A DNA stretch of 64,000 bases. Origin: an uncultured Rikenellaceae bacterium (lineage in GTDB: Bacteria > Bacteroidota > Bacteroidia > Bacteroidales > VadinHA17). Under the pieces are notes generated by a model. It did not search any database, was not told the origin of the DNA, and saw only the letters and a list, made by a program, of their open reading frames with translations. Position numbers and translations under genes: made by a program. Positions 1 through 64,000 of this stretch are shown here, in pieces. Positions within the stretch are counted from its first letter, which is position 1, and the number at the start of each line of letters is the position of its first letter. The stretch is from assembly GCA_963696805.1 (NCBI GenBank), contig CAVOLF010000006.1, positions 375,092-439,091 on the forward strand, in the 5' to 3' direction.

Positions 1-2084
1 TAACCCTTAAGCTCCTTTATCGGACGGGTAATGCTTCCGACCCTGTCACGGATATACAACTGTACTATTTCATCGGCATCCCACTCACCGCTGTTGGTCA
101 CCCTGGCCTTTACCACTAATGATCCTGTTGTGCTCATTACATTATCAGAAAGGGTGAGATCGCTGTAGGTGAAAGTTGTATAGCTGAGACCATATCCGAA
201 AGGCAGCAGCGGCGTGTAACCATAATCCATAAGCAAGGATTTGTAACCCTCCGAAGCCTGAATGTAATCAATTGGAATACTGTCTATGGGTATCCATGAC
301 ATGGGTAAGGCCGGTCTGCCTGTATTCTTGTGATAATAATAGAACGGTATCTGCCCTGATCCCCTGACAAAAGTGACCGGCAGCTTTCCTGAGGGAGACT
401 CTTTTCCGAAGATGAGGTCTGCCAGTGCCGGGCCTGCCATCGTACCGCCATGCCATGCATAGAGGACGGCGTCCGAATCATTCATCTCATCGCCAATGGC
501 AAGAGGGCGTCCTGCCATCACAACCACGATAAGGGGCTTACCTGTCTTTGACAGCTCAGATATGAGTTCTCTCTGCACCCCGGGCAGGTCAATTTCACCC
601 CGCGAATGAGCCTCACCTGAAAGGACCCTCTCTTCGCCTGCAAAAAAGAGTATTGCGTCAGACTTTGCAGCAGCGGCAATGGCAGCATTAAACTGGGATT
701 TATTCTTATCACGGCTGTACTTCAACCCGCTGACATAGTTGACTTTTTTCTCTCCGAGGACTTCCCTGATGGCTTGCAAAGGGGTGACGGAGTTCTCTCC
801 ACGGCCGTCAAAACACCATGTGCCGAGCTGTTCACGGGGAGCGTCAGCCAGGGGGCCTATCACAGCCACCGAGGAGACATCTGTCCGCAGGGGCAACGTC
901 TTGCCGTCATTCTTCAGCAGTACTGTGCTCTCCCTTGCCACTGTACGGGCATGCTCAAGAAAGACCGGGTCCAGGATTTTCTTTTCAGCTTCAGGGTCGG
1001 CATAAGGATTTTCAAAGAGCCCCAGTTTATACTTTACCCTGAGAATGTTCAATACTGCTTCGTCTATCTCTTTCAGGGTGATCTTTTTCTCTTCAAGCAG
1101 ACTCTTAATATTGTCAGAATAGGCTGTAGTAGCCATCTCCATTTCAACCCCGGCATTTATTGCCTTTGCAGCTGCATCCTTCTCATCGAAGGCATACCCG
1201 TGCTCAACCAGCTCCACCACAGAGCCCCAGTCACTGACAACAAAACCGTCGAATTTCCACTCGTCACGAAGAACAGTGCGGAGGGTAAACTCATTTGCCG
1301 AAGCAGGTACTCCATTCAGGTCATTGAAGGCAGACATGAATGAGAGAGCTCCTGCATCCTTTGCAGCCTTAAAGGGTTTAAGCACTACGTTTCTTAAAAC
1401 CGGTTCTGAAATATAAGTCGTATTGTAATCACGACCCCCTTCAGAGAAGCCGTATCCGGCATAATGCTTGGCACAGGCCGCCAGTGCAGTTGGGTCGGTA
1501 AGGCTGTCGCCCTGTAAACCTTCAACCATTGCCGTGGCCATAGAAGAAACCAGGAAGGGGTCTTCACCGCACCCTTCAGCTATCCTCCCCCAGCGGGGAT
1601 CCCAGGTGATGTCTATCATAGGAGCAAAAGACCATCTTATCCCCTGCGATGAAGCTTCAATGGCAGAAATGCGAAAAGCCTTCCTCACATTTTCCGGGTT
1701 CCACGAAGCTGCCATGCCAAGAGGAATCGGGAAAATCGTGCGGAAACCGTGAATAACATCCCTTCCAATAATGAGGGGTATACCGAGTCTGCTCTCCTCC
1801 AACGCTATGCGCTGTATTTCATTGACCTGCTGCGCCCCAAAAAAATTTAAAAGGGAACCACAGCTGCCTTCCCTTACTGCCTGTTTGAGATGTTCAGGAT
1901 CACTGAAATAACCTATGTCAAGCTGCGACATCTGTCCAATCTTCTCATCAAGGGTCATCTTTGCAAGCATTTTTACTGCCCTTGCATCTGCCTCATCAGT
2001 GATAAAGCCGCCTGTCTTGCAGGAACTACCCACCAATGACAGGAAAACAAAGATTGCTACCAGCGAACGTTTGAATAGATTCAT
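1..2084 (-). CDS. Glycoside hydrolase family 3 beta-glucosidase, lipoprotein; C-terminus cut by the window edge
   Basis: Absent from the supplied ORF track because no stop codon lies in the window. My minus-strand translation from the ATG at 2084-2082 stays open to base 1 (~694 codons). Lipobox signal MNLFKRSLVAIFVFLSLVGSSC. GH3 motifs AKHYAGYG and GFVVSDWG (nucleophile Asp), C-terminal VQLYIRD region. Confidence 0.9.
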   Translation of the reverse strand, partial: MNLFKRSLVAIFVFLSLVGSSCKTGGFITDEADARAVKMLAKMTLDEKIGQMSQLDIGYFSDPEHLKQAVREGSCGSLLNFFGAQQVNEIQRIALEESRLGIPLIIGRDVIHGFRTIFPIPLGMAASWNPENVRKAFRISAIEASSQGIRWSFAPMIDITWDPRWGRIAEGCGEDPFLVSSMATAMVEGLQGDSLTDPTALAACAKHYAGYGFSEGGRDYNTTYISEPVLRNVVLKPFKAAKDAGALSFMSAFNDLNGVPASANEFTLRTVLRDEWKFDGFVVSDWGSVVELVEHGYAFDEKDAAAKAINAGVEMEMATTAYSDNIKSLLEEKKITLKEIDEAVLNILRVKYKLGLFENPYADPEAEKKILDPVFLEHARTVARESTVLLKNDGKTLPLRTDVSSVAVIGPLADAPREQLGTWCFDGRGENSVTPLQAIREVLGEKKVNYVSGLKYSRDKNKSQFNAAIAAAAKSDAILFFAGEERVLSGEAHSRGEIDLPGVQRELISELSKTGKPLIVVVMAGRPLAIGDEMNDSDAVLYAWHGGTMAGPALADLIFGKESPSGKLPVTFVRGSGQIPFYYYHKNTGRPALPMSWIPIDSIPIDYIQASEGYKSLLMDYGYTPLLPFGYGLSYTTFTYSDLTLSDNVMSTTGSLVVKARVTNSGEWDADEIVQLYIRDRVGSITRPIKELKG

Positions 2085-2176
2085 TTATTTATTTCTTATA
2101 GTTACTTTCTTATTGGTGCCGGATAAAACAATAATTAGCTGCATCGACTTCCCCGGGCACAAATGAAATGATGCGG

Positions 2177-2208
2177 CAAATTTAATTATTTATGGATAAA
2201 CCCGGCAA
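2177..2208 (-). promoter_or_regulatory. Candidate Bacteroidota sigma-A promoter for the GH3 gene
   Basis: Plus-strand CAAATTTA at 2177-2184 is the reverse complement of TAaaTTTG (the -7 box TAnnTTTG). A TTG (-33) lies about 21 nt upstream at 2206-2208, and the box sits about 93 nt before the ATG at 2084. Confidence 0.4.
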
Positions 2209-2292
2209 CAGGAAGCCAATGATCGGCTGAGCACAAATGCAAGTCTTGACGGCGCTGCAACAAGCAGATGCCGGGATGGTATATAAAGGATT

Positions 2293-5200
2293 TCAGGAAT
2301 GCAGCCTGACTGAAACTTTTAGTTGCTTTATTTCTCCGATGCGGTTGAAGATCAGGTTACTGGTGTTGATGTCCACGGTATCACCCTTGATTCGCAAAAC
2401 ATCATCCCCGTGTAACACCACCTCAATTTCCTGCCGGTCAGCCACCGAATAAACAACTGGCACCTGACAAAGAGTAAACGCAAGTTGGTTGGCAGACAGG
2501 TGAATATGCCCGGTTGAGTCATCGATGGCCAGATAGGTGAAGTGATCATCGCGGTTAAGGAATTCCTCAGTATCGAGGAGTGATGTATCAAATTGAACCT
2601 TTCCTGCTTCAATCCTGACACCGAGCTCCCTCATCCTGGAAATAACATCCTCCTTTACCTGTCCTGTCATTCCCGGTTGTTTGGCGCCTGAATTCCCGGG
2701 AGTATGAGAATAGGCATCTGTGGGAAATGCCCCGTACAATCCGGGGGACTTATACATTCCAATACCGGCTTTGATGTCAAAATAGTGTTCTCTCAATTGA
2801 GCAGAAAGCCCTCTTTCCACACCTTCATCCATAGCCCGTAAAAAACATTCCTGAACTGCAAGCAGAAGTTTGGAAACCATGTGCCAGTAGATACTGCCTA
2901 AACCTTCATAAGCATAGAATGTCCCTGATCTTCCGGTAAATGACTGATGATCAAATATTTCCTCATAAATATTCAGAATCAATGATTTCTCCTTATCCAC
3001 CAATTGCCCATACTTCTCATCATCAAGTGATTCCAGCGCTGACTCCAGCACCCCGGCATTTCTGAAACTTCCATGGAAATGAAGGCCCCCCGTGTTGTCG
3101 CGGCTTACGATAGAAGTCTCTTTGTCAGCAATTAACCTGGTCAGGAGTTCTGATCCTTTGACTCTGCCTGCTGGAATATTGTTCTTCTCTGTAAACCACG
3201 GCAATCGCCTGTCCGGATATAACATATAGCTGTATTGGTCAGCCCTGAAGAGGTCGGAATGTTTAAGTGCGTTTAGCACTTCAAGAGATTCGGCAGACGA
3301 AAGATAACCGGAACTGAGTACTGCTACCTGTCCTTCAAGCATCTCATATAAGTGGCGGATGCTAATGGTGCCATTGTCAAAGGTAACCAGGTTGTAGGCG
3401 TGGTACAATCCGTCAGAGCGTTTATTCTTTCTTATTGACTGATCAATATAATCAAGTGACAGCGCCAGGAATTGAACCAGGTGATCCGTACCTACGCTGG
3501 TTTTCTCACCTGAAAAGCAATTAGTGTATATCGATTGACGATAAACTGTGCCAGCTTCGCCCAGGGTATCGGTGAAACTCCTGCGTTCCCGGTCTGAAAA
3601 TCCCGTTTTAAGCAGATGTGCCTTCCCGCTAAAGAGACTGAAAATTTCATCGTAAAGCTCTTTTACTTCTACGGAAACAACTGCGGAAGCAAAGCCGGAC
3701 CGATTAAAAACCTTGTGCCAGAAACTCATAAATCTTCGCAGGTAGTACAGGGTTACCATTGATGCACCGTTACCTACAAGGGCATTATTGGCATCGTTCC
3801 ATTCAGGCCTTTGAGTATTCAGCCATATACCTGCCTCGGGAATAAAATTAATAAGCTTTGCAAGAAGAATGACAAGGATCTTTTCAGTGAAGTTTACATG
3901 GTAAACCGTCTCATCATCAAGACTTAATAGACGGCCGTCGGAGCCAATCCCTGCAACATGATCGTTGATCACTTTATTCAGTTCCTTATCGAATACTATG
4001 GTATTTTTTGGGTCACTGACAATGTCAGTATAGGATTTGATACGGTAAGGGACATTGGCATAGGCATATACCTCTTTTGCCAGCATCTGGTCTATTTTAC
4101 CGGGATGATAATTGTCCGACAATTCCAAAAGTTTTTGCAGGTAAATAATCTGATGATCGCCCCAGTAACCTATGTACGACCATGGATCATCAGGATCCGG
4201 ACATTCCCAGTCAATGCCATTCCGGGTGATGCGATAGGGATTATAGCCATCTGCTGTGGTAGCATTTACGAATTTGCTGATGATGTTTTCAATGAATCCG
4301 GGAAACGAGATACTTAACGCCTCCCAGTTTTGAAATATGTCACGCCAGTTCCCCTGGAAATCAAATTTCGGAGAGCCATCTTCATTCCTGTCAATCGAGA
4401 ACTGATTCCACGGTCGGCTGGGATCACCATGCCGGCGACTGAAAGTCAGTGGCAGGTATTCGTTGCAGTAACGAATTAAATTGCTGTTGCTGCTTTGCCC
4501 GGCCAGCAGGAGCAGATCCTGCAGGGAAATTTCGTCGCCTGCTTTTGCAAGGAGAGCTTCTGCTTCAGGCTTAGCTCTTTTGTTTGTATCACTTATATAT
4601 CGCTTAAGGTCATCGACTTCAATCGTGTAATTATTCAGATATATGCCTCCTCGCATTATGTTGAAGAGAACATTTGAGAAATGCCGGGCAGTACACAATT
4701 CATCTCTGGTTTTCTGCAAGCCATCCGCCGATGCTACAAAGGAGACAAGTTTGCCGGTGCCTTTTTTAATATCAGCATTGATCAGCTCAAAGAAGTTGTT
4801 GTCAACTCCCAGGAAATGATTAAGATTGGCCACATCGGTCGTACTCTGGTCAACTTCACATACAAAAAACCATTCATGTGCTTTCTGACCGGGCAGAAAG
4901 AGGTCAGTATTTATAAAATAAGCTCCGCGTGAAGCCCGGATATCTGTTTCGGTCTGAAGCGGAGATCCCGTCACAAACTTCCCCAGTTGCTTGTCGGAGA
5001 TAAGAATCCTGCTGTCAGCCAGGCCAAATGACCATACAGTTGTGGCGTTTAGTGATTCGCTCGGTTCTGCTTTATCTACCGGTATTGAACTCAGCATGAA
5101 CAAGCCAAGCTTAGTCTCCTCTGTGAGTTCACTCTTTTTATATCCGTCAAGCAGGTTGCTGTATTCATTCTGAAAACTATAATCGACACCACCAGGGAGA

Positions 5201-5751
5201 ATATTACGTATGCCATCAAGCACTAAGGCTGTGACCGGTTCTTCCCTTAAATTCACAAGCCTTGATCTCTTTACAAATCCATATTTGTCACTGGTGTACC
5301 ATCCGTATTGAAATTCGAGGCCTAAATCAAGATTCCTTTCCTGAAATATAATTTTGTTACCGTAGATGCTTTTAAGGAGGTTTCGGTCTGTCCGGTATAT
5401 ATTCGCCAGTTCTTTGGAAAAGGGCTGCCACAGAAAGGTCTGACCCTCTCTTTGAACCAGGATAACGGTTTTGCTTCCCGTCAGATCGTAATAGTCATTG
5501 ATTTTATCATCTGTATAGTAGGGGAAAAGAGCATGATCGCGGTCTTTTCTGCCTGCTGACAATGAACCGTTACTGGAGATGAACAACCACTGATCGGAAT
5601 CACTGACAATGGTCATGAAGAAATCCGGCATCTGATCATAGTGCTCAATCCGGTAGAACTTCTCCCCGTCAATCTCCAAAAAATCTCCCTGAACTTGATT
5701 ATCTGATTGTTTCAGGACTGTCTGGCCCAGTTGTATCTTCTCTATGTTCAT
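2293..5751 (-). CDS. Large cytoplasmic protein, candidate beta-1,3-glucan (laminaridextrin) phosphorylase of GH149/GH161 type
   Basis: 1,152-aa ORF with no signal peptide or TM segment. Its size matches the ~1,000-1,200-aa GH149/GH161 phosphorylases, and it is embedded between GH3/GH17/GH30/GH16 and an MFS importer. The assignment rests on size and context, not on an alignment. Confidence 0.5.
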   Translation of the reverse strand: MNIEKIQLGQTVLKQSDNQVQGDFLEIDGEKFYRIEHYDQMPDFFMTIVSDSDQWLFISSNGSLSAGRKDRDHALFPYYTDDKINDYYDLTGSKTVILVQREGQTFLWQPFSKELANIYRTDRNLLKSIYGNKIIFQERNLDLGLEFQYGWYTSDKYGFVKRSRLVNLREEPVTALVLDGIRNILPGGVDYSFQNEYSNLLDGYKKSELTEETKLGLFMLSSIPVDKAEPSESLNATTVWSFGLADSRILISDKQLGKFVTGSPLQTETDIRASRGAYFINTDLFLPGQKAHEWFFVCEVDQSTTDVANLNHFLGVDNNFFELINADIKKGTGKLVSFVASADGLQKTRDELCTARHFSNVLFNIMRGGIYLNNYTIEVDDLKRYISDTNKRAKPEAEALLAKAGDEISLQDLLLLAGQSSNSNLIRYCNEYLPLTFSRRHGDPSRPWNQFSIDRNEDGSPKFDFQGNWRDIFQNWEALSISFPGFIENIISKFVNATTADGYNPYRITRNGIDWECPDPDDPWSYIGYWGDHQIIYLQKLLELSDNYHPGKIDQMLAKEVYAYANVPYRIKSYTDIVSDPKNTIVFDKELNKVINDHVAGIGSDGRLLSLDDETVYHVNFTEKILVILLAKLINFIPEAGIWLNTQRPEWNDANNALVGNGASMVTLYYLRRFMSFWHKVFNRSGFASAVVSVEVKELYDEIFSLFSGKAHLLKTGFSDRERRSFTDTLGEAGTVYRQSIYTNCFSGEKTSVGTDHLVQFLALSLDYIDQSIRKNKRSDGLYHAYNLVTFDNGTISIRHLYEMLEGQVAVLSSGYLSSAESLEVLNALKHSDLFRADQYSYMLYPDRRLPWFTEKNNIPAGRVKGSELLTRLIADKETSIVSRDNTGGLHFHGSFRNAGVLESALESLDDEKYGQLVDKEKSLILNIYEEIFDHQSFTGRSGTFYAYEGLGSIYWHMVSKLLLAVQECFLRAMDEGVERGLSAQLREHYFDIKAGIGMYKSPGLYGAFPTDAYSHTPGNSGAKQPGMTGQVKEDVISRMRELGVRIEAGKVQFDTSLLDTEEFLNRDDHFTYLAIDDSTGHIHLSANQLAFTLCQVPVVYSVADRQEIEVVLHGDDVLRIKGDTVDINTSNLIFNRIGEIKQLKVSVRLHS

Positions 5752-6745
5752 GATGTCTCAGGTAATTGATAAAGGATATTTTCGGCTGACGGCTTTCATA
5801 AAATACGCCCCAGTGCTTTTCCACTTCATCCGGTTCTGAATTTTCTCCTCCGCCCTTCCATGGTTCATCAAATGCTTCAAACAGAAATGTGTTAACCCGG
5901 GTTTTGGTAATCCAGTTGTGCAGATGGATCAGATAGTATTCCTGGGCAGCCATGTCAACGGTGCCTTTAATTAATGAGGCCTGCTCTCCGGGCCCGGTCT
6001 TGCGTGTATTGTAATTCGTTGCCCAGCCTGCCTCGCCTATTACAGTTTCTTTATCAGGATGCATCACCCTGACCTCCTGAAAATATATCCTATCCATCCA
6101 TTCGATGGCATTTTCCAGAGTTATGCCATTCCACATTGAATAAAGATGTGTAACAATAAAGTCTATTTCATCCGCAACCTTTTTGCTGTCAAATGTAATC
6201 CAGAAACTGTAATCATCAGCGGTAGTCACAGGGGCATTTGTGTTATTTCTGACAAGCCTGATGTATTTGATTAAATCCTGCTGATCCATTCTGTGAGCTG
6301 ACCAGGTTACCTGCGTCTCATTTCCCACACAAACGGCAGCAATCAGGTCCGTATACTCATTAGCCAGGTTGATTCCCTGAATGGCCTGGGCAATGTTTTC
6401 CTCTTTCCTTTCCGGGTGCCCGGTTTCATTTTCAAGCCACACCCCGAGCATTACCTTTACAGGGAGATGCTTTCTTCTTATAATCTCTAGTATTCTTGCG
6501 GAGTCTCCATCGGAACTGTACAGCCGGATCAAATTCCAGTGACGCAGTATTATTTGCAGGTCTTCCTCAATTTCAGCAACAGAAGGGCCTTTAATTCCCG
6601 GAGCCTGACCGCTCCGGTAACATCCATAGGATACTGCTTCACCTACCCATTTGCCATTCAGAAGGGGCTCGAATCTGCGAATTACAAAGGGATACTGTCT
6701 GACAACAGAGGATCCCGACTTATCAACCTGAGAGTTCTTCTTCAT
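5699..6745 (-). CDS. Glycoside hydrolase family 17 (beta-1,3-glucanase/transglycosylase-like), no signal peptide
   Basis: 348 aa. Clan GH-A/GH17 motifs CVGNETQV (acid/base Glu) and IGEAGWAT (nucleophile Glu, cf. ETGWP). The N-terminus MKKNSQVDKSGSSVVRQ is not signal-like. The 3' end overlaps the downstream gene start by 53 nt. Confidence 0.8.
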   Translation of the reverse strand: MKKNSQVDKSGSSVVRQYPFVIRRFEPLLNGKWVGEAVSYGCYRSGQAPGIKGPSVAEIEEDLQIILRHWNLIRLYSSDGDSARILEIIRRKHLPVKVMLGVWLENETGHPERKEENIAQAIQGINLANEYTDLIAAVCVGNETQVTWSAHRMDQQDLIKYIRLVRNNTNAPVTTADDYSFWITFDSKKVADEIDFIVTHLYSMWNGITLENAIEWMDRIYFQEVRVMHPDKETVIGEAGWATNYNTRKTGPGEQASLIKGTVDMAAQEYYLIHLHNWITKTRVNTFLFEAFDEPWKGGGENSEPDEVEKHWGVFYESRQPKISFINYLRHHEHREDTTGPDSPETIR

Positions 6746-6771
6746 GCAAAAAGGATCTTATGGAAATGACA

Positions 6772-8442
6772 TTAAAGCTGCACGCGCACCGTCTGAACAG
6801 AGTTGGCAACAATCGTCATGTCAGCATACTGATCCTTTATCTGAAGTTTATATGAAATATCTTTCTTCGTCGTATTCAACAGCTGCACACTCAGAACATC
6901 TTCACTGTTAATTGTTGCACAAACATGCAAATCATCTTCTCCGGGTCCCTCAAGCGTTTTGGAGGTCTGAACTGCTCTGTCTCCCGGCCTGATTGTCTTA
7001 CTGAACTGGGCCAGCACGTAAAATACAGGCGTATAGTAAATATGCCCTGTTGCAGTATTTATCATGACGGGGGCACCGCAATAATTACCTACGTGATTTG
7101 GTCCGCCGACATGATCAAGGACAACATTCCAGTCAATCCAGCCTGTCAGCCAATGGTCAATGCTGACGATGATATTTCTTGCATAGCGGTGGACAGGGGT
7201 ATAGACCGGATGGTCTTGGCTTTTTACACCTTCCCAGGTGGCTGAGTATGCCCAATCTGTAGCATTGTCATTCCACCAGAATGAATCATTGTCAAACCAG
7301 TCCTTCTCCATGTAACGTTCCGGATCGGTAATTCCCTGAGGAGCCGGTTTGCCAAGATCATCGATACAACCTTCTGTATGAATGATCTTATTATCCGGGA
7401 ATTTTGCATTGACTCTTTCGAATACGTCTTCGTATACTTTAAAGGTACTTTCATACCAGTGGACCGCCGTGCCATATACATACCCGGATGTTTGACCATC
7501 GGTCAAAATCAGGTCTGTCCATTGTTCGATTCCATCCCTGTTCTGATCATAAATAAGCAATCTGACACTGGCGTTGTCGCCTGACTTCAGTTTCGGCCCA
7601 AGGTATTTTTTTATAAACTCATTCTGTGTCTGAGGTGTGAAATTCATGCTTTCCCATTGACCGTTGTTGCCATGCGGCTCATTGACAGGTGTAATCGCCC
7701 ATATATCAACACCTTCAGACCTGTATTCATTGAGATATCTTATAAGATAGTCAGCGTATGTATTTTCATACTCCTTCTTAAGGCTGCCGCCAGTACCCTG
7801 GTAGTTGTTTTCAGCTGATCCTGTTATGTACCACTCTTCAATATCCTTCATCCATGAAGGGGCAGTCCATGCAGATGCTACTATCCTCAACTCATTATCC
7901 TTCTGTTGGTTCTTAATCTCAATCGCTTCCCTGATCATGGGCAAGAGATCGTAGTTTTCATCCTTAATACCTGGAAAATCAGTTACACTAAATCCCTTAT
8001 TGTCGGGGGCAACACTGAAAGACTCCAGTTTGATGTCTCCCTCTCTGTCGAGGTAGGAATATTTTCCGTTAACAGTAAAGTCACAGGCTCCAATGTGAGT
8101 CCTTGTAAGTGAAAAGTTGGCTCCGTCTTCACTGAAGAGCTTACGCATAACCTCTTTGCGATCAACCGGGTCTATATGTGCGAGTACAAAAGCAGAGGAT
8201 TCAGTGAATGATGATCCTATACCGTCCATCGTCTGCTTCACACTATCGGGTTCTATCCTGATTATGGTCCCCTCGGGTTCCCCCCTGACAAACCCCACAT
8301 TTTCTTTTACGGCAATTTTGTCACCGCTCTCTGAAGTGACGTAAATCTCCTTTGTGGATAACATATTTGTTTTTGTATCGCAAGATTGAATAATAGCCGC
8401 AAAGATAAACAGCAGTGAAATTGAGAAGATTTTTTGTTTCAT
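6772..8442 (-). CDS. Glycoside hydrolase family 30 (beta-1,6-glucanase/glucosylceramidase-like) lipoprotein
   Basis: GH30 motifs ITPVNEPHG (acid/base) and IIHTEGC (nucleophile). I prefer the internal ATG at 8442, which gives the lipobox signal MKQKIFSISLLFIFAAIIQSC. The track ORF extends to 8484. Confidence 0.85.
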   Translation of the reverse strand: MKQKIFSISLLFIFAAIIQSCDTKTNMLSTKEIYVTSESGDKIAVKENVGFVRGEPEGTIIRIEPDSVKQTMDGIGSSFTESSAFVLAHIDPVDRKEVMRKLFSEDGANFSLTRTHIGACDFTVNGKYSYLDREGDIKLESFSVAPDNKGFSVTDFPGIKDENYDLLPMIREAIEIKNQQKDNELRIVASAWTAPSWMKDIEEWYITGSAENNYQGTGGSLKKEYENTYADYLIRYLNEYRSEGVDIWAITPVNEPHGNNGQWESMNFTPQTQNEFIKKYLGPKLKSGDNASVRLLIYDQNRDGIEQWTDLILTDGQTSGYVYGTAVHWYESTFKVYEDVFERVNAKFPDNKIIHTEGCIDDLGKPAPQGITDPERYMEKDWFDNDSFWWNDNATDWAYSATWEGVKSQDHPVYTPVHRYARNIIVSIDHWLTGWIDWNVVLDHVGGPNHVGNYCGAPVMINTATGHIYYTPVFYVLAQFSKTIRPGDRAVQTSKTLEGPGEDDLHVCATINSEDVLSVQLLNTTKKDISYKLQIKDQYADMTIVANSVQTVRVQL

Positions 8443-8489
8443 AATTGTGGTTTTGAAAGTCTTTTTGAGCAAAATCCAGATCACTGAGA

Positions 8490-9377
8490 TCAGGAGTATT
8501 TCAGGTTACCGTCCTTATCCCATAAACCCCAGAAAGCACCCACATCTCCCTCTTTTTCAATCTTCCAGGCTTCATCAAAGCTTGAAAAATACATTATCTC
8601 AATATTCTCCTCCAGGCTCCATTTCTGAGTATTTATGAAATACCGCAGAGCATTGTCGGTTGACGGTTCGGATGCCTCAAAGGCTATACCCATATTTGGC
8701 CATCCGGTCTCACTGATAACCACTCTTTTACCCCTGGCAGCCTGAAGCACACTGAAGTACATGTTTTTCATATAGACCAGTGAATAATCTATATGGCAGC
8801 CTTCCCAGAAGGGATAGCAATTGGTAAACAGTACATCACATGCATCGGTAATCGCCGGCCGGTTGACAAATTCGTAATAGGCATCAACATACCCCACACT
8901 TGCCTCAGGCACCTGTTGCTTAACCCTTTGAATGTATTCCAGTAATTCCTGCTCCGTCAGTTCCTCACGATAAAGAACCTCATTTCCAACAGCAACGAGA
9001 TCTGTATTCCCTTCTTTCACAACCCTTACCAGGTTTTCAATCTCAACTTCGTTATGCTCCTTATCATCACTCAACCATGCCCCTGCCATTACCTTCAGGC
9101 CATTTTCCTTTGCAATCCGAGGAATTAGTTCATGCCCGTCAGTACATGAGAATGTTCTTATCCAGGAAGTATATGGTTTTATTATTTCTATTCTTTGCCT
9201 TATCTGTTCCTCGCTGATAATGCTACCGGGCGACTGTCCCTCAACGTATGAGCTGAAACAAAGACCATGCATTCCATTCTCAAGGTATTTTCTGAACAGT
9301 TTTATTAAGTCGGCAGTTGATTTGTTACTAAAGTCTTCTCCTGTGAGAGACAAAAGTTTTTCGCTTCTGAATGACAT
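8490..9377 (-). CDS. Glycoside hydrolase family 17, second paralogue, no signal peptide
   Basis: 295 aa. Motifs VAVGNEVLY and ISETGWPN (the canonical GH17 nucleophile motif). The hydrophilic N-terminus MSFRSEKLLSLTGEDF suggests a cytoplasmic location. Confidence 0.85.
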   Translation of the reverse strand: MSFRSEKLLSLTGEDFSNKSTADLIKLFRKYLENGMHGLCFSSYVEGQSPGSIISEEQIRQRIEIIKPYTSWIRTFSCTDGHELIPRIAKENGLKVMAGAWLSDDKEHNEVEIENLVRVVKEGNTDLVAVGNEVLYREELTEQELLEYIQRVKQQVPEASVGYVDAYYEFVNRPAITDACDVLFTNCYPFWEGCHIDYSLVYMKNMYFSVLQAARGKRVVISETGWPNMGIAFEASEPSTDNALRYFINTQKWSLEENIEIMYFSSFDEAWKIEKEGDVGAFWGLWDKDGNLKYS

Positions 9378-9516
9378 ACGATTTGATTTTATCTTTTAAC
9401 CTGTTGACTAATGGTAAATTCTATCTTATATGCTTTGTTGCTGCACCGGAAAATTTTATTTCCGAAGTATAAGGCTGACGAATATAGTCAGTATAAACAG
9501 ATCCTGCAAAACGCAA

Positions 9517-10947
9517 CTATAACTCTCCTCTTCGTGCCACTAACTGCATTTTAATCTCACGGGCCTTCTTTTCTGTAAGGTCATATTTCCACATCACCAG
9601 TATGGCCAGTAATGCCGTTAGTGCAGGAATAGTTATATCAGCAATTCGCAGTTTGGTAATGGTTTCAGCTGTCTGGATGGCAGCATTCTGATCAAATCCG
9701 ACCAGTTTGAGCACCAGGCCACCCAGGACAAGGGCCAGGGCCTGTCCCAACTTGACCATCCACCAGTAGATAGCCCCGAATGTTCCTTCTTTTCGCGGCA
9801 TGCCGTTATTCAATTCATCAAGATCGCATACATCAGCTGTCATGCTCATCATCAGGGTAAACAAACCCCCAATTCCAAATACCATGAGAGGAAGTGGCAT
9901 AAACATCAACCATGGATTTTCCGGGTTAAATCCCCACCATTTAAGTAAGTAACCCACTATCGAAATAAAAGTTGAGATGATAAATGCGTTGCGTTTACCC
10001 ACTCTGTTGGCAATGGCAGAAATAACCGGAATTACCAGGAAGGCAGTAATTATTGCCGATACTGTAGAGAACCAGGCCGGCCAGTTTCCCGCCAGACCAT
10101 AGTCACCCTTGAACATGTAAAATACAATAATGAAATAACTGAACGATGCCACCAGTTGAAAGCCATTGAAGACCAGGAAGGTTGCTCCGCAGAGTCTCAT
10201 AAAGGGAATATTTTTTGACACCTGGACAATTCCTCTGAAAAGATCCATAAGATTGGAAAACAGTGTCTTGTATGTAATCTTGACCCTGCCCTCCATTTTC
10301 GAAGCATCTATCCCTTTGCAGAATATTGCAGGCATTATACCCAGGACAATACAGACAGCGCCTACGATCATGGAGAGTTTTCTAACCCCAATAGCCTGAG
10401 TCTCAAACAGGTTTGGGTTTGCAATCAGCACCCAGAACCACGGTACAATCATCCAGGCAATCTGGCCAAGTGTTTGTGAGAATGCCATTAACCGGGTCCG
10501 CTCATTGTAGTCTGATGTCATTTCATATCCAAGTCCTATCAGTGGCGTGGAAAAAATTGTATTTCCTGTCAGGTATATCAGTGAAAAAATAAGGAAATAC
10601 CAGAAGTTATAGGTCTGGGAATTATCAGGAGAGAGTTGCCACAGGACTGCAAACAGCACTCCGCTTAAAATGGCACCGACAAAGATATAGGGTCTTCTGC
10701 GGCCAAATCTCGATTTTGTATTGTCTGATATAAAACCCATGATAGGGTCTGTAATGGCATCATAAAATCTTGGCAGTCCGCCGAGCAAACCAGCCAGGAA
10801 AGGATCCATTCCGAAGGCAGTCAGTAAAAAGAACATAAATACTCCCAGTGCTCCCGGCAGCAGGTTATTTACCAGATGGCCCGCACCAAATGCCGCTTTC
10901 TGCATCAGGGGCACTCTGTCTTTCTCAGCTGTTGTATAATGATTCAT
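9517..10947 (-). CDS. MFS transporter, glycoside-pentoside-hexuronide (GPH):cation symporter family
   Basis: 476 aa, roughly 12 hydrophobic helices. Has the GPH/MelB-type loop motif DNTKSRFGRRRPYIFVG. Sits inside the glycoside hydrolase cluster. Confidence 0.85.
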   Translation of the reverse strand: MNHYTTAEKDRVPLMQKAAFGAGHLVNNLLPGALGVFMFFLLTAFGMDPFLAGLLGGLPRFYDAITDPIMGFISDNTKSRFGRRRPYIFVGAILSGVLFAVLWQLSPDNSQTYNFWYFLIFSLIYLTGNTIFSTPLIGLGYEMTSDYNERTRLMAFSQTLGQIAWMIVPWFWVLIANPNLFETQAIGVRKLSMIVGAVCIVLGIMPAIFCKGIDASKMEGRVKITYKTLFSNLMDLFRGIVQVSKNIPFMRLCGATFLVFNGFQLVASFSYFIIVFYMFKGDYGLAGNWPAWFSTVSAIITAFLVIPVISAIANRVGKRNAFIISTFISIVGYLLKWWGFNPENPWLMFMPLPLMVFGIGGLFTLMMSMTADVCDLDELNNGMPRKEGTFGAIYWWMVKLGQALALVLGGLVLKLVGFDQNAAIQTAETITKLRIADITIPALTALLAILVMWKYDLTEKKAREIKMQLVARRGEL

Positions 10948-11066
10948 GTGAAGAAGGTTATATTAAAATGTTTAACAATTACGACAATTCTGAATGGTCA
11001 GACACAAAACTGCAGATTATTCCCGGATATTGTGAAGCATGGGACTCTGATATTCAGTAATTGATC

Positions 11067-11870
11067 CTATTCAACCTCACGGTAGACCCTCACATAATCA
11101 ACATACATCGTTTGAGGGAATGGCGTCTCGGATGTTGGGAAACCCACATAATCGCCTCCAACGGCCACATTGAGAATCATAAAGAAAGGATTGTCAAATA
11201 CCCATTCTCCTGTCAGGTCTTCGGGTTTTATTTCCTGGTAAAGAACATCATCAACGAAGTACTGGATAAAATCAGTGCCCCATTCAACAGCAAATAAATG
11301 GTAATCTGTGTCAAATCGCTTGTCTGCATAACCATAGCTTTTGGTAATTGCTGCACCTCCGGAATAACCAGGGCCGTGAACGCTGCCATTTATAATATTT
11401 GGTTGTTGCCCGCGGTATTCCATAATGTCAATTTCACCGCACTGCGGCCATGGATTGGTTTCTATATCAGCTCCCAGCATCCAGAAAGCCGGCCAGATAC
11501 CCGGCCCCCACGGCAATTTAATGCTTGCCTCAAACCGGCCGTAGGTCTGCTCAAATAACCCGAGTGTTTTAATTCGTGCTGAGGTAAATGTACTACCTGC
11601 TTTTACGGCTGTTATCCGAAGTGCTCCTTCAGCTATGACAACATTCTGAGCATCATCTGTATAGGTCTGCAATTCGTTGTTACCCCAGCCGCCTCCGCCA
11701 AGGTCGAATGACCATTTTGTCTCGTCAGGAGCTCCGGCGGTTTCGAACTCATCCTGCCAGACCAGTTGATAAGTCCTTTTTTCCAGCCCTGATTTATCCT
11801 CACATCCTCCCAATATAAGAAGGACTGGCAGGAGGAGGATGCCTCCGATAAATAATAAACTTGATTTCAT
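11067..11870 (-). CDS. Glycoside hydrolase family 16 laminarinase (endo-beta-1,3-glucanase) lipoprotein
   Basis: 267 aa. Catalytic GH16 motif GEIDIMEY (ExDxxE) and WPAFWMLG. Lipobox LLILGGC. Confidence 0.9.
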   Translation of the reverse strand: MKSSLLFIGGILLLPVLLILGGCEDKSGLEKRTYQLVWQDEFETAGAPDETKWSFDLGGGGWGNNELQTYTDDAQNVVIAEGALRITAVKAGSTFTSARIKTLGLFEQTYGRFEASIKLPWGPGIWPAFWMLGADIETNPWPQCGEIDIMEYRGQQPNIINGSVHGPGYSGGAAITKSYGYADKRFDTDYHLFAVEWGTDFIQYFVDDVLYQEIKPEDLTGEWVFDNPFFMILNVAVGGDYVGFPTSETPFPQTMYVDYVRVYREVE

Positions 11871-11920
11871 ACTTATGATTTTATCTTATTTACAACTTAA
11901 TGTTTCTAAAATATGCTGAA

Positions 11921-11951
11921 GCTTCAGTTTTCCGGATTGTGAAACTGAAGC
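11921..11951 (-). terminator. Candidate intrinsic terminator after the glycan-binding protein gene
   Basis: 10-bp perfect stem, gcttcagttt (11921-11930) pairing with aaactgaagc (11942-11951), 11-nt loop. It lies 16 nt downstream of the stop at 11967. The minus-sense trailing sequence is only moderately U-rich. Confidence 0.4.
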
Positions 11952-11966
11952 CACAGCTGATTAATG

Positions 11967-13934
11967 TTATTTCCAGAGATAAATATTATCATACCACACA
12001 TTAGTCAGATTGGCAGTTGTAATCCCAATCTGAGCAACATCACTTCTTGTCAGATTGCCTGTAACAATTCCTCCTAAAGCAGTTATATCAATATCCACGG
12101 AAACCCATGTACCTGCAACTATTGCCGGTGTTGTTCCTGTATTAATATTAACTTCCAGGGCAGAAGCTTCACCGGCTCCACCTGCAAAATCAACTAGTTT
12201 TACATTGAACACATCCCCTGTCAGGTCAGTATCATCAGTGTAAATATCGAAATGAATATGTGTGAATGAGGATAAATTTTGCCTGTTTGTAGTAAAATCT
12301 ATTCCATGACAGTCTATTCCTGCATTCTTCTTCAGTGTATTATTTCCAGCTATGGATACTTCTGTAACTGCAGCACCTCCGCACCAGCCAGCGTCAAAAT
12401 TATCAACAGTAATATTAGTATAGGCATCACTGTAAATAGAAACCACATTGGAGGCACTGCGTGCAGGAGGTGTTGGTGCGGCTGCAGCTGGTCCTGTGGT
12501 ACCACCGCCGCCGCCGCTGTAGAAGTACAGGTTATCAACAAAGATGGTATTTGCCCCGCTGGGTTGACCCACTAGTATGTACTGGGCCAGATGTGCCCTT
12601 GTTGTAAGACCGGTAAAATCACTCAGGGGAATATCATAGCTCACCCATGTACCCTTGACCGGTGAGGCAAAATTGATCTGGTGTTCAACATCATCCCCGC
12701 CTCCGAATACTCCGTTTGCCCCGAAGTCAACCAGCTTGACCCCGAAATTGGTGATGTCAGCTGACCAGACATCAAGGTGCAGATGGGTCATTGTTGTTGC
12801 ATTTATGGGAGCAGTACCCGTCTCTATCCCTACAAAATTCAGGTCCGAATATTTCTTCGTCGGATTTCCGGCAACAGTCACTTCTTCATAGGTTGCCGCA
12901 GACCAGTCTGTCTTCCATGTATCAACAGCCACATTGGTATACGCTCCGCTGAACATTGAAATCACAGTGGCCTCATCACGCGTCGGCGTCGGAGCCGCTG
13001 CTGCAGGCTCAGTGGCTGATCCACCGCCTCCGCTGTAGAAGTACATGTTATCGACAAAGATGGTATTTGCCCCGCTGGGTTGACCCACTAGTATGTACTG
13101 TGCCAGATGTGCCCTTGTTGTAAGACCGGTAAAATCACTCAGGGGAATATCATAGCTCACCCATACACCCTTGACCGGTGAGGCAAAATTGATCTGGTGT
13201 TCAACATCATCCCCGCCTCCGAATACTCCGTTTGCCCCGAAGTCAACCAGCTTGACCCCGAAATTGGTGATGTCGGCTGACCATACATCAAGGTGCAGAT
13301 GAGTCATGGTTGTTGCATTTATGGGAGTAGTACCCGTCTCTATCCCTACAAAATTCAGGGCAGAATATTTCTTTGTCGGATTTCCGGCAACAGTCACTTC
13401 TTCATAGGTTGCCGCTGACCAGTCTGTCTTCCAGGTATCAACAGCCACGTTGGTATACGCTCCGCTGAACATTGAAATCACTGTGGCCTCATCACGCGTC
13501 GGCGTCGGAGCCGCTGCTGCAGGCTCAGTGGCTGAGCCACCACCTGATTTGTAGAAATAAATATTATCGACATAAAGAGTCCTCAGATTACAGGTAAGTA
13601 CCATCTGAGCAAGGTCCGCTCTTGTCAGGTTTCCGGTAAAAGCTGTAATCGGAACATCTATCGAAACCCATGATCCCGTCTGCAGCGCAGGTATATCTCC
13701 GGTTGGAGTATGAACAACGGTAAGTATATGACTTGTAGCCTCTGCAGTTCCGCCTCCGAAATCAACATTCTTTATTGAAAGTGATTTGGACATTACCTCA
13801 TCCGGTGTCCATATATCAATATGGAAATGTGTCATGCCCGAAGCATCAAATTTATTACTGCTGAAGTCAATACCGGCGAAATTTGTAAATGTATATTTCT
13901 TAACATCATTGCCTGAAATCTGCAAGTCTGCCAC
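11967..13934 (-). CDS. C-terminal fragment of a modular surface glycan-binding protein (modules 3-6 of ~170 aa each)
   Basis: 655-aa ORF whose M is an internal GTG. It starts mid-module (…ADLQISGNDVKKY). Repeated units end in DN[ILMV]YFY plus a Gly-rich/PAAAAPTP linker. No signal peptide. It continues the upstream ORF 14129..15949 after frameshifts. Confidence 0.75.
   Translation of the reverse strand: MADLQISGNDVKKYTFTNFAGIDFSSNKFDASGMTHFHIDIWTPDEVMSKSLSIKNVDFGGGTAEATSHILTVVHTPTGDIPALQTGSWVSIDVPITAFTGNLTRADLAQMVLTCNLRTLYVDNIYFYKSGGGSATEPAAAAPTPTRDEATVISMFSGAYTNVAVDTWKTDWSAATYEEVTVAGNPTKKYSALNFVGIETGTTPINATTMTHLHLDVWSADITNFGVKLVDFGANGVFGGGDDVEHQINFASPVKGVWVSYDIPLSDFTGLTTRAHLAQYILVGQPSGANTIFVDNMYFYSGGGGSATEPAAAAPTPTRDEATVISMFSGAYTNVAVDTWKTDWSAATYEEVTVAGNPTKKYSDLNFVGIETGTAPINATTMTHLHLDVWSADITNFGVKLVDFGANGVFGGGDDVEHQINFASPVKGTWVSYDIPLSDFTGLTTRAHLAQYILVGQPSGANTIFVDNLYFYSGGGGGTTGPAAAAPTPPARSASNVVSIYSDAYTNITVDNFDAGWCGGAAVTEVSIAGNNTLKKNAGIDCHGIDFTTNRQNLSSFTHIHFDIYTDDTDLTGDVFNVKLVDFAGGAGEASALEVNINTGTTPAIVAGTWVSVDIDITALGGIVTGNLTRSDVAQIGITTANLTNVWYDNIYLWK
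12516..13547 (-). repeat. In-frame tandem duplication, 2 x 516 bp (172 codons), about 96% identical
   Basis: Copy 12516-13031 versus copy 13032-13547 align base for base with roughly 20 mismatches. Both encode …PAAAAPTPTRDEATVISMFSGAYTNVAVDTWKTDWSAATYEEVTVAGNPTKKYS…FVDN[ML]YFYSGGGG. Confidence 0.9.
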
Positions 13935-14128
13935 ATCTGAATCATCCCAGATCAGCTGACCATGTACTGACGCTTCTGTTAGTATATGCGTTACTGAAGA
14001 GAGAGATTACGTCAGCAGCATCTCTTGCCGGCGGTGCAGGAGCAGCCACTGCAGGGACAATCCGGCGTACCTCCTGCCAGTATAGAAATATATATTATCA
14101 AGATATATATCACCGTTACCGTCGAACT

Positions 14129-15949
14129 TCAGCTGTATAATATCAGCCAGATTAACCGGTGACAAAGCTGAGCCAGTGGAATATCAACGCTTACCCAGCC
14201 TGTTGTAGGTACGGTCAGTGAATAGGCCTTTTCCACAGGGCCGGGACTTATCAGGAAAACATTGAGTCCTGTGGAGTTCACTGTCCAGAAGTCCAGATGC
14301 AAATACTCCATGCCCGTAACATTCTGACTCGATGCCAGTTGCATGCCCTGGTAATTCAATCCTGCAAATTTCAGGGTGTTGTTTCCGGCTACAGTCACTT
14401 CAGAAACCACCGTTGCCTGGCCCCAGTCGGGGTAGTCGGTGCCTGGTAAATTAGCATATGCATCACCGTAAAGTGAGATCACGTCAGCTGCATCCCTGGC
14501 CGGGGGCGCAGGAGCAGCCTCTGCAGGTACAGTAGGCGTACCACCTCCGTTACCGTAAAAATAGACATTGTCGAGGTAGAATCCTGTCAGGGATGATCCA
14601 AGGCGTTCGAGAATTATCTGAGCCAGTTTACTTCTGGAAGATAACCCGGCAAGGGCAATATCAACACTTATCCAGCTTTGCGATGCCAGCGGCCCTGCAA
14701 TTTCATAAACAAGCGTCGGATCGTTGCCATCAAGGCCTCCGTCGGGCCCCATATCCACCAGTTTTACCGCCAGTCTGTCTGCCGGGTCCACCGCATTTGG
14801 AATCCAGATGTCCATATGAAGGTGAGTCATGGTAGTGGCATTGATTGTTGGTGATGTAAACTGAATACCAACAAAATTGAAATTGTTATAAAACAATACA
14901 GCATCACCCTCAACAGTGAAATCTGCTGAAGTGGTAGTCTGGTAAGGTTGCCAGTAACCATTGTAGAAATCTACAGGCACATTTACGTACTGATTGCTGA
15001 AGATGGAAATAACATCTTCCTGCTCTGCTGCAGGGACCGGGGCGTGAGTAAAATCACCCGAAGACTGAACTGTCAGAGACCCTTCAGCATCTTCACCGCC
15101 GGAAGTGGCAGTAATAACAGCTGTTCCTTCACTCAGTACAGAAACCAGTCCTGTTGCATCCACACTTGCCACCCCTGCATTTGATGAAGCGAATGTAAAA
15201 TATGCAGGTGCTGCAACAACTGTCTGGTCAATCCCGGTTGGCATATTGAATGAAACTTTCAATCCGCCGACAGGAAACTTCAATCCGTTTACGGCTGATT
15301 CAACCCTGTCATTTCCGTCGAGTATTATAGGTTGCCGGTGAGCAATTGTACCAAGCTTTTCAAATTTCACTTCATCAATCCAGAATGTATAACCCTTTCC
15401 ATCCTCAGGACCTTCTGAATAAAAGAACATTCCCTTCTCCTGAGTTAACCGGGAAGGGTCAGGAATAGGTATAATATATTTCTTCCAGTTTGAATTCACT
15501 GCGACATTTTGCATTGAAACAAGGTACTTTGATTCACCCAGATCATTGCCAAACCCCACCAGGTCAATGGTTGCTGATTTTGATGCCCTGGCCCAGAAAG
15601 TAAGTGCATCGTAACCAGACAAATCACGTCCGACTGTGGTAAAGTATGTGCCACCTGCGTAAGCGCCCTGAGGATCCTCATAATCAGGAACTTCAAATCT
15701 CATTGATGCTGATCCTTCATATTTTACTTCAGTATCCACATCAAAAGCGGTTACTTTGGAACCACCAAACGCCGCGTACTTTAAGCCTGCACTGAAACCA
15801 TCAATAAACACCTCAGGTGTAGTCGGGTAAGATGCCAGCTCCAGTTCTTCAAAGTCCCTCGTGCAGCTACCTGAGCCTGCAAGTGTCATAGCAGTAATCA
15901 GGGCAATCGCTGACCAGTTATATTTCCTGTTTTTCATTTTAGTCTCCAT
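14129..15949 (-). CDS. N-terminal fragment of the same modular glycan-binding lipoprotein (signal, CBM-like domain, Big_2-like Ig domain, modules 1-2)
   Basis: 606 aa. Lipobox AMTLAGSGSC (probable start at the MKNRKY Met). Ig-like stretch GVASVDATGLVSVLSEGTAVITATSGG. The ORF ends with out-of-frame junk (…AQLCHRLIWLILYS*), while a shifted frame continues the module as PVNLADIIQLKFDGNGDIYLDNIYFYTG. Confidence 0.75.
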   Translation of the reverse strand: METKMKNRKYNWSAIALITAMTLAGSGSCTRDFEELELASYPTTPEVFIDGFSAGLKYAAFGGSKVTAFDVDTEVKYEGSASMRFEVPDYEDPQGAYAGGTYFTTVGRDLSGYDALTFWARASKSATIDLVGFGNDLGESKYLVSMQNVAVNSNWKKYIIPIPDPSRLTQEKGMFFYSEGPEDGKGYTFWIDEVKFEKLGTIAHRQPIILDGNDRVESAVNGLKFPVGGLKVSFNMPTGIDQTVVAAPAYFTFASSNAGVASVDATGLVSVLSEGTAVITATSGGEDAEGSLTVQSSGDFTHAPVPAAEQEDVISIFSNQYVNVPVDFYNGYWQPYQTTTSADFTVEGDAVLFYNNFNFVGIQFTSPTINATTMTHLHMDIWIPNAVDPADRLAVKLVDMGPDGGLDGNDPTLVYEIAGPLASQSWISVDIALAGLSSRSKLAQIILERLGSSLTGFYLDNVYFYGNGGGTPTVPAEAAPAPPARDAADVISLYGDAYANLPGTDYPDWGQATVVSEVTVAGNNTLKFAGLNYQGMQLASSQNVTGMEYLHLDFWTVNSTGLNVFLISPGPVEKAYSLTVPTTGWVSVDIPLAQLCHRLIWLILYS

Positions 15950-15959
15950 TTATTTATGG

Positions 15960-18900
15960 TTACATGCCTATGTTAAAATGTAAGTATGTCCTTATCTCCC
16001 ATTCATTTCCGTTTGGATAGCCGGGCACTGTGGGGTCACAGACCATGTCTCCGTTTACGTCTATATTTTTTGTCGGACAGTAGCGGGGAGAATACTGGTC
16101 AAGAGAACGCCAGTTAAACCGGATTCCGATACGGGTCTGAGGCAGGTCAACCCACTTCGGCTTTGCAACAAAAGTTGAAAGGTCTGCCTTTATCTGCAAC
16201 GGGTAGGTCAGGTTGAAGTCGCGGTGATAATCATAAGGGCCCCAATCGTTGACCTTAACCATTGATATCAGTTTGGTCTTTTTGTAAATCATCCTGAGGT
16301 CGCCCCCATAGCGTTTGATCAATCGTACGTCGCTGCCATTAGACTCAGCCGTCCCGGCAAAGAGGTTGGCAATCAAACCCAGGTTTGAATTTGCCTTTGA
16401 CACTATCCGCGCATATGCTTCCCAGAGGTCGCGTGCAGGAGGAGCACCGGCGAAGGCAAAAGTTGCCCGGCCGTCTGCCAGAATTCCAATAGCAGCGTCC
16501 TGAGTTGTCGGATGGTGACGGTATACGAATCCGGCGCTCATTGCAAAAGGAGCATCTTCGGCCTCATCGTTATCCCATTCGTACATCCATGTGGCAGGTG
16601 TCGGGTCATATGTAAGGAGGAATTCCCCTGCCACGGTTTCCCTGTTATGTCTTACGGCGAAGGGATCATCAAGAATATTTCTTGCTCTTCCCGGAGCCGG
16701 CACATCTCCCGGCACGGGACCAATTACAGGCTTTTGCCACAGGAAGTTGGGCGCAAACTGAAAATCACCTACCAGCAGGGTCAGTCCCGTAAGAAAGTTG
16801 AACTGGTTGCCGCTTCCGCTGTCCTTGAGCCTCCATCCGGTGTAAGTCTTTGTATAGTCGGCACCTCCCCCGGCTACCAGTCCCATGGCGGCCCCCTGGG
16901 CATACCAGTTTACCGGTCCGGCCGAGAGTGTCACTTTAGCCTTGCCACCCCATGTATCATTTGAATTGATTTGATCTTCATATACAGTATAGTTACCTGT
17001 CTCTCCTTCAACTAACTGGAAAGTCTCACCCACTCTGGGCTGACCTGCCCATATACCGCCAATTTCAATGCCAACAGATCCCATTTGCCTTTTAATATGC
17101 AAAGTGGTTCTCCTTGTTGGCGGTGAGGGTATTGCAAAAGAACTCACTGCCGGTGCCTGTTCATCAAGATCCTCATGATAAATGCCGGTCAGGTCAAATC
17201 CGCCAACCTTCCTGCTGTATTTGACCAGTACCGCAGGATTGGCTCCCCACCAGAGTTCCGGTCCGAAGGCAACTTTCAAGCCATTCAGCGACCTCTTCCC
17301 GTCAATTTCAAAGCCGAAAGGTGCTTCACCGTTATAAATATCCATATTCGGACCGTAGTTGGCTTCCGGGTACAACCCGAAGAAGTCTCCCTCATAACCC
17401 CAGTGATAATGACCTGTACGGTAAAAACTTGTGAGGTCAAACAACTTGCTGTTCCAGGTGAATTCCGCACTGTACACTTTAACGCGGTTCAATGCTGACA
17501 ACATCAGATTGCCATCATCTGTATTCACCTCGCGGGGACGGCCCCTGTTCTCATAGAAAATCTCATCAATCGGATTCCCGGCAATATTACCGAGGACATT
17601 TAAAGCAACTTCCCCCCGTAGATTGGGAGCAGGATTTGCTTCTACATTTACATAAAATGACTGCATGTGATCAAAACCCAGTTGATCGGGATATTTCAAA
17701 GCTCCCGGAACAGCGTCAACCGGTGTTGAGATCCGGTTACCGCCTGTGCTGAACGTTGAGAGCTCAGCCCTCAGTCCGCTGATGCGGACTTTTTTCACCT
17801 GCTCGCCTACCAGCGCCGCTTTATCACCTCGCGCCTGCAGGACTGCGCTGCTTATTTCGATGTTTGAGAAATGGGTATCTATTGATTTGAGAGAGATGCC
17901 ATCAGCATAGGGGTTCAGAAAATGAACCTCCCTGAGGGCATAATAGGCCGCACGCGGGAAAAGCTGGTAAAGACCACGTTCGTTCGTTGGACCTTTGGCA
18001 CAGATCCCGAACCACTCCTCGTTCATATTGTTTTCACCTGCAACATAATCGTGCAGGTAACCACCGTTGGACCAGGAAGCATTGTTATCCTGAACATCGA
18101 GGTTAGTGGTCTGACCAAATTTCCACCAGCCGTCGCTAAACTGGAATGTAAAGCCCCCGATAGAGTTGCCTGCCTTGCCCAGGCCTGCAGCATTCTCGTA
18201 GATCTCCTTCCAGTTGTTTACCATGTAATAAGCCTGAGACTGCTGATCTTCTGCATTTTCAACGGCACTGAATGCATCCGCACCAAATTCAGTGAACATG
18301 ATCGGAACGTTCAGGATATCCTTGACTCTCTGGAAAGCATCACCAAATGATGCTCCGCGGTACATGTTCACGCCAAAGATCTCAACGTCCTTGCACTCTT
18401 CTGCAATGATATCCAGGAAAAGCAAATCACCGTTGCAGATTGCAACAGGATGTGACGAATCAATATCCTTCATCACATTCACTGCCTCATTGAAAAGTTT
18501 GTACAAATGAGTTGCCCGGCCTGTTGATTTCCTGTCTTCCACCGGAATATCTTCGGTTTCAGCACCCTCCCAGAAAAGGCCATAATTGTTTTCATTCCCC
18601 AGCAGAAACATAAGCAAACCGGGTGTATCCTTATATTCATTGACCATCTCTGATACCTCTGATATCAGCAAATCGCGGACACGCGGATCTGAATATTCAG
18701 TATTCGCAACCCACTTGCCGCTCAGAGTCAGTCCATACCGCCCGAACGAATGGTTGAGCATGGTATATATGCCGTAATTCTCATACATATATTTAATCCA
18801 TTTTGGAGGTACACCGGTATACTGACGCACTGCATTGACACCCATATTCCTGAGCAGGGACATCTCTGCATCAAGTGCAGCTTTGATGACGTCGTCAGAC

Positions 18901-19106
18901 TGCTTCCAGAGACTATAGGTAACAGTGGTGCCTATCGGGAAGTAATCCCAGTTCATGCCGTTGATCATAAAATCCGCCCCGTTGACAACCAATTTCATTC
19001 CATCATCGGTTCTAGTAACAGCCACACGGTCACCCTGGGCATTCAAGACTGTTGACAACATAAATAAGAGAAGTACTAATCGCAGAAAAAGGAGATTTTT
19101 TTTCAT
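15960..19106 (-). CDS. Secreted two-part protein: N-terminal clan GH-A (beta/alpha)8 glycosidase domain fused to a ~600-aa Gly/aromatic-rich putative outer-membrane beta-barrel
   Basis: 1,048 aa. SPI signal …VLNA/QG. GH-A catalytic pattern LLGNENNYG (Asn-Glu acid/base) and IMFTEFGADAF (nucleophile Glu). From about aa 430 there are 20 or more short alternating-hydrophobic segments (VKVYSAEFTW, LKVAFGPELWWG, VGIEIGGIWA, RIGIRFNWRS, EWEIRTYLHFNI) and no hydrophobic helices. Confidence 0.6.
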   Translation of the reverse strand: MKKNLLFLRLVLLLFMLSTVLNAQGDRVAVTRTDDGMKLVVNGADFMINGMNWDYFPIGTTVTYSLWKQSDDVIKAALDAEMSLLRNMGVNAVRQYTGVPPKWIKYMYENYGIYTMLNHSFGRYGLTLSGKWVANTEYSDPRVRDLLISEVSEMVNEYKDTPGLLMFLLGNENNYGLFWEGAETEDIPVEDRKSTGRATHLYKLFNEAVNVMKDIDSSHPVAICNGDLLFLDIIAEECKDVEIFGVNMYRGASFGDAFQRVKDILNVPIMFTEFGADAFSAVENAEDQQSQAYYMVNNWKEIYENAAGLGKAGNSIGGFTFQFSDGWWKFGQTTNLDVQDNNASWSNGGYLHDYVAGENNMNEEWFGICAKGPTNERGLYQLFPRAAYYALREVHFLNPYADGISLKSIDTHFSNIEISSAVLQARGDKAALVGEQVKKVRISGLRAELSTFSTGGNRISTPVDAVPGALKYPDQLGFDHMQSFYVNVEANPAPNLRGEVALNVLGNIAGNPIDEIFYENRGRPREVNTDDGNLMLSALNRVKVYSAEFTWNSKLFDLTSFYRTGHYHWGYEGDFFGLYPEANYGPNMDIYNGEAPFGFEIDGKRSLNGLKVAFGPELWWGANPAVLVKYSRKVGGFDLTGIYHEDLDEQAPAVSSFAIPSPPTRRTTLHIKRQMGSVGIEIGGIWAGQPRVGETFQLVEGETGNYTVYEDQINSNDTWGGKAKVTLSAGPVNWYAQGAAMGLVAGGGADYTKTYTGWRLKDSGSGNQFNFLTGLTLLVGDFQFAPNFLWQKPVIGPVPGDVPAPGRARNILDDPFAVRHNRETVAGEFLLTYDPTPATWMYEWDNDEAEDAPFAMSAGFVYRHHPTTQDAAIGILADGRATFAFAGAPPARDLWEAYARIVSKANSNLGLIANLFAGTAESNGSDVRLIKRYGGDLRMIYKKTKLISMVKVNDWGPYDYHRDFNLTYPLQIKADLSTFVAKPKWVDLPQTRIGIRFNWRSLDQYSPRYCPTKNIDVNGDMVCDPTVPGYPNGNEWEIRTYLHFNIGM

Positions 19107-19451
19107 GATATAACAGATTTAAGTTGATCAGTTAACTATTCCATCATAGAAGCCTGCTATCAGGTCAATGGTATGGTCATGCCATACAGAAAACAATAGC
19201 TCAATTAAGGTGAAACTTGTCTGAAAACCATCTATTAAACAGAAAGAAAAATACATCAAATGAATTTCATGAATACATCAATAACACATCATCAATAATA
19301 CATATGATTGATATTCATGACATTAGATAGTCTATTTTCCTTAATTCGACTCATCGCGTTCAGTGATTGTATGCATCAGGCCAGGATTTCCTCCAGATTT
19401 TGCAGCAGGGCATAATCTGACTCTGATCTGTTTATCCCACGGGTTCGGGAT

Positions 19452-22394
19452 TCATATCTGCATCAGATAGTCTACGATGTTTACACTTCGGTCAAGTTTC
19501 AATTTCTTTCTCAGGCGATACCGGCTTATCTCAACTCCGCGGAACGAGATGTTCATAAGAGGGGCAATCTCTTTGGTTGAGACATTCATCCTCAGGTAAC
19601 TGCAAAGCCTTAATTCACCGGGTGTTAATTCCGGATGTATTCTTTTTAAACGGGAATGAAACTCCTGGTGGACCTCATCAAAATACCGGTCAAAAACTTC
19701 CCAGTTCTTTTCATTCTGAATATCCCGATCGATCTTTCGGATAATTCTTTTCAGCTCGCTGACAATAATATCATTTTTTGTTACCGGCATCATTGCCGAC
19801 AACTCCTGTTTAAGGGAATTTAGAAATTTATTTTTCTGTATGATATGGTAAGTAGCTGTAGCAAGCTCTTTGTTCTTATGTTTCATGTCAGACTGCAGCC
19901 TTTCATTTTTAAGCTGAATTATCTCCTTTTCCGCTGCCAGCTTCTGTTCCTCAAATGTTTGCTCTGTTTTTCTGAATGCATTAAGTTGCTTATTCTTTTC
20001 CTGCAACCTGATTTTGCCAATTCTTCGGACATATAAATAAACGCCTGCCAGGATGATTCCGGACAGCAATATGAAATATAATATCAGGGCTATATATGAC
20101 CTGGCGAAAGGAGGTTCAACAATAAAATAATACCTGTCGACCGAGCTGACATTATTGTAAATGTTTTTTGCCTTCACTTCGAAAAAGTAGTCTCCTTCGC
20201 GCAGATTGGTATACTCCTTCCCGTTTGTGGTGGTCCAGTCTGACCAGTTGTCTTCAAAATTGTCCAGGCGGTAACTGTATTGAATATGACCGGTATTCTC
20301 CATATCCGGTGAATTGAACCTGAATGATATATTATTCCAGGAATGAGGTATTGAGAAATTGCCTTTAAGCTCCCGTTTATCAATGTGGGAATTGCCGGAG
20401 GAATACCATAGTGTATCTTCACGCTTGGAAGAAATGCGAACCCGGTTGATATAAACATGCATTTCGTCAAAGTAGTCTTTATAGATCAAAGGATCATAGT
20501 GAACGAGGCCATTCTGAGTACCAATGTAGATATTACCCTGATCCTGAATATATATGTTGTCAAAGGGAGAAACCCGGGCACTGTTCAGGTCAAGAAAGGG
20601 TGTGGAAATATTAGTATATGTCCCATCTTCAAGCAGACGCAATACGCCCATCCCCTCCCTGGCTGAGTACCACAAATTCCGATTGCTGTCTTCTTTCAGA
20701 AGATATATAAGCTCCAAATCGCCAAAAAAATTGTTCAATTCGTCAGGTTTGTAGAAATGCTCACTCTCCTCGTCAAACTGGTATATACCCTGATTGGTGG
20801 AAATGAAAAAATCACCTCTTGATTCATGCAAAAAATAAGGCAACTCCGCGGGAAGGTTGTTGGAACCCCTGTACTCTTTTACAGAAATAACACTGTCAAG
20901 GCTTTCATTGAGGTGAAGACGAAACAGCCCCAGATATCCGTGACTTATCCATAACCAGTTATCCCCGGCGATTTTCAAATCCTTTGAAGAGACGTCGAAT
21001 CCCTTAACCTTCTTCCTGAACTTCCATTTTCCATCTCCACCTTTAGCGAAAGTTATAAATCCGTCATATGTGCCACTTATAAGCAGATTTTCATGGCCCG
21101 GAATTTTATTGAAGTTCCAGACACCCCTGGTATTAGTAAGCTTTTTTGACTGTAACCCGTCAATCGAATAGGCTCCGTTGTGATGCCCGCATAGCAACTG
21201 CCCGTCTGTGACCGTAAGATTCCAGACCTGCCCTTCCATGCCTTCAACCAGGTCGTACTTAATATTAATTTGACTTCTGAGCTTGACAAGTTCTTTTGTG
21301 AACAGACCCTGATTGGTCCCGATATATAGTCTGCCTTCATGGATAGCCGTTGCATAAGTGGCAGCAATGTTGAAATTATCATTGATAACAGAGGTGGGAA
21401 GACTTGTTTTCAGGAAATCAATTCCAATATCAAGTCCCAGCCAGACATTATTCTGACGGTCGACAAACAGAGACAATACTGTGTTGTTCTGCAACCCATT
21501 TGAGCGGCTCAGATGCTCCAGTATCTCCCCTCTATCATTCACTACAATTAATCCACTCTTGATGGTGCCGAACAGATATGTATTGTTGTGAAAGGAACCG
21601 CAATAGAGCTTGGATTTTATAAGCTCCCCGGTTATTTCAGTATCCCAGCGCCGCAATTTTTGATCAGAGAGTATATACAACCCGTTGTTCATAGTCCCTA
21701 TCAGAAGGTCGTTCGCATTGAAAGGTGTGAGTGAATTAATTTCATCGGTTGTGAATAAAAGATCATCCGTAACAGTGCGCAGGGTGTCATTTATCAAGAC
21801 CCTGAGGCCAACCCCTGTTTCAACCACATAATAGTCGTTGTTTACATAAAATGAATTTCCAAATCTTTCCTTTGGCTTAATTACCTGAATGGTGTTGTTT
21901 CTATAGATGAAAATGGACTCGAAGCTCTGGAAAACAACCCCGAACCTTGTCTGGTAAATATTCCAGACGTCATCAAAATTCCTTGAATCTTCCGGAATGA
22001 GATGATTTAAAGTATAATATCCAGTTCCAGTTCTCTCCGATTTTTCAAGCACTCCAATTTCATTGTATGCTCCCACATACACTTTCTTATCAGTACCGTA
22101 TGCAAGCGACCTGATTATCGAATTATTGGATGCAGGAAATATCTCCCAATCTTCACCATCGAATTTCAGTATCCCGTTATTGTTTGCCACATAAATATTC
22201 CCCTGTTCATCATCAACAATATTCCAGTTCTGAGTACCCCCTCTGTATTCACTCCTTTCGATATTCCATATTTCAGGAACCCCGATTGATTTAAACTGAC
22301 CGGAGATACTGAGCGTTTGAACAACAGACAAGATTACTGGAATTATTGTCCTGAACTTCTTAAGCAACCTGATTGCAGATGATATAATTGTCAT
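19452..22394 (-). CDS. Membrane-spanning one-component regulator: periplasmic beta-propeller/Y_Y_Y sensor, TM helix, coiled coil, LuxR-type HTH
   Basis: 980 aa. N-terminal signal/anchor and repeated propeller-like units (NNGLYIL, GTQNGLVHYD). Y_Y_Y-type segment YSYRLDNFEDNWSDW…EGDYFFEVKA. TM segment YIALILYFILLSGIILAGVYLYV. C-terminal GerE/LuxR HTH LTPGELRLCSYLRMNVSTKEIAPLMNISFRGVEISRYRLRKKL. Confidence 0.85.
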   Translation of the reverse strand: MTIISSAIRLLKKFRTIIPVILSVVQTLSISGQFKSIGVPEIWNIERSEYRGGTQNWNIVDDEQGNIYVANNNGILKFDGEDWEIFPASNNSIIRSLAYGTDKKVYVGAYNEIGVLEKSERTGTGYYTLNHLIPEDSRNFDDVWNIYQTRFGVVFQSFESIFIYRNNTIQVIKPKERFGNSFYVNNDYYVVETGVGLRVLINDTLRTVTDDLLFTTDEINSLTPFNANDLLIGTMNNGLYILSDQKLRRWDTEITGELIKSKLYCGSFHNNTYLFGTIKSGLIVVNDRGEILEHLSRSNGLQNNTVLSLFVDRQNNVWLGLDIGIDFLKTSLPTSVINDNFNIAATYATAIHEGRLYIGTNQGLFTKELVKLRSQINIKYDLVEGMEGQVWNLTVTDGQLLCGHHNGAYSIDGLQSKKLTNTRGVWNFNKIPGHENLLISGTYDGFITFAKGGDGKWKFRKKVKGFDVSSKDLKIAGDNWLWISHGYLGLFRLHLNESLDSVISVKEYRGSNNLPAELPYFLHESRGDFFISTNQGIYQFDEESEHFYKPDELNNFFGDLELIYLLKEDSNRNLWYSAREGMGVLRLLEDGTYTNISTPFLDLNSARVSPFDNIYIQDQGNIYIGTQNGLVHYDPLIYKDYFDEMHVYINRVRISSKREDTLWYSSGNSHIDKRELKGNFSIPHSWNNISFRFNSPDMENTGHIQYSYRLDNFEDNWSDWTTTNGKEYTNLREGDYFFEVKAKNIYNNVSSVDRYYFIVEPPFARSYIALILYFILLSGIILAGVYLYVRRIGKIRLQEKNKQLNAFRKTEQTFEEQKLAAEKEIIQLKNERLQSDMKHKNKELATATYHIIQKNKFLNSLKQELSAMMPVTKNDIIVSELKRIIRKIDRDIQNEKNWEVFDRYFDEVHQEFHSRLKRIHPELTPGELRLCSYLRMNVSTKEIAPLMNISFRGVEISRYRLRKKLKLDRSVNIVDYLMQI

Positions 22395-22531
22395 TTAGCC
22401 AATACCAGTTAAACAAGTCCGTTCCGGGAACAAGTCAGGTAAAAGTATACTTTTTTTTGATTCATGACAACCGCCGGCTATACCTGATCATTCCACAGAA
22501 CCATCACAGAATATATCTTGCAGCCTTTTAC

Positions 22532-22560
22532 TTGTTTTTTTTAATTTCTGGGTATATTTG
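22532..22560 (+). promoter_or_regulatory. Candidate promoter of pdaD
   Basis: TATATTTG (a perfect TAnnTTTG -7 box) at 22553-22560. A TTG at 22532-22534 lies 18 nt upstream. The ATG at 22611 is 51 nt downstream. Confidence 0.5.
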
Positions 22561-22610
22561 TTCGTTAAGGTTTTATTGGATGATTTAACCTATATAGATC
22601 ATTATTCAAG

Positions 22611-23132
22611 ATGGGCAAAGTTACTACCAACAGAATTCCGCATGAATTTTTCGTGACCCAGGGCTCGGGATGCAGTGAATATGCGATCCATCCCGGATCA
22701 TACCACATGGCACTGCATGATGCTGGCATTGCAGAGTACAATATCATGAATTACTCGTCAGTATTGCCTGCCACGGCAAAGCTTCTGACACTCGATGAAG
22801 TTGACATGCCGCCATACGGGTCAGAGCTCTGCACAATCATGGCCGTGGCCAATGGCTATTACGGCGAACACGTTTCAGCGGGAATAATATTCGCCTGGAT
22901 GTACACCGATGACACCTGTGAGGAGAAGGTCGGAGGCCTGGTGTGTGAACTGGCGGGTTACTTTGATATGGAAGCCCTCGAGGAGAGGCTCTATACCGTC
23001 CTTCATGACCTTCATGACAGAACCTTTGCCAAGTACTACCTTGGTGAACCTACTGTCATCAGGGAGTCATTGACAATAGACAAGAGGTACGGAACAGCCC
23101 TTGTCGGTCTGTGCTTTGTGAGTTTCCAGTAA
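22611..23132 (+). CDS. pdaD: Pyruvoyl-dependent arginine decarboxylase
   Basis: 173 aa. FFVTQGSG…HDAGIAEYNIMNYSSVLPATA aligns to the PvlArgDC pattern (…LLNAGIGNVNLIRISSIMP), including the Ser-Ser self-cleavage site. Confidence 0.85.
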   Translation: MGKVTTNRIPHEFFVTQGSGCSEYAIHPGSYHMALHDAGIAEYNIMNYSSVLPATAKLLTLDEVDMPPYGSELCTIMAVANGYYGEHVSAGIIFAWMYTDDTCEEKVGGLVCELAGYFDMEALEERLYTVLHDLHDRTFAKYYLGEPTVIRESLTIDKRYGTALVGLCFVSFQ

Positions 23133-23200
23133 ACCTCCGCAAGCCCGGTAACCGGCGGGAGTGCAAATGATTGAACAGGGACCGGAAACAGGATACTGTA

Positions 23201-23755
23201 ATGAGCAGACCGAGTAAACTGATCAGCTTCTTCACCCCTCCTGCACGCTGGAGAAGACCGGTGATTGTTATTCTGGGAGCATTTACCGGTCTGTTATTCT
23301 TCCTGCTGAAGATATCCAATGCCACCTCCTATATTTCTGATGACCCGAAGGTCTGCATCAACTGTCACATAATGACTCCCCAGTTTGCCACGTGGTCACA
23401 CAGCGCACACCGCGGCATCACTGACTGCAATGCCTGCCATGTGCCTCATGACAGCTTCGTCAAAAAATACTATTTCAAGGCCAGTGACGGTCTCCGCCAC
23501 TCCACAATCTTTACCATGCGCAGGGAACCCCAGGCAATCTACATCAGGGAAGCCGGAAGGAAGGTGGTGCAGGAGAACTGTCTCCGCTGCCATGCCTCTC
23601 TCTTCAGCGACGGACCCGGCATGCCTTACGAAGCTATGGCAGGCAGGCGCTACCGCCAATGTCTTGAATGTCATCGTTATACACCTCATGACAGAGTGAA
23701 CAGCATCTCTTCAACACAGTTCGCAATTACACCGACACTTAAAGCCAACCTTTAA
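23201..23755 (+). CDS. nrfH: Cytochrome c nitrite reductase small subunit NrfH (NapC/NirT tetrahaem quinol dehydrogenase)
   Basis: Four CxxCH motifs (CINCH, CNACH, CLRCH, CLECH) after an N-terminal TM helix VIVILGAFTGLLFFLL. I prefer the ATG at 23201 over the TTG at 23171 used by the track. Confidence 0.9.
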   Translation: MSRPSKLISFFTPPARWRRPVIVILGAFTGLLFFLLKISNATSYISDDPKVCINCHIMTPQFATWSHSAHRGITDCNACHVPHDSFVKKYYFKASDGLRHSTIFTMRREPQAIYIREAGRKVVQENCLRCHASLFSDGPGMPYEAMAGRRYRQCLECHRYTPHDRVNSISSTQFAITPTLKANL

Positions 23756-23774
23756 AAACTCAATACCAGAACCT

Positions 23775-25238
23775 ATGTCAATCAAGGATTTTATCTCCAG
23801 AAAGCCATGGTCCGGCTGGCTCCTCTTCCTGGCCACAGTCGCGGTAGTCTTCATTCTCGGAATGCTCGCGTCATCAATTGTTGAGAGACGCAGTGAGGCA
23901 AAATACGCCTACAGACCTCCCACCGACCTGCAGCCGTTCGAGAGCGACAACAGCGTCTGGGGTAAATTCTATCCGCGCGAGTACAAATCATGGCTGATGA
24001 CTGCAGACACATCGTTCCGCAGCAGGTATGCAGGAAGCAAACCGCTGGATCTGCTTGCTGCCGATCCGGAGCTTGCCATCCTGTGGGCAGGCTATTCCTT
24101 CTCAAAGGATTATTGGCAGGCAAGAGGACATCACTGGGCAGTTGAGGATATAAGGAACACACTCCGGACAGGGGCTCCTATGACTCCTGACGCCGGTCCC
24201 CAGCCGGCGACATGCTGGGCCTGCAAGAGCCCTGACGTTCCCCGTATGATTGACAAGATGGGTGCGGAGAGCTTCTACAAAGCCTCATGGGCTTCCCTTG
24301 GACCGGAGATCATAAATCCCATCGGGTGCGCTGATTGCCATGATCCTGAAAACATGACCCTCACCATCACCCGTCCGGCGCTGAAGGAGGCTTTTGAAAG
24401 ACAGGGCAGGAATATCAGTGACGCCGGACACCAGGAGATGCGCAGCCTGGTTTGTGCACAGTGCCACGTTGAGTATTATTTCAAGGGAGAGGGAAAATAC
24501 CTCACTTTCCCATGGGACAAGGGTACCACAGCAGATCAAATTGAAGCCTATTATGACAGCTACGAATTCTCAGACTGGACACACGCAGTGAGCAAGGCTC
24601 CGATGCTTAAAGCACAGCACCCTGACTATGAGCTGTTTAAAATGGGAATACACGGTCAGCGCGATGTGGCATGCGCCGATTGCCACATGCCCTACATTGC
24701 CGAAGGAGGCGTGAAATACACCAGCCACCACGTGCAGAGCCCCCTGAACATGATCTCGTCTACCTGTGCAGTATGCCACCGGCAGAGCGAGGAAGAACTA
24801 ATGAATAATGTATATGAAAGACAGGATAAGGTTGCCGCATTGAGAAATCACCTTGAGGAAATTCTTGTAAAAGCCCACTATGAGGCAAAAGCTGCCTGGG
24901 ATGCGGAAGCAGATGAATCAACCATGAAACCCGTACTGGGTCTCATAAGGCAGGCTCAGTGGAGGTGGGACTTCTGTGCCGCCAGCCACGGTGGCTCCTT
25001 CCACGCACCTCTCGAAACGGCTTCCGTGTTGAGCAATGGCATAATGAAAGCAATGGAGGCGAGAATTGAGCTCGCATCCATACTCGCCGCCAAAGGAGTA
25101 GAAAAAATTATGATGCCTGACCTCTCATCCAAAGCAGGTGCACAGAAATCTATCGGCCTCGACATGGAAAAACTGAAGAGGGAAAAGGAGGAGTTCAAAA
25201 AACAGATCCTGCCACTGTGGGATAAGAGCGCTGTCTGA
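23775..25238 (+). CDS. nrfA: Pentahaem cytochrome c nitrite reductase (ammonia-forming)
   Basis: 487 aa. The diagnostic active-site haem motif CWACK plus four CxxCH motifs (CADCH, CAQCH, CADCH, CAVCH). N-terminal anchor/signal. Confidence 0.92.
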   Translation: MSIKDFISRKPWSGWLLFLATVAVVFILGMLASSIVERRSEAKYAYRPPTDLQPFESDNSVWGKFYPREYKSWLMTADTSFRSRYAGSKPLDLLAADPELAILWAGYSFSKDYWQARGHHWAVEDIRNTLRTGAPMTPDAGPQPATCWACKSPDVPRMIDKMGAESFYKASWASLGPEIINPIGCADCHDPENMTLTITRPALKEAFERQGRNISDAGHQEMRSLVCAQCHVEYYFKGEGKYLTFPWDKGTTADQIEAYYDSYEFSDWTHAVSKAPMLKAQHPDYELFKMGIHGQRDVACADCHMPYIAEGGVKYTSHHVQSPLNMISSTCAVCHRQSEEELMNNVYERQDKVAALRNHLEEILVKAHYEAKAAWDAEADESTMKPVLGLIRQAQWRWDFCAASHGGSFHAPLETASVLSNGIMKAMEARIELASILAAKGVEKIMMPDLSSKAGAQKSIGLDMEKLKREKEEFKKQILPLWDKSAV

Positions 25239-25279
25239 ATAACCGTACATCATCAACACTCATTGATAAATACCGTGAA

Positions 25280-27109
25280 ATGAGTTACCGTCATTCATTG
25301 TTACGCCTGCTCCTGCCGGTTATTTTAACCCTGGTATCCGGAGTTGCTGTACTGGCTCAGCCAGACAGACATACATTCGCCCTCGGTGGCGAAGAGTTCC
25401 TGCTTGACGGCAAACCCTTTCAGATAATCAGCGGCGAGATGCACCCTGCAAGGATCCCCGGGGAATACTGGCGCCACCGCATTCAGATGGCGAAGGCCAT
25501 GGGATGCAATACCATCTCGGCTTATCTCTTCTGGAACCATCATGAAAGCAGAGAAGGCATTTATGATTTTCACACTGGAAACAGGGACATCTCTCGGTTC
25601 ATTGCCACGGCACAGGAAGAGGGGATGTGGGTCATCATCAGACCCGGGCCGTATGTATGCGCCGAGTGGGAATTCGGAGGACTCCCTCCTTACCTTCTGC
25701 GACACCCCGGAATAAAGATCAGGTGCACGGATCCGGTCTATATGAAGGCCGTTGAGCGTTATATCTCACGCCTCGCCGACGAACTTCGTCCACACCTCGT
25801 TTCCAACGGTGGACGGATCCTCATGATCCAGATTGAAAATGAATACGGCAGCTACGGCAATGACAGGAGCTATCTCACAGCCCTGAAGGAAATATGGGTA
25901 AAAAGCGACATTGACGTGCCCTTTTTCACCGGCGACGGTCCCACGGAATATATGCTTGAGGCAGGTACACTCCCAGGCTGTGCGGTAGGGCTCGACTCCG
26001 GCAGCAGTGAGAAGGACTTTGAGCTGGCACGTAAAATGAACCCCGGTGTGCCGGTCTTCTCAAGCGAGACCTACCCGGGCTGGCTGACACACTGGGGAGA
26101 GGACTGGGCAAGACCCGACACTTCCGAACTGCTGAGGGAGGTGAAGTTCCTGATGGATACCCGCAAATCATTCAATTTCTATGTCATCCACGGGGGAACA
26201 AACTTCGGCTTCACGGCAGGCGCAAACTCGGGCGGCAAGGGATATGAGCCGGATCTGACAAGCTATGATTATGATGCCCCGATAAATGAACAAGGCAGGG
26301 CGACTCCCAAATACATGGCGCTGAGAAAACTGATAGGATCATACCTGCCGAAAAGAACACAGCTCCCTCCCATCCCGGAACCTGTACCTGCAATGAGCTT
26401 CCCGGAAACAGAACTGGTACCTTTCACCTCAATATGGTACTACATTCCGTTCCCTTACCTTTCGGTGCAGCCTCAGCCATTCGAGGCTTTCGGACAGGAT
26501 TACGGGTTCATGCTCTACACCACTGAACTGATCGGACATAAGGGCGGGAAAATGACTGTGACAGAGCTGCATGACTACGCCACGGTCTTTCTGGACGGAA
26601 AGTACGTCGGTACCCTTGACAGAAGACTGGGCATTAAAGCCATTGATCTTCCGCGGAGCAGTTCTGAAAGACCGGTACTTGAGATTTTTGTCGAAGCCAT
26701 GGGCAGGATTAACTTCGCCCAGGCCATGATTGACCGCAAGGGCATAACCGACAGGGTGACTCTGAACGGCATGACACTGATGAACTGGCAAGTACACGGC
26801 TTGCCAATGAATGATCTGTTTGTCTCATCCCTTAGGGAAACCGATGGGGACATGACAAAGGCCGGCCTCTTTTTCAAGGGCAAGGTAAATCTTGCTGAGC
26901 CAGCCGACACCTTCATTGACATGACCAACTTCGTCAAGGGCTTTGTCTGGGTGAACGGGCACAACCTCGGACGTTACTGGGAGATAGGCCCCCAGACCAG
27001 GCTTTACTGCCCGGCTTCATGGCTGAAAAAAGGAGAGAATGAGATAATCGTTTTTGACCTTCACAAGACCACACCCGGCTCAGTGACGGGTTTCCCGGCC
27101 ATGAACTGA
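25280..27109 (+). CDS. Glycoside hydrolase family 35 beta-galactosidase, secreted
   Basis: 609 aa with a signal peptide. GH35 motifs GEMHPARIP, GPYVCAEWEFGGLP, QIENEYG (acid/base) and SSETYPGWLTHWG (nucleophile). Confidence 0.9.
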   Translation: MSYRHSLLRLLLPVILTLVSGVAVLAQPDRHTFALGGEEFLLDGKPFQIISGEMHPARIPGEYWRHRIQMAKAMGCNTISAYLFWNHHESREGIYDFHTGNRDISRFIATAQEEGMWVIIRPGPYVCAEWEFGGLPPYLLRHPGIKIRCTDPVYMKAVERYISRLADELRPHLVSNGGRILMIQIENEYGSYGNDRSYLTALKEIWVKSDIDVPFFTGDGPTEYMLEAGTLPGCAVGLDSGSSEKDFELARKMNPGVPVFSSETYPGWLTHWGEDWARPDTSELLREVKFLMDTRKSFNFYVIHGGTNFGFTAGANSGGKGYEPDLTSYDYDAPINEQGRATPKYMALRKLIGSYLPKRTQLPPIPEPVPAMSFPETELVPFTSIWYYIPFPYLSVQPQPFEAFGQDYGFMLYTTELIGHKGGKMTVTELHDYATVFLDGKYVGTLDRRLGIKAIDLPRSSSERPVLEIFVEAMGRINFAQAMIDRKGITDRVTLNGMTLMNWQVHGLPMNDLFVSSLRETDGDMTKAGLFFKGKVNLAEPADTFIDMTNFVKGFVWVNGHNLGRYWEIGPQTRLYCPASWLKKGENEIIVFDLHKTTPGSVTGFPAMN

Positions 27110-27116
27110 AACCTCC

Positions 27117-28157
27117 CTAACTTATGCCGGTTATGGCTGAAAGCATAAAATAGAGTCCTGCTGCCAGAAGCATTGATACAGGTATTGTCAGTATCCAGGC
27201 ATATAGCAGGTTGATGGTCACGCCCCATCTTACTGCCGTGACCCTTTTTGTCAGGCCTGTACCCATGATGGCGCCTGTTATGGTATGCGTGGTGCTCACA
27301 GGAATCCCAAAAGCTTCCGTTCCGAAGAGCAGCACCGCGCCGGCTGTCTCTGCAGCTACCCCCTCAAAGGGTGTCAGCTTGGTAATTTTTGATCCCATGG
27401 TCTTGACAATGCGCCAGCCTCCTATCAGGGTGCCAAATGCAATCGCCGTGTAACATCCCAGGACTATCCAGTGCGGTATGTCATGGACCTTCCCGTTTAC
27501 CATCTCTATCTGTGCCCAGTGAGGCACTTCATGCGCACCATGGAAATATACCATCAGTGCTGCCGCAATTATCCCCATCACTTTCTGGGCATCATTGCCG
27601 CCGTGTCCGAGGCTGAAGAGAGCTGATGAAAGAAGCTGGAAGCCCTTAAACCTCTTCTCGAGCCGGAACGGATTGCCCCTACGGCTGATCCAAAGGAGAA
27701 GGATCGACAGAAGATACGAAATGAACATACCCAGCAGGGGAGCCAGGAATATGAAAGCTGCAATCATTGCAATCTTACCCGTGTGCACAACACTCCATCC
27801 GGTGTAGGCTATGGCAGCACCGGCAAAACCCCCTACCAGCGTATGTGACGAGCTCGACGGGATACCGAGATACCAGGTAAGAAGGTTCCAGATGATGGCG
27901 GCAATTATCCCTGCCAGGATGACCATAAGAGTTATGGCAGAGGTGTCAACGATCTTGGCGATGGTGTCTACGATATTCAGCTCGAAAACAAGGTATGCCA
28001 GCCAGTTGAACGAGGCGGCCCAGAGAACTGCCTGAAAAGGGGTCAGAACCTTGGTGGAGACCACTGTGGCAATTGAATTGGCCGCGTCATGAAAGCCGTT
28101 GATCAGGTCAAAGGCAAATGCCAGGATAATTATTATTATCAGGATTGTGAAGTCCAT
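27117..28157 (-). CDS. Inorganic phosphate transporter, PiT family
   Basis: 346 aa, polytopic. Duplicated PiT signature GFHDAANSIAT … GGNDAQK. Confidence 0.9.
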   Translation of the reverse strand: MDFTILIIIIILAFAFDLINGFHDAANSIATVVSTKVLTPFQAVLWAASFNWLAYLVFELNIVDTIAKIVDTSAITLMVILAGIIAAIIWNLLTWYLGIPSSSSHTLVGGFAGAAIAYTGWSVVHTGKIAMIAAFIFLAPLLGMFISYLLSILLLWISRRGNPFRLEKRFKGFQLLSSALFSLGHGGNDAQKVMGIIAAALMVYFHGAHEVPHWAQIEMVNGKVHDIPHWIVLGCYTAIAFGTLIGGWRIVKTMGSKITKLTPFEGVAAETAGAVLLFGTEAFGIPVSTTHTITGAIMGTGLTKRVTAVRWGVTINLLYAWILTIPVSMLLAAGLYFMLSAITGIS

Positions 28158-28167
28158 CAGGAGTGTT

Positions 28168-28815
28168 TTAGGAGATTTTAATAATCACGGAGGAGAGAAT
28201 GTCTGCAACATCATCACAACGGTCAACAGCCTTTTCAAGGGCTGCCAGAACATCCTTCTTCTTGATCAGCTCAATGGCGTCAGTCTCCTCCTGGAACAGC
28301 TTCGCAAGATACCTGTGGTTGATGTCGTCGGCATGTTCCTCAATCTCCCCTATCCTGTGGCAATTGTCCTTGTATTTTGAAAGATTGAGCACATCACGGA
28401 GGCCGCTGAAGGCGGTGTTTATTTCAATCGATGCACTCCTTATTAACCCTGCCATATCACGGAACTCCTGGGGTATCACCTTCACCTTGTAGAGATGAGC
28501 CTGCTTTGCTGCACCGTGCATCAGGTCAAGTACGGAATCGGTGGTATGAATAAGCTCAAAGATATCCTCCCTGTCAAAAGGGGTGATGAATGTGCTGCTC
28601 AAGGCCTTGTAGAGGTTTTTTGCTATCTGGTCCCCTACCAGCTCAGCCTCCTTGATCTTCTGCCCCAGCACCTCCCGCTTGTCGGCCGAGGGCTCATTCA
28701 TGAACTCAACAAGAAGATCCGCCCCAACAATGAGATTGGCCGAGGCATCCTTGAACAATGGATAAAACTTGCCCTCCTTCGGGGCCAGGTACGAGAATAT
28801 CTTGTCGAGTTTCAT
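28168..28815 (-). CDS. DUF47/PhoU-like phosphate-transport regulator partner of PiT
   Basis: 215-aa helical protein immediately upstream of the PiT gene (10-nt gap). This is the conserved pairing of YkaA-like DUF47 proteins with Pit transporters. Confidence 0.75.
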   Translation of the reverse strand: MKLDKIFSYLAPKEGKFYPLFKDASANLIVGADLLVEFMNEPSADKREVLGQKIKEAELVGDQIAKNLYKALSSTFITPFDREDIFELIHTTDSVLDLMHGAAKQAHLYKVKVIPQEFRDMAGLIRSASIEINTAFSGLRDVLNLSKYKDNCHRIGEIEEHADDINHRYLAKLFQEETDAIELIKKKDVLAALEKAVDRCDDVADILSSVIIKIS

Positions 28816-28974
28816 CTGAGAATCAGGAATTGGTTGACCACCGGCAAAAATAAGCTAATGGATTCAGTCCGTAAAGGAGACAGGCAGGAATGTTCATTAA
28901 TTGTTAATTACTATTCTGCCTGAATTCTTGACGACTTTAGCTATATTAGCAGTTCGAACAACCAACTTTCCGGC

Positions 28975-30375
28975 ATGAAACTAACATTCTACGGGGCTGC
29001 CCGCGAGGTGACAGGCAGCAAAATCCTGGTCGAAACAGAACACGGTAAAAACATCCTTCTTGACTGCGGACAGTTCCAGGGGAAGGGGCTGGAGACTGAG
29101 GAGAAGAACAGGGCTTTGCTCTTTTCCCCTGCCTCGATTGATCACATAATTCTTACTCACGCCCATATTGACCATTCGGGATTGATCCCCTTCCTGCACC
29201 GTCACGGTTTCACCGGATCAGTTATATGCACCAATGCTACTCGCGATCTTTGTTCAATTATGCTGGCAGACTCAGGCAAGATACAGGAGCATGATACCTT
29301 CACCTTTAACAAAAAGAGGGCAAAGAGAGGCCAGCCCGCCGTTGACCCTCTATACACCCAGGCCGATGCCATCTCATCATTGAAGCTCTTCATCTCCGTT
29401 GCCTATGACCGTAAGTTCAGGATTGATGAGCATACCACGGTCAGGTTCACCAACACAGGCCATATGCTCGGCAGCGGAGTGGTCAGCCTGGAGCTCAAAG
29501 AGAAGGAAGGTATCAAGAGACTAGCCTACACAGGTGACATCGGCAGGCCTGTCAACAGGATTCTCAAGAGCCCCGAACCATTCCCCCAGGCAGATTACCT
29601 CATCACGGAATCAACCTATGGTGACCGTCTCCATCCGAACATGATGGAATCCGACGAGGAGCTCTTCAGGGTAGTGCACAGGACATGCGTCGAAAAGAAA
29701 GGCAAGCTCATCATCCCTGCCTTCAGCGTAGGAAGGACTCAGGAGATCGTTTACTCACTAAACACGCTGTATAATGCCAACCGCCTGCCCAGGGTTGACA
29801 TCTATGTAGACAGTCCGCTGTCAGTCAATGCGACCAATATCTTCAGGATGCATCCCGACTGCTTTAATGAAAATGTGAGGGAGGTGATGCTCACTGACCC
29901 TGATCCGTTCGGTTTCAACACCCTTTTCTATATCACATCGGTGGAACAATCAAAGAGCCTGAACGATATCAAGCAACCGGTGATCATAATCTCATCATCG
30001 GGCATGATGGAAGCCGGGCGTGTGAAGCATCACCTGGCAAACTGCATAAGTAATCCCGCCAACACAGTTCTTGCAGTAGGCTACTGCGCCCCATCAACAC
30101 TCGGTGCAAGACTCCTCAGAGGAGAAAAGGAGGTCTCAATACACGGCACTAAATACCCCGTGAATGCCGATATTGAGAGAATTGAATCCTATTCCGGCCA
30201 CGGTGATTACAGGGAGATGGGTGATTATCTCTCCTGCCAGGACCCTGCCAGGCTGAAAAACACCTTCCTTGTTCACGGTGAATATGAAACACAGGTTACT
30301 TACCGTTCCTATCTGGAGAAGATGGGAGTCAGCAATATTGAGATCCCGGCCTTGGAGAAATCTTATACTTTATGA
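28975..30375 (+). CDS. MBL-fold metallo-hydrolase of the beta-CASP RNA-metabolising family
   Basis: 466 aa. HAHIDHSG zinc motif, and later beta-CASP-type TESTYG and HGEY motifs. Confidence 0.8.
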   Translation: MKLTFYGAAREVTGSKILVETEHGKNILLDCGQFQGKGLETEEKNRALLFSPASIDHIILTHAHIDHSGLIPFLHRHGFTGSVICTNATRDLCSIMLADSGKIQEHDTFTFNKKRAKRGQPAVDPLYTQADAISSLKLFISVAYDRKFRIDEHTTVRFTNTGHMLGSGVVSLELKEKEGIKRLAYTGDIGRPVNRILKSPEPFPQADYLITESTYGDRLHPNMMESDEELFRVVHRTCVEKKGKLIIPAFSVGRTQEIVYSLNTLYNANRLPRVDIYVDSPLSVNATNIFRMHPDCFNENVREVMLTDPDPFGFNTLFYITSVEQSKSLNDIKQPVIIISSSGMMEAGRVKHHLANCISNPANTVLAVGYCAPSTLGARLLRGEKEVSIHGTKYPVNADIERIESYSGHGDYREMGDYLSCQDPARLKNTFLVHGEYETQVTYRSYLEKMGVSNIEIPALEKSYTL

Positions 30376-30412
30376 TTTTTATGATATTTCTTTCACACTC
30401 GAACCGAAAGTC

Positions 30413-30420
30413 TATTTTTG
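30413..30420 (+). promoter_or_regulatory. Candidate -7 promoter box for the antiporter gene
   Basis: TATTTTTG matches TAnnTTTG and lies 19 nt before the ATG at 30439. No clear -33 TTG. Confidence 0.35.
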
Positions 30421-30438
30421 CACAAAAATTCCTGAGAT

Positions 30439-31908
30439 ATGTTCATTTTAATGGTTGTTCTCTTTTTGCTGGGTTACCTGGCAATTGCTCTCGAGCATCC
30501 TCTCAAGATTGAGAAGGCTGCCAGCGCTCTCCTCCTGGGGTCCATTCTGTGGGCTCTTTATGCTCTCTTCAGTGAACAGGTTCTGGCTCTCGGCTTCTCC
30601 CCTTCATGGGAGGAGCTAAAAATGATGGCCCAGGAGATACTTCACAACATCGTTCCCTCGATGAGTTCAGATCAGTTTGCCACCTCACCCTTCCGTGAGA
30701 CTGTAGAGCTTGCAGGTCATTCAAACGCCTTTGTTAAAGAAGAACTGGCTCATCACCTGGTCGATATCGCCGAGATACTCTTCTTCCTCTTCGGTGCTAT
30801 GACTATCGTCGAGGTCATTGATCAGCACCAGGGCTTCACAGTGATTACCAACAGGATCAATACAAGAAGCAAGGTCAGGCTGATCTGGGTGCTGGGTTTC
30901 ATCACCTTTTTCATGTCAGCTGTTCTTGACAACCTGACCACAACCATTGTAATGATTGCCCTTCTCAGGAAGCTCATTTCTGATAAACCTACAAGATGGC
31001 TCTTTGCCAGTATGATCGTGATTGCAGCTAACGCCGGTGGTGCATGGTCTCCGATTGGCGACGTCACCACAATCATGCTCTGGATAGGTGGACAGATAAC
31101 TACGGTCAATATCATAGTGAAGGTCATTTTGCCAAGCCTTGTCAACATGATCGTGCCCCTTGCCATACTTTCATTCATGGTCTCCGGCGAGATCAGGAGG
31201 CCTGACAGGGCTCTCCAGTCAGCCGACATCACCACACCCTTTGAGAGAGGCTTCATGCTTATCCTGGGTGTCTCCATGCTCTTGTTCGTCCCGGTATTCA
31301 AGACTCTCACCCATCTTCCGCCTTATGTCGGCATGCTCTTCGGACTCGGCGTACTGTGGCTGGTATCAGAGATAATGCACCGCGACAAGGAAGATGAAGT
31401 AAGGAAAAAACTGACTATCTACAACATTGTAAAGAAGGTAGACACTCCTACCATATTCTTCTTCCTGGGAATCCTCTCTGCCGTCGCCGCCCTTCAGAGT
31501 GCGGGGCACCTGAGCCTGCTTGCGGGATGGCTTGACGAGAAGCTCGGCGACATCTTCCTGATCAACCTGGCTATTGGAGCGATCTCAGCCGTGGTTGACA
31601 ACGTTCCTCTGGTTGCCGGAGCAATGGGGATGTACGATGTGGTTACTCCTGACATGCTGCGTATGGCTGCCGACCCGGCATATGCCAGCTTCTTCGTGCA
31701 GGACGGACTGTTCTGGGAGTTCCTTGCCTATTGCGCAGGTACCGGCGGAAGTATGCTTATCATAGGCTCGGCTGCCGGTGTGGCTGCCATGGGCCTTGAG
31801 AGGATTGATTTCATCTGGTATATGAAGAAGATATCATGGCTGGCGCTGGTCGGATACCTGGCCGGTGCAGCTGTTTACTGGGGCCAGGCACAGATCCTTC
31901 ATGGGTAG
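30439..31908 (+). CDS. NhaD/ArsB-superfamily Na+/H+ antiporter-like permease
   Basis: 489 aa, about 12 or more TM helices. Overall resemblance to NhaD-type antiporters. Family call only; substrate not determinable. Confidence 0.6.
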   Translation: MFILMVVLFLLGYLAIALEHPLKIEKAASALLLGSILWALYALFSEQVLALGFSPSWEELKMMAQEILHNIVPSMSSDQFATSPFRETVELAGHSNAFVKEELAHHLVDIAEILFFLFGAMTIVEVIDQHQGFTVITNRINTRSKVRLIWVLGFITFFMSAVLDNLTTTIVMIALLRKLISDKPTRWLFASMIVIAANAGGAWSPIGDVTTIMLWIGGQITTVNIIVKVILPSLVNMIVPLAILSFMVSGEIRRPDRALQSADITTPFERGFMLILGVSMLLFVPVFKTLTHLPPYVGMLFGLGVLWLVSEIMHRDKEDEVRKKLTIYNIVKKVDTPTIFFFLGILSAVAALQSAGHLSLLAGWLDEKLGDIFLINLAIGAISAVVDNVPLVAGAMGMYDVVTPDMLRMAADPAYASFFVQDGLFWEFLAYCAGTGGSMLIIGSAAGVAAMGLERIDFIWYMKKISWLALVGYLAGAAVYWGQAQILHG

Positions 31909-31934
31909 TAATCAGTTCATGTTCAACATAAAAA

Positions 31935-31965
31935 CGAGAGGCCGGAACCCCGGCCTCTCGTTTTT
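31935..31965. terminator. Bidirectional rho-independent terminator between convergent genes
   Basis: aaaaa-cgagaggccgg-aacc-ccggcctctcg-ttttt: an 11-bp GC-rich perfect stem with a 4-nt loop, flanked by an A-run and a T-run. It sits between the stops at 31908 (+) and 31977 (-). Confidence 0.85.
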
Positions 31966-31976
31966 AATTCATAATC

Positions 31977-32282
31977 CTAGTATCTCGGTTCACGATCCTT
32001 GTCGCGGAAGTCGCGGCGCGGTCTGAAAGGCTTCTTTTCTGCCTTGGGCTCAGATCTCTTGACGATAATCTGACTACCATCAAGCTCTGAGTTGTTTAGT
32101 TTTTCTATAGCTTCATAACCTGCACGGTCATCGGCCATCTCTACGAAACCATAACGCTTCGAAAAGCCGGTCTCACGGTCCATAATAACTTTTGCGGAGA
32201 TCACCTCTCCAAATTTGCTGAAAAGTTCCTGAAGGTCTTCTGCTTTGGTTACAGAGCTCAGCTTGGCTACAAAAATGTTCAT
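31977..32282 (-). CDS. RRM-type RNA-binding protein
   Basis: 101 aa. RNP-2 NIFVAKL and RNP-1 RYGFVEM, with a basic Arg/Lys/Asp-rich tail. Confidence 0.9.
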   Translation of the reverse strand: MNIFVAKLSSVTKAEDLQELFSKFGEVISAKVIMDRETGFSKRYGFVEMADDRAGYEAIEKLNNSELDGSQIIVKRSEPKAEKKPFRPRRDFRDKDREPRY

Positions 32283-32380
32283 CTGAAAATTAATTAAAAT
32301 GTTAATAAAAATATCTAAATCAGCAGGTTAGCCCAATGCTGACAAAAGTCAGTCAATCAGACCTTCACTGCCAATCAATA

Positions 32381-32412
32381 CAAAGGTATTTAATTTATTT
32401 TAACATTTCCAA
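32381..32412 (-). promoter_or_regulatory. Candidate promoter of the RRM gene
   Basis: Plus-strand CAAAGGTA (32381-32388) is the reverse complement of TAccTTTG. A TTG (plus-strand caa, 32410-32412) lies 21 nt upstream. This predicts a leader of about 90 nt. Confidence 0.5.
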
Positions 32413-32446
32413 ATTTATTTAAATATTTGAAAATGACGCAATGAGA

Positions 32447-32477
32447 GGCAGACCTGGCCGGTTTATAAAGGTCTGCC
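32447..32477 (-). terminator. Candidate terminator hairpin downstream of the aminopeptidase P gene
   Basis: 9-bp perfect stem, ggcagacct (32447-32455) pairing with aggtctgcc (32469-32477), 13-nt loop. There is no tight U-run, hence the low confidence. Confidence 0.3.
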
Positions 32478-32650
32478 GGTGCGACCTCAAGCCACTTCCC
32501 GGGTTTTGAAAAAACAAGCTCTTTCTGTTCGTCCGGCAGGTTTTTTATCATGGTGCCATGAGAGCCCTCCGGTCTGACAATTTTCACAACCTTTTTGTTT
32601 TTGCCCGGATCAGCTGCGGTGGCTGACCTTGTTCTGTTGTTAAATTCTGA

Positions 32651-34462
32651 TTACCTTCCTGTTCTTGTTAATGGGCGCGTCTTTGCCCTGAGCCACTTCT
32701 GCTCATCAGCCGCCAGTAAGGGTGACAGTTCCGACCAGACTTTCTCATGATAGCTGTTCAGCCAATTTAGCTCCTTCGCATCAAGAAGGGATACCTCCAT
32801 AAGAGATGAGTCAATATGACAGAGTGTCACGGTCTCAAATTTAAGGAATCTGCCGTGGTCCGTCTCATTGTCATCAACGCATAGTATCAGGTTTTCTGTT
32901 CGGAAGCCGTACCTGCCCTCCCTGTATGTTGCAGGCTCATCTGATATGACCATACCGGGTTCAAGCACTGTCTTCAGGTCGCCGGTGGCAGCAGACCCTA
33001 TGGTCTGCGGGCCCTCGTGCACATTAAGGAAGCTGCCCACACCATGCCCTGTCCCGTGCCCGTAGTTCAGCCCGTTATCCCAAAGGGCCTTCCTGGCCAG
33101 CACTTCTATCTGATAACCCCTTGTGCCATATGGAAATTTAACCGTGGCAAGGCCAATGGTTCCTTTCAGGGCCAGGGTAAAATCCCTCTTCATGTCATCA
33201 TCTGGCAGGCCCACGGCAATTGTCCTTGTTGTGTCGGTCGTTCCACCGTAGTACTGTCCGCCGGAGTCAAGCAGAAAGATGCCTGTCAAGCCTAACCTTG
33301 CATTGGTTTCCGGTGACGGCACATAATGGGGAAGAGCCGCATGACCGTTCCATGCAGCAATTGTGGCAAAGGAAAGCCCCGTGCACCCCTCCTGTTCCAG
33401 CCTGAATGCCTCCAGTTTTGCCGAGGCTGACAGTTCCGTCACAGTGCCGCTGCCAATGTTTTTCTCAAGCCAGTACAAGAAACGGGTAAGGGCCACGCCG
33501 TCACGGATCATCACCTCCCGGAGATTATTAATCTCTGTCTGATTTTTTATTGCCTTGAGCCGGGTGGGAATGCTCACCTCCCCGGTAACCCTGGTGCCCC
33601 CGGGCAGGGACGTATAAAGTGCTGCAGAGGTTGTTGCCGGGTTAAGCAGAACAGAGCATTTTTCAGGCAGAGAGCTGAGGACCGGTCCGGTCATGTCATA
33701 AGGCAGCAGTACCACTCCGTCATTATCAAACTCTCCTTTCATGACGGCAGGTATCTTCTCCTCACTGGCAAACAGCAGCACCTGCCGGGCACTGACAATG
33801 GCAAACGAAAGGAGAAGCGGACTATAGGTTATGTCGGCTCCCCGGATATTGAGAAGCCACATGATGTCATCACAAGAGGTGAGCAGGTGAAAATTAATCT
33901 TCATCTCCTCCATCCTTTGCCTCACCCTGGTGATCTTATCACTGCGGCTTTCCCCCGCGTATTCAATGGGATGGGCGAATGCCATGTCACCTGGCAGAGA
34001 AGGCCTTTCAGTCCATACGCGGCTCACCAGGTCTCCCTTCAGGGTCAGTTTAACACCCTTCTCCGCCAGACGAGCCTTCAGCAGGGCCATCTGGTCCGCT
34101 GAGATCAGCCTCCCGTCAACGGCTACCCTGCTGCCCTTCTTCATGGTATCAGCGATCCACCCGATATGCTCCGGCGTGTGAGGCACCTTAAGTCTTACCA
34201 GCTTAAATCCCGAATCCTTCAACTGCTCTTCGGCCTGGATAAAATATCGGCTGTCGGTCCAGAGACCGGCAAATGACCGTGTGATCACAACAGTCGCGGC
34301 AGAGCCCGTGAACCCGGTCAGCCACCTTATCACCCGCCAGTGGTCCGGCACATACTCACCGAGATGAGGGTCCGATGATGGTACAATAAGTGCATCAACT
34401 GACTTTTTTTTCATCACCGACCGCACTGAGGCGAGCCGGCTTTTAAAGGGGTTAGCAGCCAT
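32651..34462 (-). CDS. Xaa-Pro aminopeptidase (aminopeptidase P, M24B) with tandem creatinase-like N-domains
   Basis: 603 aa. M24 metal-binding signature HGTGHGVGSFLNVHEGP and the C-terminal M24B extension. Confidence 0.88.
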   Translation of the reverse strand: MAANPFKSRLASVRSVMKKKSVDALIVPSSDPHLGEYVPDHWRVIRWLTGFTGSAATVVITRSFAGLWTDSRYFIQAEEQLKDSGFKLVRLKVPHTPEHIGWIADTMKKGSRVAVDGRLISADQMALLKARLAEKGVKLTLKGDLVSRVWTERPSLPGDMAFAHPIEYAGESRSDKITRVRQRMEEMKINFHLLTSCDDIMWLLNIRGADITYSPLLLSFAIVSARQVLLFASEEKIPAVMKGEFDNDGVVLLPYDMTGPVLSSLPEKCSVLLNPATTSAALYTSLPGGTRVTGEVSIPTRLKAIKNQTEINNLREVMIRDGVALTRFLYWLEKNIGSGTVTELSASAKLEAFRLEQEGCTGLSFATIAAWNGHAALPHYVPSPETNARLGLTGIFLLDSGGQYYGGTTDTTRTIAVGLPDDDMKRDFTLALKGTIGLATVKFPYGTRGYQIEVLARKALWDNGLNYGHGTGHGVGSFLNVHEGPQTIGSAATGDLKTVLEPGMVISDEPATYREGRYGFRTENLILCVDDNETDHGRFLKFETVTLCHIDSSLMEVSLLDAKELNWLNSYHEKVWSELSPLLAADEQKWLRAKTRPLTRTGR

Positions 34463-34473
34463 TGCCTTCAGTG

Positions 34474-36657
34474 CTAAAGGTCCTCCTTGCCAAAGAAATG
34501 CTTCAGCCAGAATTTATTACCTTCGTTGGTCATGAACACCCTTTTTGGTCCTCCCCAGCCGTGACGCTCACCCGGATAGATCATCATTTCAAATGGCTTA
34601 TTGAGATCCTGGAGAGTTGTTACCAGCCATATGGTGTTCTGCATATGCACGTTGTCATCCATGTCTCCGTGACGTATCAGCAACTTCCCTTTCAGATTCC
34701 CGGAATGTGTCAGTGCCGACCCTGCCAGGTAGCCATCAGGATTCTGTTCGGGAGTGTCCATGTACCTTTCGGTATAAACATTGTCATATAATTTCCAGTC
34801 AGTGACTGAGTAATCAGCTATGCCATGTGTCCAGTATCCGGAACCTGCAGTAAGTGCCATGCAGGTTACGTAGCCACCGTAAGATCCTCCGGTTATGCCT
34901 ATGCGTGAAGAATCAACCCATGGCTGGTTCCGTAGCCACTTCACTGCATCGGAATAATCGGAAATCTCCCATTTTCCAAGTGACCTGTGCATGTAATCAA
35001 GGCCCTTTTTCCCAAATGTGCCTGACCCGCGATGGTCAACATTGATGGTGATAATGCCATTCTCGGCGTACCAGCGGGGCTGGTATCCAATCCACCTGTT
35101 CCTTATGCTTCCGGCATCCGGACCGCCGTAAATGGTGAAGACGACCGGATAGCTCTTTGCAGTGTCAAAACCAACCGGGTAAGTTATCAGGGCAGGCATG
35201 TCAAACAGCCCGTCAGAGGTTTTTATTCTTACCAACTCTACCCTGTGATGTTTCTGAGAATCCCACTCAATCTTCTCCTCGCGGTGAATGTTCCTGACAG
35301 TCCTCCCCTTACGGTCAATGAGGTTAATCGCTCCGGGGTCCTTAAGACTGCTCCAGGTGTCGAGGACCCAGGAGCCTCCGGGCGATACTGATGCTGAATG
35401 GTAACCTTCACCTGTCGTCAGCTGGAGAAGCCTGGTGCCGTCGAGCCGCACCCTGAACAGGTGGTTATCCAATGCCTCCGGACCGGTACCGCTGAAATAA
35501 ACCTCTTTGCTGGCCTCGTCAACCCTGACAATCTCATTGACTTTCCAGTTGAAGTTGGTCACCTGAGACTTCAGAGAGCCGTCCCATCCATAATAATAGA
35601 GATTGTGCCAGTCGTTTCTATAGCTCCTTACAATGAATCCGCTGCCATCGTTCAATACATGTATGTCCTCAAAGAAATCTACCCATGTCGGCCGTGTCTC
35701 CCTGTATACTTCCTTATAATCTCCTGTTGCAGCATCTGCGAGTATAAACCTCATGTCGTTCTGGTCACGGTTCAGAACCTGGACCATCAGTTTCCTGCCA
35801 TCGGGGGTCCATGATGGCCATGCTATATACTGGTCAATATCCCCGTCAGTCTTTAACCAGGTGGTTCTGGCTGTCGGGAGCTCAACGATACCCATCTTTA
35901 CCATGGGGTTCGGATCTCCTGATTTCGGATAATGTGCTTCCTCAAGCTGGCCACGCGGGCCGTCACTATCCTCGAGCCTGTTGAGGTACCAGATAGGAAC
36001 TGGATTGTCATCAGTATGGAGGTAGGCAATCCGTTCAGCGTCAGGGGACCACCAGAATGCCGCATACCTGGAGGCTCTGCCAAGGATCTCCTCATAATAG
36101 ACCCATGATGCCCAGCCGTTATAAATCTTATCGCTGGCATCAAAGGTGAGTCTCGTCTCTTTCTTCTGATCAAGATCATAGAAATAAAGATCCCTCTCCT
36201 TCGTATAGGCTAACTTCCTGTCTCCGGGGGCAAATCTCATATTTACCTCCTTTTTCTCATCTGCGGTCAGTTTGACGCCCTCAGGGTTTCCGGCTGAATA
36301 GTACCACAGGTCGTTGTCACGGATTACTACTACTGCCTTCATATCCGAAGCAACAGCCATGTCAGGCCCCGGTGCAACGCCCTCGGGCAGCAGATCACTC
36401 AGCTTCTGCATATCAGTCCGGTACGCTTCAACTTTCACTGATTTACCCGTTCTGCAGTCATATTCCTTTGTGACAAGATTCTTCTCATCCCTGACCAGAG
36501 GCTTATTTTCATCATCGTATAACCTGATCAACATGCGGTTATCATCGATCCACTTAATTAAACCCGGCTTGTATTCAGGTCCCGGCCTCTGTCCGTTAAG
36601 GGTCACACTGAAGATCAGCAGCAGTGAGATCTGAAGAAACATGAACATCTGTTTCAT
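34474..36657 (-). CDS. Dipeptidyl-peptidase IV (S9B prolyl oligopeptidase family), secreted
   Basis: 727 aa with a signal peptide. Beta-propeller N-half, then catalytic GGSYGGY (Ser), HGDMDDNVH (Asp) and GERHGW (His). Confidence 0.9.
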   Translation of the reverse strand: MKQMFMFLQISLLLIFSVTLNGQRPGPEYKPGLIKWIDDNRMLIRLYDDENKPLVRDEKNLVTKEYDCRTGKSVKVEAYRTDMQKLSDLLPEGVAPGPDMAVASDMKAVVVIRDNDLWYYSAGNPEGVKLTADEKKEVNMRFAPGDRKLAYTKERDLYFYDLDQKKETRLTFDASDKIYNGWASWVYYEEILGRASRYAAFWWSPDAERIAYLHTDDNPVPIWYLNRLEDSDGPRGQLEEAHYPKSGDPNPMVKMGIVELPTARTTWLKTDGDIDQYIAWPSWTPDGRKLMVQVLNRDQNDMRFILADAATGDYKEVYRETRPTWVDFFEDIHVLNDGSGFIVRSYRNDWHNLYYYGWDGSLKSQVTNFNWKVNEIVRVDEASKEVYFSGTGPEALDNHLFRVRLDGTRLLQLTTGEGYHSASVSPGGSWVLDTWSSLKDPGAINLIDRKGRTVRNIHREEKIEWDSQKHHRVELVRIKTSDGLFDMPALITYPVGFDTAKSYPVVFTIYGGPDAGSIRNRWIGYQPRWYAENGIITINVDHRGSGTFGKKGLDYMHRSLGKWEISDYSDAVKWLRNQPWVDSSRIGITGGSYGGYVTCMALTAGSGYWTHGIADYSVTDWKLYDNVYTERYMDTPEQNPDGYLAGSALTHSGNLKGKLLIRHGDMDDNVHMQNTIWLVTTLQDLNKPFEMMIYPGERHGWGGPKRVFMTNEGNKFWLKHFFGKEDL

Positions 36658-36694
36658 AATAATGATTTTGTGGTTAAGTTTGGTTTATTACAAA

Positions 36695-36702
36695 CAAATA
36701 TA
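36695..36702 (-). promoter_or_regulatory. Candidate -7 promoter box for the DPP-IV gene
   Basis: Plus-strand CAAATATA is the reverse complement of TAtaTTTG, 38 nt upstream of the ATG at 36657. Confidence 0.4.
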
Positions 36703-36795
36703 GCAAAGTTAGGGGTGGCTCCTTGTTAAGATGTCTTGGAACACATTATCAAAAGCCGGAAGATATGCTTACTTTTACATTTCTATCAGAGCAGC

Positions 36796-38076
36796 ATGGG
36801 GAGAGAACGGGAAATTCATCTGCCTAAAGAGTGGATGAAGCTTGACAACGCGGCGAAGATTTATCCTGCCATCACCGGGTCAGAACTGACGGGTGTTTTC
36901 CGCATTTCGATCTTCCTCACATCACCCGTTATTCTTCCATCACTGGAAAAAGCATCGGAGGAGGCTTCTGCACTTTTTCCGTTTTTCAGTGTTGAGTTGT
37001 GCAAGGGTTTTTTCTGGTATTATCTCGAATATAACGGGAACACGCCCAGGGTTCTGGCCGACACCGGACCCAGATGTCAGCCCTTTCCACGGACCATGAA
37101 GGGTGAGCTGGTCTACAGGGTTCTTGTCCGCGGAAACAGCATCTCAGTCGAATTTTTCCATATTCTGACTGACGGCGGCGGCGCAATATTTTTCCTGAAA
37201 ACCCTTATGAATTACTATTACTTTCATGCCTATGGCATCACTGAGGTTCCCTTCCCCGAAGTCAAGGATGGTCCCATGCCTGACAGCACTGACGACCTCT
37301 TCTCGAGGCACTACGGCAGGGGGATGCCTAACCCCGGTGTCATGGCACGTGCCTGGCATCTGCCTTACAGACTGCGCGCGGCACCGCGCTTCAGGGTGAC
37401 GGCGTTTGAACTGCCGGCCGAAAACCTGGCAGCGATTGCCAGGGAAACAGGGTGTACCATTACCGAATACCTCGCATCCACCCTGTTGTTCATACTCCAG
37501 GAGATAAGACAGGAAAGGGGAACGGGGTCACCTCACATAAGGGTACAGGTGCCTTTCGACCTTCGAAAAAGATACAACGCGAATACCCTCCGTAACTTCT
37601 CCCTCTTTGCCATGCCTTCCATCGATATCCGCATGGGGCACTACACATTTGAAGAGATACTCAGGGAGGTAAAGATCACTATGCAGCTGATGACTGATGA
37701 GAAGAGGATCAGGCAGGTCATCAGCCGGAATGTGTCAGGTGAAAAAAATGCCCTCATACGCATCATTCCGCTTTTCATAAAAAGCCCCGTATTGCGATTG
37801 GTCTATAACAGGTTCGGTCCCAGCCAGTTTACAACTACCATCACTAACATGGGAAGAGTGGTTCCGACAGGCCCGGCAGCAGAAATGATGCAGGCCATGT
37901 CTGTTACACCCCCTCCCCCTCACAGTGAGATAAAAATCACAGCGGGCTTGATCACACTCGGAAAGAATGCAATTATTACCTTCGGTTCGCTCACTGACAA
38001 CCCTGAGCTGGAAAGCCGCTTCGTAAAGAGGCTGACAACATCAGGAATGCCCGTGAAACTTCGTATAAATGAATAA
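36796..38076 (+). CDS. Uncharacterised condensation/acyltransferase-fold protein (HxxxDG motif; COG4908-like)
   Basis: The track ORF starts at a TTG (36736); the first ATG is at 36796. It carries FHILTDGGGA, the HHxxxDG-type catalytic motif of the CAT/NRPS-condensation/alcohol-acetyltransferase superfamily. No other domains recognised. Confidence 0.5.
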   Translation: MGREREIHLPKEWMKLDNAAKIYPAITGSELTGVFRISIFLTSPVILPSLEKASEEASALFPFFSVELCKGFFWYYLEYNGNTPRVLADTGPRCQPFPRTMKGELVYRVLVRGNSISVEFFHILTDGGGAIFFLKTLMNYYYFHAYGITEVPFPEVKDGPMPDSTDDLFSRHYGRGMPNPGVMARAWHLPYRLRAAPRFRVTAFELPAENLAAIARETGCTITEYLASTLLFILQEIRQERGTGSPHIRVQVPFDLRKRYNANTLRNFSLFAMPSIDIRMGHYTFEEILREVKITMQLMTDEKRIRQVISRNVSGEKNALIRIIPLFIKSPVLRLVYNRFGPSQFTTTITNMGRVVPTGPAAEMMQAMSVTPPPPHSEIKITAGLITLGKNAIITFGSLTDNPELESRFVKRLTTSGMPVKLRINE

Positions 38077-38087
38077 AAACATCCGGA

Positions 38088-38771
38088 ATGTCAATCTGTA
38101 AAAACTGCGGCGTCGATCTCGGGGAAGGAAATGAGAAATGTCCGCTCTGCGAACCTTCAGATACCCGGAAGAACAGGGTAGCCTCTCCGGCCGATCTCTT
38201 CAGGGTTTCAAGGATCCAATACACCAGGCAACTGTACGAGATCTTTATGCTGATACTTGTATCAGGAGTTATCATCACCATCGCCATTGATGCCGTATTC
38301 GGCAAAGGCATGACATGGTCACTTGCCACCACTACCAGCATCGGATACCTTATTGCCATGGTGTCCGGAGCATACCTCCTAAGGGGCAAACCATACCTTA
38401 TCATAGTTGTCACAACCCTGGCAACAATTCTCTTTCTCCGGCTCATTGACCGTTTTACCGGTGACAACGGATGGTCCGGAGCCGTCGGAATACCGATGGC
38501 ATTATCAGGTGCCCTCCTGACAGCCGCAGTGATATTCCTTAACTCCCTGTCAAGGTACAGGGGCCTTAACCTGCTGTCAACCATCCTGGTTGCCCTGGCA
38601 GTTTTTACCGTCATCATTGAATTCCTGATTGACAGGCTTGTGGCGTCGGTATTCACACCTCAGTGGTCAGTGGTAACTGCAGCCTCGCTTCTGATTATAG
38701 CTATGATATTTATCTTCATACATTACAGGCTGAAGCGGGGCCGCAGCCTCGGCAGGCTGTTCCACATCTGA
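38088..38771 (+). CDS. Zinc-ribbon polytopic membrane protein, function unknown
   Basis: 227 aa. N-terminal CKNCG…CPLCE zinc ribbon followed by about six hydrophobic helices. Begins 11 nt after the preceding gene, so co-transcription is likely. Confidence 0.55.
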   Translation: MSICKNCGVDLGEGNEKCPLCEPSDTRKNRVASPADLFRVSRIQYTRQLYEIFMLILVSGVIITIAIDAVFGKGMTWSLATTTSIGYLIAMVSGAYLLRGKPYLIIVVTTLATILFLRLIDRFTGDNGWSGAVGIPMALSGALLTAAVIFLNSLSRYRGLNLLSTILVALAVFTVIIEFLIDRLVASVFTPQWSVVTAASLLIIAMIFIFIHYRLKRGRSLGRLFHI

Positions 38772-38858
38772 TCGTCAGTTCCCGTTGCCTTAATAACATC
38801 TCAGCATCCCGTACCGCGTCAGGTTATTTGAAATATATTTACATCCTAAACTTCTCCT

Positions 38859-41375
38859 ATGAAAAGATATTTTCTCACATTCATCATTGCTACCACTGTT
38901 TCGGCAACTCTTTCATCACAGGAACTGAAGACACCCGGACAATTTCTGGGTTACCCTCCGGGCGAACAGTTCACTTTTCAACATTCTGTCACAGACTATT
39001 TCAGGCATGTTGCCGCTGCCAGCCCCCGGGCCGTGTACATGCAGTACGGTGAGACGTGGGAAGGAAGGCCCCTGAGTGTCTGCATCGTCTCATCTCCGGA
39101 AAACCTTGCCATGCTTGAGCAGATAAGGCTCTCGAACCTTCAGCGCACAGGACTGGCTGATGGCATGCCGGAGGTTAAATCGTTACCCATTGTCTGGCTT
39201 GCCTACAGTGTTCACGGATCTGAACCGGCAGGGGCTGAAGCTTCGATGAAGGTGCTGCATGCACTTGTCGCCGAGGAGTATGAAGGTGCGGGTGAATGGT
39301 TGAAGAATATGATCATCATCATCGATCCGTGCCAGAACCCTGACGGACGCGATCTCTTTACTTCCAGGTATTTAAGAGCCCAGGGGTGGCCACCTAACAG
39401 TGACCCGAACGCATGGGAACATAACCAGGGATGGCCTTCGTCACGACTGAACCATTACCTGTTTGACCTCAACCGCGACTGGAGCTGGCATGTGCAGAAA
39501 GAGACACAAGCCCGCATGAAGCTCTACAACAGTTTTATGCCTCATGTTCATGCCGACTTCCACGAGATGGGATCAGGTAGCACCTATTTCTTTCCCCCTG
39601 GCGCAGAGCCGTGGCATGAGGTAATCACCCCCTGGCAGAGAGAATTCCATTCTCTGACCGGGAAAAAGGCTTCCGGGTTGTTTGATTCCTCCTTCCGTCT
39701 TTACTACACCAAAGATAATTTTGACCTCTTCTGTCCCAGCTTTGGTGACACATGGCCACTCTTCAACGGCGCCATGGGCTATACCATGGAACAGGGCGGC
39801 GGTGCTCAGGCAGGCCTGGCGTTACGGCGTGACGACATTGACACACTTACCCTGGCACAACGCGTAGAGGGTCACTTCCTCGCCTCAATGGCCGTGCTCT
39901 CTGCCGCTGATGAGAACCGCGAGAGACTTCTCAGGGAGTTTTATGAATTCTTCCGTAGCGGCGCGGAGAAACCGCCTTCAAAGTACAAAACGATCATTAT
40001 CAGGGGAACCGCTGACGCCGCTTCCATGAAATCTTTGAAACAGTTGCTCGCAAGCAACCAGATAAGGTATGACACCCCGCGCGTCACGGGAAAGAAGATC
40101 ACCGCCTGGGACTACCGGGCTGGGAGGCCGGGAAGCCTTACAGTTGAGAAGAATGACTTCATTGTAAGTGCATACCAGCCTCAGAGCAGGCTGATGCAGG
40201 TATTATTCGAGCCGGAATCGAGGTCATCTGATTCAATCAGTTACGACCTGACCGCATGGGCACTGCCCTACGTCTACAACATCGAGGCCTATGCTTCGGA
40301 AGAGAGACTTCCGGTTGCCGATGCTGAAGAAAAAGCAGCAGCCACTGCAGAATTGCTGCCTGATACCCTTCGCCCCTACGCTTATGCTGCCCCGATGAGC
40401 GGCTTCAATGAGCTGAAGTTCATGGCGCAGCTGTACAGATCAGGACTAAACGTACGATTTTCCCTCAAGCCCTTCACCGCTGCAGGCACTTCCTTCAGCC
40501 GCGGATCGGTGATAGTGGCACGTGGAGACAACAGAAATAACCAGCAGTTTGATGCAAAAGTACGTGCTGCAGCTACCGCCAGCGGGGTGATACCGCAAAA
40601 ACTCGCCGGAGGCATGGTGACGTCGGGAAAGGACCTCGGTTCCGACTACTCACCCGTGAAAAACGGGCCGGCGATTGCCCTTGTCGGTGGCCAGGGTACA
40701 TCACAGGCATTCGGGGAGATCTGGTTCTTCATGGAGAGAGAACTTGAATACCCCGTGACGGTGATAGACGGCTCAGACCTTAAAAACTCCGATCTTGCCG
40801 ATTATGATGTAATCATACTTCCCGGAGGAACACTCACGGAGTCAAAAGAGAAGATTATGGCCTTTATCTCCGGCGGAGGAAGGGTGATTGCCATAGAGAA
40901 AGCGATTGATCTCTTCAAATCGGAGAAGACCACCATTCTGGGCAAGGCCTTCGAAGCAAAGGAGGCTGAGGAGAAGAAAAGCACGAAGTACACCGGGGCT
41001 GACACCACACTCCTCAGGAGATATGAAGACCAGCGCCGCATCACCGCAACAGACAAGTCTGCAGGAGCAATATTCAGGGTTCGCCTCGATGAGACCCACC
41101 CTTTTGCATTCGGAATGGGAAAGGAGTGGTTCATGATGAAGAGAAACGAAGGTCTGCCATACCTGGAAAAGGGTGCCAACATCGGGTATATAACCGATAA
41201 TCAGCCTGTGGCAGGCTTTGCCGGTTACAAATTCCGCCAGAAGGTTAAGGATACCGGGGTCATTGTTTCGGAGGACATAGGAAAAGGAACAGTGGTATAC
41301 CTGTCGGACGACCCCTACTTCAGGGCATACTGGAAGAGCGGAAGAGTACTGCTGGGAAACCTCGTTCTAAGATGA
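38859..41375 (+). CDS. M14-family zinc carboxypeptidase with a large C-terminal extension, secreted
   Basis: 838 aa with a signal peptide. Zinc ligands in VHGSEPAG (HxxE) and ADFHEMG. The C-terminal part contains a DYDVIILPGG motif reminiscent of the class-I glutamine amidotransferase/DJ-1 fold. Confidence 0.8.
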   Translation: MKRYFLTFIIATTVSATLSSQELKTPGQFLGYPPGEQFTFQHSVTDYFRHVAAASPRAVYMQYGETWEGRPLSVCIVSSPENLAMLEQIRLSNLQRTGLADGMPEVKSLPIVWLAYSVHGSEPAGAEASMKVLHALVAEEYEGAGEWLKNMIIIIDPCQNPDGRDLFTSRYLRAQGWPPNSDPNAWEHNQGWPSSRLNHYLFDLNRDWSWHVQKETQARMKLYNSFMPHVHADFHEMGSGSTYFFPPGAEPWHEVITPWQREFHSLTGKKASGLFDSSFRLYYTKDNFDLFCPSFGDTWPLFNGAMGYTMEQGGGAQAGLALRRDDIDTLTLAQRVEGHFLASMAVLSAADENRERLLREFYEFFRSGAEKPPSKYKTIIIRGTADAASMKSLKQLLASNQIRYDTPRVTGKKITAWDYRAGRPGSLTVEKNDFIVSAYQPQSRLMQVLFEPESRSSDSISYDLTAWALPYVYNIEAYASEERLPVADAEEKAAATAELLPDTLRPYAYAAPMSGFNELKFMAQLYRSGLNVRFSLKPFTAAGTSFSRGSVIVARGDNRNNQQFDAKVRAAATASGVIPQKLAGGMVTSGKDLGSDYSPVKNGPAIALVGGQGTSQAFGEIWFFMERELEYPVTVIDGSDLKNSDLADYDVIILPGGTLTESKEKIMAFISGGGRVIAIEKAIDLFKSEKTTILGKAFEAKEAEEKKSTKYTGADTTLLRRYEDQRRITATDKSAGAIFRVRLDETHPFAFGMGKEWFMMKRNEGLPYLEKGANIGYITDNQPVAGFAGYKFRQKVKDTGVIVSEDIGKGTVVYLSDDPYFRAYWKSGRVLLGNLVLR

Positions 41376-41456
41376 AGCAAGCAGCCGGCGACAGGCAACG
41401 CCTTGATACTCCATATCCTATGAACTGATATTAACTTATGAACCAATAGATTACGG

Positions 41457-42689
41457 ATGAAAACTCTCCTGAACAGGTTTCTTGATTATGCCCGCTTTGA
41501 CACCAGTCCTGATGAAGCTAATTCTTCGTCACCCTCATCTGTCAGGCAAATGCTTTTCGCCGAGCGGCTGGCGCACGAGCTGGAGCAGACCGGGCTCTCC
41601 GACGTGATACTTGACGGAAACGGCTATCTCATGGCAACACTGCCTGCAAATACGCGGTCAAAACAGCCCGTAGTGGGTTTTATAGCCCATATGGATACCA
41701 GTCCGGAAGCACCATCGGGAAACGTCAATCCATTGGTACACAATGACTATGACGGAGGGGATATTGTACTTAACCGGGATCCCGTGATAATCCTGTCTCC
41801 TGATGATTTCCCGGAGCTTGCCGGATACCGGGGACAGACCATTATAACTTCTGACGGAATGACTCTCCTTGGAGCGGATGATAAGGCAGGCGTTGCGGAG
41901 ATAGTAACGGCTATGGAATACCTTGTGGCACACCCGGAGTTGAAACACGGGACGATAAGAATTGCTTTCACTCCTGACGAGGAGATTGGCAGGGGTGCTG
42001 ACCACTTTGACGTCAGGGCCTTCGGTGCCGGTTATGCCTACACCCTCGACGGCGGCGGCATTGGTGAGCTGGAATATGAGAATTTCAATGCCGCCGCCGC
42101 CACAGTGACCGTCAGGGGCCGCAGTGTTCACCCTGGCACGGCAAAAGATACCATGATCAATTCCATCATGCTCGCCCACGAACTTGATGCCCTCATCCCC
42201 CAGGGTGAGAGGCCTGAGCACACCGCAGGCTACCAGGGTTTCTTCCATCTCTATGACATCAGAGGGTCGGTCGAAGAGACCGTCATGAAGTATATCATCA
42301 GGGATCATGACCCGGTCAGGTTCAGCGACAGGAAGAAGATACTGAGCGACGCCGTCGCGGAGATAAAAAGAAGACACAGGGGAGCCGAAGTTAACGTTGG
42401 CATCAGGGACCAGTATTTCAACATGAAGGAGATAATTGAGGCCAATTATCACATCGTGGAAGAGGCTGTCAGGGCATACCGCAAGGCCGGTATTGAACCT
42501 GTGATAAAACCTGTCAGAGGCGGTACTGACGGCGCGAGGCTCTCATTCATGGGCCTTCCCTGCCCAAACCTCTTTACAGGCGGGCATAATTACCACGGAC
42601 GGTTTGAGTATATACCGCTCCAGTCAATGGAAAAGGCCGTTGAAGTGATTATAAATCTTTGTATATCAGCTAATAATACCGAAAAATGA
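41457..42689 (+). CDS. pepT: Peptidase T (tripeptide aminopeptidase, M20B)
   Basis: 410 aa. Conserved PepT N-terminus LLNRFLDYARFDT, HMDTSPE, and GADDKAGVAEI. Confidence 0.9.
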   Translation: MKTLLNRFLDYARFDTSPDEANSSSPSSVRQMLFAERLAHELEQTGLSDVILDGNGYLMATLPANTRSKQPVVGFIAHMDTSPEAPSGNVNPLVHNDYDGGDIVLNRDPVIILSPDDFPELAGYRGQTIITSDGMTLLGADDKAGVAEIVTAMEYLVAHPELKHGTIRIAFTPDEEIGRGADHFDVRAFGAGYAYTLDGGGIGELEYENFNAAAATVTVRGRSVHPGTAKDTMINSIMLAHELDALIPQGERPEHTAGYQGFFHLYDIRGSVEETVMKYIIRDHDPVRFSDRKKILSDAVAEIKRRHRGAEVNVGIRDQYFNMKEIIEANYHIVEEAVRAYRKAGIEPVIKPVRGGTDGARLSFMGLPCPNLFTGGHNYHGRFEYIPLQSMEKAVEVIINLCISANNTEK

Positions 42690-44326
42690 AATCCTTACTT
42701 TACCCGTTGATGACCCTGGTTATCCTTGTCGCATCCTGTGCCGGCGGCGATGAGCTCAGAAGAGCCTCAGAAACCATTACTGCCGATGAACTGCGCGAAT
42801 ACACCCGAACCCTGGGAGCGGACTCCTTTATGGGTCGAAAACCCTTCACCCCCGGCGAGGATGTAACCGTAGCATGGCTCTCAGGGGAACTTGAGAGGAT
42901 CGGCTTCCGGCCTGCCTTCGGTAATAGCTGGTACCAGGAAGTACCGATGGTGGAGATAACCACAGTGGTCGACGGAAAGGTGCTTGTCTCCTCAGGAAAG
43001 AATATAATTGAGCTGTCAGCGCCTGATGACATTGCCATCGAATCACCCTCGATGAAGCAGGTTGTGGTGCTTGATGAGATACCCATGGTCTTCTGCGGAT
43101 TCGGCATCGTGGCTCCCGAATACGGATGGAATGATTACACCGGAGTTGACGTCAGGGGCAAATGCGCAGTGGTACTGGTCAATGACCCCGGACTCTATAC
43201 TGGTGACACAACACTGTTCAAGGGTCGCACGATGACCTACTACGGGCGCTGGACCTACAAGTATGAAGAGGCGGCCAGGCAGGGGGCTGCAGCAATAATC
43301 ATAATACACGAGCCGGCAGGCGCAGGTTATGACTACTCAATCCCAAGGAAAAGCTCCATCTCTCCCGGATTGTATATGGAACAGAATGAGGGAGATATAA
43401 CCCCTTGCCCTGTGAACGGATGGTTCAGCGCGGAGAGTGCGTCCCGGATACTGAGTGCGAAGGGTTATGATGTGGAAAAACTGAGGGACGATGCATGCCG
43501 GGCTGGCTTTATGGGATTTGAACTGGGTTCTTCAATATCAATGAAACTGATGAACAGCCAGGTGAAAAACAGCTCGGTAAATGTTGCAGGCATCCTTCCC
43601 GGCAGGGTACACCCTGAAGAATGCGTGGTTGTCTCCGCACACTGGGACCATTTCGGCATCGGTGAAGCTGAAAACGGTGATTCAATATATAACGGTGCCG
43701 TAGATAACGGCACCTCAATGGCATGGGCCCTGGAGATCGGGGAGGCATTCGCCTCAATGAAAAAAAGACCGGAACGGTCAGTGATTATCTTATTCCCGAC
43801 AGCCGAGGAGCAGGGACTGCTGGGATCATCATGGTTCGCAGCAAATCCTCCGGTTGAACCTCAGAACATAATCGCCTGCTTCAATAACGATCTGTTGCTT
43901 CCCATCGGAAAGATGAAAGATATTATGGTAACCGGCTACGGCCAGTCGGAACTTGATGATTTGCTTGCAGAAGCCGCAGTTGCACAGGACCGCTACCTCA
44001 TGCCAGACCCTAACCCGGAGACAGGAATGTACTTCCGGTCAGATCACTTCCCTTTTGCGCTCATCGGAGTACCATCACTCTTCGCAAGAGGCAATTGCGA
44101 CAGCAGGGAGTTCGGGAAAGAGTGGGCCGCTGAAAGGGAGAGGGAATACCTCACAAATATGTACCATAAACCCGCCGACAATTACTACCCCGAAATGAAC
44201 TTTGATGGTATTGAAGAAGATGCAAAAGCAGTCTTTGAAGTGGCATGGAAAATTACAACCAGTGATTTAAGACCCGGATGGAAATCCGGATCTGAGTTCG
44301 CAAATATCAGATCTTCTAGCAATTAA
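42686..44326 (+). CDS. M28-family aminopeptidase with PA domain, lipoprotein
   Basis: 546 aa. Lipobox LVASC. M28 metal-site motifs SAHWDHFG, GAVDNGTSMA, and AEEQGLLGS. 4-nt overlap with pepT. Confidence 0.85.
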   Translation: MKSLLYPLMTLVILVASCAGGDELRRASETITADELREYTRTLGADSFMGRKPFTPGEDVTVAWLSGELERIGFRPAFGNSWYQEVPMVEITTVVDGKVLVSSGKNIIELSAPDDIAIESPSMKQVVVLDEIPMVFCGFGIVAPEYGWNDYTGVDVRGKCAVVLVNDPGLYTGDTTLFKGRTMTYYGRWTYKYEEAARQGAAAIIIIHEPAGAGYDYSIPRKSSISPGLYMEQNEGDITPCPVNGWFSAESASRILSAKGYDVEKLRDDACRAGFMGFELGSSISMKLMNSQVKNSSVNVAGILPGRVHPEECVVVSAHWDHFGIGEAENGDSIYNGAVDNGTSMAWALEIGEAFASMKKRPERSVIILFPTAEEQGLLGSSWFAANPPVEPQNIIACFNNDLLLPIGKMKDIMVTGYGQSELDDLLAEAAVAQDRYLMPDPNPETGMYFRSDHFPFALIGVPSLFARGNCDSREFGKEWAAEREREYLTNMYHKPADNYYPEMNFDGIEEDAKAVFEVAWKITTSDLRPGWKSGSEFANIRSSSN

Positions 44327-44498
44327 GTATTTAATCAATCACAGCTCTTAGTTATTCAATGCATATTCTGTTATTTTATTAACACTGTTATTGGAATAAC
44401 ATTATTTATTATCTTTGCGCCGGAGTATATACTATGGCAGCAGGTTGAATGCAGCCTGGATAAAAAACCCAAAGAACAATATGACAAATCTTAGGAAT

Positions 44499-44524
44499 TT
44501 GATTACTTATTCAGGGTAGTTTTG
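44499..44524 (+). promoter_or_regulatory. Candidate promoter of the hydrogenase operon
   Basis: TAGTTTTG (TAnnTTTG) at 44517-44524, 50 nt before the ATG at 44575, with a TTG at 44499-44501. A second perfect box, TATCTTTG, lies at 44410-44417, so the transcription start is ambiguous. Confidence 0.4.
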
Positions 44525-44574
44525 CGACACAATTTCTTTGACAACAGATAATACAGTATAAAATATCAATTGAA

Positions 44575-44967
44575 ATGGAAAAACTCAAATCACTGGCAGA
44601 CTTAAAGAGAGTGCGTGAAGAAGCACGGGCCAAACTGGATCTGAGAGTCAGGGGTGACAACCCGGAAGGACTCGTCCAGGTAAAGGTTGCCATGGCCACC
44701 TGCGGTATAGCATCAGGAGCCAGGCCGATCATGGATTTCTTCGCGGACGAGCTTGACAAGAGGGGCATCGGAGCCGTGGTAACCCAGACAGGCTGCATGG
44801 GTTACTGTTATGCTGAACCAACCGTGGAGGTGCAACTGCCCGGACAGGAACCCGTAGTTTTTGGATTTGTAGACAGGAAAAGGGCCGATGAGATCATTGA
44901 GAAGTATGTCAAGAACGGGGAACTGGCTGAGGGAATCATACCGGTTAATTATGAAAAAATAGACTAA
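44575..44967 (+). CDS. Thioredoxin-like [2Fe-2S] ferredoxin-domain protein (hydrogenase accessory subunit)
   Basis: 130 aa. Cys pattern …AMATCGIASG… and …TGCMGYCYAEP… typical of thioredoxin-fold 2Fe-2S domains. First gene of the hyd operon. Confidence 0.7.
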   Translation: MEKLKSLADLKRVREEARAKLDLRVRGDNPEGLVQVKVAMATCGIASGARPIMDFFADELDKRGIGAVVTQTGCMGYCYAEPTVEVQLPGQEPVVFGFVDRKRADEIIEKYVKNGELAEGIIPVNYEKID

Positions 44968-44987
44968 TAACAGGGAGGAAAAGAGTA

Positions 44988-46781
44988 ATGACAAAATTCA
45001 GAATGCACCTTCTTGTCTGTGGCGGCACCAGCTGTCGCGCCTCAGAAAGCAGTCTCATCGTCGAGAACCTGAAGAGGGAGCTTGAAGAGAAGGGCCTGGC
45101 CAGCGAGGTACAGGTAATAACGACCGGTTGCTTCGGCTACTGTGAGAATGGTCCTGTTGTAAAGGTGATGCCTGACAACACATTCTATGTACATGTCAAA
45201 CCCGAAGATGCCCCGGTCATCGTGGCCGAGCATGTGATCAAGGGAAGAGCGGTCCGGAGACTGCTTTACGTAGATCCTGAAAGCAAGGAGCAGGTAAGTG
45301 ACGCAAAGCATATGGGCTTCCGCCGCAAGCAGATCCGCATTGTGCTTCGTAACTGCGGGTTCATCAACCCGGAGAACATCGATGAGTATATAGCCCGTGA
45401 GGGATATGCTGCCCTCGGTAAGTGCGTCGGGGAACTCACTCCTGCCGGCGTCATTGACGAAATAATAAAGTCGGGTCTGCGCGGACGCGGAGGCGCCGGT
45501 TTCCCAACAGGACTGAAGTGGGAGATAGCATCAAAAAACCAGGCTGATCAGAAATATGTTGTATGTAACGCTGATGAGGGTGACCCGGGGGCATTCATGG
45601 ACCGCTCTGTCCTTGAGGGCGATCCGCACTCCGTGCTCGAAGCAATGGCAATATGCGGTTATGCAATAGGAGCATCCAAAGGACTTATTTATATAAGGGC
45701 TGAATATCCGCTGGCTATCCAGCGTCTGAAGGTGGCTATTGAACAGGCACGTGAATACGGCCTGCTTGGAAGTGATATCTTAGGAACCGGATTCGGCTTC
45801 GACATTGAGATGCGATACGGTGCGGGAGCATTCGTCTGCGGCGAGGAGACTGCCCTTATCCATTCCATGGAAGGAGCCCGCGGTGAACCTACAAACAAGC
45901 CTCCGTTCCCTGCCGAGAGCGGATTCATGGGTAAACCCTCAAACGTGAATAACGTTGAAACCTTTGCCAGCGTCCCGGTGATAATTAACAAGGGATGGGA
46001 ATGGTTCTCATCTATCGGCACTGAAAAATCAAAAGGAACAAAGGTCTTCGCTCTTGCCGGAAAGATAAATAACGTAGGCCTTATAGAGGTACCTATGGGT
46101 ACCACCCTCCGTGATATCATCTTTGAAATCGGCGGTGGCATAAAGAACGGCAAGAAGTTCAAGGCTATTCAGACAGGAGGCCCCTCCGGTGGCTGCCTTA
46201 CAGAACATCACCTTGATATCCCCATCGACTTTGATAACCTCATTGCAGCTGGATCAATGATGGGCTCAGGGGGAATGATAGTAATGGACGAGGACGACTG
46301 CATGGTGTCAATCGCAAAATTCTTCCTTGAGTTTACGGTTGAAGAGTCATGCGGCAAGTGTGCACCGTGCCGGATAGGAAACAAGAGGCTTCATGAGCTC
46401 CTCACACATATCACAAAGGGTAACGGCACCATGGCCGATCTTGACCGGCTGAAGAACATGTGCAATGTCATAAAGGATACCTCGCTCTGCGGCCTGGGGC
46501 AGACATCACCCAACCCCGTACTCTCAACCATGGCTAACTTCATGGATGAATACGTGGCACATGTAACTGAAAAGAGATGCCCTGCCGGCTCATGCCGTGA
46601 CCTCATGAAGTACTCAATCATCGTTGACAAGTGCGTGGGTTGCACGGCGTGCGCCAGAGGATGTCCAGTCAACGCAATCACCGGCGAACGTAAAGGACCG
46701 CACTTCATTGACCAGGAGAAATGCATTAAATGCGGTGCCTGCTTCGAGAAATGTAAATTTGGCGCTGTGCTAATCAACTAA
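44988..46781 (+). CDS. hydB: NuoF-like flavoprotein subunit of NAD(P)H-linked/bifurcating [FeFe]-hydrogenase
   Basis: 597 aa. N-terminal 2Fe-2S domain (LLVCGGTSC…GCFGYCENGP), FMN/NADH site GRGGAGFPTGLKW, N3 cluster ESCGKCAPCR, and two C-terminal 4Fe-4S ferredoxin motifs (CVGCTACARGCP, CIKCGACFEKC). Confidence 0.9.
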   Translation: MTKFRMHLLVCGGTSCRASESSLIVENLKRELEEKGLASEVQVITTGCFGYCENGPVVKVMPDNTFYVHVKPEDAPVIVAEHVIKGRAVRRLLYVDPESKEQVSDAKHMGFRRKQIRIVLRNCGFINPENIDEYIAREGYAALGKCVGELTPAGVIDEIIKSGLRGRGGAGFPTGLKWEIASKNQADQKYVVCNADEGDPGAFMDRSVLEGDPHSVLEAMAICGYAIGASKGLIYIRAEYPLAIQRLKVAIEQAREYGLLGSDILGTGFGFDIEMRYGAGAFVCGEETALIHSMEGARGEPTNKPPFPAESGFMGKPSNVNNVETFASVPVIINKGWEWFSSIGTEKSKGTKVFALAGKINNVGLIEVPMGTTLRDIIFEIGGGIKNGKKFKAIQTGGPSGGCLTEHHLDIPIDFDNLIAAGSMMGSGGMIVMDEDDCMVSIAKFFLEFTVEESCGKCAPCRIGNKRLHELLTHITKGNGTMADLDRLKNMCNVIKDTSLCGLGQTSPNPVLSTMANFMDEYVAHVTEKRCPAGSCRDLMKYSIIVDKCVGCTACARGCPVNAITGERKGPHFIDQEKCIKCGACFEKCKFGAVLIN

Positions 46782-46798
46782 TGAGAGGGAGACTGAAG

Positions 46799-48577
46799 AT
46801 GGAAACAATAAAACTGACGATAGACAACAAACCGGTTGAAGTTGAGAAGGGTACAACAATTCTCAATGCTGCAAGGAAAATGGGTATCGATATACCCACA
46901 CTTTGCCACATGCAGCTCCATGACCTGAATATTGAAAACAAGCCCGGCGGATGCAGGATATGCGTCGTCGAGGTACATGGACGCAGGAACCTCTCTCCGG
47001 CCTGCATTACCAAATGTGATGACGGGGCGGTGGTCCGCACCCACACTCCCAGGGTACTGAATGCCCGCAGGACTGTGATGGAGTTCATCCTCTCTGACCA
47101 CCCGAAAGACTGCCTCATCTGCCCCAAGTCAGGTCACTGCGAACTGCAGGATATGGCCAACAGACTTGGCATCAGGGAGATACCCGGACAGGAGATAGCG
47201 GAGATGTCTACCTACAGGAAGGACACCTCTCCTTCTATCATCCGTGATCTTGACAAGTGCATCATGTGCCGCCGTTGCGAGATGATGTGCAATGAAGTAC
47301 AGACAGTCGGGGCCCTCTCAGCTGTCAACAGGGGCTTCATGGCTGTCGTTGCTCCGGCCTTTGAACAGAACCTTGAATTCTCACCGTGTACATACTGCGG
47401 TCAGTGTGTTGCCGTCTGCCCGACCGGCGCCCTGACAGAGGTTGACCATACCCGCGATGTGCTCCGCGCCATTGTTGACCCCGCCAAGACGGTGGTGGTG
47501 CAGACAGCTCCGGCAGTACGCGCAGCCCTGGGTGAGGAGTTCGGCATGAAACCCGGCACCCTCGTGACAGGGAAGCTTGTTGCCGCACTCAAAGAACTCG
47601 GATTCGACTATGTATTCGATACCGACTTCGCAGCCGACCTCACCATCATGGAGGAAGGCACCGAACTGCTTAAAAGGCTGGGCAGGTTCCTGAAGGGTGA
47701 TAAGGATGCAAATATCCCCATACTGACATCATGCTGCCCGGGATGGGTGAACTTTTTTGAACACAATTTTCCTGACCTGAAGGATGTGCCTTCAACAGCC
47801 AAATCACCCCAGCAGATGTTCGGAGCAATAGCCAAGACATACTTTGCTGATAAGATCAATGTCAAAAGACAGGATATGGTGGTTGTATCAATCATGCCGT
47901 GCCTTGCCAAAAAATATGAGAGCCAGAGACCTGAATTCTCCGTCGACGGCAATCCCGATGTTGACTTTTCCATCTCCACGCGTGAGCTGGCCCATTTCAT
48001 CAGACAGGCGAACATCGACTTCAATAACCTGCCGGATATGGACTTCGACAAGCCACTTGGTGAATCAACGGGCGCCGGAGTAATCTTCGGCAACACAGGA
48101 GGTGTGATAGAGGCAGCTGTACGTACAGCTTATGAGCTTCATACCGGCAAGAAGCTCAGCCGCCTCGACTTTGATGAATTAAGAGGCATGGAAGGGGTAA
48201 GACAGGCAACGATAGATTTTGACGGCTTACCGCTTAACATAGGTATAGCACACGGCCTGGGCAACGCCCGCATACTGCTCGATGAAGTGAGAGCAGGAAG
48301 GTCAAAGTTCCACGCCATTGAGGTCATGGCCTGCCCGGGCGGATGTATAGGAGGGGGCGGTCAACCTCTGCACCACGGCGATTCTTCGATACTGAAGGCG
48401 AGAGCAAAGGCTTTATACGAGGAGGACAAAAACAAACCCATCAGGGTATCACATGAGAATCCTTATATCATCCAGCTCTATGAAGAGTTTCTTGGAGAGC
48501 CTGACAGCGAAACAGCACATCACCTGCTCCATACGCATTATTTTGACAGAAAGGCGAAGATCATCATCAAGCAGTGA
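46799..48577 (+). CDS. hydA: [FeFe]-hydrogenase catalytic subunit
   Basis: H-cluster motifs L1 TSCCPGW, L2 MPCLAKKYE, and L3 EVMACPGGCIGGGGQP. N-terminal 2Fe-2S plus His-ligated and 4Fe-4S domains. I prefer the Met at 46799 (METIKLTIDNKPV, purine-rich gagggag just upstream). The track ORF starts at 46781. Confidence 0.93.
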   Translation: METIKLTIDNKPVEVEKGTTILNAARKMGIDIPTLCHMQLHDLNIENKPGGCRICVVEVHGRRNLSPACITKCDDGAVVRTHTPRVLNARRTVMEFILSDHPKDCLICPKSGHCELQDMANRLGIREIPGQEIAEMSTYRKDTSPSIIRDLDKCIMCRRCEMMCNEVQTVGALSAVNRGFMAVVAPAFEQNLEFSPCTYCGQCVAVCPTGALTEVDHTRDVLRAIVDPAKTVVVQTAPAVRAALGEEFGMKPGTLVTGKLVAALKELGFDYVFDTDFAADLTIMEEGTELLKRLGRFLKGDKDANIPILTSCCPGWVNFFEHNFPDLKDVPSTAKSPQQMFGAIAKTYFADKINVKRQDMVVVSIMPCLAKKYESQRPEFSVDGNPDVDFSISTRELAHFIRQANIDFNNLPDMDFDKPLGESTGAGVIFGNTGGVIEAAVRTAYELHTGKKLSRLDFDELRGMEGVRQATIDFDGLPLNIGIAHGLGNARILLDEVRAGRSKFHAIEVMACPGGCIGGGGQPLHHGDSSILKARAKALYEEDKNKPIRVSHENPYIIQLYEEFLGEPDSETAHHLLHTHYFDRKAKIIIKQ

Positions 48578-48608
48578 GATCTGAATTATTAACATAAAAA
48601 TCAAAGAG

Positions 48609-49091
48609 ATGTCAAGTATAAAGATAGAACTGAGACAACATGATGTTGATAAGATCAACGAGATATGTGACTCATTCAATAATGACCCGGTGGAACTGAT
48701 AAACGTACTTCACAAGACCCAGGAGCACTTCGGTTATCTCCCGGCAGAGGTGCAGGAGGTTATTGCTGACAGAATGAATATAGCAACGGCAAGGGTGTAT
48801 GGGGTGGTAACATTTTACTCATTCTTCACAATGACTCCCAAAGGCAAGCATCCCATCAGCATCTGCATGGGTACGGCCTGCTACGTCAGGGGAGCAGAGA
48901 AGGTACTTGATGAATTTAAAAAGGAGCTGGCGATACAGGTCGGGCAGACAACCGGCGACGGCAAGTTCTCTCTCTCGAGCCTCCGCTGCGTGGGTGCCTG
49001 TGGCCTCGCACCGGTCGTGCTCGTCGGTGAAAAGACCTACGGAAGGGTAGCTCCCGATGATGTCAAGACCATACTCAAGGAATACGAATAG
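48609..49091 (+). CDS. hydC: NuoE-like [2Fe-2S] subunit of the hydrogenase
   Basis: 160 aa. NuoE pattern …ICMGTACYVRGA… and …LRCVGACGLAP…. Confidence 0.9.
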   Translation: MSSIKIELRQHDVDKINEICDSFNNDPVELINVLHKTQEHFGYLPAEVQEVIADRMNIATARVYGVVTFYSFFTMTPKGKHPISICMGTACYVRGAEKVLDEFKKELAIQVGQTTGDGKFSLSSLRCVGACGLAPVVLVGEKTYGRVAPDDVKTILKEYE

Positions 49092-49140
49092 CACAAAACA
49101 GGGGGGGGGAAAAACCGGGCGAACCGGCCTTCTTTTTTTA

Positions 49141-49198
49141 GTCGGCAGTCTTCAGTCCTCAGTCCTGACTGCCGTTTGCCGACTGCCGACTGAGGACT
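49141..49198. repeat. Cluster of interleaved short inverted and direct repeats between convergent hydC and ygiQ
   Basis: gtcggcagtc (49141-50) is complementary to gactgccgac (49181-90), and its core to gactgccg (49167-74). agtcctcagtc (49154-64) is complementary to gactgaggact (49188-98). There is also a tandem cagtcct x2. Possibly terminator structures. Confidence 0.5.
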
Positions 49199-50966
49199 AC
49201 TGCTTATTGCCTCTCTTCTTAAAGAAATATTCCTTCTGCCTTCTCTTCTCAGCCAGGTCACGCGCCACATATACCCTCTTCCCGGTGTAGGGGTCAAACC
49301 CAAGGTAATACATCGCCGTTGCCAGTGTCATGGGCGTAGGCGTGAAATCCTGAACCTGCTCGGGATGCATGCCCAGCTCCTTCAGGTCACGTGCCAGTGA
49401 GCCCATCTTCTGCTCCGTTGTCCCCGGATGAGCGGAGATGAAATAGGGCACCAGCTCATACTTCAGTCCGTTACTGCGTATGATACTCATGAACTTCTCA
49501 CGAAGCTTCCTGAAGTGGCTGAATGAACTCTTCCTCATCAGGTAGAGCACCTCATCGTCAGCATGTTCCGGGGCTACCTTCAGCCTGCCGCTGGTATGAT
49601 TTACTATCAGTTCCTTCAGGTACTGCTCCTCCCCTCCTCCGGCTGCCCTGTTGTAATCCTTCATCAGCAGGTCATACCTGATTCCGCTCCCTACGAAGGC
49701 CTTTTTGATGTACGGCAGGGCATTGACCTTCCGGTAAAGGCTGGTAAGATCTTGATGCGAGGTGTCAAGGTTATCACAGACGGCAGGCCATATACATGAC
49801 GGGCGCCCGCATTTCATGCATCTCTCCTGGTCTTTACCCGCCATCCGGTACATGTTGGCCGACGGTCCGCCCAGGTCGGAGAGGTATCCCCTGAAGCCTT
49901 CCATCCTGCTTATCCGCTCCACCTCTTTCATCACAGAGGCTTCACTGCGGCTGCTGATAAACTTGCCCTGGTGGGCGGCAATGGCGCAGAAGCTGCATCC
50001 CCCGAAGCATCCACGGTGAATGTTCACCGAAAACCTTATCATCTCCCACGCAGGTATGGCTCCTTTTTTTATATATCGCGGATGGGGGGCATAGTTGAAT
50101 GGCAGCTCATAGATGGCATCGACCTCGGCTTCAGTAGCCGGGGAAATGGGTGGGTTAACCACCACAACCTTGTCGCCGCATTGCTCCGTCAGTCTGACAG
50201 GCTTCATGCTGTTGCTTGTCTTCTCAAAGAGTACGAAGTTTTCGGCGTATGCCTTTCGTGATGCTATTGCCTCCTCGCACGAATGCATTTTCAATTCCTT
50301 CACTCCGGCAAGGGGCTGCAGTGTCTCTCCGGCAGGAACAACGAATGCAGACTGGGGCAGATCGCGGATCCGGCCTGGTTTCTCCCCCTTTCTTACACGC
50401 ATTGCCAGTTCTGTTACGGCTCTCTCCGCCATTCCATAGATCAGAAGGTCCGCGCCGCTCGATATAAGGATGGAAGGCTCAAGTGAATCCTTCCAGTAAT
50501 CATAGTGCATCAGCCTTCGCATAGATGCCTCTATACCGCCGATCACTACTGGTGTGGACGGGAACATTTTCCTGAGAGCCTGTGTGTAGACCACCGTCGC
50601 ATAATCAGGCCTGAAGCCTGACACTCCTCCCGGTGTATAAGCGTCATCTGACCTTAGCCTTCGGGCCGCAGTGTAGTGGTTGACCATCGAGTCCATGTTG
50701 CCGGAGGTAACAGCAAAAAAATAACGCGGAGCACCCATCTTGGTGAAGTCACGCAGGTCATCACGCCAGTTGGGCTGTGGCACTACTGCCACACGCATGC
50801 CCGCAGCCTCCAGCACACGGGTAATGACTGCCGCCCCGAATGAGGGATGGTCAATATATGCATCACCGGAGAAGAGGATGACATCGGGTTGCTCCCACCC
50901 AAGGGCCTCCATCTCCTTCCTCGATGAGGGGGGCCATTTCAGATCATCATTTTTTCCGTTTTTCAC
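49197..50966 (-). CDS. ygiQ: YgiQ-family (UPF0313) radical SAM protein
   Basis: 589 aa. Radical-SAM cluster motif HRGCFGGCSFCAIAAHQG and the characteristic YgiQ N- and C-terminal domains. Confidence 0.85.
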   Translation of the reverse strand: MKNGKNDDLKWPPSSRKEMEALGWEQPDVILFSGDAYIDHPSFGAAVITRVLEAAGMRVAVVPQPNWRDDLRDFTKMGAPRYFFAVTSGNMDSMVNHYTAARRLRSDDAYTPGGVSGFRPDYATVVYTQALRKMFPSTPVVIGGIEASMRRLMHYDYWKDSLEPSILISSGADLLIYGMAERAVTELAMRVRKGEKPGRIRDLPQSAFVVPAGETLQPLAGVKELKMHSCEEAIASRKAYAENFVLFEKTSNSMKPVRLTEQCGDKVVVVNPPISPATEAEVDAIYELPFNYAPHPRYIKKGAIPAWEMIRFSVNIHRGCFGGCSFCAIAAHQGKFISSRSEASVMKEVERISRMEGFRGYLSDLGGPSANMYRMAGKDQERCMKCGRPSCIWPAVCDNLDTSHQDLTSLYRKVNALPYIKKAFVGSGIRYDLLMKDYNRAAGGGEEQYLKELIVNHTSGRLKVAPEHADDEVLYLMRKSSFSHFRKLREKFMSIIRSNGLKYELVPYFISAHPGTTEQKMGSLARDLKELGMHPEQVQDFTPTPMTLATAMYYLGFDPYTGKRVYVARDLAEKRRQKEYFFKKRGNKQ

Positions 50967-50999
50967 GCCTCCAAGTTACATAATATACATATATTGCTT

Positions 51000-53330
51000 A
51001 TGAATGTGCTAAAAGAGATCTCTTCTATGTACAAGCCAATGGCCACTCCTGCATTCAGATTTTCATTGTATAAACATGGCAAGGGATTGACCATTCTGCT
51101 GACAGCTTTTGTTTTCGCTTTTTCACCCTCCCTCCTGACCGCACAGGAGATCGCACCAAGACCTAAGCTCGGACTTGCTCTCAGCGGCGGGGGAGCGAAA
51201 GGCCTTGCCCATCTGGGTGTAATTAAGGTGATGGAGGAGGCCGGCCTAAAACCCGACTATATAACCGGGGTAAGCATGGGGAGCATCGTCGGCGGGTTGT
51301 ATGCAATGGGGTATTCACCCGACAGCATAGCCACAATGTTCCGGACCTACAACTGGGACGCCGCACTGTCAGACAGGATACCTGAAAACAAAATCATCTT
51401 CCTCGAAAAGAGACATTACTTCAACAGCCTCATCTCACTACCCATCACCCGGACTGCCATCAAGATTCCGGCAGGTCTGATTAACGGACAACTGATTGAG
51501 AGCGGATTGAACCATTATTTCTGGCCTGCCGCGCATATTTCTGATTTTTCAGAACTGCCTGTCCCGTTTCTCTGCCTGGCAGCTGATGTGCTAACCAGCA
51601 AAAAGGTAATCTTCAGAAGCGGCTACCTGCCTGACGCAATCAGGGCAAGCATAGCGATACCGTCAATCTTTACACCCGTCAAGACTGATACCGCCGTGCT
51701 CGTTGACGGAGGCTTGCTCAGAAATTATGCTGTGACCGAGCTCCGTGAGATGGGCGCCGAGATCGCTATCGGATCATATGTCGGCTTCAGGGGGGCAACA
51801 GAAAAGGACCTCGAATCGATGCAAGGCATACTCAAACAGATCGGATTTCTGACCAGCCTGGCCGATTATGAAACACAAAAGCTGCTGTCTGACATAATGA
51901 TAGAGCCTGATATGAAGGATTACTCAACCATGTCATACGGTAGTGTGGATTCAATCATTGCAAGGGGCTATCGCGAAGCTCTTAAGTATAAAGACCGGTT
52001 CATCAGGCTTGCTGACTCACTCGACGCAATGGGACTCCGTGAAAAGGTGACACCGCTGCCTGATGTCGTTTACTATCAGTTTGACAGCATAAGTGTGGTT
52101 GGCAACAAGATTGTCAGTGATGAACAGATAAAAGGTGTTCTTGATATCGTTCCGGGACAGCCTGTTGACAGGGATCTGCTCGCTGACAGAATTGAACTTC
52201 TCTACGGAAAGGGATGGTTTGAAAAAGTTAAATACCGGATTATTCCCCGGGATGACAAACTTATCCTTGAGATCGACTGCATTGAACGTCCGCAGGCAAT
52301 GCTTTACGGCTCGCTGCATTATGACCCCGCGCTCAGATCAGGAGTAGTTCTTAACCTGTCGGTCAGAGACCTGCTGACTCCCAGCTCCGTAATAAATGCC
52401 GATGCCTATATCGGACAGTACTACCGGTTCAGAATCAGCGCAATGCAGTTTATTGACAGGAGCCAGAAATTTGGTATAGAGGCATCTTTCTATGCTGAAA
52501 ATACCCGTCTTCCTCTTGTCCGGCTCAGGCACGAAACCGGACCCATGGTCAGCCAGAATTATATCAGCGGCCTGACTCTCAGCAAGCGGATGAGCCTGAA
52601 CCATCTTATGAGCCTGGGCGCAACCATAGAAGATCAGTATCTTATTCCTGATTATGTCACAACCACAGGCATCAGGAACCTCTCCTATGACTACCTCAAG
52701 CTTGCCTTCAGCTACCAGGCAAATACCCTCGATTACAAACACTTTCCCAGCCATGGTATCAGCTACTTCCTTTCAGCCTCAACATCGAACCTCCTGAAGG
52801 GTATAATTAAAACCGGCACCGGCAGGGATGTGTACAAACCCGGAGATGAATTATCATTTGACTTTGACCGCTTTTATGCTGCCAGAGCTTGGTTCAGGAA
52901 CTATAACTCTCCCTCAGACAAGGTCACCATCAGCTTCGGCGGTGAGCTTCTGCTGGCAACGGATGTTGACTCCATAACTTCGAATAATAACTTCTTCTTA
53001 CTGGGAGGAATTGAATCTGTCACTGACCGTTCAATACCCTGCATAGGCTTCCATGCCAACCAGATACCGGTGCAATCGCTTGGAGGAATAAGACTTGGCG
53101 TTGACATCGAGATAGCTACCAACATCCATATGTTCTTTGAAGGAAATCTCTTCGCTCTTCAGGAGCCTGAACGTGAAGTTGGTGTCTCAATTATGGGCGG
53201 ATATGGAGCAGGACTTGGTTACATGAGCATTGCCGGCCCCATCAGAATTGGCATAATGCAAGGGTTCTACGACAGGGAACTGTTATACAAGCAGGTGAAG
53301 GGTTATGCCAGTATAGGGTTTCCCTTCTGA
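51000..53330 (+). CDS. Patatin-like phospholipase fused to a POTRA + Omp85/surface-antigen beta-barrel (PlpD-like, type Vd architecture)
   Basis: Oxyanion GGGAKG, lipase Ser GVSMG, and dyad Asp VDGGLL. Then a POTRA-like segment (ISVVGNKIVSDEQIKGVLDIVPGQPVDRDLL…) and a barrel ending …ASIGFPF. The start is ambiguous (TTG 50994, ATG 51000, or later Met residues). Confidence 0.8.
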   Translation: MNVLKEISSMYKPMATPAFRFSLYKHGKGLTILLTAFVFAFSPSLLTAQEIAPRPKLGLALSGGGAKGLAHLGVIKVMEEAGLKPDYITGVSMGSIVGGLYAMGYSPDSIATMFRTYNWDAALSDRIPENKIIFLEKRHYFNSLISLPITRTAIKIPAGLINGQLIESGLNHYFWPAAHISDFSELPVPFLCLAADVLTSKKVIFRSGYLPDAIRASIAIPSIFTPVKTDTAVLVDGGLLRNYAVTELREMGAEIAIGSYVGFRGATEKDLESMQGILKQIGFLTSLADYETQKLLSDIMIEPDMKDYSTMSYGSVDSIIARGYREALKYKDRFIRLADSLDAMGLREKVTPLPDVVYYQFDSISVVGNKIVSDEQIKGVLDIVPGQPVDRDLLADRIELLYGKGWFEKVKYRIIPRDDKLILEIDCIERPQAMLYGSLHYDPALRSGVVLNLSVRDLLTPSSVINADAYIGQYYRFRISAMQFIDRSQKFGIEASFYAENTRLPLVRLRHETGPMVSQNYISGLTLSKRMSLNHLMSLGATIEDQYLIPDYVTTTGIRNLSYDYLKLAFSYQANTLDYKHFPSHGISYFLSASTSNLLKGIIKTGTGRDVYKPGDELSFDFDRFYAARAWFRNYNSPSDKVTISFGGELLLATDVDSITSNNNFFLLGGIESVTDRSIPCIGFHANQIPVQSLGGIRLGVDIEIATNIHMFFEGNLFALQEPEREVGVSIMGGYGAGLGYMSIAGPIRIGIMQGFYDRELLYKQVKGYASIGFPF

Positions 53331-53391
53331 ACCACGACAGTGGCCTGATTGTTGATCTTAATGCAGGAGGATATTTATATCCCTGTTCAGG

Positions 53392-55632
53392 ATGAATACA
53401 GGCACAATAATACTTCAGCATAAGAGAATATGCAACCTCGTCGTCCGACGGAAGGTCAAGCAGAGCTTTGATTTAATGGCTGATATGCTTGAAAATGTAT
53501 CTGTTGGCGGACTTAAGGACGAGTTCAGCGAGCTCCGGATGACCTACCTCAATATCCTGAAATACACAGTTGAGGGAATACACGATCCGGAACGCCAGAA
53601 AATCTATTTGAAACTTCTTCAGAATACCCTTAGGCTGAATGACAGAATAAAACAGGACATTTTGGCACGTCATTCCGGATGGTACACATATTCTGTCAGG
53701 GCAAGGGAACAGAGGGAAGAGAGACTGAGGGGGGAAAACATAATCCAGAGTGTAGATGACCTGGTATTCAAGTCACGCCTCGACGATCTCCTTGCTTCAG
53801 CTGAAATAGAGAAACCTGAGTCTGAAACCCAGAGGGCTGCTGAGACCGAACGTCTCTCGGGGATGATCTTTAACCATCTGTGGTTAACAGACTTCTACGG
53901 TGAAGCAGAAGAGAGCCTTATGGAGATCATGCTTCGGTCAGGAAGGTTCCAGTGGCACGATCTCGCATCATTCGTCAGCGCCGTCACACTAAGCAGCCTG
54001 CGGATATGGGATCCGGTCAAAATACGCCTTCTGGCAAAGCTCACTGCCGTTACCACTCCTCATGTGGCTGAAAGGGCACTTACAGGTCTTGTATTCAGTC
54101 TTTACTATTATGATGACCGTCTCAGCCTCTATCCTGAAGTAATGCAGACAATCAAAAGCCTGGCTGAGAAGGAAAACTTCAGGGAGCGGTGCCGCATGGT
54201 GGTGCTTCAGGCAATCAGATCACGCGATACTGAGAAACTGAGCAAGAGGATGAATGAGGAGATTCTGCCGAAAGTAGTGAAGCTGAGGCCACGCATCGAG
54301 GAGAAGTTAGACCTTGACAAGATCCTCGGAGAGAACCCTGAAGAGGGACAAAACCCCGACTGGTCTGCCATGTTCAGCGGATCAGAGGAGATGTTTAAAA
54401 CAATGGAAGAGCTTACCAATCTTCAGATGGAAGGGTCTGACGTTTATATGTCGGCTTTCTCCGGACTGAAAAGGTTTGATTTCTTCAGGGAACTGCGCAA
54501 CTGGTTCATACCGTTCTACCCTGACCATATAGCCGTAGATGACATTTTCAGGGACGAGATCCTCGGGCCGGGAATCAATGAGCTCGCCGAAGCACTTTTC
54601 AAGACCCCTTTCATATGCAATTCCGACAAATTCTCACTCATCCTCAACATGAAATACCTTCCGGCCGAACAGAAGAGCCTGATGCTGAAAGTATTCAGGA
54701 TGGAGCTTGAAGGACTCGAGCAGATGAAATATGACAATGAGCTGACAGACCCTGCTGCCATCTTCAGGACAACTGTGACGCAGTACGTGCATGATCTTTA
54801 CCGGTTCTACAAACTGTCAGACTTCAAAAATGAATTTGACGACCTTTTCACCAGCAGGCTTGATATATACAATGCATTGTTCTTCAGGGAAATATGCGGT
54901 TCTACTGCCGATGACAGGTCGCTGGCTGAATACTTCTTCAGCAAGGAATACTATGATGATGCGCTGGCGTTGTACCTCAACGTAATCAGGAGCGTAAACG
55001 ATGACGCTGAGCTTTTTGAGAAAGCGGGCTATTGCTATCAGATGTCTGGCGCTTATGAAAAAGCCCTCGAGAAATATTCTATGGCAGCCATCCTTGACCC
55101 CAAAACATGGACCCTCCGCAAGACCGGGTTATGCCTTAGGAGGCTGGGCAGAGCTGACGAGGCTCTGAATATGTACCTGCGTGCACTACAGAATGAGCCG
55201 GATGATCTGAACACTATTCTTATGACAGCCCACTGCTCTCTTGACGCGGGTAAATACGAGGAGGCCCTTAAGCATTACTTCAGGGTTGAATACGAGAGTC
55301 CGGGCAATGTAAAGGTTCTCCGGCCAATAGCCTGGTGTTACTTCATGACCGGAAGGTTCAGTGAGGCCGAGAGTTATTTTGACAGGCTGGCCGTAACCGG
55401 CCTGACACCTTTTGACAGGATCAATATGGGCCACCTGGCCTTATGCCAGGGACATCTCCAAAATGCATCAGAATATTACATGAGTGCTCTCGCCGGAGGG
55501 GAGATGACTGCCGAGGTGTTTATAAACACATTCAATGAGGATATTCCCGTTCTTGCCTCCAACGGTGTGGGTGCTGACGATCTCCCTATCGTTCTCGATT
55601 ACGTGCTGATGAGCCTGAAAAAGGATCATTGA
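53392..55632 (+). CDS. Tetratricopeptide-repeat protein with a ~500-aa uncharacterised N-terminal region
   Basis: 746 aa. C-terminal TPR-like repeats (…AELFEKAGYCYQMSGAYEKALEKYSMAAILDP…, …ADEALNMYLRALQNEPDD…). No catalytic motif recognised. Confidence 0.6.
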   Translation: MNTGTIILQHKRICNLVVRRKVKQSFDLMADMLENVSVGGLKDEFSELRMTYLNILKYTVEGIHDPERQKIYLKLLQNTLRLNDRIKQDILARHSGWYTYSVRAREQREERLRGENIIQSVDDLVFKSRLDDLLASAEIEKPESETQRAAETERLSGMIFNHLWLTDFYGEAEESLMEIMLRSGRFQWHDLASFVSAVTLSSLRIWDPVKIRLLAKLTAVTTPHVAERALTGLVFSLYYYDDRLSLYPEVMQTIKSLAEKENFRERCRMVVLQAIRSRDTEKLSKRMNEEILPKVVKLRPRIEEKLDLDKILGENPEEGQNPDWSAMFSGSEEMFKTMEELTNLQMEGSDVYMSAFSGLKRFDFFRELRNWFIPFYPDHIAVDDIFRDEILGPGINELAEALFKTPFICNSDKFSLILNMKYLPAEQKSLMLKVFRMELEGLEQMKYDNELTDPAAIFRTTVTQYVHDLYRFYKLSDFKNEFDDLFTSRLDIYNALFFREICGSTADDRSLAEYFFSKEYYDDALALYLNVIRSVNDDAELFEKAGYCYQMSGAYEKALEKYSMAAILDPKTWTLRKTGLCLRRLGRADEALNMYLRALQNEPDDLNTILMTAHCSLDAGKYEEALKHYFRVEYESPGNVKVLRPIAWCYFMTGRFSEAESYFDRLAVTGLTPFDRINMGHLALCQGHLQNASEYYMSALAGGEMTAEVFINTFNEDIPVLASNGVGADDLPIVLDYVLMSLKKDH

Positions 55633-57601
55633 CTTGCTGCCGGAAGTCCTTATCTTCAGGCACCGGTCCGGGCCATGGCCTCCTAACCTCAATGGTCATA
55701 TCCTTCCTGTAATGGAGCATAAACATGCCCCTGTTTTCGTATCCGTTTTGCCTGCTGTCACGTCTGAAATCAGGTTCCAGTGAGAGCAACCGGGGGTAGA
55801 AAACACCCGGATCCCTCAGAAAACCGTTGCCAGCGGCGGCCAGGCCTCCAATAAAATACCATGCGATGTCAAAACCGCGCCATGCAAAGCTCTCAGCCAT
55901 GGGCTCAGTCCTGAATTTTCTCATAAACTTTTCAGTAAATGCCTTTGAAGCAGGCGCATCGAAGTCGATATAGCTGCCGGCAGGTATAAAGAGCTCCAGG
56001 TCATAGAAATACCTGAGATCGACTGTCTCCAGACCTCCTATCTCAGGATAGCCGATTACCTTCAAATCATACTTGCGAGCCAGACCGTGAAGGTTTGACA
56101 GGGTCGAACTGACAACAGAAGAGTTGGTTGATGCAAGAATGATAATATTCTCCCTTTCAGAAGCAAGGAGGTTGTCAATTGAAGTTACACCGCTGTAGGC
56201 ATTGCGCCTTTGTGTCAGACCTGTGAAATAAAACGGTGTCAGGCTCGTGGTGTCATACTGGCCAGCTTCACCCATCACATTCCTGACCTTTTCCCACAAA
56301 ACTGACGTAGAGGGATTGTACATGGCACTGTCTGCGTAGAGGAACACGACATTGCTTCCCCTGTGATTCCTCAGCTCCCCTGCCATAAGGTCCTGCGCTA
56401 CATTTTCCGAAGGAAAGACCCTGTAGAGTGTTGGTTTGTTCTCCAAAATATTTTTATCCCGCAGGGCTACCGGTGAAATGACCGGGATGTTGCGTTCGGC
56501 AGCCCATGAGGAGACCTTTTCCAGGTTAAATGAAAACACCGGGCCTATTATCAGGCTGGCATTATTTAGCGCCCCTGACCATAGCAGCCTGTTAACCTGC
56601 GAAGAGTCCGCCCCCGTATCAAAGACATCCATCTCCACCACCAGTCCCAGTGCACGCAGACTGTCAACTGCTAACAGAATGCCTTCATAGGTTTCAATGA
56701 AAGGCAGGCTGCCTTCATAAATCCACCCTTCAGGCTTCGTCACATCCCTGTATATCTTGTTTCCCTGTGCATCCCTTTTCGTTGAGTCTGTATAAGACCT
56801 GGTATTGTTTTCATTAATGAAGAAAGGCAGAAGAACAGCCACCCTGACTGAACCGCTAAGACTGTTTATCTCTGTCCTGTTGCCCGGGACGGTGAACTCC
56901 TCAGGCACCTCCTGCAACCCTGAAGTATCAGTTACAGTAACATCAACAGAAACAGGGCTATCATCAGGCACAGGCACACCATCCGTCCTCCGTTCGGTCA
57001 TCTTTCTGCGGGGTATCATCAGAAAATCACCCTCCCGCGGAAAAAGCAGACCCTTGTTTGCCCTCTTAAGGTCCCGTACTGAAACCCCGTACTGACCGGC
57101 AATTGAGTAAAGTGTTTCGCCTCTTCTTACCTTGTGGTATAAATAGCGTTCGTCCTGTGTGGCAGTCTCAGTGCGGGGCGTAGTAACGGATCCGGAAGGG
57201 ATGGCTTGCCCGGGGCTTGCGGATTGGGGTTCAGTTTGTTCCTTCGGTTTCGTGGCTGTCTGCGTCACCGAAACCTGGGTACTGCCATTGACAGGGATCC
57301 TGAGCATCTGTCCCTCCCGGATGCCATTGTCCTGTATGTCATTCACACGTGATACCTGGTCAACGGTAACGTTGTATGCCCTGGAAATTGAATAGAGCGT
57401 CTGCCCCTTCATCACCTGGTGCATGTAATAGACTTTCCCCTCCGAAGCGATCTTCTGCTTTGATATCTCCACCGGTACCGGCGCCGGCACCTGGGCCTGA
57501 AGCGCGGGTATGAACAGCGCGACCAGCATGGTGATCAAAACCGGCAGGAGCCGGCAGGGGACTATACTGTAATTCTTATTCTTCATGCAACTCACATTCA
57601 T
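55586..57601 (-). CDS. Secreted protein with two LysM domains and a periplasmic-binding-protein (type 1) like C-terminal domain
   Basis: 671 aa. LysM repeats YYMHQVMKGQTLYSISRAYNVTVDQVSRVN and YHKVRRGETLYSIAGQYGVSVRDLKRAN. The real start may be the Met of MKNKNYS (57586). The 3' end overlaps the convergent TPR gene by 47 nt. Confidence 0.7.
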   Translation of the reverse strand: MNVSCMKNKNYSIVPCRLLPVLITMLVALFIPALQAQVPAPVPVEISKQKIASEGKVYYMHQVMKGQTLYSISRAYNVTVDQVSRVNDIQDNGIREGQMLRIPVNGSTQVSVTQTATKPKEQTEPQSASPGQAIPSGSVTTPRTETATQDERYLYHKVRRGETLYSIAGQYGVSVRDLKRANKGLLFPREGDFLMIPRRKMTERRTDGVPVPDDSPVSVDVTVTDTSGLQEVPEEFTVPGNRTEINSLSGSVRVAVLLPFFINENNTRSYTDSTKRDAQGNKIYRDVTKPEGWIYEGSLPFIETYEGILLAVDSLRALGLVVEMDVFDTGADSSQVNRLLWSGALNNASLIIGPVFSFNLEKVSSWAAERNIPVISPVALRDKNILENKPTLYRVFPSENVAQDLMAGELRNHRGSNVVFLYADSAMYNPSTSVLWEKVRNVMGEAGQYDTTSLTPFYFTGLTQRRNAYSGVTSIDNLLASERENIIILASTNSSVVSSTLSNLHGLARKYDLKVIGYPEIGGLETVDLRYFYDLELFIPAGSYIDFDAPASKAFTEKFMRKFRTEPMAESFAWRGFDIAWYFIGGLAAAGNGFLRDPGVFYPRLLSLEPDFRRDSRQNGYENRGMFMLHYRKDMTIEVRRPWPGPVPEDKDFRQQVNDPFSGSSARNRER

Positions 57602-57626
57602 TCGTATTAACCACCCTCCCGGGGCT

Positions 57627-58580
57627 TCATTTCAGTTCGGTAAGAAACCTTTCGACAGATCTCTCTATCCTCCGGAGAGGGTCTTCAGTATCAGCCTTTA
57701 CAAATTTCCTGCCGGTAATTTTTTCGTACAATTCGATGTAACGTTCTGAGATCTCGGTTACAAGTGCAGGGGTCATTTCCGGGACCTCCTCCCCGCTCCT
57801 TCCCTGGAACCCGTTGGCCATAAGCCATTCACGTACAAACTCCTTGGAGAGCTGTCTCTGCTGCTCGCCCCTGGCAAACCTCTCCTCGTATCCATCGGCA
57901 TAAAAATATCTCGAACTGTCGGGGGTATGTATCTCATCAATCAGGTAGATCTTGCCGTCACGCTTCCCGAATTCATACTTGGTATCTACAAGTATCAGAC
58001 CCTGGCGGGCAGCTATTTCAGAGCCCCTCAGGAAGAGCCTCATTGAATAGTCTGCAAGCATCCTGTACTCATCTTCAGACACCAGCCCGCTCCGGATGAT
58101 CTCATCAGGTGAGATATCCTGGTCATGCATTCCGTGTTCAGCCTTGGTGGTCGGCGTAATGAGGGGCCGCTCAAAACGCTGGTGTTCCCTCAACCCTTCC
58201 GGGAGAGGTATCCCGCATATCTCCCTGCCGCCCGATTTGTAGAGTCTCCACGAGCTGCCTGTGAGAAAGCCCCTGACGATCATCTCTACCGGGTAAGTTT
58301 CGCACCTCACTCCCACAGTCACGTTAGGGTCAGGGGTGGCGATATTCCAGGTGGGTACGATGTCACTAACCATCTCCAGTGACATGGCAGCTATCTGGTT
58401 CAATACCTGTCCCTTGTAGGGAATGCCCTCCGGGAGCACCACGTCGAAGGCGGAGATGCGGTCAGAAACAACCATCAGCAGGTACTTGTCATCAATATTG
58501 TAAACATCACGGACTTTACCCCTGTAGATGCCTTTCTGCCCGGGGAAGTGAAAATCTGTTTTTGTTATAGCCTTTGCCAT
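57627..58580 (-). CDS. purC: Phosphoribosylaminoimidazole-succinocarboxamide (SAICAR) synthase
   Basis: 317 aa. Conserved [10 protein letters not shown]-terminal motif and [11 protein letters not shown]. Confidence 0.9.
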
Positions 58581-58586
58581 TGTCTC

Positions 58587-59594
58587 TTATTTTGTATCCT
58601 TGTTCTCGCCGTTCCGGTTCTTTTCCTCGGCATCATAAGCCCTTACAATATTCTTGACGAGCCTGTGCCTGACGATATCACGTTCATCGAACCGGATAAC
58701 CGATATTCCGTCAATGCCGGTCAGAAGCCGGATTGCCTGAAGCAGTCCCGATTCACTTCTCTTTGGCAGGTCAATCTGGGTGGTGTCGCCGGTGAGGATG
58801 AACTTTGAACTTGCTCCCATCCGGGTAAGGAACATCTTCAGCTGGCTGACGGTTGCATTCTGTGCCTCATCGAGGATCACGAAACAGTTCTCCAGCGTCC
58901 TGCCCCGCATGAAGGCCAGGGGTGCTATCTGCACGGTGCCGTCCTCAATCCATTGCTCCAGCTTGCGAAACGGTATCATGTCATTCAGGGCATCATACAG
59001 CGGCTGCAGGTAAGGATCAAGCTTATCTCTCATGTCACCCGGAAGGAATCCGAGTCTCTCTCCTGCCTCCACGGCGGGGCGTGTAAGGACTATCTTCTTG
59101 ACCTCGTGGTTCTTCAGCGCCCTTACTGCCAGGGCAATCGCCGTATAGGTCTTGCCGGTACCGGCGGGGCCCTCCGCAATGATCAGGTCACTGGCAGCGT
59201 ATTCCTTCACCAGCTGCAGCTGGTTGACCGTTCGGGCCCTGACAGGCTTGCCGTTGGTCCCGAAGACAAGAGCATCCTCAAACTCGCCGTTTGATGCAGA
59301 ACGCATATGATCACCATCAAGAAGCAGCCGCTCAAGATCTCCCTCCTCAAGCCTGTTGTAATGCCTGTAGTATTCAATCAGCTCTGACATCTTACCGGCG
59401 AAAAGAGCTACCTCATCCGCCTCACCGATGCATTTGATCTCATTTCCACGGGCAATAAGCCTTATCTTCGGGAAATATCCCTGTATCTGATCAAGGAGCC
59501 TGTTGTTGGGTCCAAGCATGACCATAGGATCTATCTCTTCAAGGATTATTAATCGTTCCGTCATCCGCCCTGGTTCTCTCTTTCTTTCTACCAA
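58587..59594 (-). CDS. phoH: PhoH-family ATPase
   Basis: 335 aa. Walker A GPAGTGKTY, FVILDEAQN (Walker B), and the PhoH signature LTGDTTQIDLP. Confidence 0.9.
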   Translation of the reverse strand: MVERKREPGRMTERLIILEEIDPMVMLGPNNRLLDQIQGYFPKIRLIARGNEIKCIGEADEVALFAGKMSELIEYYRHYNRLEEGDLERLLLDGDHMRSASNGEFEDALVFGTNGKPVRARTVNQLQLVKEYAASDLIIAEGPAGTGKTYTAIALAVRALKNHEVKKIVLTRPAVEAGERLGFLPGDMRDKLDPYLQPLYDALNDMIPFRKLEQWIEDGTVQIAPLAFMRGRTLENCFVILDEAQNATVSQLKMFLTRMGASSKFILTGDTTQIDLPKRSESGLLQAIRLLTGIDGISVIRFDERDIVRHRLVKNIVRAYDAEEKNRNGENKDTK

Positions 59595-59673
59595 CTGTTT
59601 ATCAGTATATTACGATCAGCTTCTTTTTTCAGATCTGCTCCATCGCAAAGTAAGTTTATTTTTTTCAGAAGAT

Positions 59674-59681
59674 TATCTTTG
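59674..59681 (+). promoter_or_regulatory. Candidate -7 promoter box for the DUF62 gene
   Basis: TATCTTTG (TAnnTTTG), 17 nt upstream of the ATG at 59698. Confidence 0.4.
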
Positions 59682-59697
59682 CTGTAACAATTTTAGA

Positions 59698-60498
59698 ATG
59701 GCTCTGATCACGCTGACAACCGAGTGGAGAAATGATGATTTCTTTCACGGGATACTCAGGGGAAAACTCTCCTCAAGCTGTCCTGAGGCGGTTGTGGTAA
59801 ACAATGCCGGAACGATCCCTCCGCTAAATATCATGCACGGGGCTTTCGTCATCAGGAATACTTTCAGTCACTACCCGGAGGGAACCATTCACCTGGTATT
59901 TGTCAGCAGCGAAGGCTCCGGCAGACAGCCCCACCTGCTTGTAAAAGCGCGGGGTCACTGGTTCATCGGCGCCGATAACGGCATCTTCAACCTGATACTC
60001 AACTCCGAACCTGATCTCATAGTAAGGCTGAAGAACGAAGATAACGCAGATGAGATAACACTCTTTGTCAGGGCTGCTGCAGCCATAATAGCCGGAAAGC
60101 CCGCTGAGAAGCTGGGAGCAAAAGTCTCAGGCCTCTCTGAGAGAGTGCCTCTGCGTGCTACCATTGACCGAAACGTTATAATCGGCAGCGTCATCTTCAT
60201 AGATTCCTACGGCAACGCTATAACCAACATCACCCGTGAGGTATTCTCGAGGGTTTTTGACGGAAGAGCTTTCAGAATACTGATCAAAAGCAACAAATAC
60301 TACACTGAGAAGATAAGCAGGCTCTACAGCGATGAGCCTGTAGGTGAGATAGTGACTCTCTTCAACATGCTTGACCTTCTCGAAGTATCGATCAATGGAG
60401 CCAACCTGTGCCAGTTGTTCGGGGTCGATACGGGAGATGCTGTGCGGGTGGAGGCAAGAGATGACGGCCGGGAAGGCAACGGCCTGTTTAAAAATTAA
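59698..60498 (+). CDS. SAM hydrolase/SAM-dependent halogenase-family protein (DUF62, S-adenosyl-L-methionine hydroxide adenosyltransferase-like)
   Basis: I prefer the start at MALITLTTEWRNDDFFHG (cf. the DUF62 N-terminal ITLTTDFG pattern). The track ORF (from 59503) carries an upstream extension that overlaps phoH. Confidence 0.7.
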   Translation: MALITLTTEWRNDDFFHGILRGKLSSSCPEAVVVNNAGTIPPLNIMHGAFVIRNTFSHYPEGTIHLVFVSSEGSGRQPHLLVKARGHWFIGADNGIFNLILNSEPDLIVRLKNEDNADEITLFVRAAAAIIAGKPAEKLGAKVSGLSERVPLRATIDRNVIIGSVIFIDSYGNAITNITREVFSRVFDGRAFRILIKSNKYYTEKISRLYSDEPVGEIVTLFNMLDLLEVSINGANLCQLFGVDTGDAVRVEARDDGREGNGLFKN

Positions 60499-60600
60499 CC
60501 AACTTATGAAACCCACATGCATTACATACACACACATTTATGAACTTAATTGTCGAACATGTGGGTTCCATCCGACCTTTAAAATCAAAATTATAAACGG

Positions 60601-61389
60601 ATGAAAGAAAAAACAATCAGGGAATTTGGCAGACTGCTCGAGATAATGGATGAGCTGAGGGAAAAATGCCCGTGGGATCAGAAACAGACCAACCAGACTC
60701 TCAGAAAACTGACTATCGAGGAGACCTATGAGCTTGCCGACGCCATAATCCAGGATGACAACGATGCCATCCGCAAGGAACTGGGTGACCTGATGCTCCA
60801 TATTGTATTCTATGCCACTATCGGCTCCGAGAAAGGGCTATTTGACATGGGCGATGTCCTGGAAGGCATTAACAGCAAGCTTGTCTACAGGCACCCGCAT
60901 GTGTTCGGAGATGTGAGCGTCACCAGGGGCGCCCGTGAGGTGGAGGAGAACTGGGAAAAGCTGAAGACAAATGAACATACTGAATACAAACCAGTTCTCT
61001 CAGGTGTTCCGGCATCACTCCCGGCAACCATCAAGGCTAACAGGATACAGGAGAAGGTAAGAGGCGTGGGGTTCGACTGGGATACCCGTGAACAGATATG
61101 GGACAAGGTTACCGAAGAGCTTGATGAGCTGAAACAGGAGGTGGCAGCAGGCAACAAGATCGATATGGAGGCAGAACTGGGTGACCTTTTCTTCTCTATG
61201 ATAAACGCTGCACGGCTGTATGAGATTGACCCCGAAGCGGCCCTCGAAAAAACCAACAGGAAATTCATCACCAGGTTCAACTATCTTGAGGAGATGACCC
61301 TGGCAAAAGGCATCTCACTGCGTGAAATGACCCTTGATGAGATGAACATCATCTGGGAGGAGGCCAAACAGTTTGACAGAAAGGAGTAA
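60601..61389 (+). CDS. mazG: Nucleoside triphosphate pyrophosphohydrolase MazG (tandem MazG domains)
   Basis: 262 aa. CPWDQKQT…EETYELADAI…ELGDLMLHIVFY, with a second copy EELDELKQE…ELGDLFFSMIN. Confidence 0.9.
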   Translation: MKEKTIREFGRLLEIMDELREKCPWDQKQTNQTLRKLTIEETYELADAIIQDDNDAIRKELGDLMLHIVFYATIGSEKGLFDMGDVLEGINSKLVYRHPHVFGDVSVTRGAREVEENWEKLKTNEHTEYKPVLSGVPASLPATIKANRIQEKVRGVGFDWDTREQIWDKVTEELDELKQEVAAGNKIDMEAELGDLFFSMINAARLYEIDPEAALEKTNRKFITRFNYLEEMTLAKGISLREMTLDEMNIIWEEAKQFDRKE

Positions 61390-61393
61390 AAAG

Positions 61394-62242
61394 TCAGCCT
61401 GAAAATCTGTAGCTCAGCATCTGGTAAATGAGCTTCGCCGCCATGAAATCGGGAGCCTTGTTTGTTTCCGAAGGACAGAGCTCAACAACATCAAAACCCA
61501 CCACATTTCTTTTCCCCATCACATCACGGAGGAATGACAACAACTCCCTGTAATCAGGGCCGCCCGGTTCAGGGGTGCCGGTTGATGGCATGACTGAAGG
61601 ATCAAACACATCAAGGTCAATGGTGATCCACACATTATCTGAAAGCAGGTTAAGTGCCTTTCTGTAAAGAGAGTTGTCCTCCCATAATCTGTGAGCGTAA
61701 AAAATCCTCTCTCCGTCAACATAAGGAAGCTCTTCCGCTGCCATGGATCGAATCCCTACCTGTACCAGGGGAGCATACTCCCTCGCCCGGGCGGCAGCGC
61801 AGGCATGGTTCAGATGCGATCCCTCGTAGACGGGACGAAGGTCGGAATGAGCATCTAGCTGAAGTATCGTCAGCCCGGCAAATGCCTCTGAGGCAGCTCT
61901 GAAGGCGCCTATGCTAACCGTATGGTTGCCTCCGATGACAACCGGGAAACGCTTTCCGGCAAAGATGCCTGAGACCGCCAGGTATACGGCATCAGTCACC
62001 AGGGACGGATCAGTTCCGGTTTCTACAGGGGGCAGAGTGTGAATCCCTCTTTTATGTACTTCCGTTCCGGTCTCTATGTCATAAAACTCAAGGGCGGGTG
62101 ATGCATTGAGTATGGCGGCAGGCCCCTTGTCGGCACCCCGTATGTAGGTGCTGGTAGCATCATAAGGTACCGGAACGATGATAATTTGAGATTCATCGTA
62201 GCCATAAACCACTTCGCGGCCACCGAAATTCGTTGCTCCCAT
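61394..62242 (-). CDS. speB: Agmatinase (arginase/ureohydrolase family)
   Basis: 282 aa. Mn-binding motifs GGNHTVS, LDAHSDL, and DLDVFDPSVMPSTGTPEPGG. Confidence 0.85.
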   Translation of the reverse strand: MGATNFGGREVVYGYDESQIIIVPVPYDATSTYIRGADKGPAAILNASPALEFYDIETGTEVHKRGIHTLPPVETGTDPSLVTDAVYLAVSGIFAGKRFPVVIGGNHTVSIGAFRAASEAFAGLTILQLDAHSDLRPVYEGSHLNHACAAARAREYAPLVQVGIRSMAAEELPYVDGERIFYAHRLWEDNSLYRKALNLLSDNVWITIDLDVFDPSVMPSTGTPEPGGPDYRELLSFLRDVMGKRNVVGFDVVELCPSETNKAPDFMAAKLIYQMLSYRFSG

Positions 62243-62292
62243 CCGATCAGAAATTCATGACCCTGACCTTGAACAGAAAGGTATCTCTCATG

Positions 62293-62877
62293 CTATTTGC
62301 CCGCTGCAGGCTTGGCCTTTCCGCCCTTTGCCGGGGCAGTTTTTTTCACTTTCGGTTCGGCCTTTTCCCCGGCCCTGGCCTGGCTCCCGGACTTCTTCCT
62401 GTCGTCAGGTCCGGTTTTGATGACATCACCGGACCCGGCCTTAGCATCGTCACCGGTCTCAACTAGGGGTTCCGGCTCCTCGGCCTTCTCCTCTTCCTTC
62501 ACGAGAAGGTTCAGTTTATGCAGGATGTTGTACCAGTGAAGCACCTTTTTAATGTCTGAAGTGTAAACCCGGTCACGGTCATAATCCGGCATGACGGCGG
62601 CAAAGTATTTCTTCAGTTCAGCATCGGGGAGCTTATGGAAGAGTGTTTCTCCTCCATTCTCCTTCTCCCATATCAGGTCCATAACCTTTCCCAGCGGCAT
62701 ATCCTCACCGGTGGTGAACAGAGAGATCTCATCCAGGGCGCTCACCTTTGCAGTGGCACCGGCGCTTAGCCGCCTGCCTGTCTCGAGATTCTCAACAATA
62801 ACTGCATTCTTACCCTGGGCGATGAATTTAAAGAGCGTGCCTTCCCCTGAAATTGCCAGAATATCCTTTAGGTTCAT
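62293..62877 (-). CDS. Conserved Bacteroidota hypothetical protein (DUF5606-like) with a Lys/Ala/Pro-rich histone-H1-like tail
   Basis: 194 aa. N-terminal MNLKDILAISGEGTLFKFIAQGKNAVIVENLETGRR. C-terminal …KAEPKVKKTAPAKGGKAKPAAGK. Confidence 0.5.
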   Translation of the reverse strand: MNLKDILAISGEGTLFKFIAQGKNAVIVENLETGRRLSAGATAKVSALDEISLFTTGEDMPLGKVMDLIWEKENGGETLFHKLPDAELKKYFAAVMPDYDRDRVYTSDIKKVLHWYNILHKLNLLVKEEEKAEEPEPLVETGDDAKAGSGDVIKTGPDDRKKSGSQARAGEKAEPKVKKTAPAKGGKAKPAAGK

Positions 62878-62920
62878 TTTAATTGAAGTTTAATGTTAGT
62901 AATTGTATATCAGCTTTGTA

Positions 62921-63658
62921 TCAGACAATATTGCGTTCTTTCTTGATCTTGTCCCATGCTTCGTTCACAGCCTTGAACTTCTCTTCAGCAGACTTCCTGA
63001 AATCCTCTCCAAGGTGGCTCACCTTATCAGGATGATACTTCAGGGCCATCTTCCTGTATGCTGCCTTCAGCTCCTCTTCAGTCGCCGTGCGTTCAACTTC
63101 AAGTATCCGGTAAGCAGCATCTGTTGCAGGAACGAACATGTTGCGGATCGAATCGTAGTCGGTTCCGGAGATACCGAGCATATCAGATATCGACCTGATG
63201 ACTTTTGTCTCAGCCGGTTCGAACCTGTTGTCTGCTGCGGAGATATTGTACAGGATATGAATAAGCTGCAGGCGTGATGGATAATCCATGTTGCCCCTTA
63301 TCTGCATGCAGACATCGCGCAGTGGTATCTCTTTCTGCAGGAGGTCCTTAAGCATTGCCAGTGCCTCCCGGGCGGTGTCAGGCCCGAACTGTAGGACGAA
63401 GAACCGCTTTACATAGTCAAGCTCCGATTTCAGGACCTTGCCGTCTGCCTTCATTACCGCAGCGATAAGTACAATGAGGCTCATCCCGAAGTCGCCCGGT
63501 GTGGTCCGGTACAAAGTTCTCCCGTTTCCGGTCTGCTCCCATGAAACGGTTGAACTGTCAACAAATGATCCGAGAAAAAATCCCAGTAGTCCTCCTATTG
63601 GTCCGCCCACTACAAAGCCCAGTCCTCCTCCTATCCACTTGGCAAATTTACCCATCAC
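62921..63658 (-). CDS. DjlA-like co-chaperone: N-terminal membrane anchor, TerB-like domain, C-terminal J domain
   Basis: 245 aa. Gly-rich hydrophobic N-terminus. J-domain [30 protein letters not shown] at the C-terminus. Confidence 0.8.
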
Positions 63659-64000
63659 CTCTCCCTTTGTGCAAGACGGAGCATATCATCATGTATCTTA
63701 AGTATCTCCGGAATAATCATTTCATTGTCAGCATTATTGATGACATAGTACGACTGTTCCTCCCTTTCGTCATCTTCAAGCTGGTTATTTATCCGTTCCA
63801 GGACCTCTTCGCGGCTCAGGTCGTTACGTCCCATCACACGTGCTATCCGTTCCTCAACAGGGGCGGATATCGCTGCCACCCTGTCAACAAGCACATCAGC
63901 TTTTGCCTCGAAGAGGATTGCTGCTTCCATTATTACATAAGGAGCTTCCGATTTCCCTGCCCACTCATCAAAAATCCTGAGGATGGCAGGATGCACCGAG
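63655..64000 (-). CDS. coaE: Dephospho-CoA kinase, C-terminal part (N-terminus outside the window)
   Basis: The track's M at 63996 is an internal GTG (Val), and the frame stays open to base 64000. CoaE-like …[12 protein letters not shown]…[10 protein letters not shown]…[22 protein letters not shown]. Confidence 0.75.

Follow-up and report, generated by a model that had tools for sequence, protein, structure and literature searches.

The gene at 15960..19106 of the window (the whole 64,000-nucleotide stretch of Rikenellaceae DNA analysed here) is best read as encoding a single outer-membrane protein in which two functional parts are joined, a predicted glucanase and a predicted beta-barrel. 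In this reading, to which we assign as a whole a probability of about 0.58, the protein would be a TonB-independent channel for beta-1,3-gluco-oligosaccharides that carries a tethered glucanase on its periplasmic side; both the transport and the orientation are what we infer. Laminarin, an algal sugar polymer, is among the most abundant marine glycans, and the view commonly taught is that Bacteroidota take it up through SusC/SusD with TonB power. A barrel gene in the SusC/SusD slot suggests a widespread alternative route of laminarin import. The gene and its parts are the following:

15960..19106, minus strand: whole gene, 1,048-aa precursor (stop codon at 15960-15962)
19038..19106, minus strand: signal peptide, residues 1-23, cleavage between LNA and Q, without lipobox (read from the sequence)
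17907..19037, minus strand: predicted GH158-like clan GH-A (beta/alpha)8 domain, residues ~24-400 (Pfam, Foldseek, PDB profile)
18591..18593, minus strand: codon of E172, predicted acid/base, GNE motif (alignment to GH158(Pro) and invariance)
18288..18290, minus strand: codon of E273, predicted nucleophile, TEFG motif (alignment to GH158(Pro) and invariance)
17790..17906, minus strand: linker, residues 401-439, with two helices (~406-414 and ~418-436) before strand 1 (DSSP, both models)
15963..17789, minus strand: predicted outer-membrane beta-barrel of ~26 strands, residues 440-1048 (AF2, fold matches, strand pattern)

The reading frame of 1,048 codons stands as originally predicted, and it lies on the minus strand, which had not been named. 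It is no chance ORF, because more than 5,255 protein clusters (at 90% identity) match the protein over its full length, with E = 0 for the listed matches; query coverage is at least 97% in all 120 matches listed. The cleavable signal peptide that had been proposed was found as MKKNLLFLRLVLLLFMLSTVLNA followed by QGD, and it is of the SPase-I type, without a lipobox Cys. Once this peptide has been removed, residues ~24-400 are predicted by computation to fold as a (beta/alpha)8 glycosidase of clan GH-A with a retaining mechanism. The clan GH-A motifs were located at residues 170-176 (GNENNYG) and 270-275 (MFTEFG), and the paired catalytic Glu residues on which the assignment had been made to depend are present: E172 and E273 are invariant among 58 homologues and pair in the HMM alignment with Glu143 and Glu229 of GH158(Pro), whose chain index was corrected by a constant offset of 8 to the published numbering.

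As to the family of the enzyme domain, Pfam returned GH2_C (PF02836) alone, as a weak match (E 2e-6, 27 bits), and a single-sequence search of the target found a GH2 beta-galactosidase alone. The best Foldseek matches were GH158(Pro) 9p26 (E 3.2e-12, TMt 0.55) and GH157 9g5g (E 2.5e-10), and in a profile search against the PDB both GH158(Pro) (E 5.4e-8) and BuGH158 6pal (E 1.5e-5) outranked the GH2 enzymes. Thus, the closest solved structures are those of the GH158 endo-beta-1,3-glucanases (GH158(Pro), PDB 9ORO/9P25; BuGH158, PDB 6PAL), which resemble the target domain in the (beta/alpha)8 clan GH-A fold, in the two aligned catalytic Glu and in the beta-1,3-glucan loci that form the substrate context. 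The profile match is nevertheless weak (E 5e-8) and covers ~140 residues only, at ~13% identity; the target is not a lipoprotein, and where both solved members have an Ig-like domain after the TIM barrel it has two helices and a predicted membrane barrel of 600 residues. The domain is probably an enzyme that cuts beta-1,3-glucan. A 'GH158' is reportedly present in the laminarin locus of Formosa agariphila (bioRxiv 10.64898/2026.01.10.698779).

From residue 440 onwards the protein was all-beta in both AlphaFold2 runs, with ~26 long antiparallel strands, and the structure prediction that had been proposed for the C-terminal region gave a confident barrel-type model (residues 400-1048, i.e., 649 residues, with a diverse alignment; pLDDT 85.3, pTM 0.82). 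The best 50 Foldseek matches of this model in the PDB were all integral outer-membrane barrels (TM 0.25-0.37, none of them close), and they included MOMP, BtuB, chitoporin, OprD/Occ, AlgE, PfeA, LptD and PapC. The two faces of the modelled strands are 70% and 29% hydrophobic, and two-residue turns follow the even-numbered strands and long loops the odd-numbered ones. The target thus appears to have the general features of outer-membrane barrels, namely a Sec signal peptide, an even number of amphipathic antiparallel strands and the alternation of turns and loops, and residues 440-1048 are predicted by computation to be a ~26-strand barrel of an outer-membrane family that has no name as yet. 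The barrel domain matched no model in Pfam or NCBIfam, sugar-porin families included, and nor did five to six stand-alone relatives; whatever its function, a new outer-membrane barrel family without a Pfam model is hereby defined. The long loops are aromatic-rich and conserved and amount to ~200 residues in total; specific loops have the highest conservation (3.1-3.6 bits, against 2.2-2.4 bits in the strands), and the linker (401-439) is less conserved, at 1.6 bits. The protein ends in …TYLHFNIGM, so that its final residue is not aromatic as it would be in a C-terminal beta-signal; this speaks against our main reading.

Among known barrels, the 26-strand LptD and MtrB are similar to the target barrel in strand number and size, and LptD also has an N-terminal periplasmic domain. 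Both are found among the fold matches (LptD 9i92; MtrB 6r2q, whose TMq of 0.28 is the highest in that list), but they differ from the target in having low TM-scores, no sequence similarity, other cargo (LPS and cytochrome, respectively) and other partner proteins.

The same results bear on whether the C-terminus might instead consist of soluble beta-sandwich, CBM or Ig domains, which would make the protein an ordinary secreted multi-domain glycosidase. This agrees with the names of the family in the databases ('glycosidase', 'GH2 TIM barrel domain-containing', 'beta-galactosidase') and with a Muricauda paper, in which a family protein was named a GH2 beta-glycosidase. However, no CBM or Ig match was obtained with Pfam; Pfam likewise found none of the sugar-binding and Ig-like N-terminal domains of GH2 enzymes in the target, whose TIM barrel begins right after the signal peptide; and in the confident model all 26 strands lie in one up-and-down sheet. 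This soluble arrangement, which we consider extremely improbable, was rejected as contradicted by the 26-strand model and the fold matches. The original prediction, that a glycosidase domain and a beta-barrel of outer-membrane type are fused in one protein, is therefore retained, on the AF2 models, the fold matches and the catalytic Glu residues.

The gene lies, as had been claimed, between the locus regulator, here identified as Y_Y_Y/GerE, and a glycan-binding lipoprotein. The other genes considered in the window are the following:

19452..22394, minus strand: BguR-type one-component regulator (Reg_prop, Y_Y_Y, GerE; Pfam)
11967..15949, minus strand: surface glycan-binding lipoprotein gene (lipobox, Big_2, repeated CBM-like units)
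11067..11870, minus strand: GH16 endo-beta-1,3-glucanase lipoprotein (LGGC followed by EDK)
9517..10947, minus strand: MFS_2 sugar transporter, inner membrane
8490..9377, minus strand: GH17, without signal peptide
6772..8484, minus strand: GH30, lipoprotein signal
5699..6745, minus strand: GH17, without signal peptide
2293..5751, minus strand: GH149 beta-1,3-glucan phosphorylase, without signal peptide (NCBIfam NF058639, 1654 bits)
3..2075, minus strand: GH3 beta-glucosidase, 3' end lost at the window start
50994-53330: PlpD-type patatin-POTRA-Omp85 protein, which matches Omp85/POTRA-type models

The start codon of the glycan-binding lipoprotein is found 10 nt past the stop of the target, and its gene is split here into ORFs of 606 aa and 655 aa, with a frame change near 14171. 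The order of the genes is conserved in 80 related loci, so that the target is followed immediately by the lipoprotein (77/80), then by GH16 (70/80) and then by GH149, GH17, GH30 and MFS genes, and the fusion genes are always in loci of the beta-1,3-glucan type. A division of labour is seen in the signals, since the GH16 enzyme and the CBM protein bear lipoprotein signals and neither the GH149 nor the two GH17 proteins have signal peptides. The architecture of the regulator matches the one described for BguR, which Formosa agariphila needs for growth on laminarin and for the induction of its laminarin locus (bioRxiv 10.64898/2026.01.10.698779).

These neighbours also speak to the direction of transport. 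Pairs of a porin and a periplasmic hydrolase are typical of exopolysaccharide systems, and AlgE is among the fold matches of the barrel, so the barrel could be imagined to secrete a self-made beta-glucan that the enzyme trims, as in PgaA/PgaB, BcsC/BcsZ and AlgE/AlgL. We judge such an exporter very improbable, given that no glycosyltransferase or synthase was present in the target locus or in the related loci, that the neighbours are all catabolic (GH16, GH17, GH30, GH3, GH149 phosphorylase, MFS or ABC importers), and that the regulator is of the type which Formosa requires for laminarin utilization.

The absence of SusC/SusD from the locus had been claimed from a shorter piece of this DNA, and it extends to the whole 64-kb window, where no SusC, SusD or any other TonB-dependent receptor was detected and where phmmer with SusD queries found nothing; the gene that crosses base 1 of the window, beyond which a pair had been feared to lie, is the GH3 gene. 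Pfam revealed no plug domain, TonB box or CarboxypepD_reg N-domain in the target, whereas all three were shown by the true SusC proteins of related loci. In the proposed survey of co-occurrence, which spanned plus or minus 10 kb around the fusion gene, SusC/SusD was absent in 76 of the 80 loci, and these 76 encode no other outer-membrane component. The pair was found within 10 kb in the remaining 4/80, all from Flavobacteriaceae. The claim that the module stands in place of SusC/SusD thus holds for most of the loci surveyed, but the module is not simply a SusC/SusD substitute, because these four loci hold both. A laminarin SusC/SusD pair could also lie elsewhere in the genome.

As in SusC/SusD utilisomes, the target opens the series of structural genes behind the regulator, genes for a glycan-binding lipoprotein and an endo-glucanase, both of the cell surface, come next, and its presumed role, the passage of oligosaccharides over the outer membrane, would be the same. 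It differs in being devoid of the plug, the TonB box, the carboxypeptidase-like N-domain and a SusD partner (the downstream gene encodes a Big_2/CBM-repeat lipoprotein), in having ~26 strands instead of the 22 of SusC, in its covalently fused enzyme, and in its occurrence also outside Bacteroidota.

The enzyme domain is missing from shorter homologues, which carry a signal peptide of their own and begin at strand 1, so the barrel family also occurs as a stand-alone protein, without passenger or helix. These homologues are probably proteobacterial, and their last residues are ...KF, ...SF, ...TF or ...SY. In two cases the stand-alone barrel gene is directly followed by one for an SBP_bac_5 periplasmic binding protein, and in one of these two also by the remaining ABC importer genes, LacI and GH16. 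This position recalls the sugar-specific porins (LamB/ScrY, ChiP, CymA, OprB, KdgM/NanC), with which the target shares a barrel gene in a sugar catabolic locus and, presumably, TonB-independence; the chitoporin 7vu2 is also among the top fold matches. Unlike them, the target has 26 instead of 12-18 strands, carries an enzyme domain and shows no sequence relationship to them in Pfam.

The barrel might also be nothing but an anchor, plugged by its loops, that tethers a periplasmic (or surface) glucanase while the sugars enter by general porins or by a SusC/SusD pair encoded elsewhere. The ~200 residues of conserved long loops could indeed fill the lumen, some loci do have SusC/SusD, and the survey was confined to 10 kb on either side. 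We nevertheless think this quite improbable, since the stand-alone barrels sit where a specific porin is classically found, directly upstream of the binding proteins of ABC importers, a 26-strand barrel of 600 residues kept at 63-92% identity across bacteroidotal orders would be a costly anchor, and no further outer-membrane component is encoded in the 76 loci mentioned above.

The enzyme domain is placed by default on the periplasmic side, because the alternation of turns and loops puts the N-end of strand 1 there. This runs against the original prediction, in which the fusion enzyme depolymerised the glycan at the cell surface; the endo-glucanase at the surface is more probably the GH16 lipoprotein of the locus. 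In the mechanism that we favour, the barrel would serve as a substrate-specific, TonB-independent channel for beta-1,3-gluco-oligosaccharides, with the conserved aromatic-rich loops folded into the lumen to form the sugar path. The multi-CBM lipoprotein would bind laminarin at the surface and the GH16 enzyme would nick it; the fragments would pass inward via the barrel, and the glucanase hung at the periplasmic end of strand 1 would cut the emerging chains, so that back-diffusion is blocked and the pieces become small enough for the MFS transporter. Final breakdown would be left to GH17, GH149 and GH3, and in most lineages the module would fill the role that SusC/SusD has in canonical loci.

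The helix at 418-436, just before strand 1, also fits a threaded linker of the autotransporter kind. If it threads the lumen as in type V autotransporters, laminarin would be cut outside and the products would enter by the same barrel, an arrangement that we regard as rather unlikely. It would suit the 19-residue helix itself, the N-terminal CBM4_9 added in some relatives (e.g., P0234), the polymeric beta-1,3-glucan substrate of the solved GH158 enzymes, the location of BuGH158, which is reportedly a surface lipoprotein in Bacteroides, and the four loci with SusC/SusD. On the other hand, by loop parity strand 1 has its N-end in the periplasm, stand-alone barrels do without passenger or helix, and the locus already has a GH16 surface lipoprotein; moreover, a new export mechanism would be needed, whereas the fusion of genes for a periplasmic enzyme and a porin needs none. 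Type V autotransporters, including those of the PlpD type, do resemble the target in having the enzyme N-terminal to an outer-membrane barrel in one polypeptide, and in the helix before strand 1. Their barrels, however, have 12 or 16 strands with Autotransporter or POTRA/Omp85 signatures and serve the export of the passenger, whereas the ~26-strand target matched neither Autotransporter (PF03797) nor POTRA nor Omp85 in Pfam, and its barrel family also occurs passenger-free.

A bolder version of the periplasmic-side reading, which is unlikely in our view, would make it a second, TonB-independent paradigm of glycan import, in which a processive GH158-type glucanase at the periplasmic mouth of the 26-strand channel reels in beta-1,3-glucan by a hydrolysis-driven ratchet and the lipoprotein is the external lid or receptor. 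If this were true, most laminarin loci of Bacteroidota other than flavobacteria would use, in place of SusC/SusD, a system that also works in Gammaproteobacteria, and a major unrecognised conduit in the carbon turnover of the sea and of sediments would have been found. If the barrel is an import channel of any kind, counts of SusC/SusD or of TonB-dependent transporters in metagenomes and metaproteomes would underestimate laminarin users, such loci would escape 'PUL' predictors for which a SusC/SusD pair is obligatory, and the coupled channel and enzyme would offer a clean system for the TonB-free passage of polymers across the outer membrane.

The family is huge and strongly conserved, and it is labelled merely 'GH2' or 'glycosidase' in databases and in at least one paper. 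Among species-representative genomes the fusion has 595 matches or more, and it was found in Bacteroidota, Calditrichota, Melioribacteraceae and Gammaproteobacteria, and in the latter it also neighbours GH16, GH3, GH17, GH30 and MFS genes. According to the original prediction, no characterised glycosidase-porin fusion of this kind was known, and our literature search likewise found no description of a glycosidase fused to an outer-membrane barrel in this way. A close counterpart is the MFS-GH17 fusion of Formosa sp. Hel1_33_131, termed a transporter-CAZyme fusion (Unfried et al. 2018, PMC6246565), in which a glycosidase of the laminarin pathway is also covalently joined to a transporter (a putative one in the target); the Formosa protein has an alpha-helical secondary transporter of the inner membrane, whereas the target is predicted to be a beta-barrel of the outer membrane. 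The same MFS-GH17 fusion is also present in one of the loci surveyed (L056).

Computation reveals a protein with a signal peptide in which a GH158-like domain with intact catalytic residues is fused to a membrane-type barrel of ~26 strands; its gene lies in a conserved beta-1,3-glucan catabolic operon that usually lacks SusC/SusD. The open reading frame was confirmed at 15960-19106 (minus strand, 1,048 aa), with the signal peptide and both catalytic motifs of the original prediction. The N-terminal signal peptide (MKKNLLFLRLVLLLFMLSTVLNA↓Q) is of the classical SPase-I type and lacks a lipobox, and GNENNYG and MFTEFG occupy residues 170-176 and 270-275. A search of 5.8 billion proteins returned more than 5,255 homologous clusters, the best 120 of which are ~1,030-1,077 aa long, with a query coverage of 97-100% and an identity of 70-92%. 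In an alignment of 58 homologues conservation spans the entire protein, and the predicted acid/base E172 and nucleophile E273 are invariant.

The sole Pfam match in the N-domain was a weak one to the GH2 TIM barrel (E 2e-6, residues 75-281). In a full-length AlphaFold2 model, built from a shallow alignment limited to sequences of 70% identity or more (pLDDT 69, pTM 0.50) and later superseded by the C-domain run, residues ~28-400 form a (beta/alpha)8 barrel. The top PDB fold match of this domain is GH158(Pro) (9p26, E 3e-12, TMt 0.55), and this enzyme and the GH157 laminarinase LaGH157 (9g5g, E 2.5e-10) outrank the GH2 glucuronidases. In PDB searches by sequence, phmmer with the single sequence matched only a GH2 beta-galactosidase (E 1e-4), and a profile of close homologues found GH158 weakly (E 0.004). 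With the distant subfamily included, the profile matched GH158(Pro) at E 5.4e-8 and BuGH158 (6pal) at E 1.5e-5, with GH2 beta-galactosidases at 1.6e-4 or weaker, so that the GH158 similarity is convincing with the diverse profile only. [quoted passage not shown] Given the fold and profile matches and this aligned pair, the N-domain is very probably catalytically active, as a retaining beta-1,3-glucanase in the GH158/GH157 neighbourhood. Because the solved GH158 enzymes carry an Ig-like domain that is missing here and the sequence resembles theirs only weakly, we term the predicted enzyme GH158-like and leave formal family membership aside.

The first, shallow-alignment model already placed two helices and then ~26 long antiparallel strands in the C-terminal part, whose fold matches were outer-membrane barrels. 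Residues 430-1048 were searched against 1.84 billion cluster representatives (517 clusters at E <= 0.001), and the distant representatives were aligned and the alignment was reused as query for further homologues. Residues 400-1048, modelled with AF2 from 85 sequences, reached a pLDDT of 85.3 and a pTM of 0.82. The best 50 PDB fold matches were all integral outer-membrane barrels, among them MOMP, BtuB, chitoporin, OprD/Occ, AlgE, PfeA/PirA, LptD and PapC, at TM-scores of only 0.17-0.37, so that the C-domain is modelled as a membrane barrel without a close solved relative. The proposed combination of a glycosidase with an outer-membrane barrel was thus right, and the soluble beta-sandwich named as its alternative was rejected on fold, since the C-terminus modelled as a membrane-type barrel instead. 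No Pfam or NCBIfam match was obtained with the C-domain or with five to six stand-alone relatives, and hence no known OMP family can be named for it.

The strands are two-faced, with a hydrophobic share of 70% on one face and 29% on the other. Even-numbered strands lead into two-residue turns and odd-numbered strands into loops of 6-36 residues, the arrangement typically seen with periplasmic turns and external loops. The best-conserved segments are certain loops rich in aromatic and acidic residues, HYHWGYEGDFFGLYPE… (3.1 bits), LWWGANP (3.6 bits), DPTPATWMYEWDNDEAEDAPF (3.2 bits) and GPYDYHRDFNL (3.2 bits), and the strand faces average only 2.2-2.4 bits. Ordinary porins show the opposite pattern; conservation of loops over strands points to a functional barrel interior. 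In addition, the final long external loop (RYCPTKNIDVNGDMVCDP, window ~16038-16079) holds two nearly invariant Cys residues (1010 and 1023), which suggests a conserved disulfide.

Every gene from 22394 to base 1 lies on the minus strand:

Genes of the locus
19452-22394, minus: regulator with Reg_prop, Y_Y_Y and GerE domains
15960-19106, minus: glucanase-barrel fusion
14129-15949, minus: Big_2 lipoprotein (…GSGSC↓TRD)
11967-13934, minus: 655-aa ORF with repeated CBM-like units
11067-11870, minus: GH16 lipoprotein (…LGGC↓EDK)
9517-10947, minus: MFS_2 transporter
8490-9377, minus: GH17, no signal peptide
6772-8484, minus: GH30 with a lipoprotein signal
5699-6745, minus: GH17, no signal peptide
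2293-5751, minus: GH149 beta-1,3-glucan phosphorylase, no signal peptide
3-2075, minus: GH3 beta-glucosidase, next in the operon after GH149 and cut off at base 1

The window edge cuts the locus within the GH3 gene, and Rfam gave no match on 1-2400, the region of this gene. The original prediction saw no SusC/SusD pair in a shorter region; across the whole 64-kb window, which the operon leaves at base 1 inside GH3, neither a SusC or SusD gene nor one for any TonB-dependent receptor occurs. Within this stretch, the third check attached to that prediction likewise came out in its favour. The N-termini suggest a division of labour between the lipoproteins (GH16, the Big_2 protein and GH30) and the enzymes without a signal peptide (both GH17s and GH149). 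Since neither GH17 nor GH149 has a signal peptide, periplasmic endo-cleavage in this host may depend on the barrel-fused domain.

The 606-aa Big_2 lipoprotein ORF and the 655-aa ORF, which has no start signal, are halves of one gene (11967-15949, minus strand). The 85%-related locus L001 encodes a single 1,318-aa protein, whose tblastn match changes reading frame at ~14171; either an indel from sequencing or assembly or a true frameshift in the gene for the glycan-binding lipoprotein accounts for this. [quoted passage not shown] The F. agariphila 'GH158' of the BguR-controlled locus was sought with a Flaviramulus orthologue as query, and Formosa was absent among the 120 matches listed. Genes on the far side of the regulator have no relation to the locus (arginine decarboxylase, NrfH/NrfA, GH35, PHO4 and others). 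The NrfH/NrfA nitrite reductase genes lie at 23171-25238 and a NuoF-like subunit with an Fe-only hydrogenase at 44988-48577, all on the plus strand. The host thus appears to be anaerobic or facultative and to belong to the Bacteroidales; among genomes, an uncultured Bacteroidales MAG matches best, at 85% identity.

In a scan with one genome per species, at least 595 matching stretches encode a relative, and the best 80 of these come from Bacteroidales, Marinilabiliaceae, Saprospiraceae, Chitinophagales, Cytophagales, Flavobacteriales, Sphingobacteriia, Calditrichota and Melioribacteraceae. These 80 loci were surveyed over 1.26 Mb of flanks, with at least 8 kb on both sides in 47. A homologue of the CBM lipoprotein follows immediately in 77, the other three contigs ending too soon; GH16 comes after the fusion in 70/80, and GH149, GH17, GH30 and MFS are next, in varying order. 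When phmmer was run with SusC and SusD proteins confirmed by Pfam, pairs turned up in just four of the 80 (L033, L035, L053 and L067), each from Flavobacteriaceae; other large ORFs tested were PKD/CBM4_9 surface proteins, GH81, AcrB, UvrA and similar. A Muricauda laminarin locus has the same order (LuxR, 'GH2', GH16, GH149, GH17, GH30, MFS, GH17), and the paper reporting it (AEM 2026) describes no SusC/SusD and takes the 'GH2' as an ordinary beta-glycosidase. In locus L056 a single ORF (20120-22234, plus strand) matches both the MFS transporter and GH17, an MFS-GH17 fusion as in Formosa sp. Hel1_33_131.

The search with the alignment of distant barrel representatives recovered a second fused subfamily of ~1,040 aa, 27-34% identical to the fusion, which belongs, where named, to Gammaproteobacteria, Chromatiales or Leucothrix. 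Two of its loci both carry GH16, GH3, GH17, GH30 and MFS; one contig is labelled Pseudomonadota, and the other also encodes T9SS-tailed proteins. Directly after the fusion lies a conserved small lipoprotein of 203 or 244 aa (L086 13135-13746; L087 13284-14018). These lipoproteins share 36% identity, lack a Pfam match, show no similarity by BLAST to the bacteroidotal CBM lipoprotein, and may be a dedicated barrel partner.

Barrel representatives of 564-598 aa exist without an enzyme domain, and the barrel is therefore an independent module. Three of these, P0190, P0227 and P0199, have their own signal peptides and begin shortly (a few residues) ahead of strand 1; their C-termini, …YKF, …YSF and …KTF, are of the classic proteobacterial beta-signal type. 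Downstream of P0199 lie genes for an SBP_bac_5 binding protein, a permease, two ATPases, a LacI regulator and GH16, and an SBP_bac_5 gene also directly follows P0253. In maltose and chitobiose systems the specific porin gene is directly upstream of that of the periplasmic binding protein. Because the stand-alone barrels precede SBP_bac_5 as specific porins do, this gene order argues, by analogy, for the barrel as an uptake channel. P0227 (L082 1356-5946) stands directly after the type II secretion genes T2SS F, G and I, with no adjoining ABC importer. A reading of the barrel as an exporter was rejected on context.

In the proposed scheme, the barrel would be a TonB-independent channel for beta-1,3-gluco-oligosaccharides. 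Outside the cell, the CBM lipoprotein would capture laminarin and the GH16 lipoprotein would nick it; the tethered glucanase would work on the chain at the channel, the MFS would import the products, and the cytoplasmic GH17s and GH149, together with GH3, would complete the breakdown. The weakest step is the side on which the enzyme lies. With 26 strands and a periplasmic C-terminus, the N-end of strand 1 should be periplasmic, and so should the enzyme, unless helix 418-436, which links it to the barrel, threads the lumen as in autotransporters and carries the enzyme to the surface. That arrangement appears the less probable one: stand-alone barrels do without a threaded segment, and a periplasmic enzyme whose gene became joined to that of a porin would require no additional export route. 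From loop parity, we put the periplasmic placement at about 65:35, so that the surface depolymerisation originally predicted was probably assigned to the wrong side. The coupling of cutting to TonB-independent passage is a plausible but unproven hypothesis. GH158(Pro) is described as processive, and a periplasmic processive glucanase would lend directionality to diffusion.

The fusion can be likened to a pathway enzyme joined to a sugar-specific porin of the LamB or ChiP type, and it fills the genomic slot, and probably the functional slot, of SusC/SusD; tested for the defining features of each, it belongs to neither. Literature searches found no glycosidase-porin fusion, no TonB-independent laminarin uptake and no publication recognizing the barrel or proposing a transport role. 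The barrel family is undescribed; specific porins and CAZyme-transporter fusions are already known kinds. The family matters since it is abundant and mis-annotated and has a direct bearing on laminarin entry into cells. As a principle, the fusion has its nearest precedents in the Formosa MFS-GH17 protein, which is located in the inner membrane (Unfried et al. 2018, PMC6246565), and in enzyme-barrel autotransporters; the 'porin' mentioned by Unfried et al. was discarded as a precedent, being an unrelated nitrogen-cluster protein. The same window holds an enzyme-barrel protein of known kind that contrasts with the fusion, a PlpD-like patatin-POTRA-Omp85 protein of type Vd autotransporter architecture (50994-53330, plus strand).
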